From Massalongia carnosa (Eukaryota), in NCBI GenBank assembly GCA_965645245.1, contig OZ287083.1, forward strand, positions 1,550,001 through 1,614,000: DNA of 64,000 nt, given 5' to 3'. Numbering within the stretch: position 1 is the first letter of the stretch; the number at the start of each line of letters is the position of its first letter. A program made the position numbers and the translations under genes. The notes under the pieces are model-generated. The model saw nothing but the letters and a program-made list of their open reading frames with translations, did no database searches and was not told where the DNA came from. Positions 1-64,000 of the stretch are shown here, one piece after another.

Positions 1-384
1 TCTGCTGGCAGTATGACGACGACTTTGTCCGCGAGGTTCTCTCACTCTGCCTCCTCGATCGCAAATCAACCAAGCTTTGCGCGTATTTCCATCCTTATTC
101 TTCTTCGTACGAGCGAGAACAATTGCATAACCGCGCGGGCCAGCATGCTCATTGACTCGTTGAATCAAGTCTTCCAAAGACTCAAAGGATTGTCCTTCTT
201 CCGGAGCAGTAAGAGGTGCTGAAGCTGACGAAGGGGGAGAAGCTGGCGGGGGGGGAGAAGCTGGCGGAGGGGGAGAAGCTGGCGGAGGGGAGGCAGATGC
301 GACTCTTTCGAGGATGATGAGATTGGGAGAGGAAGAATTGGATTCGGTATCAGAACCATTGAACGTGTCATCGGAAGATGACAT
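1..384 (-). CDS. MULE transposase N-terminus (FAR1/WRKY-GCM1-like DNA-binding region), partial
   Basis: Manual translation: MSSSDDTF...ASPPPASPPPASPPP...FESLEDLIQRVNEHAGPRGYAIVLARTKKNKDGNTRKAWLICDRGGRVREPRGQSRRHTASR. It is absent from the ORF track because there is no stop in the window. Confidence 0.75.
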   Translation of the reverse strand, partial: MSSSDDTFNGSDTESNSSSPNLIILERVASASPPPASPPPPASPPPPASPPSSASAPLTAPEEGQSFESLEDLIQRVNEHAGPRGYAIVLARTKKNKDGNTRKAWLICDRGGRVREPRGQSRRHTASR

Positions 385-650
385 TCTGCAGGAGTAAGAA
401 GAAGGTTGCGGCGAAATTCCAAGATGCGACGAAATTTTGCGAAAGATGCAGCGAAATTTCAGGTGCGGCAAAATTTCGCGCCGCTTACCCTAATTGGGAA
501 AGGGAAGGGGGCGGAAACTTTCCCTTTTGCGGTTACTTTTTCGGGGGTGTGAATGTATCCAAGTAGGGTGTGAAGGTAGCAAAGTAGGGTGTTAAGGTAG
601 CTAATAGGGTGTGCCCGTATCCGCACCCTATTTTAATAGCGCAATACGCC
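1..650 (-). mobile_element. Mutator-like (MULE) DNA transposon, partial: one end plus transposase 5' part; the rest lies left of the window
   Basis: A minus-strand ORF from ATG at 384 runs off the window. Subterminal ~21-bp repeats (AAGTAGGGTGTGAAGGTAGC-like) lie at 541-620. Putative terminus GGCGTATTGCGC.. at 650; the partner TIR and TSD are not visible. Confidence 0.65.
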
Positions 651-867
651 TTTGATAAAAGAACATCCCCCTTTTGTTATTGCCGCGATCCGCCTGAAAA
701 GACAGTCACTCGAGCGCATCAAAAGGCTGTCGCGTTCACTCCATCGACCGTTAGAAAAACGAAAAATCCCCATTTAACCCGGTCCCCTTCAGTCCTCAAC
801 TAATAGTAAACTCTTCTTCTCACGATACTCAATCCGAGGTCAATCACAAAGAAAAAGACAGCTCATC

Positions 868-1785
868 ATGCGCCTTGCCGCCTCGCTCCTTCTCGCGCTC
901 CCAGCCCTCGCCATCGCCCAGCAGCAATTCCCCTTCCTCGCCCCTGTCCAAGGCTGGCTCGAGAAAGTGAAATCCTTCCTCCCCTCCGCCGCCACCATCC
1001 CAACGACCGCCACTACCAACAAAGCCGCCAAAGCCGCCGCAGCCCTAAGCATCACCCCTCTCACCCTCGAGAACTGGCGCTCCGTACTCGCTCCCTCGAC
1101 CACCTCCTCAGCAGGTTCAGGCCCAGAAACATGGATGGTGCTCGTGTCGGGCGGGAACAAGACCTGCCAAGGCCGCTGCACCGCTCTCGACACTGAATGG
1201 AACAAAACCGCCGCCCTACTCGCCACGGACCCCACCTCCCCCAAGCTCGGCTACATAAACTGCGACGCCAGCCCTGTGCTCTGCGGAGTCTGGTACGCCA
1301 ACCCACCCTCCCTTTGGTACATCCAGCTCCCTATCGCCGCGGACGAACAATCCCGCGCCGCCACCACGGTGCGCGTGCTCCCGCTCAATGCCACCAGCAC
1401 TTCCGCTCGCGAGCTCGCGCGCGTGCACTCACGCAAGACCTACGCCGCGGTGGAGCCTTACGAGGGCGTGTTCCATCCGTTCGACGGGCTGCTAGCAAGG
1501 TTCGGCTTGGCGCTCCCGATCGGATACGTCCTGTACGGGGTTTCGCTGGTGCCGAGTTGGGTCTTCATGATCGGAGTCAGTTTCCTCAGCCGAAATATCA
1601 TGTAAGAGTCTCCTTTCCCCCCTTTCGCTGTGGATCTGTCAATTAGTCTTTACGAACCCGATTTGCTAACCGGGGCTTTCCTGTTACGCAGAAGCCGTCG
1701 CACTGGGGGGAACGCAGATGCGCAGCGACTAAGACAGGCACAGCGTCAGGCGCCAATGGGAGGAGCCCCGCCCGCAAACGAGTGA
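868..1785 (+). CDS. Signal-peptide, thioredoxin-like fold membrane protein (conserved fungal family)
   Basis: Signal peptide; LTLENWR..WMVLVSGGNKTCQGRC..W..A..LGYINCD..LC..W thioredoxin-like pattern; C-terminal hydrophobic helix. Intron 1602-1691; stop TGA 1783-1785. Confidence 0.75.
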
Positions 1786-2616
1786 TTTCCGTACCGCACC
1801 GCACCGCGCTTTTCTTCTTTGCCCCGCTATTTCTCCTCATCTAATCTCTTCCTACGAATTTCTGTACGAAAGAGCTAGCCGTGGGCATTTCTGGTGGGCC
1901 GAATTTCATCTTTGGACAACCGGCGGCATTTCTTTTCATCCATTGTATTTCATCTCCCACGGCTAGAATCTATACATGGTGGTTCGAGGGGCTGGCTATG
2001 CGACTTCCTTAGCCTGGCCTTCATGATCGGGTTTAACTAGGTACAAAGATTCAAACACCTTTTCTACTTCTTCTTCTCTCTTTCTCTCAAGCAACCGAAA
2101 ACCACGATGAAGGTTCCCCTCCCGTACATGCGTGCTCTATACCACATGATTGACCATCCCTACTTACCTACCTACCTAGTTACTTAGTTCCCTCCCCCCC
2201 CATCTACCAACCCAGCGAACCAAAAAAAAGCCCCTGCTCGGCAAAGATGGTGCCCCCCCCCTCCCCTAGCCCCACGTTGTGCACAGCCAACCAGCTAGTG
2301 TAGCTAGCTTGTGGTGCGTGGATGGGTGGGTAGGGAGGGAGTTTGGTTTCTATAGAAAATGGGGTTGTGGGGGGGGGGGGGAGGGGAAGGGAGGCTGAGG
2401 CTGGTTGTTGCGGGGGAAAGCACGATGGAGAGACGAACGTATGTACACATTTACCTGAAGGTAGGTATGTATGCTTTTCGTTATGTAATTCCGTGTTTGC
2501 TTTTTCATATGGGAGGATGTGCCCATCCGATAAACCCTTAACATCGGTGCTCAACGATAGAATACCTGCTCTATCTACATGACCCGACAACCCGAATCTC
2601 CCCCCCCTCCCCCTTT

Positions 2617-3628
2617 CTAAATACTACCCACAAGCCTATCTCCCAACGCCCTCACGCTCTCCCCGAACTCGGCGTACGACTTCGCCCTCCACGCGGCCCC
2701 GCGCGGGCCCGGGACCGCCTTGTCGCCCGTGAAGGCGAGATACAGCACGTCGGCCGCGTCGTGGCCGTTGTTGGCCGTCATGCTTTTTCCGAAGCAAGCG
2801 GTAGCCAGAGAGATGGAGGCTTCGCCGACAACGGAGCAGGTGCCGTCGGCGCCGTTGGTGTCGCCCCAGATGCCGTAGATCTATGGGTTTTTGAGGCCGA
2901 GGGGCAGGGGGGTTAGTGGTTTGTGGTTCTTTTCAGGGCAGGGGTTGGTTGGTGGGGTTTTGGGTTTGGGGTTTGACGCAATTTCGGGGGGAAATGGGAG
3001 AGGACGTACGAGTTTCTCGCCGCAGACCACGGCCATGAGACTTAATGGCTTGATGCCGTATTTCTGCGGGTCGAACTTCACAAACCCTGGTTTGTTATTT
3101 TCGTTGTCGTTGCCAAACACCACGTATGGGTGAATGAAGGGATTCAGCTCCTTGATTCCAACGTGGTACTTGCGGATGGTATCGCCGAACGCGGTGGTGG
3201 TTTGGCGGTCTCCGAGCGGGTCGCAGCGGCTGTCGTTGCTGGGGCCTTTGGTGCTGCCGTCGCAATCGATGTCCATGTCTGCAAGCTTGCCTTTGGTGCC
3301 TTGGATGTAGATGATTCCCAAGTCTTTGAGGTGATCGCCGCAGTAGGAGAATGCTGTGGAATGTTAGATTTGAGTATGTATGGGTGGGAAGTAATTGCGT
3401 TGGTTGGTGGTGATTTTGGTAACCAAAGACGGGATGATAAGAGGGCATACTCTTGGGTCCACCCTCGGCGGCGGCCAATCCTCCTTGGAGGACGTTCTTG
3501 CATTTTCCACCTTGCTTCAGAGCGTTGTACAAGTTCTTGACGTTCTGGGGAACATTCCCTGCTAGAACTCCATGGAGCGAGCTAATTGCAATGGCGGCCA
3601 GGATGAAAGATTGAGATGAAGTGCGCAT
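2617..3628 (-). CDS. csn: Secreted GH75 chitosanase
   Basis: Signal peptide; motifs DMDIDCDG, HPYVVFGN, PLSLMAVVC, YGIWGDTN, GEASISLA, HD..DVLYLAFTG. Introns 3354-3450 and 2881-3009. Confidence 0.9.
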
Positions 3629-4351
3629 CTTAAGGAGCGATTGGTGTAAGGAAAGTATAATATAGAGAATGTTATATATTTACAACAAGGATGAAAGAAT
3701 GCCTTTGCAATAAAAAACAAAAGGACCGCTATATGAGAAAAGGAAGAGATCTTTATATAAAAGCCATTTACCCCGTTTGTCAAAGCCTTCTTCTTCGATG
3801 CATCCACCGCAGACACTCTGAAATCAGCATATTAAAACCGCCGCGTCTTGAGCATACCTTGTCATCAAATCCTTACAATCTCCCATTGAGGCCTGTGTAT
3901 GTGTAGGCCCAGTCGGAAGCTAGACCGTAGGACTGTGAGGCAGGTCCGACAGGGGCAGCACGCATTGGCTGTCGTTAAGCAGTTTCAGGGGTTGACTGGG
4001 GGCGATGATATGTGTATGCCCCCTCCAAACGTTTTGGGTCCTTGTCAAAGGTCGAGGACCCTGACATATTCTCCCACCCGCCCATCGTTTCCATTCGTCT
4101 GACAAGTAAATAAGATGCAAGAACGAAGCACGTTCGGCTAAGGTTCTGCTGACAGGCATCGAAACTAGCTGACAAAGCAACTTGCATCTACCTCAGCAAG
4201 GAAGGTCGGTGCCGGTGGCACATCTATATGGTGTCAAGAATTGCAACGGAAAAAGCAACCGACGAGATGGAAATGAAGTCGTTGGGAACTGTGAACGAGG
4301 TGGAGATGTGGAATAGGAAGAAGCGATGTTGAGAAGAATCAACCTCTCCTT

Positions 4352-4408
4352 CCACCACCACCACCACCACCACCACCACCACCACCACCACCACCACCAC
4401 CACCACCA
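4352..4408 (+). repeat. (CCA)19 microsatellite abutting the start codon of the HAUS4-like gene
   Basis: Perfect CCA repeat whose last A is the A of the ATG at 4408. Confidence 0.95.
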
Positions 4409-5670
4409 TGCTCCCCCCAATCGACCCATCGACTCTTCAATCCAACCCTCTCTTCGCCACCCTCTACAAGCGCCTCATAACCTCCATTCTCAACGTTGAT
4501 GGATCCGTAAAAATCTCCGCCGAGGAGGCACGCTCGCAGGCCAGACTTGACGAGGTGCTCAACTCCTTCAATTCACCCTCTTTCCCGTCAGAAAATAACC
4601 ATCAGACTCTAACAAAACGAAGGACCTGATCACTGCCCAAACCGCCGCCGCCAAGATCTCGATTCTCCGCTCTTTGCTCCACCAACTCCTAACCCCCGAC
4701 CTTTCACCTGAGGTACATACTTTTACCACCCTTCCCGTCTTCAAATGTTCCTGCTAAACCCTCTCCCTACCAAACAGCTTCAAGACCTAATAACCCTTCT
4801 CTCCCATCCGACCACCCATCCCCTCCACCCCGCCTCTCTCCTCCCAACCAACCCCTTCCTCCTCGCCCCTCTTCTAAGCGCCCCCATTTCCTCCCTCCAC
4901 GCTCATCTCTCCCTTATCGCCGACCCGGAATCCGACCCTCCGCCCCCTCTCACTGCGGCTTATATCTCCACCCGCCGCGCCTCACTCGCTGCCGCCCAGC
5001 GCGAGCTCGACAGAAAGCGTCTCGCACTCGCGGATGTGGCCGGAGGGGTGTTGGAGGTGAGGCGCAAGGTCGACGAGGAGGCGGTGACGGCACTGGAGGG
5101 GGTCAAGTTCGGGACTGTAGCGAGGGGCATGAGTGCTGAGGTGGGGTATTTGGCTGTTGTGGCGGAAGGGATGGCGGAGAAGTTAAGGTGGGTGGATCTT
5201 CCGTTTACATCCCCCCGCACATATTTACGCCCTGGTGGTCTGGATATTCGAACAAAATCAACTCCCTCCATCCCCCCACACACCTTCCCCCTTCAACCCT
5301 TCTCCCCCTAAACAAAATTAACCGCCTCCCATCTCTCTTCGGCACGCACAGAGTTACAACCCTCGAACTCCTCCAGACAATCTACACCCCCGAACTCGTC
5401 GCCGCCATCACATCCTACAACACCCACCTCGCCGTTATCCGCGCGCACTGGACCGCCCGCGCCGCCACCGCCGCCCGGAAGCTGGAGGAATACGAGCACG
5501 CCGCACCGCCTGCGGAGGAGGAGCAGGCACGAAGGAAAGGGGGAGGAGGGAAGAAGGGACGAGGAAAGGAGGGGGTTGGGATGCAAGCGATAGCTCGGCA
5601 GTACGCTGACTTGATCGCGGAGGCGGAGAGCCTGAAGGCGCAGATCCGGCGGTTGGGAGGGGAGGTTTGA
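4408..5670 (+). CDS. Coiled-coil protein, HAUS4/augmin subunit 4-like
   Basis: Four exons (4408-4554, 4623-4712, 4778-5187, 5352-5670). N-terminal PP.D...LQSNP.FA.L and C-terminal LELLQTIYTPE..AA...LEEYE..IARQY..L resemble the HAUS4 family as recalled. Confidence 0.6.
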
Positions 5671-5853
5671 TGGAGCGTCGGTTCCCTGGAGTAGAAGATC
5701 CGAAGAATAGGTACATAGTTTCGGCGTTGTGAGCCCTCGCATGCATGCATCCCTTTTACTTTCCAGATGCCTCGTCAACCATGCGAAATCAATTACCCTT
5801 CAGAACCCCCTCCGCTCCAAACCGCAGCCTCCCCCCCCCGGGGGCTTCACCCA

Positions 5854-6691
5854 TCAAAGCAACTTCAACCCGCCCGTAACCCCATCCACCACCCCCGCCG
5901 GCCCCGGCCCCACCCCCAACACCGTCACACTCCCCCCAACCACCTGCGTCCTTCCCGCATCCCTCACCACCCTTGCGCACAGCCCCACCCGCCGCGCCTC
6001 CGCCCGCAGCGCCATCAACTCCGCCTCCGAACGCACCTGCACCGCGATCTTCGCCTGTCCGCCCGCCTCCCAACGCCGGAGCAGGAGCCGCAGCCGTGGC
6101 CGGGAGGCGAGTGCGCAGTAGTTTCCGAGAGTCCCGTGAGAAGCTTGGGCTGCGATCTTGCCTGTTTGGTTTTATTTTAGAAGGGGAAGGGGTGTTAGGT
6201 TGTGTTTTTTTTTGGTGCGGGGGATTATGGAATTACGTACCTTTCTGCATCCCCAAGTCCGTGCGAACGACCAGGACCAGTTTATGCTCGTCGTTGTTGC
6301 CTTTGAAGGATTTCACTGCTGCCATTTCCTCGTCTTCGTCTTCGTCTTCGTCTTTGTCCTCTTCATCGTCATCGCTACTGCTGCTGCTACTACTACTATT
6401 CCCGCTACCGCCACCATCACGAACCCCCTTCACCACCACCTCCCCATCTTCTTCATCATCATCATCGGAAGCATCCGGATGGATCGTGACATCGTAGCTA
6501 TTCGGCCAGCTCCGTCGCGGGGTGCGGGCGCGCTTTCTGGTCGATGGGAAGGCGGACGCGGAGGAGCGGAAGAGTCCTAGGCTGGAGCCTTGGCCGATGA
6601 AGTATCCGGTTATCCCGGCTAGGAGGGCGGTTGCGAGAGCTATGGAGGTGGTGGAAGGGGTTGGGGGGGTGGTGGTGGAGGAGTCGGTCAT
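5854..6691 (-). CDS. PTH2: Peptidyl-tRNA hydrolase 2 (Pth2/Bit1)
   Basis: N-terminal TM anchor; KLVLVVRTDLGMQKG^KIAAQASH, W..GGQAKIAVQ, DAGRTQV..GS.TVLGVGP..VD.VTG.LKLL. Intron 6162-6240. Confidence 0.93.
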
Positions 6692-6906
6692 GTTGTTGTT
6701 TTTTTGGGGGGGGGGTTTTGTGGGGGACTTCTAAACCTCAGACGTTTTTTAAATTTCATACCACATAGCTCCCGCTGCATAATTAGTCAGCCCCCTAACC
6801 TCGTAAGGGCTAAACTAAATATTGATGTAAACATGGGACGCGTCTCCCCTATCTCACCGTCTTCAATAATCATACCTCGCTGTCTCCAACTTTGAAGTTA
6901 TTCAAC

Positions 6907-9152
6907 ATGTCTTCATATTTCGATGCCACCAAACCCGAAAGCGACCTTGACAGTCAAGACGCCGTCAATCAAGACGTCAACAGTCAACTGACTGTCGCCC
7001 GAGGACCAGCTTCCTCCGCTCCGCTTCCGCTTTCCACCTTGTTGTCTCTTCCACCCAATCTGTTATTGATTCGTCAGCAAGCATTTCAGCTGCATGCAGA
7101 GTTGATTTGGACGGCGGATGAATATGCACAATTCTGGCCGTTTGTGGACAACATCTGGGTGCATAATCATACAGGGGCGATGACGAAGAAACGGATTCAA
7201 AAATCCTATTGGTACTGTAGGCTATGGAAAAATGACGTCGAAAAAAAATCCGAGGGACATGGAATTCGAGCTAAACGTCTAAGAATAACTTCTTCCTGCA
7301 GCAAAAAATTAGCTATGTTGAAATCATTTGATGATGCAGATAATCTGCTAACGGTGAGGTTATATGCATATGCAGAAAAAAAGCTTGATCAGCAGGAGCA
7401 CAATCATACTTTGGAATATTTAGATGGTATCAAAATCAACTCCGCAATAAAACTCACTGCAGGCAAAGAGGTGGCAAAAGGATACACCCCGGCCGTCGTC
7501 AATCGAAATATGCAAGGCATCAAATGGTTGGGAAATTCTGAAACATTGAAAGACGCAGGGGGCTCGCATTTTAACCTCAAGGCCGTTCACAATGCTAGCA
7601 TTGATTTCAAAAGAGCGCATCCTGATGCACGAGTATTGGGGGCTAAAGAGGCCTGGGTTGATCAATTGAAGGATTGTTTTGATGCTTTGCAAGTATTGGG
7701 CGAAGACGTTTTAGCTGCAAAGCTTGAAATAAGTCGTGCAGTTGATGGAGAAAAATCATACGCTATAGCATTTGCAAAAAGGTCCAGATTGAAAATTTTG
7801 ATGAAACGTGGTCATTTGACTTTGATGGATAGCACTCATAATACTAATCATCTGAAATGGAAATTATTTACCCTGATGATTCGCGACGAATATGGAAGCT
7901 GGATTCCTGGAGCTCATATGCTAGCTAGCAACGAAGACGGTGATATCATAGGAGAATTTCTTCGTCAAATCAAACAATGGTCTAGGGCATGGAGACTTCG
8001 TTACATCCTCACCGATGATTCTGCAGCCGAGCAACGAGGCGTCAGCCTTGCCTTTCAAGGCCTGATAGCAGGGGAGATGGAGGTTTCACATTTTCTTTGT
8101 CGCACCCATTCAGAGCGTACGTTGAATCGAAAAGTTAGTGGTGCCAGATGTCAAAATGCCAGAAAGCATCTATATGATGCTCTATATTTCAGGAAAACCG
8201 AGCTCGGATGCGATGACAGTATCAAAAAAGCTTTAAAAGCAGCCCCTGAAGAAAAACGTCAATATATAGAACGAGAATGGATGTTGACTAAGTCTCAATG
8301 GGCTAATTATGCCCGTCAGCATTCATGCTTATTGATGCAATGCATGACCACTAATCCGGTTGAATCTTGGCATGTATCCATCAAAAAGCATGCAGATGGT
8401 AAGATCGTCATATTTTTGAAGCTTCATTTGCCACATTAATTAGTATAATAGGTAAAGCGGATTTCATGACTTTTTCGTTGACGGGGGCTGCAAATCATGT
8501 GATTCGCGTAGGGAGATCAATGGGAAAATAGAGCTCGCGCTGAAAAAGCTAGCTTTCGTACTACTAGCACGGCCGAATGCCAGGAATGCCCTCATCTACG
8601 AAAATTTCCCTTTCCAGTGCAAAAGCTTATAGTTGATCAATGGAAGCTAGCTGCTAAAAGCCTAGCAGACGGCGAAGCACCGGCAGGTGAAATGCCAGAT
8701 GAGCTGACATGTCCTGTAGATTGTTTATTTTATCGACAATATCAACTTCCATGCAGGCATCTATGGCATTATCACATCGTTTCCGAGACGTTTCAGGAGT
8801 CCGATTGGTTGGCTTGGGCCGAGATGTTGAAGATAGCGGCTTTGAAGTGTATGAAACGTCGGCTAGACTGAATATTGAACGTCACGAAGATATCGAGGAA
8901 CCTGATCGTCATATGCTGCAGATGAGGGAGGTTTTAGACACTATAAAAGAGAAATTCTACGAAGTTATGGAGCACACCGCTGATTGGACAGCTGAGGAAA
9001 GAAATCCTCAAATAAAGAGATGGCTTGGCTGGCTGGAGAAATTGACTGGCCCAATCAGAAGACAGGGGGTGGAGGAGGCCTTGCAAGAGCTGAAAGATGA
9101 GGCGGCGACGGGGGGGTTTTGGAAGCGGCGACGAGATGAAAATGATGACTAA
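6907..9152 (+). CDS. MULE DDE transposase with SWIM zinc finger; two 1-bp frameshifts
   Basis: LMDSTHNTN (D), LTDDSAAE (D), CRTH (CxxH), TTNPVESWH (E), SWIM C..C..LPCRH. Intron 8399-8451; frameshifts at ~8512 and ~8828. Confidence 0.85.
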
Positions 9153-9360
9153 GGGGGGGGTTTTCTATGTTGCGCCGGGGGGAATTTTCTATGTTGGCAC
9201 CGGGGGTAATTTTTCTATGTTGGCGCCGGAGGAAATTTTATATGCTGGCACCGGGGGGGGGGTTTTCTCATCTAAGCAGCGAGAAATTTACTATACTTAT
9301 GTGGGATTGAATAGTGTATGTTCATTGAACATAAGCCAAGTTCATTGAATATAAGCCAGG
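9153..9360 (+). repeat. MULE subterminal tandem repeats
   Basis: About 4 copies of a ~27-bp unit GGGGGAATTTTCTATGTTGGCACC (9153-9268) and 2 copies of TTCATTGAAYATAAGCCARG (9321-9360). Confidence 0.8.
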
Positions 9361-9440
9361 TGATGTAAGTAAGCAAATGGGGCTGACTAATGGTGCTGCG
9401 GGAGCTACGTGGTATGAAAAATAGAAAACGTCTGAGGTAT

Positions 9441-11604
9441 CCCTCTCGCTGTCATTCTAGCACCCCCCTCCCAAGCTAATCTATATTGGACTAGCTTCCG
9501 CACCGATGAGTCATCAGAACATTAGTTTTCTCTAGAGTGTTTGCGCGTTTGTTTACTTTTCAAAGAATACTATTCGGTCATTCAATCAAAATAAATCACA
9601 TAAATTACTATTCTTCTAGCTTCGGAATTGATATTATAAGTATGACGCTCAATGAAGAAGAAATCCCGAGTGTATCAGACAAATCTCCCATTTCAGCGAA
9701 GCAACATAAAATAAATCGCAAAAGAAGTGTTCGGGATATTTTAATCGACCTTCCCCCTATTTCCTCAAAATATACCCCCATTCGGGTTGAAAACAGGCCT
9801 TTTGTTCCGCTCGTTGAAAACGATTCTCGAAATCCTTTGGGATTATTCGGTTATTTATAACAAGGCAGCATTGTCGTATCATCGCAAATCATACCAATAT
9901 CAAGGCAAATAACTACATGGAAAAGGAGAAGGAGAACAATCATCGGGTTTGGACTGACACTACTGACTCGGAAATTGAGGTTTTTTTGGGCATATTAATT
10001 CTTATGGGACTCGATCATCTACCTGCTACAGAGGATTATTGGAATCAACGTCCTGACAAACCAGTTATCATGCCTATTCTGTCCGCGATGTCGCTTGGTC
10101 GATTTCAACAAATCAAACGATTTTTGAAAATCAATAATGGACAGACTGAGCCTATCGGACTTGGTCAAGGACCTGATTGGTGGAAGAAACTGGAACCGTT
10201 GGCTACTGATTTCCGAAAGACTTCATTGAAACATTGCAGACCAGGAAGTATGATATCTATAGATGAACAGCTGGTGTTATTCAAGGGCCGTTCTCGACAT
10301 ACCTTGCAGATTACTACAAAAAGTGCCCATAAAGGATTTAAAATCTACAGTCTCTGTCAGGATAATTATCTGTTGTCATTTATGTTTGCCTCGAAGAGTA
10401 GCAGAATAAGTGAATTGAAAACAGTCAGACAATTGGGATTTTTGCCAAAAGATAAACTAACTCCTAGTGCTTTGCTAGTGATTCAGTTATGTAAAGAACT
10501 TCCATCCTCACTGAATTATCATCTTTTCTGTGATAATTTCTTTACTAGTACGAAATTATTCAAGGCACTTCGATCAATCGGAATAGCTGCCAGTGGAACT
10601 GCTAAAAAGGGCTCGGGCTTTCCAGAAGAATTGTTGGCCATACGGGACGTCACTTCAAAAGGAAAAGACTGGGGTCTTCAGGCCCATATGGTGGTCGACG
10701 ATAAGGTGCTTTGTATGGGCTGGGTGGATAATAATGGTGTGCAGTACATGACCACCGGTCATTCTCCTCAGGACTTGTACGAAATGCACTATATAAATCC
10801 GCACAAGAGATATGGAATTCCCGAGACCTCTCTTCAACCTATTGTATCGTATTTCCCATCAACTCTGGCTCACTCCATTCCCTTGCTCAATCAAGAGGTT
10901 CAACGGCCCTTAGGATTACCGATACCAGCCCCAATCAAAGAATATAATCTTCATATGGGGGGATCGGATGGAAACGCTCAGCAACGAGCGATTTACTCAT
11001 ACAATCGTCGAACGGATCGTTACTGGTGGCCTTTGTTCATTTTTATTTTAGATGCAGCCGGATTGAATGCCTATAAACTTTACTCGCTGAACTCTTTCGA
11101 TTCCGAGGAGATAAAATTTACTCGTTCTGAATTTCTTCGTCGGATTGCTCTTGAACTGATATCAAATCAAGCGGGCATCAGGCCCGGCTCATCAAAGATA
11201 AGCATCAATACCACGATTGATGCTTTAGTACCATCTCCCATTCATCATTACGTTCGTCTTGAAGGCAGAAAAAGATGTGTGCAATGTAACGCCGAGAAAA
11301 AACGACCTTCAAAGCGGAAGGGAGAGCCACTGGCTGAAATAAGTGTCGATGGGCGTAAAGAAGGCGAAGGGGTGCTCAGACTATATGGGCTTGTGGAGGA
11401 TGTAATCCAATCAGGCCCTGCTGTAAGAAAGCCAGCTGTTGGGAAGCTATTCATATGATAGGGGACGAGTAAATAGGTATCTGATACTCCGTACAACTTC
11501 TTGTGAATAGGAATAACATTGATTGGTCAAAAGTTTAAGGTTTAGCGCTTTCTAACCAACAATGGTTTAGCTTGGGGGGGGGTGCTAGAATGACAGCGAG
11601 AGGG
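9441..11604 (+). mobile_element. piggyBac-like DNA transposon nested in the MULE right TIR
   Basis: TIRs CCCTCTCGCTGTCATTCTAGCACCCCCC / GGGGGGTGCTAGAATGACAGCGAGAGGG. Flanked by AT on both sides rather than TTAA. Confidence 0.9.
9642..11472 (+). CDS. piggyBac-family (DDE_Tnp_1_7-type) transposase; two 1-bp frameshifts
   Basis: DDD triad in SIDEQ, FCDNFFTS and YNLHMGGSD. C-terminal Cys-rich domain (CVQC...CGGC..CC..C..H) is restored by correcting a frameshift at ~11357. N-terminal frameshift at ~9857. Confidence 0.85.
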
Positions 11605-13148
11605 ATAGAAGCTCCCGGTTTTGTGTGGTGGGCGTGGCTGGGGAGAAGAGGAGTTTTGGGGGGTAAGGGGGGTTTTTTTGGGGTACTTGAAGGTATACAT
11701 AAACACCTAATGTTAACTTTTTTTTGGGAGGCTGGGAGGGTATTATTCGTGCCCCACACTTTCGCTCGGTCGACTCGCTTAGAAAGTGTGGGCCACGAAT
11801 AGCTCATTTACATAAATAAGTACATGTACATACAGAGTAGTCGGCGTTGCACTGCGCTACCGTCAACAAATATCGAATATGTACCTTAATAAGAAGAATC
11901 TTAGTTTGTTTGGAAGCTTTTTTCTTCAGATTGATCGTAACGTTATGTACATATGCAAGTTGTACTTGTTGTGCCTATCATGTGTTTATCGTACAAACAG
12001 ACAGTCGACAGCGATGAGCTAGGAGTATCCCAATATTGTATGTATTGTACTCTACAGTTTCGTTTGTTATTTCATCTCCTACTTCTTCTGTTATCGTTCC
12101 TGTTATTTCCGAGACACCTGCAGCAATATATTGAAATGAGGAGAAATGTCGTCGGCAAAGGAGAGGGTAGTTAATGTTCATGATATCCATCTTGATACAG
12201 AATACCTTTGTGAGTGCATGGTCCAAGTGCTTCGTGATAAGGCAGTTGTCAGTCATAGTTATCAGGCCTCTGTCAATCCTCGACTGAAAAGGAAATGTAT
12301 ACTTTTCTTTCAGTTAACGTTTCGATGATTGCATTCCTACTTTGATAACCAGATTCAAAATCCTGCACATCGGCGACGAACCTTTGATTTTGCAGGAAAT
12401 GCGAACTCGATGAGGTTAGAAGAGGATTCGGGTTTGCTGAAAGTTTTCTGAATTGATCTAAAGATTCATTATCAACATGTTGGAAGCTTGCATATCGTGC
12501 CTGTTCATCAGCGTCACGAGCAAGCGACGATATGCCCAAATCAATGGTCTAAGGCAAATTCAAAATTTCTGAGATTCCGAGTTTCGTCTGTAGAGGCAAT
12601 TATTTCAACCTCGCATAGGCGATCTTTTGTCCTGGTGCCTGAACCGAACGTCACATGATATCGCGAATTAGCCAATTCCTTCACGCGCGCTCTCGCTCCG
12701 AGCTCACATTGGCGATCTTTCCCCTAAAAGTGCAAATCGTGCGTGCTTGCTGCCTTTCATGACCCCTTGCTTCTCGTTGGCACAATGAACCAGGTCAAAG
12801 GTGATTAGGCAGCGAGGTAGCAAGTAGACTGCAAGAACGATCTAATTGGGTTGCCTCTTGCTGTCAAGGTGACTCCTTGGATCAAAATGTCGATCGTTCA
12901 AGCGAGAATACCATCGGCGTGAGGTGAAGTTAGAAAGGGAGGCGAATGGTATCAGGCACCAATGAGTCATATCGAGATGGTGTGATGGAAGTAGGCAGAA
13001 GCGCCATGTGATACCCCAAACGATACCACAGCTTGCTCCTCTCCCGCCAACAGATATAAACCCCTTCATCGCCGGCTCTTTCATCAACACGAACCTCATC
13101 TCCATAGCTAGCCAGCAAAAGCAGCAAAAGCAGCAAAAGTTCACCGAA

Positions 13149-13701
13149 ATGTCGAATACCGGTAACATCCTCGGTGGCCATAAGGCTAACCTCAGCAATC
13201 CAAGTAAAACAGCCCCCCTCACAATCTCCCCAAGACTCTTACAGACATGAACTAAACGATCCAGACACCTCTGAAGAGTCCAAGGAGCATTCCAAGCAGG
13301 TACTCGATGACGCAACAGGAGAGACAAGAGACAAAGATCCCAAATATGTCGAAGCCGGACTCAAGGGGTAAGGTCCTTCAAAGCCTGGCCTTCCGATTAG
13401 ACAAGTCTTAGATCTACAACATTACTCTAACGAAGCAAATAGGGCTCTCAAGAATGCTAATGTTTCCGACGAGGCCAAGGCCGATATTAAGGAACGTCTC
13501 AAAGACGTTGGCCAGCCGGAGGAGAAAGACCCCGCGCACGTAGCGGCTGGCTTGAAAGCGTAAGTCTCGTGTTGCCGGTTGGGTTCTGAGGAAAACGCTA
13601 GGTGATTTTCTGACCTTGACCATAGGGCCATCAAGAATGCGAATGTGTCCGAAGAAGCCAAGGAGACCGCGGCGGATCGCCTTGGTGAGATAGAACAGTA
13701 A
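13149..13701 (+). CDS. con-6: Conidiation protein CON-6 family hydrophilin, three repeats, 116 aa
   Basis: Exons 13149-13203, 13265-13367, 13443-13559, 13626-13701 give GNILGGHKANLSNPNTSEESKEHSKQVL..AGLKGALKNANVSDEAK..AGLKAAIKNANVSEEAK. Confidence 0.88.
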
Positions 13702-14380
13702 ACGGGTGTGGATAACGGTGTGGGAATCGAGAAGGGCGGATTCGTATGGTTGTGAGGTGTCATGTCGGTTGGACTATTTCAACAATAGCCCATCGATAAC
13801 ATTCGTTCTTGTCGAAAATCTAAAGGATAAATTTAACCATTACGCTATCACGTACTCTTCCACGTGAGCCAAGCAAACAAGTGATTCCCAAACAAAACGA
13901 GTTTACCTTGAATACGGACGTAATGACAACACCGACCCCTAACTTATGAGAGGTGACGTTGGGCCTTTGTCAAAATTCAGGAAGTGTGACGCTTTAACTT
14001 GAAAAAGAAACACAATCTAGCTATTGTGAATTAGCACTCCTCTTCACACGACTAGGCTCCTATAACGGCTAGCTAGTCCCACTCAGCTAATTGGGATTAT
14101 ATAAGCGCTGTCAAGTTCTGATAGATGAGTGTAGACTGAGATCTGCGTGGAGGACTTGCTAGTAGCAAATAGACGAGAAGACAGTTTCAATCCATCACAG
14201 CTAAATATTTGATCAAAATCTCAAGATATTATAGTCGTCTTCCCGCATGGAACGCTGCGTGACTGGTCCACAACGGCATTGTAGCGTCTGGTTCATGTAC
14301 GAAAAACCCAATCACTAGAGTTGCTTTGCTGAACGCTGGCAGTCTGAACATATTTTTTCTGGATACAAGATCACTATTTG

Positions 14381-15971
14381 TCCCCTATTCTGTATCTGTT
14401 CTACAACGCGGACCTATTAGAGATATGCCAGAGACCCGGCACGAACACGAGTGCGCTGGGATTCGTAGACGACGTAAACGTGTTGGCATACGGTAAAAGC
14501 ACGGAAGAAAATTGCAGAACTCTTGAAAGAATTCACAGGAAATGCGAATTGTGGGCGACACGGCATGGCTCCGTATTTGCACCGGATAAATATGAACTCA
14601 TTCATTTGTCAAGAAATCCAAAGAAATTCAACATGACGGCCACTATTCAAATTGAAACCAATCTGATTGAACCAAAAACGGACATAAGAGTACTGGGCCT
14701 ACAAATCGACACAAAACTAAAATGGGGAGCTCATATACGGAAGACGCAGGAAAAGATGACGTCGCAGTCGCTAGCGCTCACAAAAATCTCGGCATCCACC
14801 TGGGGAGCATCCTTCGCAAAGGCCCGGCAGGTCTACACCTCCGTCGTCCGCCCGGCAATGACATACGGAAGCGCCGTGTGGCACACGCCCAAGGAAATCA
14901 AGAAAAACAAGGCCACGATGTCCAAACTCAGTGTCATGCAGAACAAATGCCTACGCACTGTGGCAGGAGCGTTTAAAGCAACACCCGTCGAGGTTCTCGA
15001 AGCGGAAACCTTCATCGCCCCTATGGAGCTACACTTGGATCATCTGCAGATGAAAGCAAGATACCGCCTACGGGCCTCAGGGCAAGCGAAACTGATCACC
15101 ACTGCCTGCAGCACAATAGCGAACAAGCTACGAGGCAAGGCAGGACGCAAAAGAATACAACGCCCCACCCTAGGAGATTTAAAACACGAATGGGCCAGCA
15201 AGATGCTAAACAACGAAGCCCCAGCCGCAATACCGCCGCCGCCCCGACCCTGGTCAGGACCCGACCCTGTCCGTCTCGAGAAATACATCACGGCACGCCG
15301 AATTATCGGAAAGCACGCAAAGACCATTACAGTACGAATCAAGGAGCGTTGGGAGACCAGGTGGAAGGCGTATCAGGACCGCGTTCCCTACCCAACAGAG
15401 GCACAGCTCGGACCACTCAACAGAACTAGATTGAAGATTCATGACAACTTGATGAAGGCGGAAAGCGCGCTAACCACGCAAATCCGCACTGAGAAAATAG
15501 GTTTGGCAAACTTCCTGTTCAATCGTCGGGTTCCGGGAGCTATGACTCCAGCTTGCTCGTGTGGCTGGCAGAAACAGACTGCCAAACACATCATATTACA
15601 CTGCAGACTAATCGAAGGCAGATATGAGCTGCTCAGACAATTGGGCACCCACGACTACCGGACGATTACGCGTTCGTCGAAAATGCTGAAAAAGCTAACT
15701 GCATGGATAATAAAAGCAAACTTGTTAACACAGTTCTCACTAGCATCGCAAATGTTATACGAGATATAACTTCTCATTTTCGTCAAGGATTCTAAAGAAA
15801 AACGATCACAGAGAGCAGCCTGTTGCCAGCGAGGCTCCGGAGGTAGTGCGTAGTCTACGGGGTTTTTATTCCCAAGAAGGGTTTTCCTTGTATGATAAAC
15901 ATAGACAGCCCGCATGGGCCGGCCTTCGGCCGGTGTCATATCGGAATAAGAATAAATCAATCAATCAATCA
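14381..15971 (+). mobile_element. 5'-truncated non-LTR retrotransposon (Tad-like LINE)
   Basis: 11-bp TSD ATCACTATTTG (14370-14380 and 15972-15982); (ATCA)n 3' tail. Uninterrupted ORF to 15769 with RT motifs LSPILYLFYNADL, FVDD, LGL..D.KL.W and a C-terminal CSC..Q..KH..HC zinc finger. Confidence 0.93.
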
Positions 15972-16199
15972 ATCACTATTTGGCTTTAATAAGTATGTAG
16001 CTCTTAGATCTTGCTACTCATTGGAATCCTCTTAGCTTCCTCATTCAGCACGAAGCCGATATAGACGGACTACTCCCACATCGCCTAAGGCCTTGATCAA
16101 GATTTTATTGCGGAATTTTGGCTTCACGAAAAAGCCGCAATAATACCTAGAAGAGTTTCTCCTACTAACCCCAAATCCAAGGTTAATCCTTCGATGTTT

Positions 16200-16790
16200 C
16201 AAAGAGACTAGGATCGCTTCTAAATGATACTCTAGGGCGGCTTGCTTTTGTGAGGGCGGTCGTCATATAATTCTAAACAATTTACATTGCCAACGAGTCT
16301 AGTTTGTGGTGGGGAGAGTGATCGTAGCTCTGTTAGAAAGGCGCGCAATTGCGGACGAAGGCATGTCCTTTCCCCTTTAAAATGGAGAACCATATTATTC
16401 TGATGTAACTCCTCTGATCCTCTCTATCAAAATGTAAGTGATGCATTTCTTCTGAAAGGCACAAATACCTTCGATATTGAGATAGACTGTGATGTGTTAT
16501 GTTCTGGCTATAGAGAAACAGATCCTTCGCCATGATACCAATCTGCCACTATTGGGTATAGATGTCACTGTGGGCCTGAGCGCCCAAAAAGCAAAGCCCG
16601 TTGGGACCAATGCGCACCACATTACCGTATTTCTTGTACGAAGTATAGCGGAAATAAAGCCCTGATCTGAAGGCCACGGAACTGGTATGAGCTAAGCGTC
16701 AGACCGGTTGCCGCAAAGGACCGGGAAACTTCAATACCCTGTGGAACCAGATATTGCGTAAGACACCGAACACAATAAGCAGCGGGAGCG
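16200..16790 (-). pseudogene. Degenerate cytochrome P450 N-terminal remnant
   Basis: Manual translation RNIWFHRVLKFPGPL..*..KKYGNVVRIGPNGLCFLGAQAHSDIY matches the fungal CYP FPGP and KYG.VVRIGPN..F..DIY motifs. Stops and frameshifts present; no heme motif found; boundaries approximate. Confidence 0.6.
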
Positions 16791-18616
16791 CCTAGAATGT
16801 TTTTAAAGGTTCAATATCACACTTCAATACTCTGGACTGTTTGGGCTTACCAGAAAGCCTAGCTGCGCGATGGGAAACATATCGAACAGTCTTGGTGGTT
16901 TGATACCAGTTTGCACGTTGGGATGAGGAGCAGCGTTGGACTGATGAAGTGAGAGAAGGTGGGGAGACCATTTCTAGCTAGCCACAAGCATGTGGATCTG
17001 AGAAATCGATCATGTTATTCCCACCATCGTGATGGAGGGCGATGCCATATCTCCGTACTAGGGCTGTGCGATTGGATGAAGGCGACATGCTAAGGACTCT
17101 TGTTGGGCTTTCCTCGCTCTTCATTAAAGTAAGGATTGGTTCTTTTCTGCACATTTTGCTTATTCTGATTAGAAGATGCAGGAAGGCGTATCAATGAAAA
17201 TTATCCCGTTGGACTAGATGCCCCCAAGGTTACTTCATTAGACAATCATTCTATTGAGTAATCGGCGATCGCTTCAGAAGGTACATTCTTTCATAGACGA
17301 TTTGTTATTTTCGTCTCCGCGCATGACGACCGGGTGGCAGCTCAATATTCATCTGATAACGTGATAGTTAGTGCTCAGATGGGCGAGAAAAGCAAAGACA
17401 TGCAAGTATGGTGCAATGTTTCTCCCGAAGTATCGAGGACCATGGTCGCTTCGGTGTAAAAGGTATTGGTCGCTTTCAGAAAAAGCACGATGGTTACCAT
17501 ATGAAATATTAGCATACCATCGACTGTGATTTTCTTATATACCTTAAAGCTCCATATCCTTTGGCTTGGCGATGTTGCTCTCTAAATATCTTAGTAATTT
17601 ATACCAAGAACATGTTGGTTCCGAGCCTCAAATCGTTGGAAACAAATAGTTGGCTCTCCAAAGCCGGTGAAAGAAGACCCATAGTCAAGGGGTTATTTGC
17701 AGGGAGCAATTCTTGAAGAGCGTCAAATCTCTGATAAAGCATTATACCGAACCATCTGCGAACTCTTCAAGCTTCATGTAATGATTAAGTGGCTTCTCGT
17801 TCTTCTCGAGGTGCCTTTCCTGTCCTCGACATATTTTAGGTCACTAAAAATGAACGTGCGCATCCAAGTGATCCGTTTAGGTCTCATTCGTTGATTTGTG
17901 CTATTCGAGGCTTGAACATGAAACAAAGTTTCCTTAACTAACTGTCTGGTAGTTCGTATAGTTATGCAAGAATCTCGTTATCGTCTAGCCCACCATCTCT
18001 TTACACGATTCTAGGCTGGACCTTCCTCCGGAAATTAGTCAAAGACTTAAGGTTTCATCCTACATCATACGGACGGTACGAATCGCTTGCGGTTCCGATA
18101 CTTCTTCCCGTCCTCCATCGGACTTGGGAAGCCCACGGCAAGGCCGGCAAGTCGGCACGAGAGCCCACGTGGTTTTCGGGATTTTTCATGGATGGCTGTC
18201 GTACAATCCCCCCTATAGATTTTTTAAATCTGAAACCAGATGACCGCCTCGATAACGCGTAAGTGGAGCTTGGCTCGCCGAAATGTACTCGGCTGGCCTC
18301 CTTTGCCCAGCAATTCCAAGCCCCGTGTTTCTGTGGCTTGTCGGGCGTGGTGGTTGTTTGACGGTTTAAAAAAAATATAGCCCCTTTCGCATGATGAGAT
18401 GGAGAGTCCGGAGTGTGCGCCACGCAGTTAGTTCCCTTAAGCCTGGTTATATCTAAGCCTCCGGTTTTCTTTCCTCGCTGATTTTTGATTCCATCTGCTC
18501 TTTATCTTTCAGCCTTCGCAAAAAACTATTAGAGTATCTGTTTGCGTTAGTATCATATGTCTTATTGAGCTGTGAGGCTTTGAGGGTAATCTGTATTCTG
18601 CGATATCTTCTTCCGG

Positions 18617-19269
18617 ATGCGATCAGCTCTCCTCCTCGTGATTCTTGGCATATCGGCAGCGCGTGCTTTCGTGTCCCCGTGTGAAATTGAGTACCCTGAG
18701 TACGTTTGCTGCGCCGGTGAGGAAGATACAGTCGTGGACGAAAATGTTGTTGCAATGGTGACGGATTGTACAGGTCCGTGCCTTCTGACTATTCTGATGA
18801 CGATCTAAGCCCCTACTTTTACAGGTAATCCTGGCAGGAGGATGGGGCTGTGAAAGTTCAGACTAACAGATCTATACAGTGGTGGGGACGTAGGCACAGA
18901 ATGACAACTGTGATAAATACTGCTGTATGCTTTATTTGGTACGTCTTTCTAGATACATAAGGGAGAACAGGAATGGAAATAAACAGCTCATGCAATGAGG
19001 GATGAATAGATGGACGGTTGAGCATTTATCTGAACTTGAAGCTAACACAAGCTTGGGAATAGTCTAGCGACAGGTTGGGAGCTGTCTGCAAGAAGAACAA
19101 CGCTCTGTGTCCTGCAAAGCAGAAACGAGCTGAGAAATCCGCGCTGGATGCATGGGGTTTTCTTGAGGGATTTGTAGGCGCGGGCGAGGAGGCTTCAGCA
19201 GGAGTTGAGGGGGCTCCTGCTAGAAACAGCAAGGGCTTCAACAGAGGGTGTGGAGCTGGGATTCGGTGA
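18617..19269 (+). CDS. Small secreted Cys-rich protein, hydrophobin-like spacing; possible in-frame stop
   Basis: Signal peptide; C-X8-CC-X18-C in exon 1, then C-X3-CC and C in downstream exons. Exon structure uncertain; TAG at 18891-18893 appears in frame. Confidence 0.45.
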
Positions 19270-19849
19270 TTAGCTGGCTGAAGGAGACGGGAGCCATTCT
19301 TGGGGGTATTGACTTATTGGGGCAATTCAGCAGCCAGGAGTTGGAGTTGTAAGGTGTTCGCTATTGAATATATATACTTTTTTGATTATTAGGCACCGTT
19401 GGCTGAAACTCTCACAACCAGCTAAACAGCCTTTCGAGGCATATTCTCCTCCTTGAATCTCTCAGCATGTATCCACATCTGAAGATAACAGCAAGTTCTT
19501 TCTGATTTGTGCGCAGGGAACCTATTGTTCAGGTCAACATTTAGTACTAGGTGAAGACACATTCAACGAAACAGTTGACTGCAGGCAAAGAATGCCACAA
19601 TCTTTTATAAACGCTTCTGTAGATGAGTCCTCGGCGTGAGTTACTCGGAGGTATAATTTTCCCGTACATGGATTATGACCTGTTAGCGTGTTAATTATAC
19701 TAAAATCACGTGATTGCAATTCTCCATCCGCTTTCCGTCACCCAAATCCTTCTCCTTAACCCCCCGCCTTTTCAGAAAGACCAAAGGCGTCCTTAACAAA
19801 GAAAAAAAACTTCTAAACCCGGCTGGAAGGGCTTCCCACCATATAAAGA

Positions 19850-20371
19850 ATGCCCTCCCGTCACCCATCCCTCCCCCCGCTTCGCTTCTTCTCCACCACT
19901 CCCCACCCCCCCGCCCGCTCCTCCGCCTCCCAACTCGCCCACCTCCACCGCAACATCCCCCCCTACCCGCACCCCCCCCGGCGGAACTACAAGCAAGCTA
20001 ACTTCGGCCTATACGGCACCACCACCATCCAAGCCGGCAACAACGTATCGTCCCGCAACGAGATCAAAACCCGGCGCACGTGGAAGCCCAACATCCAGCC
20101 GAAGCGGCTGTGGAGCGACGCGCTGGGCGCCTTCGTGCGCGTCAAGGTGCAAGCGCGCGTGCTGCGCACCATCGACAAGGTGGGCGGCCTGGACGAGTAT
20201 CTGCTCGGCGGCAAGAGCGCGCGGATCCGCGAACTGGGCATGGCTGGGTGGGCGCTTCGGTGGCGCATCTGGCGCACGGATAAGGTGAGGGATAGGTTGA
20301 GGGAGGAGAGGAGCCGGTTGGGGCTTCCGGAGGAGGGGCTGGGGGAAAGGAAGGGGGGATTGGTGGGATGA
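19850..20371 (+). CDS. MRPL24: Mitochondrial ribosomal protein bL28m
   Basis: YKQANFGLYG..IQ.GNNVS..KTRRTWKPNI..LWS.AL..VLRTIDKVGGLDEYLL; N-terminal presequence. Confidence 0.92.
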   Translation: MPSRHPSLPPLRFFSTTPHPPARSSASQLAHLHRNIPPYPHPPRRNYKQANFGLYGTTTIQAGNNVSSRNEIKTRRTWKPNIQPKRLWSDALGAFVRVKVQARVLRTIDKVGGLDEYLLGGKSARIRELGMAGWALRWRIWRTDKVRDRLREERSRLGLPEEGLGERKGGLVG

Positions 20372-20733
20372 GAAGGGGCTGGAGATGGAAAGTGGGGAAT
20401 ATTTTCAGGAGGAAGGAAGGCTGTAGAGGGCAAATGTAGGCCTTAAAGGGATGAACTGGCCGTTGAGGATTGGAGGCCACTTTACCGTTCTGCGCACTGT
20501 ACAGATACAGGAAGTCGGATAATTCGAGAGGACTTGCCTGGGATTTGAGAACAGGATACATCCACATCGCTGGTTGTAGGTTGAAGGGAACGCAAGCATT
20601 TGGAGTATTGATGGGAGTAGACAGCACTTCAAGAACCAAGAAAGCACTATTTTGAATCTCCGAATACATAAAGCAGAAATCCCCCCTCCCCCTCCCCCTT
20701 CCCCTTTCCCACTTACCTATCAAAAACAAGGCA

Positions 20734-22758
20734 TCAAGCTAATCGCACGCCAGCTTGGCGATTCTTCTTCGCCGTCGCACCCATCGCATTGTTCATTCCC
20801 GTTGCCTGGCTGCTATCCAGCGAACTCTGAGCCTCCCGCTTCTTGTCATCCTCGATCTTCTTCAGATGCTTCTCCGTCTTCTGCTTCCCGCTGCCCTTGC
20901 CGTGGAACTGATGGCTCAGATGCTTGAACGCTTCCTTCTGGTTCATCGACCGCCCAAACTCGTCCACATACTTGAGCTGCACGTCCGGCTTGTACTCGCG
21001 GTTGAAAATTTCTGTCATCTGCCTCGATTCGAGCTGGTCGCGCTGCTTGTTCTCCCACCGTGCGTATTCCTCGCGCTCTCGAGCTGACATCCGGTCTAGC
21101 TTTCCGCTGGCACGGTCCCGCTCCCGCTGAAGCCGGGCTTTCCGCTCGGCGTCGGCCTCACGGCTCTGTTTTTCCGCAAGGAACTTCTGGCGCTCGCGAT
21201 GGAGCGCGTTGATGTCCCCTTCATGGGTTGGTTTAATGAGGCCTCGTTCTGATAGCATGGAGAGTGTTGCCCCAATGCCTCGGTTCAGTGTAGCCTCTTC
21301 TTCTAGTCCAGTCACCGTAAGACCGGGTGGCGCTGGTGTTGAGCCTTCACGAGTTGCCCTCCCATAAGGGTCCTCAACATCGGGAGTACCATTGTACGGC
21401 ATATCCATGTCAATATCTTGGTCTTCGACATCATCTGATATGGTATCCTTCTGGGTAATAGAGCTAGACGGGTTCACTGCCTTAGACTGTGGATTCTCGG
21501 ATTCTGTAGAGCGCTGCAAATTGGCAACAAACTCCGACGTCTCATCAATGACCAGGCCCCCCTCTTCTTCATGGACATCACCATTAAAGCCCCCGGGGCC
21601 AGAGGTGGCATTTACTTCTTCACGAAGATGCCGAGCAATGTCTTCTGGTTTCATCCTTTTACGTTTTTTCAATGCCGCTTGTCTTTGCTTTGCTAGAGAA
21701 GCTTGTAGCTCATCATCATCGGCTAAGAGTGTACCCGTTGTGTCTAACGCTGGCGACACCTTAATAGGGATGGAGTCTATCTCCATAGCAACTTTGTCCA
21801 CTGGCGTTTCCGTACCTGCCTCAAATGAGAGCATATCTTGGTCATCGGCAGCTTTTTGCCTTGTCGACTTTGCTTTCTTCTTCTTAGGCTTTCGGATCTT
21901 GCTTTCTACAACTGAAGTATAGTCGGAGCTTGGGGACTCTTTCGGGACATCTAAACTTATTGGCCTCACTTTAAGCTTTTCTTCAACTACCTGCCTCAAT
22001 GCTTCACGATTTTCAGCACTGATCCCTTGCCCGTCCAGAGTGAAACGTTTCCGCTTCTTGCCGTCAATCGTCTCATCGTAGTGTTTTAATAGAGCCGATT
22101 CACCTGTTTCGTCTATTTCATTGGGATTGTATACTGGCTTCTTTTTCTTTATCTCAAGCCTTTCATTCAGCGCCTCTCGCTCCTTCATATCAAAGTTCTC
22201 CAACTCATCGCCCTCCTCTTCGTTTTGGTCAATCGTTGCATCTTTGAGGGTTAGTATCTGCTCTCCCCCTTCCTCGAAATCTTCCACCTCGTGCCCGACT
22301 TTGACGCCGGCAAGATCCTCAGCAGTGTAAGAAGGCTCGTTTTCTCTTTCCGCAAGCTCTGTTTCTAGTCTGCGTAATCGCTCCCGCTCTAGCTTCTTCT
22401 GTCGCTTTTTCTGCTGCGCAAGCCATGTCTTTGTATCCAACTCTGTGACATCGTCGGCTTCTCCGAGTCCCTTTCCCTCCAGCTTAGAGTATTTTCGAGC
22501 TGCATCCCGAGCTTTCTTAATGGTCTCGTTCTTCGCTTCTCGCTGCGCTTTAGCATCCGCTTCACTCTGCAGCTGTTTCCAGTTGTCGTACCCTTGTGCT
22601 TGCCTTGACTCTAGAGTGCTCCCCAAATCCTCCTCTGAAGAATTCCCTTCTTCCTTTGAAGCTTTGAAGGTAGGCCCTTGTCCCGGGACTGGTAGCGGTT
22701 TAAGCCCGATGGCCACTCGGATCTTATTTGTTTCTTCGATAGATATGGAATCCGCCAT
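20734..22758 (-). CDS. SNU66: U4/U6.U5 tri-snRNP protein Snu66/SART-1
   Basis: HIND motif SIEETNKIR..IGLKPL; LAGVKVGH, ILTLKD, LKYVDEFGR..KEAFKHLSHQFHGKGSGK. Confidence 0.95.
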   Translation of the reverse strand: MADSISIEETNKIRVAIGLKPLPVPGQGPTFKASKEEGNSSEEDLGSTLESRQAQGYDNWKQLQSEADAKAQREAKNETIKKARDAARKYSKLEGKGLGEADDVTELDTKTWLAQQKKRQKKLERERLRRLETELAERENEPSYTAEDLAGVKVGHEVEDFEEGGEQILTLKDATIDQNEEEGDELENFDMKEREALNERLEIKKKKPVYNPNEIDETGESALLKHYDETIDGKKRKRFTLDGQGISAENREALRQVVEEKLKVRPISLDVPKESPSSDYTSVVESKIRKPKKKKAKSTRQKAADDQDMLSFEAGTETPVDKVAMEIDSIPIKVSPALDTTGTLLADDDELQASLAKQRQAALKKRKRMKPEDIARHLREEVNATSGPGGFNGDVHEEEGGLVIDETSEFVANLQRSTESENPQSKAVNPSSSITQKDTISDDVEDQDIDMDMPYNGTPDVEDPYGRATREGSTPAPPGLTVTGLEEEATLNRGIGATLSMLSERGLIKPTHEGDINALHRERQKFLAEKQSREADAERKARLQRERDRASGKLDRMSAREREEYARWENKQRDQLESRQMTEIFNREYKPDVQLKYVDEFGRSMNQKEAFKHLSHQFHGKGSGKQKTEKHLKKIEDDKKREAQSSLDSSQATGMNNAMGATAKKNRQAGVRLA

Positions 22759-23390
22759 GAGTGATGTGTAGGAGAAGGTTAGAATGTTTTGATCGGAATA
22801 AAGGTTGCTTAAGGCGAAGTTGATGTTCAGTACTCCACAGACACAGACGGGCGTTCGATGTTTAGGCAGATTCGCTTTCCCAAAAGAGGATAGTGATAAA
22901 AACCTTAACACATGAAACCCTTGTCATATATTCCGCAATCAAACACCTACTTTTGTACTCCGTATATAGGTCGGTCACCCGTCCCCGAATTGGCTTTAGG
23001 TTCAATACTTACTTACACGTTCAACAATACCGTGTGAGGCCCACGACCTGAAAATCCTCGTTGCGCTTCACTCTTGACAAAAAGGCTTGCGGTGTCTATT
23101 TCGGGCTTTCGCTTGGCTGACAACAGGTACTAAAGTTGAGATGCAGGGACTACGAAATAAAAAAATTTATATTTAAACTGAGCATTATAGCATGACATAA
23201 CTCACGTGGGAAATAACAGCACAAGTATCTCGCTAGGTTATGGCTTTTCATATGCATTATTGGTGGTATCCTCAACGATCATGTCCGTCCACTATTGATG
23301 CCACAGCAAGAAACACTAAGAACGCCATCCATATTGGCTTGTGAAATATATGTAAACACAGCTAAAGGGGCCATATACCATACACGGTCT

Positions 23391-24447
23391 TCACTTTGAA
23401 TTTTGAACTGCCTTTCTCCATTGTTGATAGAACGGATCCATCTCCTGCTCGCAGTTTCGTTGGGCATCCAGTTCGCAAGCTACAAGTCTTACGATGAAAT
23501 CGTCCTCCTTGTACATGGCGTCTTTCCCACCTCGACTAGGAATGTCAACGCTATACGAATTCAGAAGTCTTTGTGGTACAAGCGCCAATTTTGCAAGTAT
23601 CGTAGGATGCCATTGAACAACGTGCTCCTAAGGTGTATCAGTCCACGAATAGCGAGATCGACAAAATGTCAAACGTACCAGAGCATGGCCCTCAGCTTTC
23701 TGAAAATTATAACTCCGATACAGCGGATCAAACCAGGTGTCAAGAAAAAAGCGTGCCCAATCCCCGCGTCGCAGTATGAAACTTCCCTGGCAGAGCCCTT
23801 CTCCGTCTTGCGTAATCACAAGGTCAATCTTGTCCCCTTTGAGATGAGAAAATGTCTTGATCACGCTATCGGGTGGAACAACGGATACATCTTTAAGCAT
23901 CAACGATTCAAGGCGTTTGGGCGCCACGAGGTGGGAAGTGAGAGATAGGCTTGGGTTCATGACTAGGGCGTGGGGCGAAAGGGCGAAGAAATACGTAGAA
24001 TGTGGGTACAGTGTCAAAGCGTGGCGTAGAGACGGAACGAGAGACCAGCTACGTGGTGAACCTTCCAGCTCGTACTCAGTGGCATGGGGGAAAAAAGTAG
24101 CATAGCCTATACACGCAAATGTCAGACCAAATCACATTCCATATAGAACGAGGCTTCTGACCGTGTCTAGCTGCGTAATCTTCCCTGTTCTCCTTTATTC
24201 TGCTAATGTATTCCTTGCTCATGGTCTCAGGATCCACCACCGTGACTATCACCGTTTCTGGGGTTCCCGCAGGAGGACGACTTGACGGCGAGGTAAATAG
24301 TCGACTTCCCGCATAGAGAAGAGCCAATGCAGTGCATGCTAGCACAGCTACATACTGTATTTGTTTTCGTCGTACGGGAGAAGATCTTGATGCTCGGGCA
24401 TACGGGGGAGGGTGAGATGTTTTGCGAGGGGGCAATGCGAAATGCAT
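23391..24447 (-). CDS. GT34 glycosyltransferase (Mnn11-like alpha-1,6-mannosyltransferase subunit)
   Basis: Type II TM anchor; ENR.DYAARHGY, W..VP.LRHALT.YP, DLVITQD, GSFILR.G.WA.FFLD.W.DPLYR.YNF.KAE.HAL. Two introns. Confidence 0.85.
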
Positions 24448-24889
24448 TTTGCCTGGGTCGCCGAAGGCAGAAATAAGCTTATGTGAAATTGCAGAACGCC
24501 AGCATTGGAATAGTAACCTAAAGGCCTACAGCGACTATTTGTTTCGCTAACGGGCGTCCTATACAAGACATGAAGATATTAAATGGTCCATGAAGGCTGA
24601 TTGCGGCCCTCGGAGCGGTATTCTCCCCCGAAGAGATTAAAGGAGTAGCCTGAAATGGTATAGTGTGATATCCGGGGAGTGAACGGACCAGCTGTACGGA
24701 GTAGTCCGTAACATTTTTTATCTGTTCAGGGTCGAGGGCATCATCGCAACACTGCCTGTCTAATACGAGAGTGAGGCCATTTTCATCTACAACACCTACT
24801 TGATTCTCTACTTATTTACAAACCTAGACAGTTCATTCCTTTGAATTTCGTTGTTCTTAAGCACCCTTCATACCCATATCCCTTCCGAC

Positions 24890-26535
24890 ATGTTATTTTC
24901 GCTTCGAGGAATCTCTCGGCATGCCCCTGGCAGTCTTACAGCAAAGCGGATTCTCACTGCAAGGCGTGCCTCGACGTGGGTAGACGTACCCCAAGGACCA
25001 CCAGTAAGGAAGCTTGATATATTGGATTGAAGCTTAGGATGACTAACAATTGTGAAGGATGTATGTACTCCCAACCTGCCGTTTGGCCCCAGCGCTGATG
25101 TGTCAAAAATTTCAAGGCTATCCTAGGTATTTTGAGGCTCTCAAAGTAAATTTCCACTTCATTAAACAGGCACTATAGGTATTACAGAGGCATTCAAAGC
25201 CGATAGCTTCCCCGAGAAAATCAATTTAGGTGTTGGTGCATATCGTAAGTTTCTACATTCAACTTGGTTAGTTCCATTGCTTACCTATAATCCCTTCAAC
25301 AGGTGATGATAAGGGGAAACCTTACGTTCTTCCTTCGGTGCGAGAAGCGGAGAAGAGAGTGGTTCAATCATATCTCGACAAAGAATACGCCGGAATTACT
25401 GGCGTCCCTGCCTTCACGAAAGCAGCCGCGGTCTTGGCCTATGGCTCTGGGTCTAAGGCAATTAAAGACGATAGAGTTGCAATAACTCAATCAATATCCG
25501 GCACTGGAGCACTCCGTATTGGCGGTGAGTTCCTCGCTCGTTATTATCCACACGCAAAGAAGATATATATCCCGACTCCCAGCTGGGCAAACCACAACGC
25601 GATATTCAAAGACTCCGGCCTTGAAGTCGTAAAGTATAGGTACTACAACAAAGACACCATAGGGCTAGACTTTGAAGGCCTAGTGGCAGATCTTAAAGCT
25701 GCGCCTGACAGTAGTGTGGTTCTTCTCCATGCTTGTGCCCATAATCCGACCGGAATCGATCCTTCTGAGGAACAGTGGAAAAATATAAGCGACGTTGTGA
25801 AAGAAAAGAACCATTATCCGTTCTTTGACATGGCGTATCAAGGCTTTGCCAGCGGTGACACCAACAAGGATGCGTTTGCTCTCAGACATTTCATCAAAGA
25901 AGGTCACAATTTATGTTTGGCACAGAGTTTTGCGAAGAACATGGTAGAGCTCCATTCGACCGTATGGGTATTATCTTTCTAACCCTGGTTAGGGCCTCTA
26001 TGGCGAGCGTGTTGGAGCTTTTTCTATAGTGTGTGACTCGTCCGAAGAAAAAAGACGAGTTGATTCGCAAGTTAAGATACTTGTGCGACCGTTATACTCT
26101 AATCCTCCTGTTCACGGTGCTCGTATTGCTTCCAAAATCCTTGATGATCCAGACCTCCAAAAACAATGGCTTGAGGAGGTGAAAGGGATGGCAGAGCGCA
26201 TAATCACCATGCGGGCTTTACTCAAACGGAACCTTGAGGACCTAGGGAGTAAGCGCGACTGGAGCCACATCACCTCACAGGTACAATATCCGAACCTTTG
26301 GATTTCAAGCATAGCTAATCTGTATAGATTGGTATGTTTGCGTACACCGGGTTAACACCAATGCAGATGGATCAGTTGGCGAACGAGGTTAGCCTTGATG
26401 GATCCTTAGAGGGATAATGCTAACTGTTGATAGAACTCGGTCTATGCAACCAAAGATGGAAGAATTTCTGTTGCCGGCATAACTTCAGGCAATGTAAAGC
26501 GCCTTGCAGAATCAATTCACAAGGTTACCAGTTAG
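24890..26535 (+). CDS. AAT1: Mitochondrial aspartate aminotransferase
   Basis: Presequence; [60 protein letters not shown]-Lys motif [14 protein letters not shown]. Several introns including 3-nt and 10-nt micro-exons. Confidence 0.95.
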
Positions 26536-28779
26536 AACCGACTCCCCCCTTTTTCCTTTTGGATTCATGTCGTCATTTCAATGATAAACCGTTTGGGCAA
26601 GCCAATGGAGTTGTCGTATACTGTACTATAATTCTAGACGGGTTGGTGTGTTGTGAGAAATAGTTCTAGGCCCTCGAATCTGTAGTCGAATTCGCCCATT
26701 TTCAAACATGATGCATATCTATCCGGCATTGCATACGTTCGTCACGGATTCCGTGTTCCATCTTTGTTATGCCTGCGACTTGGTAGCCGCTATGTGATTC
26801 GCTGGTCGTGTAGAGACAGATTATGTTTTTCAAGTCATGGTCCATTGTCTCATCTCCACATTCAAACGGTGAACAAAGGTTGCGAACTCATCCAGCTCTT
26901 TTGCCATGTCTTGTCGATGTGGCTTTTTCTTAGCCTGAAACTGTTCAATTCGTTATAGAAAAGTGCGGAAAGCGGAGACCAATTGCCGAGCCAGGGACGT
27001 AGGGGAAGCCCCGAAGTCTCGTGAGGCTCTAAATACGCTTCCAGGTGCCTCATGTTGCATGGTAGCACCTCCAATGCTGGACGAAGGCGATGTAGCCTCA
27101 AAAGATCCGACGAAAGGGGGTTGGATCGGCGTGATGACCACATGCAGAATTGCGCAAAGTGTGTCCGGCTAGGTTAGGTTAGGCTAAGCCGTTATGTTAA
27201 AAGGTCGTAAAGGAGTAGGCAAGACCGGTCCAACTGTTAATCCACAACGTGGTTTTCCTCGAACGATCGACAGATGGCAGGAAGGGAAAGGGTCTAATTT
27301 AAATGCTCTAGACCTGAGTCCATTTTTGAGGCACGCTAGCGGTAACCGGTGGCTGCTGCACAACGACATCATCGCTGACGTTCTTCGGCAAGCTCCCAAA
27401 AAGCCACAGACTCTTAGCATCTACTTATTTACAGATTGGTAGTTGTCCCGGGGTAGGGGTTGGAAGACCATAGTTTGTGCAAGAGAAAACTGCACGAGGA
27501 GAAGGGCGGAGTGGGGTAATGGCTGTCTTCGTTCCGTGTTCTGTGTACCATATGTCTATTGCCATCCATCGCGCAACTTTCCCCAGAGAATGGATCAAGT
27601 CTTGCGCCTGAGGGCTTATGAATCCCCGTTTGTCTTTTGGTGCCGCCTTGTAGCGGTGTAAGGGAAGCTTCAATGCTTCTCCCGACAAACACGAATGCAG
27701 CCCACACTTTAGGTACTAGATGGAAGTAGAGCGCGCATCCGGCCCTGCTGGTGCCTCCACCCGATTTAGCGGATTGATTCTGTCATTGACTTGATGTGAA
27801 CGATAGATAGTTATCTCGGTTACATGGTAGTATGTTAGTCTGAAAGGCCGTGTCTCTTGAGAATGATCTCATCTGGCTGGAGATGCTGGAGGCCGCGAGA
27901 TGGGAACAACTGTTGGTATGGTTCCCTAGATGCCCGTGAAGTCTCCATTCGTCCCAGAAGGGGACCTACCATACCATTTTTGGTGTCTTCATGATGATTT
28001 GACTGCTCGCTCGTATCTCTGAAATTCCCCGAGCCGTTAGGTGCCATACTGCTTCTTGACTCCTTCTTTCCAGGCGTCACTAGTAACCTTCTGGCCATTT
28101 GGCCGCCTTCCACCTCCGAGTATGACGGCCCCCCCTCACACCACACCCCTCCTCGACTTTGCCTTTTCCAGTGTCTCGACCACGAGGCACGAGGGACTTT
28201 CGTCTTACTTGCTGAGGTGATTAGCTATCTCCACCTCCATTACGCCGATACTAAAACCGAATAATAGCACACAAGACCATGCACGCTTCTGAGCCCCCTT
28301 TCCTCCGGTTACTTTCACTAGCTAGTTTTATTGGAACCTCTTAAACCCTTTACCATTCCCCATCTTCAAATCCCCAACTTGCAGACACGGCATTCAGCAA
28401 GATCGATAACTTGTAGGAGTGCCCACGTTCAGCTCACCGGAAGGTGCGTAGCGTGATCCCGGTTCTACACTTCCTGATGCGGCGTTAAGGCTGGGTTTAC
28501 AGGGTAACCTCAACCTTTCCTCTTCGTCGGCATTTTCTGCTTTAAGCCACCAGTTTGATTGTCCAGTTCGACTATCATCCGTGCCTGACACCACGTGGCT
28601 CCCGAGGAACTCGAGAGCGACGTCCAAGAAACTACAGCACTCTAAGCCTACGGCGACAATTCCCTCCGTTAGCCGAGCAAACTTATTCGCCGTGATACTT
28701 TGTGCCCGCAAGGAGCTGATACCTGGGAGGAAGGCGCGGGTTGGATTCTGCATCGCGAAGACGAAGAAGAAGGGAAAAG

Positions 28780-29417
28780 ATGGCTAGCAGAACAGAAGCC
28801 GCCGAGGAACGAGTATGTTTCGTTTTTGCCCTTGTAGTCGATGCGATTACGTAAAGTAGCGCATGTACCTCATCTGCAGCTAACGGATCTGGTCAAAATC
28901 AGTCGGAAAGTGGTTCTACAGGGCTACCGGATGGTGGAGACAGCTTCGACTCAATGACGTTTGAACAGATCCTCGAGATGGACGACGACGAGGAGGAGCG
29001 AGAGTTCTCAAGGAGTATTGTCTATGGTTTTTTCGATCAGGCGGAAGCCTCATTTAAGAAGATGGAAGTCTATTTGTGAGGTTCTCCTTGCACCCAACCA
29101 TCTCATCGATCCTCTACGGCTTAACTTTGAGAGTCTAACCCCTTTTCTTCATCTACAGGCAAAAAGGAGATCTTGCGCAACTGAGCGCCGAGGGCCATTT
29201 TCTCAAAGGTTCCTCGGCGACGTTGGGATTGACGAAGGTCAAAGACTCGTGCGAGAAGATCCAACACTACGGCCAGCACAAAGACGAGACTGGTACGGTC
29301 GAGGAACCTGACGATGCGAAGTGCCTAAGCCGGATACAAAAGACCCTTGACACGGTGAAGATCGAGTATGCGGAGGTGGAGAAAATATTACGGCGATTCT
29401 ACCATGAACACGTATGA
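28780..29417 (+). CDS. YPD1: Histidine phosphotransfer protein (HPt)
   Basis: FEQILEMDDDEEEREFSRSIVYGFFDQA..GHFLKGSSATLGL.KVKDSCEKIQH. Two introns. Confidence 0.92.
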
Positions 29418-29801
29418 ATCCGAGTTGGAGCGGGACTTGGGACAATGCTTGCGCGCTATAAGGTTGCGGTATGATTGAATGACGCTGTAGCGGCGGAGGA
29501 TTTTGTGCATGTATCACGTTGGGCGTAGGCATGTCTGCTTTATCTGCTTTTAAGGATCGAGAAAGTCGATAATTCTTTGATGCCTATCATTCCGGTTCTA
29601 ACTAGAGGATGTGAAACCAAGGACACCTTCGCTGGCGCAGATTATTTACCGCTATTTCCATGAGGAGGATAGATTAGGGTAGATCTAGTCAAAGTAGTTT
29701 AAGAATCCCTTGCTTAAATTCTCTGGATTCAAGTGCCATAAGCCTACACATATATGCCGTTTGGAAATGCAGAGGGACTTCATCTAACCTAACTACCACC
29801 G

Positions 29802-30719
29802 TTGCGAGTTTTTTCTTCCCCCGCGTTCCTACAACCCCTTATTCATACCCCCAACCATATTCCTACAAAACCGATGAACCAGTTGTATGATACTTGTGAA
29901 CTACCTCTAATGACATCTGCCTGGAGAGCCTGTACTCATTTCCTCTGCATCCCGCTAACTACTCCAACTTCTCGACCGCAACTGCATGATTCTCTTCAGA
30001 AATTCGCCCACGACGTGGCTTCGAACCCGTCACTTGGAATAAGTCCGCGTGCCATCCGCCCTGTCGGCACTCTTCATCTTACGCTCGGGATATTAAATCT
30101 CGACACAGAAGAGCGGAAAACCGCAGCTTGTGACTTTCTTCGAGGTGATGATGTCTCGGAGCTGGTTCGAAAAATGGCAGCCTCTGTAACGTCAGAGCAT
30201 CTGATACACAGTGAAGCAGCAGAGGCTTCTCAAACTCCCTCGTGTAACGTATCTGGCGACAGAGATTTACAGTCCCTTACTCCAGCAAGCAGAATTTTGC
30301 CTTTTACTACAACGCTCTCTGGGTTACACCCAATGCAAAAACATGCTTCAACATCTGTTCTCTATGCTTCCCCAATAGATCATGATTCTTGCCTACGCGA
30401 CCTCTGCACTGCGCTCCACAATGTATTTAAAGCCGCAAATCTTTTGATCCACGAAGATCGTCCGTTGCTGCTCCATGCTACGCTGGTCAATACTATATAC
30501 GATCGATCTCGAGGCTACAAAGGGTCGAAGTTTAAAAAATCCACCCCATATCGATTCAAGGCTTCGAAACTGATTGACCAGTACCAAGCGTTTGAATGGG
30601 CAAAAGATGTCCATTTGGAAAAGTTAAGCATTTGCAAGATGAAAGCACGGCAAGTAATTGAAAATGGGGTCGTGGTGGACGAGGAGTATGAAGAATTAGG
30701 TCATATGGATTTACCGTGA
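29802..30719 (+). CDS. 2H phosphoesterase, AKAP7/ASCC1-like domain (start uncertain)
   Basis: THFLCIPL, two HxT motifs (TLHLTLG, LLHATLVNT), VLYA.P, L.ICKM. Confidence 0.8.
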   Translation: MRVFSSPAFLQPLIHTPNHIPTKPMNQLYDTCELPLMTSAWRACTHFLCIPLTTPTSRPQLHDSLQKFAHDVASNPSLGISPRAIRPVGTLHLTLGILNLDTEERKTAACDFLRGDDVSELVRKMAASVTSEHLIHSEAAEASQTPSCNVSGDRDLQSLTPASRILPFTTTLSGLHPMQKHASTSVLYASPIDHDSCLRDLCTALHNVFKAANLLIHEDRPLLLHATLVNTIYDRSRGYKGSKFKKSTPYRFKASKLIDQYQAFEWAKDVHLEKLSICKMKARQVIENGVVVDEEYEELGHMDLP

Positions 30720-31709
30720 GATCTACGACAACACAATACCTTTCTCCTCTCTACAAGGCGCCACTGGATATACTCTACAGTCAGCTGCGATGGAAGAACT
30801 ACTAAAGGTATTAGCGCTGGAACCTATCATGTTGCAGGATTCAAGATCAGTACATACCAGCACTAGGTGAAACCCTGGATTTATGGATTGCAGGTTTCAA
30901 TATAGCGGTCAAAGCATAGGAGTGTGGATATAAATCATGTTAATAGTACATGTTCATTCATCAAGCCTGGCTCTTTGTATGTATTCACCCATAATGATGC
31001 ATGTGTGGGCATTTGAAACTCTCATATACCACGGAAGATGAGTATCAGTATCACCCTCCGCTCTGGTCATTCGTATAGATTGGATTCATATGTACACGAT
31101 AGAGGTTTAGCATCAATCGGGTTCCAACGACGGCGAGATTGGAAAATGAGCTAGAATTGACAATTATTTAGTCTCGGTCTTCATGGCGCGAGGTTGAAAG
31201 CAACAGTCGCATTTTCATAAGCGAACTTCAGCCTTACGGGCCAACTTCGTCTCACCCAAGGGGCTGAATGAAGGGGATCTACTCACGTCCACCACAACAG
31301 CTATGGTCAATCTCGCCTTGAATCACGCGTCGCAAGTCATCCTCAAGTAATTTAAATCGCGAAGTTGCATTAAGTGCCGTGTTCTTGCCCCGCAAGAGCT
31401 CCAGCGCGCGCGAAGTCATCCACGGGCGGGGAAGCTTAGCTATCACTTCATCACCCAGATCATCCTACAGATCATAGCTCTGCTGAAGTGCTCCTATCAG
31501 GTGTACTCGTACAAAGCCTCCTTGGAAACTCTGCAGCTCCACTTTGATACTCGCGCGATCTCCGTTCTTTTCGAACACAGAAGTCAATCGCCAAAGCATC
31601 ACCATTCATACAACTCTCAGCCGATCTAAGCCCGCTACCCAACCCAGGATACATGTAACGCTCAATTAAGAGGACGAACACCAAGCTGGCGGCGGCAGTG
31701 GCACTAAAT

Positions 31710-34700
31710 ATGGCAGCCGTTGCGCCGGCGCAGTTCGACCGGCGGATGGTAGCTGTCGATTATACCTTGACCGAAAGCGCAGTGGACACCGAAAGAGAGG
31801 AGGATCTTCGGATTGATTATACCATGAGAGAAACTTTTAACGGGGAAGCACAAGACCTAAATGAGGGCGCTAAGGGAGATTCCAAGAGTGGAAGTAGGGA
31901 AGACGACGATCTTTTAGAGAATGAGGAAGACGCTGAAGAAGTAAGAATCTCTAGTAAGCACAGAGAAAGCGACGATGAGGTTATCGAAGAGGACTTGTCA
32001 GAACCGGAAGTAAGTAGCTTGGACAATGACCACGATACCGACAAGAGCTCTAGCGACGGGGAATCTGCGGTAGTGGCAGAGTGGGAAGGTGGAAGTGAAA
32101 CTGCGGAAATGGCTTCGGTTGCAAACCGAAACAACTGCGTGTTAGTGGTCCTCTACATGTCAGGGAGCGTTAACACGCTAACTCAGTCGATAGTTTCTGC
32201 GGTCAGGATGAGGAACATGATCCAAATGAAGAATTTGAGGAGTACATGGCATGTGCGGTTTGTGGGGATAATTGTAAGTGTTGAAACTGCTGAATTGAAT
32301 TGAACTGAGTGGAAAAACCATTGGATAATGATTAGCTTTGTTGATCTCCCGGTTTTGATTTTGCATTTCCAAACTAACCGACGCTGCAGCCCATCGGAAG
32401 TGTGCCCGAGACGCAAAGTCTCTTGGCTTCGATGATGGTGAGCGTAAAATCGTGTCAGCTTTTTGGTGATGACTAACATATTCTAGACCCAAATCAATGG
32501 AGATGTCAAGATTGTGTTGCTAACGCTCTCGAACCCGACAATACAGAAGAGACTGTCTCCCGAAGACGTGCCTCCGCGACTAAACTCACTCGAGACTTGC
32601 TGCCTCCCCAACGTGGCCCTTCAAGACCAGGCTCTCATTCAGTTTTCAATACTCTTATCCTCGACGATGATCCGCTGGATGGTTCTCGTTCGCTGCGGAA
32701 GCGCAAAGCTTCTTCCGATCAGGAAGAACCCACCGCCATGCCGAAAAGGCGTCGAAGGAACCAGGATACTATGATATCTGAATCGGGAATATCAACCTCA
32801 ATGGTGTTTTTGAATGATGTTAACTATGGGCTTGGCACCACTGATCCCATTCCTAGCGTAATGAACGAGAAGGCGGAAGCAGGGAGCACTTCGACACGGA
32901 AGTCCAGATCGTCCCGCGCCTCGAGGTCCCGGAGGTCCACAACCACTAACACGAAACCCGTCTCTATTATTAAAAATGTGCTGGAAAGCATAATCTTGGC
33001 ATTTCGACTAAATCCGACAAAATTGGCATCCATTCTGGAAATTGAGCCCAAAAAGAAGCGACGGCGACCTCCACGACGTCCTCCTGTGGAAGTACAAGAA
33101 GATGATAACCGTCCTACACCATCCTTCTCTACCCCGTATGCTACGCCGTTCTATTCGTTTCACGAGCGCGAGAACGATGATCTTAAATCAAAACCTTATG
33201 GTGGCATTCTGAGCGAAGCAGAGGCAGATACTTCGAAAACCCTACCTCTTGCAGCTGATAGAGCTCGATTCAACGATGCTCGTCAAAAGGCTGAAGATGA
33301 GTGGAAGCTGACAACCGCGACTCAAGATGCTGACGTAGAAATTAAAGGGCGATCGTCCCAGAAAGTGGCTGGACCACCGAGCAAAATTAAATGCGTCAAC
33401 TTCGGCGGCTACGAGATTGAGACCTGGTATGCAGCACCTTATCCCGAAGAGTACAGTCGAAATCGTGTGCTGTACATTTGTGAGTTCTGTCTCAAGTACA
33501 TGAATTCCGATTACGTAGCTTGGCGGCACAAGCTCAAATGCCCAGCAAAGCATCCACCTGGCGACGAGATATATCGAAGTAATTCGATCTCGGTGTTCGA
33601 GGTGGACGGGCGGAAAAACCCCGTCTACTGTCAAAACCTCTGTCTTCTTGCGAAACTATTTCTGGGTTCGAAGACCTTGTATTATGATGTTGAGCCCTTT
33701 CTCTTCTACGTGATGACTGAATACGATGAACTTGGGTGCCACTTTGTCGGCTATTTCTCCAAAGAAAAAAGACCCAGCAGCCAAAACAACGTGTCTTGCA
33801 TCTTGACGCTCCCAACCCATCAACGTAAAGGCTACGGGAACCTTCTCATCAGCTTCTCCTACCTGCTCACCCGCGTCGAAGGCAAGACCGGCTCGCCCGA
33901 AAAACCTCTCTCGGACATGGGGCTAGTCTCGTACCGCAATTACTGGCGTCTCGTCCTCTCTTACGAGCTCCTTAATCAAACCAAACCCCTCAGTATCATC
34001 GATATCTCCGAACGCACTGGCATGACGGCCGATGACATCGTTGCCGCGCTGGAAGCTTTGCGCGCACTTGTTCGTGACCCGGTTACGAGAACATACGCGC
34101 TCAGGCTGGACTACGCCTATTTCAAGCAATGTATCGAGAGCTGGGAGGCAAAAAGATATGTCACGCTAGATCCGAAAGCGCTTGTCTGGACCCCGTATAT
34201 TATGGGCCGGAGCAATCTGGCGCATTATGATCGCGCGCCCCCTCCACCTACCATTGCTCCCCGCGAAGGAGACGAAGACAAGAAAAGCGAGCCGGACGAG
34301 GGTGTGCAGGAGGCCACTATAACGGTTACAATTGCTGCAAAAGGGAAGCAGTCCACGCAAATCAGCGGCAGCGTTGTCTCTACCCCCGCCGCGGAGATCC
34401 CTTCAATGATCAATGGTGGCAGCACAAGTGTGCACCGCCAACCCCAAGACCAAGCCCTACCTCAGCTCCCCCCAAACCTGGATCCAGCCCTCTTTGCTCC
34501 TCCCTTGACAAAACCATCTCCACCTCCCCAGCCTCTCACCCCTGTCCAATCTAAATTCATCGCGCCCACCTCGACCATCATTCCCCCCGTCCGCTACGAA
34601 GTCTTTCCTCCAATCCCTGGCACCACGGCCCGTCGGCGCACCGGTGGGGGCCGAGGCTATCTTCGACGCTCGACGGCCGCCTCTGCTGCGAATGGGACTC

Positions 34701-35386
34701 CGAGAGCGGCTCGGACGCCGTTGCGCCGAGGCGGAAAAGCCTTGGGTAAGGGTAAAGGCAAGGGGAAATTATTAGAGCCTACCTCTGGGAAGGCGGCTGG
34801 GGGAAAGAGCGCTGGAAGGAGAACGAGGCTAAGCGGAATGATGGAGTTGGAAGGGGCGGTTGAAAGCAAGGGAAAGGGAAAGGAAGCCGCCGCAAATCTA
34901 GTTGCCACTGCTGCTGCTACGGACATGAGCTCAAATCTCGACCCCTCTTTCAATCACCAAGATCCGCAGTTAACCTTCGCCCCTGACCCTAACCCAGGCC
35001 TCGAACCGGACGCCGGTCCTGACCCCAACAACCCAACCGCCGACCTTGCAACGCAAATTCAAGGGGAGATCTCCCAAGGCATGCTCGACGAGGAGGATTT
35101 GGATGACGCGTTCGTTGACGCCAGTCCCGGAAGCGCGCTCGAGGAAGGAGGCGGTAGCACCAGCGGTCCCGACGACGACGAGGACGACGAGGACGACGAG
35201 GACAACGATAACGACGAGGACAACGATAACGACGATGGAGACCTAGGGGTGGCTGGGGCGAGCGACGCGGACGACGATGGCAAAGACGTGGATAGCGATG
35301 GCGATGGCGGCTTCGAGAACATGGATGTCGACAGCGACTCCACCGACGAGGACGAGGATGGAGATGTGCGTTCGGATCATGTTTGA
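31710..35386 (+). CDS. SAS3: MYST histone acetyltransferase with N-terminal PHD finger (Sas3/Mst2 type)
   Basis: Intron-split PHD (C.FC..CAVC..H..C..WRC..C); [55 protein letters not shown]; acidic tail. Confidence 0.92.
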
Positions 35387-36175
35387 AGGCCGACGCCGGG
35401 TAGAGTAAGGGTTGTACATTAAGTTCCCGATATTCCGCTGCTTGGGGGGGCCGGATTTGGAAGCCGCTATGAGATCCGAAGGGATCACGCATGAAAGGCC
35501 TGTGCTGTATAAAACAAATCCGTAACTCCGTCTTGGGGCTTTTGTATATTCATCCCTTCCCCGTCCTGTTCTGTTCTAAAAATTTTTTTTGAGAAAAAAA
35601 ACAAAAAAACAAAAATCCAGCTCGAGCTAATCGACCTTGATTTCATGACGTGAGGTATAACAAAAGGTGGGTGGATAAGAGAGAATTCAACATCCTACCT
35701 ATGTATCTACCTACCTCTTTCTCCCCCACTACACGAATACCTAGGTGAAGCTAGATTAACCCGAGTTTAACACTAGTCCGCTGCAAGCTTGCTAATTCAA
35801 TTTCCTTAATCCTCATGAGAAGAGAGAAAACCGGTGGCAGTTAGGCAAACCCGCTATCTTCTGAAAAAGGAAAAAAAAAAACCTCGTTGACCTTACATTT
35901 TCCACCCTTCCTCTTCCCCCCCCTCAAAAACCTTCTACAACTACACCCTGAAGCCCTATGGTTTTCATAAGGTGACGTTTTTTAAAAATATAGGGGGGGA
36001 AGGAGCAGCTAAAAGCTGGAGGTGGAAAGGGGAGGGAGGACGAAGAAGAAGATGAAGAAGAGAGGTGAGAGTTTTTGGAAATATATTGTTTTCTAAACCC
36101 AAAGGGAACAAAAAGAAAAAAATAAATCCTGGTAGCAGTGGGAGAAACGGAGAGATCTGGCTGTACATGCTATGT

Positions 36176-36201
36176 AGAGAGAGAGAGAGAGAGAGAGAGA
36201 G
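36176..36201 (+). repeat. (AG)13 microsatellite
   Basis: Perfect dinucleotide run in low-complexity intergenic DNA. Confidence 0.9.
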
Positions 36202-36965
36202 TAGTGATTAAGGTTAGAAACCTCCCCCCCCCCCCCAAAAACAAACAAAACCCAAGAAACGGCGCTGGACTCACCCAACGAGCTACCCAGCCTACGGTTC
36301 GTTCGGCTACCTCACTCATCCATCCATCCATCCCATCCATTCACGAAAGCCGAAGAACGGGGAATTTCACCCCCCATCCAGAACCCGTGGCCCGGGAAAC
36401 ACACACGTACCTAACTTCTCGATATCTCTAACGTGGTGAATGAAAGACTTGCTCCTGGATAGATAAGTGGATGGATGGCTTAGGGAAAATACCCCATTTA
36501 TCATCCGGTTTTAGGAGGTGCCGTTTTGTTGGATGAGAAGTAAGAGTGCAAGATATGCTGCTTGTAAATAGGTGGATATATGGCTGTAGGGGCTCATCTT
36601 TGGGTGGGGGGGGTTGGCTGGCTGGCTGGCTTGGGGAGGTGTTTAGAGCTTTTTGGTGAGTGGGTGTATCTGTGTAAACCCTGGTGGGCATTTAGCTACT
36701 TTGATGTGTTTTTTTTTTGGAATACTTTGCATCGATTCTGTTATTGGATATAGGGGTTTAATTGAAATGGATTGATTAGATATAATCAGTTGGAGGGAAT
36801 CTTGCAAAAACATTTTAGGAATCGACAAAACATGTAGCGTGGAACAATGCTTTTGTTCCGGTTACGAACTGTGAAATGAGCGAAGAGCCTTTTAACCGAA
36901 TGCAGAAAGCTAGAATGGTTTATAGAATGGCCCCTGTTGGGCAAACATGCTCTCTCGTAGAGGCT

Positions 36966-39900
36966 TTACCATGACCAAATAATGTCGTCGGGACCAGGTT
37001 CTGAGTCTATCTCATCAACGTTAGGCAGGAGGCAGCGCGCCATGTCAATATCGTCGGTGGGTCCAAGAAGCCGGTCGAGCATACAATCCTCCAAATACAG
37101 CAACCCCTGTGCCGTGCAGCTAGTAGCGATCCTCGCCGGCCGTATGTCGTTGCCAAAATTGTCTTCTATGGCCTCCTTGCTGGTCGCGAAGACGACCTGT
37201 TCGTTCCGAAATTTGATCCAACCGCCGTCTTTTTGCGGCTTTAGGAAAACGTAAGCTTTCGCTCCCTCCTTGCCGCCATGGTTGACTACGACTCTGTTTA
37301 CCATAAGCCTACATGCGCGGTTGCGGACATTCAAACAAAGCGGGGATAAATACCCATGCAAGATGTATCTGCGTGATCGAGTTTCCGCTCCATGCTGTTC
37401 TTCAATGGTCATCATTGGGGAGAACTCGATCCGGTCGTGCGCCTAGAGCCGTCAACGTGGCGCTCCCGGTGTCTTGGTTTCCATGATGACACACTTACCT
37501 TTTCCATTTGGTCCTTGTTGACGTCGTAATATATACGGGTGAGATATAGGACGAGAACAGGAGGTAGGGTTTGTACATAAACGGATTCATCGACAAGCCT
37601 CGAGCGGAAGGCCTCGATAGCGTTTTTAATTCCATAATCGCTCAGATGGATGACTATAAGAGCTTGTTAAAACCAAAATGCACTTTAAACAACGGGCAGG
37701 GTTATGGATACCCCAGGACAGCTCTGCATTCAGATATTTTCTGTATCGGAACGTGGTGCAAAAAAGATCCTGGATGCTTATCCCTTGGTTTTCCTTCAAG
37801 AGGTCGTCAAGGCGAGAAAGCAAAACTTCCAAGAATTGCAGCGGATCCTGCGGTTCAGATAGTTGCTGCTCCTCCCACCCAAAAGCTCTTGTAAGGTCTC
37901 TTGCCGATATAGCTTCCTCTGAAGTCTTCAAATGCGCAAAAACCCTTTTTAACGCAGGTATAAAACTTGGCCGGCTCCAGATTGCCGGCTGAAACAACGC
38001 CTTCGCGGATTAGCTAGATAGCCTCTGAGCGCATTGACTTACCTCGTGGATAGGGCGTAATATAAACAATAGCTGAAGGGTTGTGTTTAAATAACCTGTC
38101 TGGCCTTCATTGTGTATTCCTGTATAGCCGGTTGGCCGGCTCAAGTAGGAGTTAAAGTCCCTAGCCTGAATCTTACTTATGCGATCCCCACTCCTAGTCG
38201 ATGTCACTGAGAGCCTGGTGGAAGCCCAATTGAGTAGCTCGTCGCCATACTTGGCGCGTGCTTCTTCCCTTGCCCCGTTTTCTATTAAAAATAACACTGC
38301 CTCCATATGCCTACCCTTGATAGCCCAATCCAGAGAGGTCCATCCACTATCATCGCTTTCCTTTAGATCTGCGCCATTCTCAAGGAGTAATCGTAAAACT
38401 CCTACATGTCCGCTGCAGGCCGCTTGATGCAAAGCCGTTTCCCCATTATTGTTTATTTTTCTGACATTTACGTTCTTGTTAACAAGAAATCCAATGATAT
38501 CAACGTGACCCTGCCAAGCCGCAAGGAAAAGACCAGTTTCACCTTCATTACTCGTTTGATGTAGATCAATCAGGTTCAAAACAGATTCTTCCTCCAAAAT
38601 CTCCAACAATCCAAACGTACAAAGAGTGTGAAGCGGCGTTACCGGGGAACTCAGTATGGCTGCAAACTTATCTGCCAAAGGGTCACGAATATCTATGGCC
38701 GAGGATAGTTTACTTATAGAATGTATCCATTCAAAAAAGGGGCCACTATCATACGCCCCTCTAAAGAAGACACCCATGACTTTAAGTTTTATGGTGTCTC
38801 TCCGTTGATCGGGTCGAATTTTTCCATAATGCACAACCCAATATAACGTTGCGTATTCCCAGAGAATTGTATTTTTCTCCAGAGAAATCTGGGGCACCGC
38901 ACGCTCCGAAATTTGGGTCGAGAAAGAGACAGCGGTGAACTTGGAGGCATATACGTTTAGACATTTTTCAACAGCAAGAGAGTGAATAGCATCGAAAGAA
39001 TAATCAGAACGCCCTTCAAGATATTCCCGGACTGACAGGTGGGCCAATCTGAAAGTGTCAAGCTCGGTGTCCAGAACAACAAGATTACAACATAGACCGA
39101 GAATTTCCTCGCTTGATATCAGCTGACTGCTTTCCGCTATAGAGTGCGATGATACTGCCGATAAGAATTCGCTAGTGGATAATGGACGTTGAGCACAAAG
39201 CAGCCACTTTAGTGCGTTCTCTGCGATTGAACGCCCTTCTGATTCCAATTGTAGGATCTGAGCATAAACAGCTGTATAGAGGGCAGAGAGCGCCTTTGGA
39301 GGCCGGTCAAGAGCTTTTCTAACATCAGCATCAAGTCTCATGCGCCTAGGATCGCATAGATTTTGAATCTGAAGACTTGCCCATTGAAACCTAAGCATCA
39401 TCAGAATGGAAACTTTCTTGAGAGACAGAGATCTCACATTCCATGAGCTCCATTTATTAGCTTGGTAATGATGTAATCTTTTAGCTCCTCCGGGACTCTG
39501 CCATTTAGTAGTCTTTTATTACGAATTGCTTGCTCTACCTCGAGGTATATGAATCGATCAATGTCTTCTTTGTTCTCGTCTGCTTTGATGAAGATGTTTG
39601 GTAAGCCAGCCAGCCGAAGGACAATGTCCATATCATCTCGGCTTGATATCAACACTTTGATAAGACTAGCTGACTTATCAATTATCAGTTTCAATGCACT
39701 TAGCAATTCGTGCCTGCGTAATGGATCACATTCGTCAAGTGCATCAATAATTATGATTGCTGGATTCTGATCAGTAAGATCTAGAATAATCTCCGTGCAG
39801 TCTTCAATCGTTAATTTGGCAGGCTCGGATCCATCTTCTTCTGCTTCTTTGCGTCTCAATTGGTATTCCTGGAGCACAGGATCTCGAATAGGCATATCGG

Positions 39901-41681
39901 AGTCAGAGCAAGATAGCTGCTTCACAACTGCTCGTAAAACCTCACCAGGATCAGCACGCTTTGCTTCAGCCGCATTCCGGGCACAATAGAAATAGGCGAC
40001 TGGGGGTGAAGACGGATATTTACGTTTCTCGGTGAGAAACGTCTCTACAATTGTAGACACGAGCTTGGTCTTGCCCGAGCCTGGAATACCATGAAGCCAT
40101 AAGATAGACGACGCGCTCGAGCCTTTCCATTCAATATATTCCTCTTTGAGCTGAACCCAGGCCCCTGAGTCATGAAGTACTTCTTTCCACGAATTCTTGT
40201 GATGTTCTCGATAGGGAATAGTGGACATCCATCGAAATACCTCCAATCGTTCTTCTCGTTTGAGATTATCGTGTAACTCTGATACTTGGTCAATGATGCG
40301 CACAATTGGTTGCCGTAAGGTATCCAGAATTTGCTCTAATTTAGTCTCAATTACTGCAATCAATCTTCGATATTAGTACGTTGCCAGAAAGTTAGGTAGA
40401 AGTTTTAGATGATAGGCCAACTAAACCTCGAAGTGAGGGCGAGACTACTTACATTTTCGGCTGGTGTCGTTGCGGAGAGACAGCTCTTGCATGTCATTGC
40501 TGATCGTAGTAATAGTTTCATGAGTTGATGAAACGGCCGTTGCTATATCTCGTTGACCTAGTTGTTGTCAGAGTTCCCATGAGAGAAATTTGACCTTATT
40601 AAGACTAAATATTTTTCCATATAGTTTCTAATATGTTAAGAAAAAGGAACGTAATAACTTGGATTGACACAAAGACAACACAAAAAGACCTCCCGCAAAT
40701 TCGCGGCCTCTGCTCTCGGCGATATTCAACAACGACAATAATCGTAATGAACCCTACGGAATAATAGTATGGCTTACGTTCTGCATCCACTAGTTTGCCC
40801 CAATACTCGACCATATTTTGCTCCTCCGCAATCCGCTGAAGGAAGTTATCCACAGTGTCAGATGTCTGTATGATACTTTGTCCAATACGTTCTACCTAGC
40901 TTTAGCTAAGTGAAACCAACGGCTATGAATCATGGCTGTGTACGTACGAATGGTTCTCTTCTCGTAATATCGCCTGGCGTTCGCAAGGTAAGTTAAGATA
41001 GCGACATAAAGCCGAACCAATGCCTCCTCTAAATGACTCTTTGCCGCAGAGGCTTCCGTTAGGTAGACAATCTCGAATATTCTACTACGCACTACCAAGT
41101 TGGATACACGCTCCAAGCCTTCCGCCATGGTACCAAAAATAGAAACATCGTTGATTGCCATCTGAATGTATCATCTGTCAGCTCAGAATTTTCAGTACAA
41201 TATGTTGAAACGCCTATTCTACAACCAAAAAAAATAATACCTCGATAAAGAGTAAAGGACCTAGAACAAAAGGATTGCCCAAAGACCGGAAAAGGAGAAG
41301 ATACACACAAAAATCTTCTCTTGCCACGAAGCGGCGCAGGGGAAGCGTACCTACTTGTAGAAAGAAGCGTACAGCAGCCCAGGGCAACGCTGCATGGGAT
41401 GGATCGTATTGTACTGCTGCATCGCCGACTTCTTTGAATTTGCTCACCCAAGTTACAATTTTCTCGAATATGTCACGCAGAATAAGGACATCCCCATTAG
41501 CCTTTTTGTATTTCCAGCGTTTCTGCATACAGACATTTCTCTTTTCTTCTACAACGATCAAGACGTCCTCTATGATGCGTTGACTAGGTAGTCCGAAGTT
41601 GAGCTGCTGTTTATCATCTATCTTCAGCGTCGCTAATGCCAAATTCCACAGATCTCGAGAGTAATTCCCGCTGATAGCCAT
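36966..41681 (-). CDS. NLR-like STAND protein: N-terminal helical domain, NACHT, winged helix, ankyrin repeats, inactive USP7/Ubp15-like domain (1294 aa)
   Basis: Ten exons (41681-41355, 41161-40948, 40891-40778, 40557-40453, 40353-39438, 39390-38043, 38000-37712, 37653-37499, 37442-37354, 37293-36966), all GT-AG, total 3885 nt in frame. Walker A GIPGSGKT, Walker [10 protein letters not shown], 3-4 ankyrins, degenerate USP Cys and His boxes. Confidence 0.85.
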
Positions 41682-42121
41682 GATGTTGTTGTATGAATTG
41701 AAGCAGAGTCGTCGCAGGAACATTTAGCATACAGAATTTCACGATGATATCATAACTATTACCGGTCATAATAATTTCTTGAATGTCCAGTAGGGTATGA
41801 AATAAGTTTTCATGCAGTGGAATACAGAGTACCTTCTACCTTCTTGGAGGACAAGTTTCGCCTAGACAATGCTTAGTGAAGGTATTTATAAATTTACTAC
41901 GGTAAAACGACTAAAATAGTATTTGAGAAAAAGGGACCTTTCTGCTCACTAGTAACTCCCGTAAATATGATAAGGCTGAGCGCCGCCAAGCCCTGGACTT
42001 TTGTTACCTAGTAACATCGGCCTCTCTCATCATCTAAGAGCACAACTCGTAGTTTTGTCACCGTCCAGGTTACTGTCGACGCCAAATCCACCTTATCACA
42101 CCATTTAGGATCGGCACCAAA

Positions 42122-42609
42122 ATGGGTGTCCCATTTGAAGCTCTTCTCCCCTATGGGATCATGCTTGGGGTGAGGTCATCTCCGCTTTGCAAGCATGAGC
42201 GCATAACTGATCCCCTCGGCCAGCTGTTCGCCTTTACTGGAGCTGGTCTCTCAAAAGTAAGACACATGCAGAACGGGGGCAAGCGGGCACGACATTCGGT
42301 AGATCAATGGGATAGGGTACGCCATGAAGCCGTTCCCCTCTATGAGAGTAGTTGGCTAACGATAGAGAAGCAAAGTATGAATTTTTCTCGACGTGCTTCC
42401 TGTTCCAGGTCTGATTGGACACAACTTAATGACGTGTACAGTGATGGACCGAGATAGACGGTTGACGGGGTTTCTACGGGGACAAACGGACAAGGTGGAG
42501 GCTCCTTTGGGCTTTGAGCTGAACAACCCTTGGCGGGTATGTCTTATCCTCCTACTTCTCGTCGGTTCATAGCATTGACTGCGAGCAGATGGAGAGGCGA
42601 TATTTCTAG
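42122..42609 (+). CDS. NDUFA1: Complex I accessory subunit NDUFA1 (MWFE)
   Basis: MGVPFEALLPY..NGGKRARHSVDQWDRQMMDRDRRLTG..RGQ. Five exons including a 4-nt micro-exon at 42371-42374. Confidence 0.92.
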
Positions 42610-42660
42610 CCAGCCATTATATCCAGTCCATTTCTTATAACTCACGCCCTGGTCTCCACG

Positions 42661-43698
42661 TTAGCCTTTCAACTCCGTCTCCAACCCCTTGATCCCTAGG
42701 GCCTCATGCTCCTCCAAATCAACTCTAAACTACTTTATCAATGCTCCCAGCCTCTCGCTCTCACCTCTAGATACATCTACTACTTCCGTCTTCTCGCCAA
42801 CCTTCCTCTTGACTCCCCCCTCCCCCCTTTCAAGACCAGGGTCCCAACTAATTCCTCCGAGCTCTCCCCCATTATCATCTGCGTAACCACAAGTCGTCGC
42901 AGAAACCATCTTTCCGGTCCCTGACTCATTCAAAAATCCATGATCCGATAATCTTGTGGTAAGAATTCTAGCTCTGTGAAGCAATAATTTGGAAGTTAAT
43001 TTTCTGTTTCTGACTTCCGATGTTGGTAAATCCAGAGACGCTGCTCTGCATCCATATCCTCAGAGATATTATCCCGCACCAAGCGCATTTTCTGCGGTGG
43101 TATCCTGGGAAAAACCTTTCCCGCTTGGAGCGGAAGCGACTGCGTCGGACCACCGGAGCCAAAGCCTATGTCGACCATGTACTTGCTCCTACTGGGTAGG
43201 GTTACAAAGTTTACCGTATGTTCCCTGAGAGTATCAATGACTTACTCTGCGCCCACTTCCCCTTGAACTATCCGACCTAGACCCTGGAAGACTGCCTGGT
43301 AGAGAAAGAAGAAAACATCACCCACCATCCTGTATACCCTTCCCCCTCCCCCCGCCGCAGATTCGCTCACTCTCGCCCCGGTACTGTATACTGTGAACCC
43401 AAGACTCCGCAGCACGATGATGAAAAAACGGTTATTTTTCATGCAGTACCCACCCCTCCTCCCGCAAGATCTTTTCGTAAAGCGCATCTACATCAAGGGA
43501 AATGTTGTGATGCACGGAATAGTGTAGTGCCAAGTTCTCGAAGGGGACGTGCGCGAGGGTACGGTTTTGTAACATGGTCAGGAGATCCATGGAAAGGGGT
43601 GGTACGGTAGAAGTTGGAGGAAGAGAAAGGGAGATGCGGGCAAAATACTCATAGAGCTGGGCGGGGGAGTAAATCGGTGGAGTTAAAGGATATCCCAT
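42661..43698 (-). pseudogene. NAT: Arylamine N-acetyltransferase pseudogene
   Basis: VPFENL.LHYS, RGGYC (Cys), H.VN (His), VDIGFG (Asp), EFLPQD. Three in-frame stops (~42996, ~42929, ~42730) and several frameshifts. Confidence 0.85.
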
Positions 43699-43924
43699 TG
43701 TGATGTGTACTGGGAGTTGTGGGAGTTGGGAAGAAAATCAGAACCGAAGTAGGGAGTGCAGTTCTTAGCTACGTATGTCTGAGACAAGATCTTATGGCGT
43801 TACCAATGATACACACGAAAAATGGTCAAACCTGCTCCTGTTAGCGGAGAAATAGAAAAGCTCCGCTGACTGTACGGTCTACAAAGTAAAAAACCCACCA
43901 AGCCTGGAAATTCAGTCGGACGCT

Positions 43925-45101
43925 CTACTCGTCATCCTCCTCTCCCTCCTCCTCATCCTGCGCCACAATCCTCGCTCTCCTTTCCCTTTCCTCAAACTCC
44001 AGGCTTTCCATCTGCGAATCACGGATAGCCTTCATCCGATCCGCCGGTCCTGGTAGTTTCCCAATCTTATCCGCAATCTGGCCCCGTCCGATCAAGCTGG
44101 CCACGATACTGGCGCCTACTATGAAAGTGAGCACAAATCGGTAGGTCGAGTACCAGTGTGGCGCCCATCCCCGCGTAACAGCTAGTGCATCGGCGTAGTA
44201 GAGGAAAGTGAAGGCAAGGAATTGAGATATTAGGGCGTATTCAATGGGGAACAGTAACGTAGGCCAAGCCACTGCAGGAGCAATCACTCCGTACGCGTAC
44301 CGCGAATAACCATGTTCGCCGCCGTACTTAGCCCATTCTAAACCCCAATGAATAGCACCGAGGAAGGATATGATCTGAACTTCTTTTTAGCTTGGGCTGT
44401 TTGTCACCCAGAGCTCAGGAATTACTCACCACAGCGCCATAGCCAATCTGTAGTGGCTCAACAATATGCAAGAGCAGCTCGGCTGTTTGCCCTGATACTA
44501 GAAACCCATGTCCCGTAATCGCTGCGTGGTTGATATCCCATGCCAAGTAAACGGTTGAGAGGGACGTTGCAAGATATGGAAGAACCCCTGCCATCCCTAT
44601 GACAAAGGCTTCGCGGGGCACCTCATGAAGGGCGAACGTATCCTTGACGATTTTCTGAAGTACAACAGCCCAAGTCAGTGAAGCTCTAGCATACCGCGTT
44701 TGCTGGGTACTCCTAACTATATCTGACCACACGCCTGCAAGCATCTCCACATCCTTCTCAGGCTCTTCGGTAGCTTTCTCCTCAAAGGCTAGATGAACAG
44801 ACGAGTTGACTGATACTTCTTCAGGATGCGGTTCCAGCACTGCTTCTGCAGCTGCTTTCTCGCTCTTGGCGTCGATACGATCATGAGGATTGATGGTGGA
44901 AGCGTATCGTTGAAGGGATTGGCCAAAGGGAATATGGATGGTCAATGCTAAACTCGTGGATCGTGGGAGTTTCCGAGGACGCGAGGCTGAGAATTTGAGG
45001 GTATTCACAGGTGCGAAATGTGAGCTACTGCGGTTGCAAGAGGCTATGAAGCGAAAAGCAGGTCGGGCCAAGTAGCCATTGCACCCTGGCCGAAGCATCA
45101 T
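43925..45101 (-). CDS. DUF3429/TMEM69-like mitochondrial membrane protein
   Basis: GMAGVLPY, QIGYGAVIISFLGAIHWGLE, W.P.WY..YRFVLT. Presequence-like N-terminus; two introns. Confidence 0.85.
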
Positions 45102-45768
45102 GCCAATTAATCTGTTGGACTTACGATTCCGAGCCAGCAACGGGAGAGATCTACCCTGGAGATAGTTAAAGTAATCTTGCTGTACCTAGCGGAGAAATCA
45201 CTGATAGTGAAGCTCCGCTGTTGAATTGGCGATGCCAAGGGCTACCTTACCTACAACGGTTAGATTATCGCCAAGACCTAATTCATCCAGCAGCTATCCT
45301 AGATACGTCATCCATAGAACTGGCAAGGGATTGTGCGAGGTCGTGGATTAAAATGGTTCGAGGTACTTTGTATCAGTATTCGAAAAAATCTGTTTGCATC
45401 CTTCAGAACTATCCATAGGCAAGAAGTCTGAGCTTTAAGGGCTTCTGTCTGACTTGATCCCAAAAGAAGGCATCATCGGACCATGTCCGCAACCTATTAA
45501 CTATTTGGAGGCATAACTAGTCTGCCTCTGCAAAAGTGTTGAGCCCCCATGAACCAACGCCTTCTGCTAGCTCGTGCAGACGTAATCTGATCAGAGTCAC
45601 AATCTGTTGATGTCGTTTGTTTCACAGCAGCTGCCATGATTCATGAACCGAACGACTGAGGCAAGCATTCCTCTGTCCAACTTACACCCACTTTGCTTTC
45701 CCCCTCTGAGTCTTGTATATCTATAACTATTCTTCTCCCAGCCGGGGTAACGGCAGACAGCAGCCATC

Positions 45769-48700
45769 ATGCTTGAAGGACTTTTTGCAAACCTGCTCAA
45801 TCGCTTCCTGGGCATGTACGTCAAAAATTTCGATGCCTCTCAATTGAACGTTGGTATATTGAACGGGAACGTTCAGCTACGGAATCTGGAGCTCCGAAAG
45901 GAAGCATTGGATCAACTACATCTACCAGTCAATGTTGTCGAAGGTCATCTTGGCCATCTCACCATGTCAATACCGTTCACAAATCTGCGAGGGAAGCCCG
46001 TGAAAATCAACATTGAGGATATCTTTCTTTTAGCTGCTCCTAAAGAAGACGCAGAATACGATGAGGACGAGGAAGCAAAGCGGGCACATGCCGTTAAGAT
46101 GGAGAAGCTGGAGAACGCAGAGCTTTTGAAGCAAAGGAGCACTGAAGGCCTAAGCCACGAGGAGCAGCAAAAAAGCCAGAGCTTCACCGAGAGCCTCACT
46201 ACTGCTATCATAGATAATCTTCAAGTTAGTATTAAGCGTATACACATCCGTTATGAGGATTCGATGTCCGCGCCCGGCCATCCGTTTGCTCTTGGTCTTA
46301 CGTTACAAGAGTTCAGTGCCGTAAGTACCGATAAGGACTGGGTACCGAGCATGATACAATCGTCGTCGGGGACTACCAATAAACTAGTGCGCCTTGGGGC
46401 TTTGGCCTTCTATTGGAATACTGACGCATCATTGTTTGGAACGGGTAAAGGCGCAGCGGTTGGTGCAGAGGCACAGAAAACAGATCATGATGCAGTGATC
46501 CGGAGATTCCGAGAGGGTTTGGAAAGTGGTGCTACGCAGCAATACATGCTGAAGCCTGTCAGCGGTCGCGCCGCAGTTGAAATGGACAAATCAGGGAAGA
46601 CCGATAAGCCCAAAATCAAGGCTCGATTGATATTTGAGGAAATTGGGTTTGTCTTGGACGATGATCAGTATCGCGATGCTTTGATGATGGCTGACCTATT
46701 CCATTATTTTATCCGTCACCAGGAGCACAAGAAATCTCGACCAAAGAAACCGCCAAAAGAAGATCCAAAAGCATGGCTTAGGTTTGCGTTTAATGCAGTC
46801 ATCAAAAAAATCCATGACCGAAACCGGCAATGGACAGGGGAATACGTGATTGAGCGACGAGATAACAGGCTTCGATACATCGAGCTGTTCAAGAAGAAGA
46901 AGCAAGAAGCAAAGATGACGCCTGCTGAGACCGAGGAGCTTCAGAGCTTGGAGAGGAAGCTTAGCTATGAGGATTTGCGATTTTGGCGGTCTCTTGCTCG
47001 AAATCAGCTTCGCAAGGAGAATGTAGGACTTAAGAAGCCTGCTCAAAAACAGACTTGGACGCAATGGGCTTGGGGAGGCGGTAAGAAGGCAGAAAAAGGA
47101 CACATAGACGGGGAAAGCTCCGAAATGTCAGAGGAAGAGCGGAAAGCGCTTTATGATGCTATCGATTGGGACGAGAAGAAAGCCATATCCGACAGCGTTG
47201 ATCTACCCCGCGAAAGCGTTAAGTTGCAGGTTGAGTCATCTCTGCGGACTGGGAGTTTTACACTCAAGCGCGACCCTCATGGAAAAGCCACCGAGATCCT
47301 AAGTTTGATGTTCGATAATTTTCAAGCCAGGGCTATACAGCGACCAGACTCTTTTCTTGCAGACTTGAGCCTTGGTGGTCTTCGTGTTAACGATGGTACA
47401 ACAGAAGGTAGTCTGTTTCCTCAGATTGTCAACTTCAAAGATGCAAACCCACAGCTCAACGACAAGTCTCTCGAGCAAATAAGTACAAGTGACGATGACC
47501 CTGACGAAAAGAGGGCTAAGGAAAAGGCAACTCAGGATGCGCTGTTCCACCTTATTTTTGAACAAAACCCTTTGGATGACAGTGCAGACTCGGCATTGAA
47601 TTTGAATCTTAAGAGTCTGGAGGTTGTATACAATCCGCGGTTTGTTGTCGAGGTAGCCAAATTCTTCAAACCCCCAGAGAGGCACATGGAGTCCATCGGG
47701 GCTCTTCTGGAGACAGCAGGAGCTACAGTGGAGGGACTTCGACAGCAGACAAGGGCAGGTCTGGAGTTTGCGCTCGAAGAACACAAGACCCTTAACGCTA
47801 ATCTGGACATCCAAGCGCCATTGATCATAATACCCGAAAGTATCACCTCTGAAAGCACTTTATGTTTGATCTTGGATGCTGGTCATGTTAGTCTTAAGAG
47901 TGAACTTGTTGGTAAGGATACTATGCGAGATATACAGTCAAAACAAAAGAAACAGTACAGCGATGAAGACTTCAAGCAGCTTGAGGGGCTGATGTATGAC
48001 AAGTTCTTGTTGAAACTAGACTCGACCCAGGTTCTTATTGGGCCTGGTATTCAAGCTACTAAAGACCAGCTACACATCAAAGATGACTCAAAGAGTCTTC
48101 ACATAATAGATCGTATTAGCATGGATTTCATTTTGGAAACCTCTATAATCCCGAAAGCTGCAGACTTGACAAAAACCCGCGTCTCTGGCCATCTCCCTGT
48201 TTTGCATGCGTCGATATCGGATAAGAAGTACAGAAATTTGATGAAGTTGATCGATATTGCGATACCACAGTTTGACACCGACGAATCCCTAGAAGACGGG
48301 ATACAAGCGCCATCAAACACGAACAAAATTCTATCTCCCGAAAAATTCAGGACTGAGGATGCTTTGAGCAGACCCCGCTCTAAGTCTTTCTCTGCGCCTG
48401 CGCACCAGGATCTTGTCTTGGAGGACGATAGCGATGAGGAAGGCAGCCATAACCACAAGGATGATGCAAAGGAATCCGGTAGTGATAGCAATTTCCATCA
48501 GAAGAATTTTGAATTCAGATTCACTGTCGATAAACTACAGGGTTCCCTATATCGGTCGGATGCAGATGGAAAACAACCTGATGAGCTACTAGTTGAATTG
48601 GTTGCTGAACATTTTCAGCTCGACTTTTATTTACGCCCTTATGACATGGTAGCAAAGGTGTTGTTGAAATCACTAAATGTGGAAGACCACATAGAGGCTG

Positions 48701-51700
48701 AGCCGAGTCCTGAATTCAAGCAAATAATATCCAGCCGAGGCTTTGATGCGAATGAGGAGAAGGATCTATTCAATATTCGGTTTATCAAGGTTAACTCACA
48801 GTCGCCGGAATTCGAATCGATATATGAAGGAATCGCAACAAACTTGAATGCATCGATATCAACTTTAAACCTAGTTGTAACAAGAAAAACTTTACTGACG
48901 CTGCTCGACTTTGTTTTGGTCACTTTCGCCGGCCCAGATAATTCACCTACACAAAAAATCGAAGAAGTACCTCACTCAGGAGACGGGAAAGAATCCAAAG
49001 TGCCTACCAAGGTAGCGCCAGGCTCGGATAAGATCCGTATCAAAGTTGACCTTCAAAGCATTTCCTTGATACTCAACAATGATGGTATCCGTCTTGCTAC
49101 TCTAAGCTTGAACGTTGCTGATGTCAGCATCTTTTTATACGAAGGAACCCTACGAGTGGGAGCTCGGCTCGGAAATCTTTCTCTCCTCGATGATATTAAC
49201 CAGGGAGCTACAGTAGATTCGCCGTTACGTCAACTGATCACAATCCAGGGGGATGAACTCGCAGATTTCAAGTATCAGACCTATGACGCGAACAGCGACT
49301 CCTACCCTGGATATGATTCGAAGGTATTTCTCAGGTCTGGGTCTATCAAAGTAAATTTCTTAGAAGAGCCCTTTCGCAAGATCTTCAACTTCCTTGTAAA
49401 GTTTGGGAAAATGCAAGCAATTTTCAACGCAGCACGTCAGGCCGCAGCAAATCAAGCAAGCCAGATACAGGAAAGCGCAAGTAAAATGCATTTTGATATT
49501 CTCATTAAAACTCCTATTCTTGTATTTCCCCGCGTAATGGTCGCAGAGAAACCTCGAGATCTCATCACCGCATACTTAGGTGAAATATATGCTAGCAATA
49601 GGTTTGCAACTCTGAAGGAATCAGGCGACGAAGTGAATAAGCTTTCGGCTGGTATCAGAAATGTCCGCTTGACTTCGGACTTCCATTATGAAGAAAACAG
49701 ACACGAAGAGCTTGAAATGATCGACAAGGTAGATCTTGACTTTAAAGTGGTTTATGCGGAACATGTACAAGGTACATCCAGGCCTGATATAGAGGTGAAA
49801 GGGGACATGTCTCCTATCAACCTTTGTATAGCTCAGACTCAGTTAAAATTTCTGATGGAGCTATCTAAGACTGTGCCAAATGCTTTTGGAACGGATCTGG
49901 AGAAAGATGAGGAAAATATTTTGCAAGAGCTACCCCAGTCCACGACTGAGCCGGCACGAAGGCTTATTCAAAAAGAGCCCAGAGATGATGAGAAAGTAGA
50001 GCCTCCAATTTACCAGGGACCAGAACTTGACCCCCGTAGCGAAGCTTGGATTAAGCTTGACTTTGTCTTCAAAGCAAAAAAGATTGGATTGGAGCTAATT
50101 CTTGCCAAAGAAGAAGAACCTATTGGGGATCTGGAATCAGCCAGCTTGTCTAAATTTGCGCTGAATGATACTAATGTCAGGCTTCGAATGAAAAGTGATG
50201 ATTCCTTGGAGTCTGAACTCTTGATCAACTCCTTTACGATTAAAGATAGTCGCACAAGGGAATCCAATAAATTCCGAAAAATTATGTCGCTTATCAACGA
50301 TGATGTAAAGCAGCAGTTTATGGCTAGTGTCACAATATCAGGAGGAATTAATCGACATCTAATCGCCATGCTTACTGTTGATAGCCCACGAGTTATATTT
50401 GCGATGGATTATCTCTTTGCTGTTCAATCTTTCGCAGCCACGGCCTTTTCTCCAGAAGAGACGCTTGATGTAGGTAGTGCTTTGGAAAACGACATCACCA
50501 CCTCCGAAGAATCCGATAGTGGCGTTAGTACACCCGTTGGAAGGGAAGAGTTGAAAGTGCAAGTGAAGCCTGAAGTCTCTGTCGACGAGGATCCCATGAG
50601 CATATCATTCCGCATAAATGTTATTGATGCACAAGTCATTTTAATAGCAAATCCTGCTATTTCGAACTCCGAGGCAATTGTTCTTGGAACGAAACAAGTG
50701 CTTGTATCCCAACAAAATGCGTCGACATTGCAAGTCACAAAAGTTGGAATGTTCTTGTGCCGAATGGATAAATTTGAAACCAGCCGGTTAAGAATTCTTG
50801 ATGACTTTTCGATTCAGATGTCCATGGATAGTCGTTCCCACGCTAAGAAAGCTGCCTTGACTAGTATATCGGTAGATGTTGAGCCTCTGGTTTTGCGCCT
50901 ATCCTTGCGCGACATTTTGCTTGCCCTGCAGATTGTCAACCGGGCCTCTGAAATGACGAATAATGTTAGCGCACAGGTGGAAGATTCGGAGCCAAAGAAA
51001 ATCACTGAGATTAAAGAAACTACCGCCACGTCTATAAAGCGCAGGTCTCTCGCTGGAAAGCCAACGTCAACCATTGCAGGGAAGACAAGTAGGTCCGTAA
51101 CCTCAAGTAAACCAGGCAAGAAGGAAACACAGAAACCTAAAACTTCAGAAGTTATGAAGCGGGAAGAGTTAACTGCCGAGCTCGAAGGCATTAGGATTAT
51201 TCTCATTAGCGATCTGCATGAGTTACCACTTCTTGATTGGAGTGTGAAGAAATTCAACGTTGACATTCGAGACTGGTCTAGTGCTATGACTGGAGATACG
51301 AGCTTTCACACATACATCAACGTTTATAATTTTTCCAAGTCAGCCTGGGAGCCATTGATTGAGCCATGGCAGCTCGGCTTCCATTTGTCGAAGGACCAAA
51401 ATTCCGAGCTTTTGTCGGTAGAGGTCTATTCTCATAAGATGATGGAACTCACTGTTACCTCAGCCACTATTGCATTAGCATCGAAGTCAGCTCAGTTTCT
51501 TTCCACAGATGAAGACGTACTTTCAAAACCACGAGGTGCGGACTCACCTTATAGAATACGAAATTATACCGGATTTGAAGTAAATGTATGGGCAGCGACT
51601 CGGGAAGAGGATCAGGGGTCTGCCGCAAAACTTAGCGATGGGGAAGAAGCACAGTGGCGCTTCGAGGATGCAAGCACAATGCGGGAAAGTCTTTCTCCGG

Positions 51701-54700
51701 AAGGAAGCACTGGCGTTATAGGGATGAAGCTTGAAGGTAGCGGCTTTGACAGTATTGATCGCATCCCGGTAAATCGCGAGGGAGAAACCCTTTATATTCT
51801 AAAGCCAAGGAAAGATAGAGTACTACATCGGCTGCTTGTGGAAGTAAAACTAGGTACCGACAATGTGAAGTACATCACTCTACGGTCTCCTCTTGTGGTC
51901 GAGAATAATACGCAGATCCCTGTGGAAATGGGAGTTTTCAGTCCTGAGGAGGGACATTTACTTAAGATTGAGAAAATCCCTCCTGGAGAAGCTCGACCAG
52001 CACCTGTTGGTGCTGCTTTCATGCATTCCCTTGTCGTTCGACCTGATCAAGGCTTTGGTTATTCGTGGTCTAACCAGCGGCTTTTTTGGAAAGACCTTCT
52101 CAAACGACCAACTCGACCAATTACATGCAAAAGCGAAAACAACGATCAATCACCCCCCTTTTACTTCCAGATGAACGCCTCTTTTGATAAGAACGATCCA
52201 CTAACGAAGCAGAGTGTATATCCATATATGCGGATACGACTTGCAGCACCAATCGAACTCCAGAATCTTCTGCCTTATGACTTCAAGTATCGTATTTATG
52301 ATAAGAATACAAAAAAAGACTGGACCAACTTCCTCAGAAAGGGCGGTGTGAGCCCAGTTCATGTCGTAGAACTGTCACATGTCTTGTTGCTGAGTATCGA
52401 GATGCAAGATACCGTGTTCAAGCCAAGCGAGTTTGCAGTGATTAATTCAAATTCCCAAGATGATTTTCATCGAGAGTCTATACTTCCTGTCAAGGATAAT
52501 CAAGGCATATTGATGAAGCTGAAGCTTCATTATTTGTAAGTACTCTGCCCAGGATCCAGAGTTTTGCTAATGTGAGCCTAGCAATGTTCCCGATAGTGGA
52601 GGCGCTTTCAAAATAACGGTGTATAGCCCATATCTCGTTTTGAATAAGACCGGCCTGGATATCAATATCCAAAGCAAAAGCTTGTTCTCTGCGGCTAAAT
52701 CAGCGGCTGGCCAAGGTGTACGCATGAACTCAGATCGTGGAATTCGTAAGGCGTTGCCCTACATGTTTTCCTATCCTAACGACGATCGTAAAAACCGCAC
52801 AATTCTCAAGGTCGGAGATTCCGCGTGGAGTAAGCCGCAAAGCTTTGATGCTATCGGTAGTACATTTGATGTCGTCCTCCAGTCATCAGACTCGAAATCA
52901 GAATTGCATGTTGGCATTTCTGTAGCAGAAGGCGAGGGTAAATACAAGCTGACTAAGGTCGTCACTGTTGCACCCAGATTCGTACTGAAGAACAAGCTCA
53001 GCGAGGAGATCAACGTTAGGGAACCGGGCTCTTCCAATTGCGCGGTGCTTAAACATGGGGAGCTCTTACCACTTCATTTTATGAAGCCTACCCGTGAAAA
53101 GCAGTTATGTGTTTGCTTTCCAGGCGTCAACAACCAGTGGTCTTCACCGTTCAATATTTCCAATCTCGGGACTTCTCACGTGAAGCTTGCCAAAGCAGGT
53201 GAACGCCAACAGCTGGTCCGGGTTGAGGTCATCATGGAAGCTGCTACCATCTTCCTTCATCTAAGTATTGAGACGAAACATTGGCCTTTTTCAATGCGTA
53301 ACGAGAGTGATATAGAATTCATGTTCTATCAAACAAATCCTAATGTCGAGGAGGGCGAAGAAGACAGATCTTCAGGCTGGCGTCCCATACGTTATCGTCT
53401 CCCTCCCCGAAGTATTATGCCTTACGCTTGGGATTATCCTGCCACGAAGAACAAGGAGCTTGTTTTAAGTGCACAGGGCAAAGAAAAATGGGTCAAGCTT
53501 GCAGAAATTGGCAATCTAATCCCAATGAAGCTGGCGCCAGCGCAAGGATCGAAGCAGCCAAAGATTATAGACATTAACATTACCGCAGATGGACCGACTC
53601 AGACTTTGGTGCTATCAAATTACAAGTCCTCAAAGAGTTTATACAAGCAAAAATCCGTCCAAGCGTCTCAAGGCAGCGTAGTCACTGGATTCGAGGTTAA
53701 AGAAATGGAGAGCGAAGTGACATTCAAGGCCCAGCTTCGTTTTGCAGGTATTGGAATATCTTTGGTTAACAAAAACCTCAAGGAGCTACTTTACTTCACC
53801 TTTCGTGACATTGAGCTCAAATACAGTGATTCACGGCTGTATCAAACTTTCAACTCAACTATCAAGTGGATCCAGGTCGATAACCAGCTGTACGGGGGGA
53901 TTTTCCCTATTCTTCTGTACCCAAGCGTCGTGCCTAAGACCGGCAAGGAGATGGAATCTCATCCTATTTTTCATTCTATGGTTACTCGAGTCAAAGACGA
54001 CTCCTATGGTGTTCTGTACATCAAGTATGCTACGCTGCTTCTTCAGCAGATGACTCTTGAACTCGATGAAGACTTTATTTTCGCCATGCTTGACTTCACG
54101 AAAGTACCCGGGGCGTCATGGTCTGAAGAGCATGAGGGTAAATTATGCGATGAGGATCTGGATATTCCCGAACCACACCAAGAACAGCAAGGTCAAGATG
54201 TATACTTTGAACTCCTTCATTTACAGCCCATGCAGCTGGACCTATCTTTTGTCCGAACGGAACGTATCAACGCCGAAGACACCATGCAGACGTCGAATCC
54301 GCTGATGTTCTTTGTCAACATCATGACCATGTCCATCGGAAACGTCAATGATGCGCCATTACGCCTAAACGCCCTGATGTTAGAAAATGCCCGTGTATCA
54401 ATACCCGCTTTGATGGCGAATATCCAAAGCCATTACACCCAAGAATGTATTCGGCAAATTCATATTGTTCTTGGTTCCGCGGATTTCTTAGGCAACCCTG
54501 TTGGTCTTTTCAACAATGTGAGCTCCGGTGTTGCCGACATCTTTTACGAGCCTTATCAAGGGTTGGTCATGACAGACCGGCCACAAGAGTTAGGAATTGG
54601 CATTGCGAAAGGTGCTTCTAGCTTTGTCAAAAAGTCGGTGTTTGGATTTTCTGACAGCATGGCCAAGTTCACTGGCAGCATGTCCAAAGGCCTAGCCGCT

Positions 54701-55468
54701 GCGACGCTAGATAAGGAATACCAAGACCAGCGACGGATGTCGAAGTCCAGGAACAGACCAAAACACGCACTATACGGTGTTACCTCTGGGGGAAATGCTT
54801 TCGCTACAAGTATGGCCAGCGGAATTGGAGGGCTGGCCCGTCATCCCTTGGAAGGTGCCGAAAAGGAAGGGTTGCAAGGGTTTGTCAAAGGCGTCGGGAA
54901 AGGCTTTCTTGGCCTGGCAACCAAACCTGCGATTGGGGCATTTGACCTGGCTTCTAGTAAGCATGCATTTCTGCTGATTCTCATCACGAATATGCTAACC
55001 CGGTATTTAGACGTGGCCGAGGGCGTCCGCAACACGACTACAGTATTCGATGCTGATGGGCTCGATCGTGTACGTCTCACCCGCTTCATCGGCATGGATG
55101 GTATTGTCCGGCCTTACGCCCAACGAGAAGCTCTTGGTCAATTCTGGCTTAAAACTCTCGACGACGGCAAATTCTTCAACGAAGACTATATTGCGCACCT
55201 CGAGCTCCCGGGCAAGGACTTGCTCGTCATGCTGACGTACAACCGCATCATGCTCGTTAAGACCAAAAAGCTGAAGGCCGAGTGGGACATCAAACTTAAC
55301 GATATCCAGACAATTTCCAAGGAGCGCACGGGCATGTCGATCACACTCAAGGGTGGCACTAACGGGCCGTTCATTCCGGTGCAGGAGGAGAGTTCACGCA
55401 ATTGGCTCTACCGTCAGATTGGTATTGCCGTCAATGCATTTAATGACAAGTACAACGCCAAGGGATGA
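45769..55468 (+). CDS. VPS13: Bridge-like lipid transfer protein Vps13
   Basis: Chorein-N MLEGL.ANLLNRFLGMYV, WEPLIEPW, VAB repeats, GSADFLGNPVGLF, C-terminal PH region. Introns 52536-52581 and 54957-55010. Confidence 0.97.
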
Positions 55469-56576
55469 TTCTATGAGCGATTGCGATGTGGAGAAGAAGA
55501 TGAGGAAATGATGATGTTGACAATTGTTCAGGTAGTGTTTAAGCTTGTTAAGGCAACTTGTTGTATGTTTATGACATTCATTTCTTCAGCGTGTTTTCAT
55601 TGCCATCACTGCATGGAAGATATACATAGCATATAGCGTGAGCAGCTTCCAGTTTAATTTATGTTTGCTCATCATCCTCCAACACATGTTAGAGTAGACA
55701 CAGAGGATGACGAACGCTGAAAACCCATTCGGCCCCTTCACTCCAACTGCCCCAAAAAACTGTCTTGGTTCATGTAGCAGTTAACTTACGAGATCACTTG
55801 ATCACAGCAGCTAGATACCTACACAGTACTATCAAGGGGGGAACCTAAACTTGTATCACCTTCTAACTCACCTAACCCCCTAAACTAACCAGCGCCGATA
55901 CCGCATTCCGAATCCAAGTTTCTGGAATCAGAGAAATAGGCTTTTCACCAAAAGATTGAAAACGGTCGGAATTTTCTGCTCGATCAGGGATATCTTTTAT
56001 CCCTATGAAAAAGAGTTGGAATGCTTTGTGCAAAGATTAGAGAGGTCGTGATGAGTGTTTTCATCTGGGATCCGGGAATCGGGATTCTATGGATACGATT
56101 GTTGCGGAAGTTTGAATTATTATGGAAAGGAGATTGAGAGATAAGAACTGCAACCCCCCCCCCATCAAGCAAATTTCCAAAGGGGGCGACCCCCCCAAAA
56201 AAACCAACAATCAAACAAAAACAGGCAGATTTTACCTATCCACGAAATACACACACGGATTCCCAATTCCCCTCTTCCTCCCCCCGTTCTTCCCTTCAAC
56301 GTTAGCTATCTGCCAATTATCCGATAATCGTTCTAGTTAGCTATTCGGCGAAAAAAAAACAAAAAAAAACAAGACTCGCCCTGCCTCCCGTTCAGCGAAT
56401 GAATCCCTGGCTTTTTGCGAGTCGAGCGGGTTTGGAGAAATGGGATGGTGCTATGTTCTGTGGTGGGTGGGATGGAGTCGGAAAGAGGGAAGAGGATTCT
56501 GGAGAGGGGGAGGGGGAGGAAGGATGGATGAATGAAATTGCTGGCTGGTTGCGGGCGGTTTATTGTCGTATAGATA

Positions 56577-57035
56577 CAGTAATAGGCCAAAAGTCTGAGT
56601 TTTACACCAAAACCTGTACTTTTTGAAAAATTGTTATACATTACACAGTTGAGCAATTTGTTAGATACTTTTTTTACCAAAAGAGATTCTTAAAATAATC
56701 AATCTGTATTCTGTAGTACTTCAATTTTTGAATTCCTCTTCATTCTATATTCTGTATTCATGTTTCACAAAGATAGTATTAAGTTCAACAATTTTCGCTT
56801 ATTTTTGTATAGAAATCTTTAATTTTCAACTTCTGTTTAATACATCGATACATTGCGTATCATAAATATCGATAACATAAATTCGAAATCGTATACTTTA
56901 AATCCTTTGTTAAAAACTGTTCAAAGAAATTTTATTGAAAAAAATTCTTTAACTGTATGTTATGTAATAAATTCTTAAAAAGTACGTAATTTGGTGGAAA
57001 ACTGCTTCGGGACGCAGACTTTTGACATGGGACTA
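56577..57035. mobile_element. Possible degenerate Tc1/mariner-derived MITE relic
   Basis: AT-rich island bounded by imperfect inverted ends CAGTAATAGGCCAAAAGTCTGAGT / ACGCAGACTTTTGACATGGGACTA. TA present on the left flank only. Confidence 0.35.
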
Positions 57036-58202
57036 TGGTCGCCGTATGCCGACGGGAGTAGGGAAGTGGGCATGAAACCATTAGGTTGGTCTGGTTCGAT
57101 AGATTGATTCGCACGAGGCATTTTGCTGAGCTCTTTGGTCGTTTTTGATTTGTTTTTTTATTTTTTTTTAATTTTTTAAAGAAGAAATGTAATAACAGTG
57201 ACACGCACCCTCTACCTTCCTCCCCCCCAAAGTCCTCGACAACACAACCTCCCCTCTGCTAGGTAGGTATATATATACCTTGATAACCCCCCCCCAAACC
57301 CCCATTTTTCTTCGCTGGTAGTTCAAGTAATCTATGTGTGTGTGTGTATGTGAGACCCGAGATCCAAGAGCTAGGGTTTTGATCGCCCAGCTTTCGTCAT
57401 GTAGGCTGGCCCGGAAAAGAGGTTTTGGGCTCGGTGACGGATTCTCGTGATTGACAAGGCCGGTCGAGGTCTGGGTTTGGGGGTTTGTAAGGAACGGGAT
57501 GGCTTTGGGGGTAAAGATGGTTCCTTTGCCCATTCCATGGTTGCTAGCATTTTAAGGCTTCGCTATTCTGGGATATATACTGTTGTAATCTTTCAAGTTG
57601 TCGAGTAGGCCTTTGCGCTCGATGATATCTCGATTGCCCTTTCTACAAGCTGCTTAATTCTTCGGCTCTTAGTCTCAAACACAGCTGAGCTCCACTTTCT
57701 AATGTGTTGTTTGATTTGGAGCCTGTGTAGGGCATCTATGGTTAAGGCGAAGCGGGAGTAGAAATAAGTTATGACCTGATACGATTCTAAGCGAGTTCTG
57801 GCACGGTAGCAGACGTATGGTGTGATGAGGTAGAAAATGAAGATTTATTTCCGAAAAGATAGGCGGACTAACAATACCGCCCCGAATGGGAAATACCTAT
57901 GCTGCTTGTCGACTTAGGTTGGAGCCGTTTATGCAAAAACTGTGTATCTAACTAGCCGCTCAACTGTCATGTACTCCAGAAACCAGATAGAGCATAACTC
58001 GCCACCGCAAACTGTTAAAATAGCCCAATTTCGAGGTAAGACCGGCGGACCGTGTGCACCGTGTGTGCTGTTCCGTGTTTTTGTGTTAAACGCTGGGTCA
58101 TTACACGCTATGGGTATTTCTCTGGAAGAATGGTTACATGCTAATGACAAAAGGGTGGGGAAGGAGGTAGGAGTGTTCCCAAAATTGCAGATACCAAGAA
58201 AA

Positions 58203-59490
58203 TCAACTCCCATTCTCGAGACAACCATTGGCGTTTTCTTCAACGGCCAAGATTGCCTTGAGCGAGATCGTCTTCCAGTCATGATGAAAGCTGGAAAATT
58301 CTCGCAGCGATAAATCCTTGGGGAATACATGCATATGGAGGTGTCCAACGGAGTTATCAGGATACGCGTGGAAGGCGAACACGAAATCTTCCGCATCAAG
58401 TTCCTGGAACCTTTTCGACAACTTCACGAAGCCGGCTTCCAGTTGAGGCAACAGGCCGCGGCATTCCGCCTTGGTCTCCTCTTTGCTGGTAAGCTTGTCG
58501 TTTTGGTCGTCAAACACTCGCCTCACACGATCGACCAGTCTTTCTCTCCCGTTGCTGTTCCAAAACTTGACGAAATGACCCTTCATCTCCTTGAGCAACG
58601 CGGCTTGGTGAGCTGTTGCGTCGGGATCTACGACGTTGAAGACCCGCTTTCTCGAAATGACAAGGGTGTGGCCGAATGCTTGACCTTCAGGGGTAACACT
58701 GCCAGGTTTGAACTTGGCGCTGAACCATTCTGGGTACTGCCTCCGATCGTATGACTCTTTATTACCGATAACATACGAATCTTCCGATTCGCTCAAGATG
58801 AGAGACTTGTCATTATGCAACTCAAACTCCTGATCGAGTGATGAGCAACCAACCTTTGGCCCAGAAACTCTCGACTTACCGAAAACCAGGTATCGGTTTT
58901 GGCAGCAGGTCGACTTCCGAATGATTTGCCAATGAAGGCCTTGGGAACTAAGCCAGTTCTATAACCTCGTTGTAAGAAAATTTAGCCCTTGGACTTGATG
59001 TTCAATAGCTGAGCCACTCTTCTGGCTATCTTCAAAAGACAACCTAATTATTGGGTTCCACAGTTCTACGTTGACAAGAGATTGCTTACATTATCGTGTA
59101 TTCATAGCTGTTGTTCTGGGCTTTCCATTCCGCTAACTCCCTCATTGCAACTGGATTGTTCCTAAACCTGTCACGCCTCTCCCGGTAAAGGTTTCGATGG
59201 TTGTCAAAGTTGGCATCGGCAACAGGCTCCGCGCTGGTTGATTTGTCAAAAATCATTCTTGAGGATACAAGCCGTTGGAATTTTTTAAAATACGACTGTT
59301 GCGTGACCCTTGGTGGTAAAACCGAACGACTTGTTGAATGTTGATACAACTTATGTTTGTGAGATCGAACGAGTTGTAGGAAGATGAAAAGCGTACATCC
59401 ACACAATATAGACGACACAAAAGCAATCACCAGGTGAAGATTTGTGTTTGTCAGATATAGGCTGTGTGTCTGGCCTTTGATAAATAGCAT
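58203..59490 (-). CDS. HIT-superfamily nucleotide hydrolase-like protein (5' exon structure uncertain)
   Basis: H.LVI..KR motif and FHAYPDNSVGHLHMHV histidine triad (HINT3/aprataxin/DcpS-like). Upstream exons joined by putative introns. Confidence 0.6.
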
Positions 59491-60426
59491 GATGAGAGCT
59501 TTGTGATGGGTCTTTGAGCGGCCGTCTCATGCCAAACCCGACTTCACAAAGAACGAAAAACTGTGAATCACAGATTCCTAGGAGTAACTCTCTAGCTCGC
59601 CCTGCTTGGTCTCGGACGGGCTGACTGTGAGGTAGTCCTGCGCGCAGTGAATCGGATGCAGCGAAAACTCATCGAGGACAAAGCGCTCTCCTCTCCGTTA
59701 TCATCGTTGCGCCTTTCCGTCTTAGTCAGAGGATGGCTAGAATGGCTTGAGTAGTCTAGGCAGTCAGGCGCTCCATTCCTCTAGCTTGCGGAAATATAAG
59801 CAAGATGGGATTGTGTATCAACCGTCATGTTATCCGACTTTGCCTTCAAACAGCTTAGCGTAATCTTGAGAGTTCGACATGTGGCGCAGGTCTCATTGCG
59901 GCCACCGCTACGCTGTTACCCGGCTTGTGAGCATAACACAGCCACTAATTACTAACTATGTATACATCTCTCCCATCTGGAGATCTTATCTTATCACACG
60001 ATGAGCCTGAGCCTGAGGGTCCGTCTTAACCACCTTCAATTATCAGCTAGCAAGTCAGCGGGCATTATGAACATAGAGTATGGGATACAGCCAATGCACT
60101 GAGTGGGTTCCTTGTCTCGCTATTGTTGGAATCTACGTGGGGGTAAAAGCACGAAAACTGATTTTGAGATGTTCAGGATTTGGGTCTGTCCTCAAGCACA
60201 AAGGATAAGGAATGACAACATTCATGCTTGACTGAAATATATATCTCTCCCACGCCACACTAAAACGGCTTGATAAACTCGACTACCACGAGGGTATGAT
60301 CCCTTCCACCACCAAGGAAAATGAAGTGGCGGCTAGATATATCTTAAACACAGTTTGGAAATCCGCCGAATGCTCAAGAAACCTTAAGGAATGATCTACG
60401 ATCATAGGATTAGCCACTCCCCTTCA

Positions 60427-60720
60427 TTACGAACAACACGGTTTCGCGAAAAGACCTACATCAATAGGCTGTTCGATTGTGCTGCCGGTGCACTTAGTAG
60501 CATCGGTGAACAGCAAAACAACGTCCTCCGACGGCACGTAGCACTTCCTCGTGACTTTCCGCAGGAGATTTGGATCCGTGGGATTGGCATAGATGTAGCC
60601 GTTGCGAAAGAGAAACGTCTTAGAGCGCTTAGCCAGGGCGTGAGAGGAGTCGGGGATTCCAGTGGGCGCGGCAATCGCAAAAACAGCGAAGAGCGCAAGG
60701 GAGAGGTAAACCAGACGCAT
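60427..60720 (-). CDS. Small secreted protein (97 aa) with Kex2 site and 4 Cys
   Basis: Signal peptide MRLVYLSLALFAVFAIAAP, propeptide ending LAKR, C-terminal CCS. Confidence 0.65.
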   Translation of the reverse strand: MRLVYLSLALFAVFAIAAPTGIPDSSHALAKRSKTFLFRNGYIYANPTDPNLLRKVTRKCYVPSEDVVLLFTDATKCTGSTIEQPIDVGLFAKPCCS

Positions 60721-61475
60721 GTTTGGAATATAGGCGGTAGATATCAAGGTGAGCTGAACGATATGGAGATTTCTTTTTTCTTCTTTTGCTTTTCGTGAAG
60801 AGTCCTGAATACCGGGATGAGGATTGCACTGAAAGATGCTTTCTACACCGATTCCAAGACGGACAATCACTTCTTAAGTACCCATCGTGAAACATACGTA
60901 GTCTCCTTTCTCTCGTCTTGCCAAGGAAAGGTGGAAAAAAAAGAGGGGGGAACATTCATGCCGTCTGTCCGTCCGTCGGTTTGCCAGTCCAGTCACCGAT
61001 AGAAGCGGTAACTACTCCGTAGCTAGTTATCCGGAGGAGCCTTTTAAAAACCCCCAATCAAAGACCGAAAGAGCCCCGAAACTGTGCTAAGCGCGAAATC
61101 TCGGGCTGCGTTGACCCTGTTGCTAACCATCAGTCCAGGCCGCAAAAAAAAGAAAATGAAAAGGGAGCAAACAAGCAAACAATAACCGTTTTGTCATAGC
61201 ATTTTACCCCCCCAGTAACGGTGTAGATAGACGATACCCTTCTAGATGTAGGCATACATATAATGTAGCCCTACCAGACCTCGGTTCACCTAATACATAA
61301 CCGCTTCCTATCGTCAATCTCCCAGTACTCTAACGCAACCAGCTAATCCCTCACTAACCCCTTGTACACACCTAGTCCCCACCCTCCCCCCATCCCGCGT
61401 CACGTCATCGTTTTCGTGTTGCGGCGGTCGTTCTCGCTTCCTTTGGCCGTTTTACCGCGTTGGGGCCGTTGGGAT

Positions 61476-61540
61476 GAATGATGATGATGAGAATGGTGAT
61501 GATGATGGTGGTGGTGGTGATGGTGGTGGTGGTGGTGGTG
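61476..61540 (+). repeat. Compound (TGA)n/(TGG)n microsatellite
   Basis: Trinucleotide runs in low-complexity intergenic DNA. Confidence 0.8.
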
Positions 61541-61978
61541 GCCTTGGGGGAATCTAGCTACTTTATTGTTAAGAGAAGGGGGGTTACGGGGAGGGATAGA
61601 GAGGAGGGTTTTTGATATTTGTTTATTTTTTGGGAGTAGGGATAGCTGGGGGGGGGGTTCTGGCGCTACTTGAATGGATCGAGGTCTCGTGTTTTCTTTC
61701 GGGGGAGGGGGAAAGGGTGTGGGGAAGGGTGGTTTTGAGATAGATAGAGAGGGTAAGCGGGACGCAAAACTGTGAAGCCGAGAGGGAATATGTAGCCTGA
61801 AGAAAGTATAAGAGAGATGGTAACACGTGATAAACAAGAAAGATTGTCTATCAGACAGATATTACATATTACGCTACTATAATCTATTCTAAACGCGATT
61901 TTCGGACACTCTATCTTCACCCGAACTTTCTATACAAATGCCAATGAGGAGGAAGAGGAGGAGCAAACATTATATCCA

Positions 61979-63438
61979 TCATCCAGTCGGCTGCCGAGCT
62001 CCCTTGACACAGTACGCCTCTCCAAGAAGGAGGTTCGTGCAACTGGCATCTAGGCTCGGGTTCCAGAACCGCAGGTCCGAGAACGTCACGCCGGTCTTGG
62101 TACCGACTACGAAACACGTGTCCATGGAGACGACGGTGTAGTACTGGTAGCATTGGGCCGTGGTGCCTTGAGCGAATCGTTAGCATCATAGCGGAAACTG
62201 TGTCAGTCGATCGATGCTCGGAAGCTGGATAACTAGGAGAGGTGGAGGCGCGCATGCTCACCTGGTGGGGTCGAGGTCGGTGGGGTTACGATGGTCTGCG
62301 TCGCGGAAGACATTCCCTCGCCCGAGGTTTCTCCTCTCGATGTGGAGGTCGGAGCCGAGGACGATGTTGTCGCTGTCGCTGGCAGCGTCCCTCCCACGTT
62401 ACCGCCTGTGGACGCGAGGTCGCCGACGCAGATGTTTTGGCCCAGGATCAGGTTGGTGCAGCCAGCATCTAAAATGCTGTTTTATCCTGTTAGTGATGCT
62501 AGACGTTTTGACCAACCAAGACTTGTCGCTTACGGATTTAAGGCGCGGATCTGAGCGAAGGAGATTCCGTTGTCGGCGGCCAGTGACGTGCAGGTGTTGC
62601 CGGACTGGACGACATGCGTCTTGCAGGTTTGGGGCAGGCAGAGTTTCTGGCCGATGAAGAGGCTTGCGCAGCTTTCCGGAAGACTGTTGGTGGCGATCAG
62701 GGTGCCGGTTGAAACCTTCTGGGCTTCGGCGATCTTCTCGCAATTATCTCCGCTGATTACCGTGTAGAAGTTTCCAGAAGCACAGGTTGGATTTGAAGTC
62801 GCGGTTGGGATGGTGCTAGCTGAGCTGGACGATTTGAGAGAAGACGCAACGGTACTGGATGGACCCAGTGACTTGGCGGAAGAAGCTGAAGTATTGGCGT
62901 GACTTGTTGTTTTGCTTGAGGAGCTTAAGGTTTCGCTGGACGTGCCTGCAGGTTTGCTGGAAGAACCTGATTTTTTGCTGGATGAACTGGGCAAGCCATA
63001 AGCGTTCAAAATTTCGCTGGATGAAGTGGGCGTGCTATGAACGTCCACGGACTTGCTGGACGAGGCGGGCGGGTAATATCCCTTCAAAGGCTTGATGGAT
63101 GGACTGGGCGTTCCGGCTGTCAAAAATTGACGCTTGCTGGATGCATTGAAATGTTCGAGCACGTAACGATGAGGCCAGGTACCGGTTGGCTTGGCATGTC
63201 CATGATTATGTATGCACTCCGACGGAGGGAACCTGGAGTCCGTTGGATGAACGACATAGCCATGAGCCGCAGGTGTCGGGTGCGGCTTCGCAGTCCCAGA
63301 TGGATGAGAAGCGCCGCCAGTCTGGTGCGCGAGAGCTGGAGGGAAATAGTCGTTGTAATAATGAGGAAGCGCAGCTGAGTAGGACAACGCAAACACGGAA
63401 AAAGCAACATACAGGATGGCTAAAAGAGTGTTTGCCAT
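61979..63438 (-). CDS. Secreted LysM-domain protein (3 LysM, Ser/Thr-rich linkers)
   Basis: Signal peptide; YTVISGDNCEKIA..L.IGQKLCLP, HVVQSGNTC..LA..LNP..CTNL.LGQ.ICV, YYTVVS.DTC..FWNPSLD..CTNL..G..YCV. Two introns; no catalytic domain. Confidence 0.88.
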
Positions 63439-64000
63439 GGTAAAGAACGACTGGGACTAAAAGCTGAAGAATGAGCGTGGATGAAGGTTGACGGATGGAG
63501 GCGTTGGATGAAGATGTTATATGGTTTCCAACTTGCTTGGTGCCAAAATACAATCAAAATGTCCGACACGCCATTCCCACCTCCCGTCACTAATTATAGG
63601 AGCGCCAGCATCAAAGTTGGCACGACGGGAAGACATGAATGCACGCAGGGTACGGAGTATATACTACTGAGTACTCCGCAGAACCCGTGAAGCCCTTCCT
63701 GGTTATTCCAAGCCATCCAGGCAGCAGCCAATTTTTTTCAATCAAAAACCAACGAGTTGAAACCCGAGCACATGCGTGACTTTCCTCTCTCGATTTGTGG
63801 ACGTGCGTTCGATTAAGCCCTGGGTGTAATATCGCGCACTGTACAGAGTACGGGATTCATCCCAGGCATTGCTCTTCTTCTGAATATTTCTCTGGCTGAA
63901 CCGACTTCGAACACCCAACGCGACGCTGGAACTTGGAAGTCCAATCCAAGCACGGAGGGACTGGTTGTGTCGTGCTCTACCGAGAATGGGGTTTCTGATG

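Follow-up and report, generated by a model that had tools for sequence, protein, structure and literature searches.

A minus-strand gene in a 64,000-nucleotide stretch of the Massalongia carnosa genome (GenBank assembly GCA_965645245.1, contig OZ287083.1, positions 1,550,001 to 1,614,000; hereafter the window) is predicted to encode an intact NACHT-type fungal NLR (STAND) protein, with a NACHT domain carrying Walker A and B motifs and with C-terminal ankyrin repeats, behind which stands a copy of a catalytic domain that, judged from its sequence, is descended from the housekeeping deubiquitinase Ubp15/USP7. This pseudo-USP is a homologue by descent that lacks the triad of a canonical active peptidase, and the fusion, according to the phylogenies, arose once and has long been retained in lichen-forming Lecanoromycetes.

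An NLR gene ending in a USP-like domain

The gene was modelled as ten exons (3873 nt including the stop codon, 1290 aa), with a single stop at the end and all nine introns bounded by GT..AG and 47-220 nt long (Table 1); the model is collinear with the relatives in tblastn matches and in the family alignment. The first-pass annotation had given ten exons summing to 3885 nt with no stop or frameshift: the ten exons and the absence of an internal stop were confirmed, the sum had to be corrected, and the 12-nt gap leaves the frame and the USP part unaffected. All peptide strings that it quoted were found on the minus strand. Exon 4, a short and divergent linker outside the tblastn coverage of the relatives, was placed by its frame, its GT-AG sites and the agreement in length with the relatives, and excision of the 60-nt intron behind exon 9 yields a gapless match (YILHG-VVVNHGG) to them. 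The NLR-USP fusion is independent of splicing, because no intron separates the USP Cys box from the ankyrin repeats; a single 501-aa ORF (39515-38013) spans the winged-helix domain and the ankyrin repeats and continues into a 16-residue motif. That two adjacent genes were joined in error, to which the weakly supported exon 4 and its 220-nt intron might point, has a negligible probability, since the ankyrin-USP junction lies within this one exon and ORF and the same domain order occurs in independent annotations of more than 20 relatives.

Table 1. Features of the NLR gene, in window coordinates
Feature	Position	Strand	Remarks
Whole NLR-pseudo-USP coding region	36966..41681	-	10 exons, 1290 aa
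Exon 1	41355..41681	-	ATG at 41681; begins Goodbye-like N-terminal domain; start aligns with N-termini of relatives; weak NACHT_N match, E 7e-4
Exon 2	40948..41161	-	DUF7708/NACHT_N part; DUF7708 25.2 bits (cut-off 25)
Exon 3	40778..40891	-	collinear with relatives
Exon 4	40453..40557	-	after longest intron (220 nt); least certain part of the model
Exon 5	39438..40353	-	NACHT/NPHP3_N NTPase domain, ~40168-39638
Exon 6	38043..39390	-	winged-helix domain, ankyrin repeats, USP Cys box; one open frame
Winged-helix domain	~39242-39015	-	GPIID_WHD, E 6.7e-9
Ankyrin repeats	~38640-38180	-	best Pfam stretch 38531-38268; Ank_2, E 3.3e-37, 3 stretches
USP7/Ubp15-like pseudo-deubiquitinase domain	36969..38150	-	aa 973-1290; end of exon 6 and exons 7-10
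Gly991 at catalytic Cys position	38094..38096	-	GGT
Exon 7	37712..37988	-	USP thumb region with Q-D-x-x-Q/E box; UCH E 1.4e-4, exon alone
Exon 8	37499..37653	-	LPPVL strand region; UCH E 0.14, weak
Exon 9	37354..37442	-	followed by 60-nt intron 37353-37294, in frame, stop-free
Exon 10	36966..37293	-	His box, Asp box, C-terminal tail, TAA stop; PDB matches USP7 only, E 7.6e-9
Lys1194 at catalytic His position	37257..37259	-	aligned opposite catalytic His in PDB USP7
Arg1211 at catalytic Asp position	37206..37208	-	aligned opposite catalytic Asp in PDB USP7

In the NLR part, exon 5 matched the Pfam profiles NPHP3_N (E 1.3e-34) and NACHT (E 1.6e-8), and both Walker motifs are intact (Walker A, GIPGSGKT, 40090-40067; Walker B, IIIDALDE, 39754-39731). 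At the N-terminus, with the profiles run on single exons, DUF7708 lies at its cut-off (Table 1) and NACHT_N (E 7e-4) stays below its own; among the relatives DUF7708 passes in 10/11 and NACHT_N in 9/11. The NACHT_N profile has been classed as Goodbye-like (PMC9815663).

The USP-like domain is about 320 aa long and lies C-terminal to a short ankyrin array. Against a profile of 11 relatives from which the window was left out, the spliced window model scored 255 bits (aa 973-1258, HMM positions 3-304 of 314); with a second profile, built from 13 true Ubp15/USP7 domains, it reached 152 bits. Single window exons reach 22.0 and 12.2 bits with Pfam UCH (PF00443; cut-off 23.9), and all 11 relatives exceed the cut-off (31.9-85.9 bits), seven of them over nearly the whole profile. 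The last exon of the window (108 aa) matched only USP7 in the PDB (26 chains, E 7.6e-9 to 5e-8; next match E 0.55), and the domain of a relative, P0017, matched USP7 with an E of 2.6e-30, the next family being USP28 (E 1e-10). Among 28 matches, the first 10 are NLR fusions and the next 18 are proteins of the USP7/Ubp15 type at 23-32% identity. The resemblance to USP7 is well beyond chance: the USP7/HAUSP/Ubp15 catalytic domain (peptidase C19; PDB 1NBF and 5KYE, among others) is the best match in sequence and in structure, and its blocks (Cys-box, Q-D-x-x-E, LPPVL, His-box and KF-x-x-x-V) are collinear with the pseudo-USP. Unlike USP7, the pseudo-USP stands behind an NLR, has Gly, Lys and Arg for Cys, His and Asp, and is accompanied by neither MATH nor UBL/ICP0-binding domains; no MATH/TRAF or USP7 UBL domain (USP7_ICP0_bdg, USP7_C2) was detected in the window ORFs or in the 11 relatives, whereas both kinds are present in the true orthologues P0124-P0137.

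Active site and predicted fold

The loss of the triad extends through the family. The three replaced codons named in the first-pass annotation were verified, and the survey of NACHT, ankyrin and UCH architectures that it proposed, triad status included, uncovered a family with Cys in 0/14, His in 0/12 and Asp in 0/12 sequences at the respective positions. The Cys position is occupied by Cys in at least 12 of the 13 Ubp15 sequences, by Gly in 13/14 and by Asp in 1/14 NLR sequences that cover the region; at the His position the 12 NLR sequences have Lys (nine), Arg (two) or Asp (one), and at the Asp position Arg (eight) or Gln (four). We infer that enzymatic activity has been lost, and 'dead' is meant in this conditional sense because the triad-less USP39 and USP52 are reported to retain activity. 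Passages of PMC10919355 report such activity for USP52, and possibly for USP39, and a conserved Cys in the motif TGC[IV]GI of the Teloschistales relatives, ten residues ahead of the lost nucleophile, could be taken for a substitute. However, the window and Psora share with USP7 a Tyr at this position, and at the triad positions His and Asp are missing from all 12 sequences, which makes a still-active protease that uses non-canonical residues and serves the NLR enzymatically, as effector or regulator, very unlikely.

The USP fold itself is predicted to be kept despite the loss of the triad. An AF2 model of residues 926-1244 of P0017 (pLDDT 86.2, pTM 0.88), a relative that is 37% identical to the window in the USP domain and stands here in place of the window's own spliced protein, had USP7 as its best Foldseek match (1nbf_A, E 5.9e-26, TM 0.80), in line with the C19 fold match anticipated in the first-pass annotation. 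The counterpart of the BL2 loop is shorter or longer by no more than one residue. P0017 retains both acidic residues of the conserved Q-D-x-x-E box, a box that we take to contact the ubiquitin tail; among 12 NLR sequences the Asp is kept in nine and the Glu in seven, and the window has Asp and Gln. The retained fold, the length of the BL2-loop region and this acidic pair would suit a ubiquitin or ubiquitin-like sensor, in which the dead USP could still bind, but not cleave, ubiquitin, a ubiquitin-like protein or a ubiquitin-like C-terminal tail, and the NLR would respond to abnormal ubiquitin species, e.g., those made or mimicked by an invader. We regard such a sensor as possible, although doubtful, since two thirds of the columns invariant in Ubp15 are altered and since USP39, also a pseudo-USP, has an N-terminal zinc-finger domain that is unable to bind ubiquitin, as stated in a passage of PMC10919355.

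Of 136 columns near-invariant in Ubp15, the window retains 53 and differs at 83, and many columns are fixed within the NLR clade to residues other than those of Ubp15. The pseudo-USP is a poor copy of the Ubp15 surface, because only 48 of these columns are retained in at least 75% of the NLR sequences, an observation that also speaks against a decoy. The known viral binders of USP7 engage its MATH or UBL domains, neither of which was integrated, and this likewise does not favour a decoy.

Origin and retention of the fusion

The first-pass annotation knew of no described fungal NLR with this architecture, a view not supported in that form. More than 20 proteins of lichen-forming Lecanoromycetes (Teloschistales and Psora) have this architecture, with the domains in the order NACHT_N/DUF7708, NACHT, winged helix, ankyrin and UCH, and a preprint of 2024 on Xanthoria parietina mentions, in one sentence, an NLR that ends in a USP-like domain of the papain-like protease type. 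This is probably the X. parietina protein that belongs to the cluster of the relative P0023. The available text of the preprint makes no mention of a dead triad, a USP7 origin or conservation, and no description of these features for such NLRs was found in the literature searched. The X. parietina/P0023 NLR shares with the window the family, the domain order, the USP clade and the NACHT clade, and has Gly at the Cys, Lys at the His and Gln or Arg at the Asp position; its identity to the window is 37% over the USP part and 54% over NACHT, the window being the basal branch of the family.

In the USP tree the USP domains of all 12 NLRs group together (SH-aLRT 100) within fungal Ubp15, separated from it by a long stem (1.2 substitutions per site). 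In a tree of the N-terminus, NACHT and winged helix, built with the USP part excluded, all 16 fusions form one clade (SH-aLRT 97) together with P0077, a protein of 935 aa without a UCH match. The window branches first in this tree, followed by Psora and then by the Teloschistales; the USP tree is compatible with it, placing the window and Psora outside the Teloschistales crown with the order of these two not settled. Pfam, PDB, phylogeny and Foldseek agree with the NACHT-ankyrin NLR carrying a triad-less, USP7/Ubp15-derived C-terminal domain that had been proposed from the sequence alone. Six long proteins ranking high in the profile search (P0142, P0144, P0149, P0150, P0151 and P0179) were rejected as members: they are arrays of 4-10 canonical UCH domains, and rank high because scores are summed over domains. 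A metagenome scan with P0023 found no relative, and one with window exon 6 found a single 2161-bp contig, of which 80 residues at the NACHT/winged-helix junction matched.

The earlier statement that the domain is maintained rather than decaying is upheld by the open frame, by the fusion kept in relatives and by the clade-fixed residues. In the USP part, terminal branches exceed those of Ubp15 several-fold in length, and in the window the USP branch is about 2.6 times as long as that of the N-terminus/NACHT part (1.14 vs 0.44). Long branches and the loss of about 65% of the Ubp15-invariant residues would be expected of a decaying relic of a chance fusion under neutral evolution; such a relic is nevertheless highly improbable, because the five exons that carry the domain in the window are free of stops and frameshifts, the fusion is kept from the window lineage via Psora to the Teloschistales, many substitutions are clade-fixed, the fold of P0017 is predicted with confidence and the relatives match the full-length Pfam profile.

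The closest relatives of the window over the N-terminus, NACHT and winged helix are UCH-less NACHT_N-NACHT-ankyrin NLRs of Geoglossomycetes and Lecanoromycetes, such as P0009 from Glutinoglossum (51% identity over 686 columns). In contrast to the window, P0009 and P0001 (Trichoglossum) end in more ankyrin repeats and have no USP domain. The USP domain has taken the place of these distal repeats, as might be expected if it served only as a structural or regulatory module, an autoinhibitory lid or an oligomerisation surface capping the ankyrin array, with no foreign ligand, and passages of PMC10919355 describe pseudo-DUBs as scaffolds or allosteric partners. The long USP branches (see above) fit sensor regions better than a fixed cap; they are not decisive, and we consider a purely structural module unlikely. 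The USP fold without the canonical triad is also known from USP39/Sad1 and USP52/PAN2, to which non-catalytic scaffold roles are ascribed in the same source. They differ from the window protein in being ancient, universal parts of the spliceosome and deadenylase, in not being derived from USP7 and in having no fusion to an immune-type STAND NTPase.

Possible role as an integrated sensing module

Retention of the fusion across lichen-forming fungi suggests that the domain is being maintained for sensing, or as a bait, and not as an enzyme; in this broad form, a maintained non-catalytic sensing module, the role is probable. Plant NLRs with integrated domains (NLR-IDs) are one precedent for integrated decoys, and the window protein shares their structural hallmark, a non-canonical domain derived from a host protein and fused to a complete NLR. 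The receptor would use the pseudo-deubiquitinase for recognition, without catalysis, and the domain would most likely be an integrated decoy, a mechanism that we put forward tentatively. A foreign protein (from a pathogen, a mycovirus, a symbiont or a non-self fungus) whose usual binding partner or substrate is the Ubp15 catalytic domain would bind the mimic instead, autoinhibition would be relieved and the NACHT domain would oligomerise, and the N-terminal Goodbye-like/NACHT_N domain would carry out the response, probably cell death. The sensor role, the decoy logic and this downstream signalling are what we infer. It is conceivable, with more reserve, that lichen fungi have had, since before the split of Teloschistales and Lecanorales, an immune receptor that uses a disabled USP7/Ubp15 catalytic domain as its bait.

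A parallel exists in Sordariales, where CHK2-derived kinase domains C-terminal to the repeats of T-NACHT/ankyrin NLRs are described in the accessible parts of PMC12258605 as putative integrated decoys; they are monophyletic and therefore derived from one integration event according to that source. As far as those parts go, the two systems have in common that a domain taken from a single-copy housekeeping protein was placed behind the repeats of a complete NLR and that this domain is monophyletic, as one integration would produce; the window differs in that the domain is a USP7 catalytic domain with its triad lost and that the lineage is Lecanoromycetes. The terms UCH, ubiquitin and USP7 are absent from the main text and 13 of the 17 supplementary files of PMC12258605, as are UCH and PF00443 from the main text of a survey of fungal NLR effectors (PMC9815663).

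The integrated-domain logic, well studied in plants and recently proposed for Sordariales, would thereby reach another fungal class with a different domain, and a USP7-derived member would join the short list of USP pseudoenzymes. To our knowledge, almost nothing is known of what fungal NLRs sense. A recognisable disabled copy of a host enzyme in an NLR leads to a hypothesis on the ligand, a binder of the Ubp15/USP7 catalytic domain or ubiquitin tails, and the pseudo-USP supplies a bait for pull-downs. If it is indeed a decoy bait, pathogens, mycoviruses or symbiotic partners would repeatedly target the fungal USP7 orthologue, or the handling of ubiquitin in its active-site cleft, and the family would be the first conserved fungal integrated-decoy NLR with an identifiable guarded host hub. 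Since lichen-forming Lecanoromycetes have retained it, the family may be considered a candidate in the recognition of partners or pathogens in the lichen symbiosis.

An NLR gene with a USP7-derived C-terminal domain

On the minus strand of this eukaryotic DNA, stop-to-stop ORFs line up as a series of open blocks between 41723 and 36966. Scanned singly against Pfam, the blocks matched DUF7708 and, weakly, NACHT_N at the 5' end of the gene, NPHP3_N/NACHT (E 1.3e-34), a winged helix of the GPI-inositol-deacylase type (E 6.7e-9), ankyrin repeats (Ank_2, E 3.3e-37) and, on the last three blocks, UCH at 22.0 bits (Pfam cut-off 23.9) and 12.2 bits. The 10-exon model that we built by reading the block junctions comprises 3873 nt and 1290 aa, with a single, terminal stop and nine introns of 47-220 nt, all GT..AG; the first-pass annotation had counted 3885 nt without stop or frameshift, of which the open frame stands; its length differs from that of our model by 12 nt, which leaves the frame unaffected. 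The least certain stretch is exon 4 with its preceding 220-nt intron; tblastn with relatives left this divergent linker without coverage. The ankyrin-USP junction is independent of splicing, because winged helix, ankyrin repeats and USP Cys box all share one unbroken 501-aa ORF. The gene encodes a complete NLR with intact NTPase motifs. Intron 9 (37294-37353, minus; 60 nt) is in frame and stop-free: its retention would keep the frame and add 20 residues to the USP His-box hairpin, and its removal gives a gapless alignment to the relatives.

The last exon alone (108 aa) matched only USP7 chains among all PDB sequences (n = 26, E 7.6e-9 to 5e-8), the next match being at E 0.55. In this alignment, a Lys of the window protein lies opposite the His of the USP7 G-G-H-Y box, and an Arg opposite the first Asp of K-F-D-D-D. 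P0017, a database relative of the window gene, aligned to USP7 along the entire catalytic domain (E 2.6e-30, against 1e-10 for USP28, the next family), and a Gly of P0017 takes the place of the Cys in the N-Q-G-A-T-C-Y box. The aligned Cys, His and Asp of USP7 we take to be its catalytic residues, C223, H464 and D481. The spliced window model scored 255 bits against a profile of 11 relatives from which it had been left out (aa 973-1258, HMM positions 3-304 of 314); with a profile built on 13 true Ubp15/USP7 domains the score was 152 bits. The three triad codons proposed by the first-pass annotation lie exactly where it had placed them, and its claim of a USP7-like domain lacking the triad is borne out by the PDB matches, the codon positions and the profile scores. 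The C-terminal domain descends from Ubp15/USP7, with all three canonical catalytic residues replaced. Judged by these residues, it is probably non-catalytic; activity in the absence of the canonical triad has been reported for USP52 and possibly USP39 (PMC10919355, in the portion consulted).

The window gene lies outside any NLR cluster, and its neighbours are ordinary genes. The named best matches of the SART-1 ORF are all Lecanoromycetes, headed by Pseudocyphellaria aurata (Peltigerales, 75%) and followed by Umbilicaria, Lasallia and others, which places the origin of the window in a lecanoromycete. The two VPS13 ORFs are about 30 nt apart, presumably owing to one short intron. Fungal LysM proteins, of which the window holds one, are often secreted and chitin-binding. 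The two transposase ORFs (6.8-11.5 kb) sit where the window is richest in AT, and an AG/CT dinucleotide microsatellite (about 36090-36210), read in translation as SLSLSL or ERERER, lies about 750 bp downstream of the stop codon of the NLR gene.

Features of the NLR gene and its neighbourhood (window coordinates)
Feature	Position	Strand	Remark
Exon 1	41681-41355	minus	
Exon 2	41161-40948	minus	
Exon 3	40891-40778	minus	
Exon 4	40557-40453	minus	
Exon 5	40353-39438	minus	
Exon 6	39390-38043	minus	
Exon 7	37988-37712	minus	
Exon 8	37653-37499	minus	
Exon 9	37442-37354	minus	
Exon 10	37293-36966	minus	
Gly991 codon	38096-38094	minus	catalytic Cys position
Lys1194 codon	37259-37257	minus	catalytic His position
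Arg1211 codon	37208-37206	minus	catalytic Asp position
MULE/ZSWIM RNaseH-like transposase ORF	6826-8439	+	537 aa
DDE_Tnp_1_7 (piggyBac-type) transposase ORF	9818-11458	+	546 aa, E 7.7e-51
SART-1	20734-22923	minus	housekeeping ORF
MYST acetyltransferase	32477-35386		
VPS13	45751-55468	+	two giant ORFs, 2262 and 965 aa
LysM protein	62530-63456	minus	308-aa ORF, LysM E 2.7e-17
Aminotransferase			neighbour gene
AKAP7-type 2',5' RNA ligase-like protein			neighbour gene
DUF3429 protein			neighbour gene

A family of NLR-USP fusions in lichen fungi

A database search with the 501-aa ORF returned, among longer proteins, at least 120 matches, of which at least 11 of those listed combine PF00443 (UCH) with NACHT_N/DUF7708, NPHP3_N/NACHT and ankyrin repeats; all 11 listed come from lichen-fungus assemblies. 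The window gene is therefore no lone case and belongs to a family comprising these proteins and further fragments. The Pfam UCH cut-off was passed by 11 of 11 relatives (31.9-85.9 bits), with the match covering nearly the whole profile in seven, the other four being truncated gene models. Named carriers are Psora crenata (Lecanorales), Letrouitia (Teloschistales) and, in what we take to be Teloschistaceae, Xanthoria parietina, X. calcicola, X. aureola, X. steineri, Gallowayella, Xanthomendoza, Caloplaca, Variospora, Squamulea, Usnochroma, Polycauliona, Ikaeria, Wetmoreana and Pyrenodesmia, so the fusion has been retained across at least two orders and the lineage of the window. The twelfth UCH-bearing match listed, P0051, a lobster 'ankyrin-3-like' protein with ankyrin repeats and UCH and no NACHT, shows that ankyrin and USP parts have been combined independently in animals.

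With the USP part of P0017 as query, 28 proteins were found, namely 10 NLR fusions and 18 of USP7/Ubp15 type (23-32% identity), most of the latter with MATH, UCH, USP7_ICP0_bdg and USP7_C2 domains. Searching 1.84 billion cluster representatives with a profile yielded 9249 matches at E up to 1e-3, corresponding to the USP superfamily; at the top of the ranking the new members were solely more fragments of the NLR-USP kind, and no member of the pseudo-USP clade standing alone or in another fusion was found among these representatives. Ankyrin repeats and UCH were present in all six top fragments scanned with Pfam (winged helix in three), and Gly occupied the Cys position in all seven fragments in which the Cys box is present. 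Six long, high-ranking matches (P0142, P0144, P0149, P0150, P0151 and P0179; unnamed, 1800-3200 aa) were rejected as members of the clade, being tandem arrays of 4-10 canonical UCH domains, an unusual architecture seen for instance in P0142 with 10 UCH stretches and 1720 bits.

AlphaFold2, run on residues 926-1244 of P0017 with a 24-row alignment, gave a model with a mean pLDDT of 86.2 and a pTM of 0.88. Foldseek against the PDB placed USP7 catalytic-domain structures first (1nbf_A, E 5.9e-26, TM 0.80, 28% identity), and every top rank listed was USP7. The domain of this family member is thus predicted to fold as USP7; the prediction applies to P0017, which is 37% identical to the window protein in the USP domain.

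Single integration and conservation of the altered domain

In a quick IQ-TREE analysis of the USP domain (25 rows, LG+G4), the 12 NLR domains formed one clade (SH-aLRT 100) nested among Dikarya Ubp15, with a stem length of 1.2 substitutions per site and end branches of 0.06-1.9, most of which exceed those of ascomycete Ubp15 (0.14-0.2) several-fold; a long-branch warning applied to two database relatives, P0011 and P0123. A second tree of the N-terminus, NACHT and winged helix (window aa 20-760, USP excluded, 33 rows) united all 16 fusions in one clade (SH-aLRT 97), in which the window protein branches first, then Psora, then Teloschistales, and outside which stand the UCH-less NLRs of Geoglossomycetes and other fungi. 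Inside this clade also falls P0077, a protein of 935 aa with no UCH match, which may be a truncated model. Both trees are compatible with one integration of the Ubp15 catalytic domain followed by vertical retention; within this small family the window gene is basal and divergent.

When the window model is aligned with 14 relatives, the Cys column holds Gly in 13 of the 14 covering rows and Asp in one, the His column (12 rows) nine K, two R and one D, and the Asp column (12 rows) eight R and four Q. Identity of the window protein to its relatives is 53-57% in NACHT, 42-47% in the N-terminus, 34-40% in the winged helix and linker, 32-43% in the ankyrin repeats and 27-39% in the USP part, so that the last diverges at a rate close to that of the other C-terminal regions. 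Of the 136 columns at which at least 12 of 13 Ubp15/USP7 sequences agree, 48 are conserved in 75% or more of the NLR rows (53 in the window protein). Many of the changed columns have a new residue fixed within the NLR clade, including Q to E beside the oxyanion Asn, C to G, H to K/R, D-D-D to R/Q-N-E, G to S and M to G, which at the protein level indicates constraint on the new sequence, not drift. In Teloschistales members (including P0017, P0019, P0023, P0032, P0045, P0122 and P0123) the motif TGC[IV]GI carries a conserved Cys ten positions ahead of the lost nucleophile, where the window protein and Psora have Tyr, as does USP7; a conserved C-terminal tail, A-R/K-V/T-M-V-P, is likewise common to all Teloschistales members and absent from the window protein.

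Possible role of the pseudo-USP domain

In databases the family consists of hypothetical proteins only. Its architecture, which the first-pass annotation did not know from any described fungal NLR, has been noticed once before, in one sentence of a 2024 Xanthoria parietina preprint, which mentions an NLR ending in a USP-like papain-like protease domain; the cluster of P0023 includes an X. parietina protein. The literature searched, including the Sordariales NLR paper (PMC12258605; text and 13 of 17 supplementary files), the portion consulted of the fungal NLR effector survey (PMC9815663) and the Starship paper on Xanthoria, yielded no account of the loss of the triad, the derivation from USP7/Ubp15, the single integration or the conservation in Lecanoromycetes.

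The window gene is a fungal NLR whose integrated C-terminal domain is non-canonical. Plant NLRs with integrated domains show a pattern of housekeeping-enzyme copies with disabled catalysis and accelerated evolution, and the window family matches it. A direct fungal precedent for a putative integrated decoy is provided by the CHK2-derived kinase domains of Sordariales NLRs (PMC12258605, as far as covered). That the pseudo-USP domain serves as a decoy of Ubp15 is the favoured though tentative reading, somewhat short of an even chance; against a faithful decoy speak the change of two thirds of the Ubp15-invariant positions and the integration of the catalytic domain alone, without the MATH or UBL domains. 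It is these MATH or UBL domains that USP7-binding viral proteins are known to use. A sensor of ubiquitin or a ubiquitin-like protein, the main rival to the decoy, agrees with the partly kept Q-D-x-x-E box and the kept loop lengths around the cleft, and we consider it rather unlikely. The C-terminal region of fungal NLRs is taken as their ligand-binding, autoinhibitory part (PMC12258605, as far as covered), and the pseudo-USP domain of this lichen-fungal family would form a non-catalytic part of the sensing end of the receptor.
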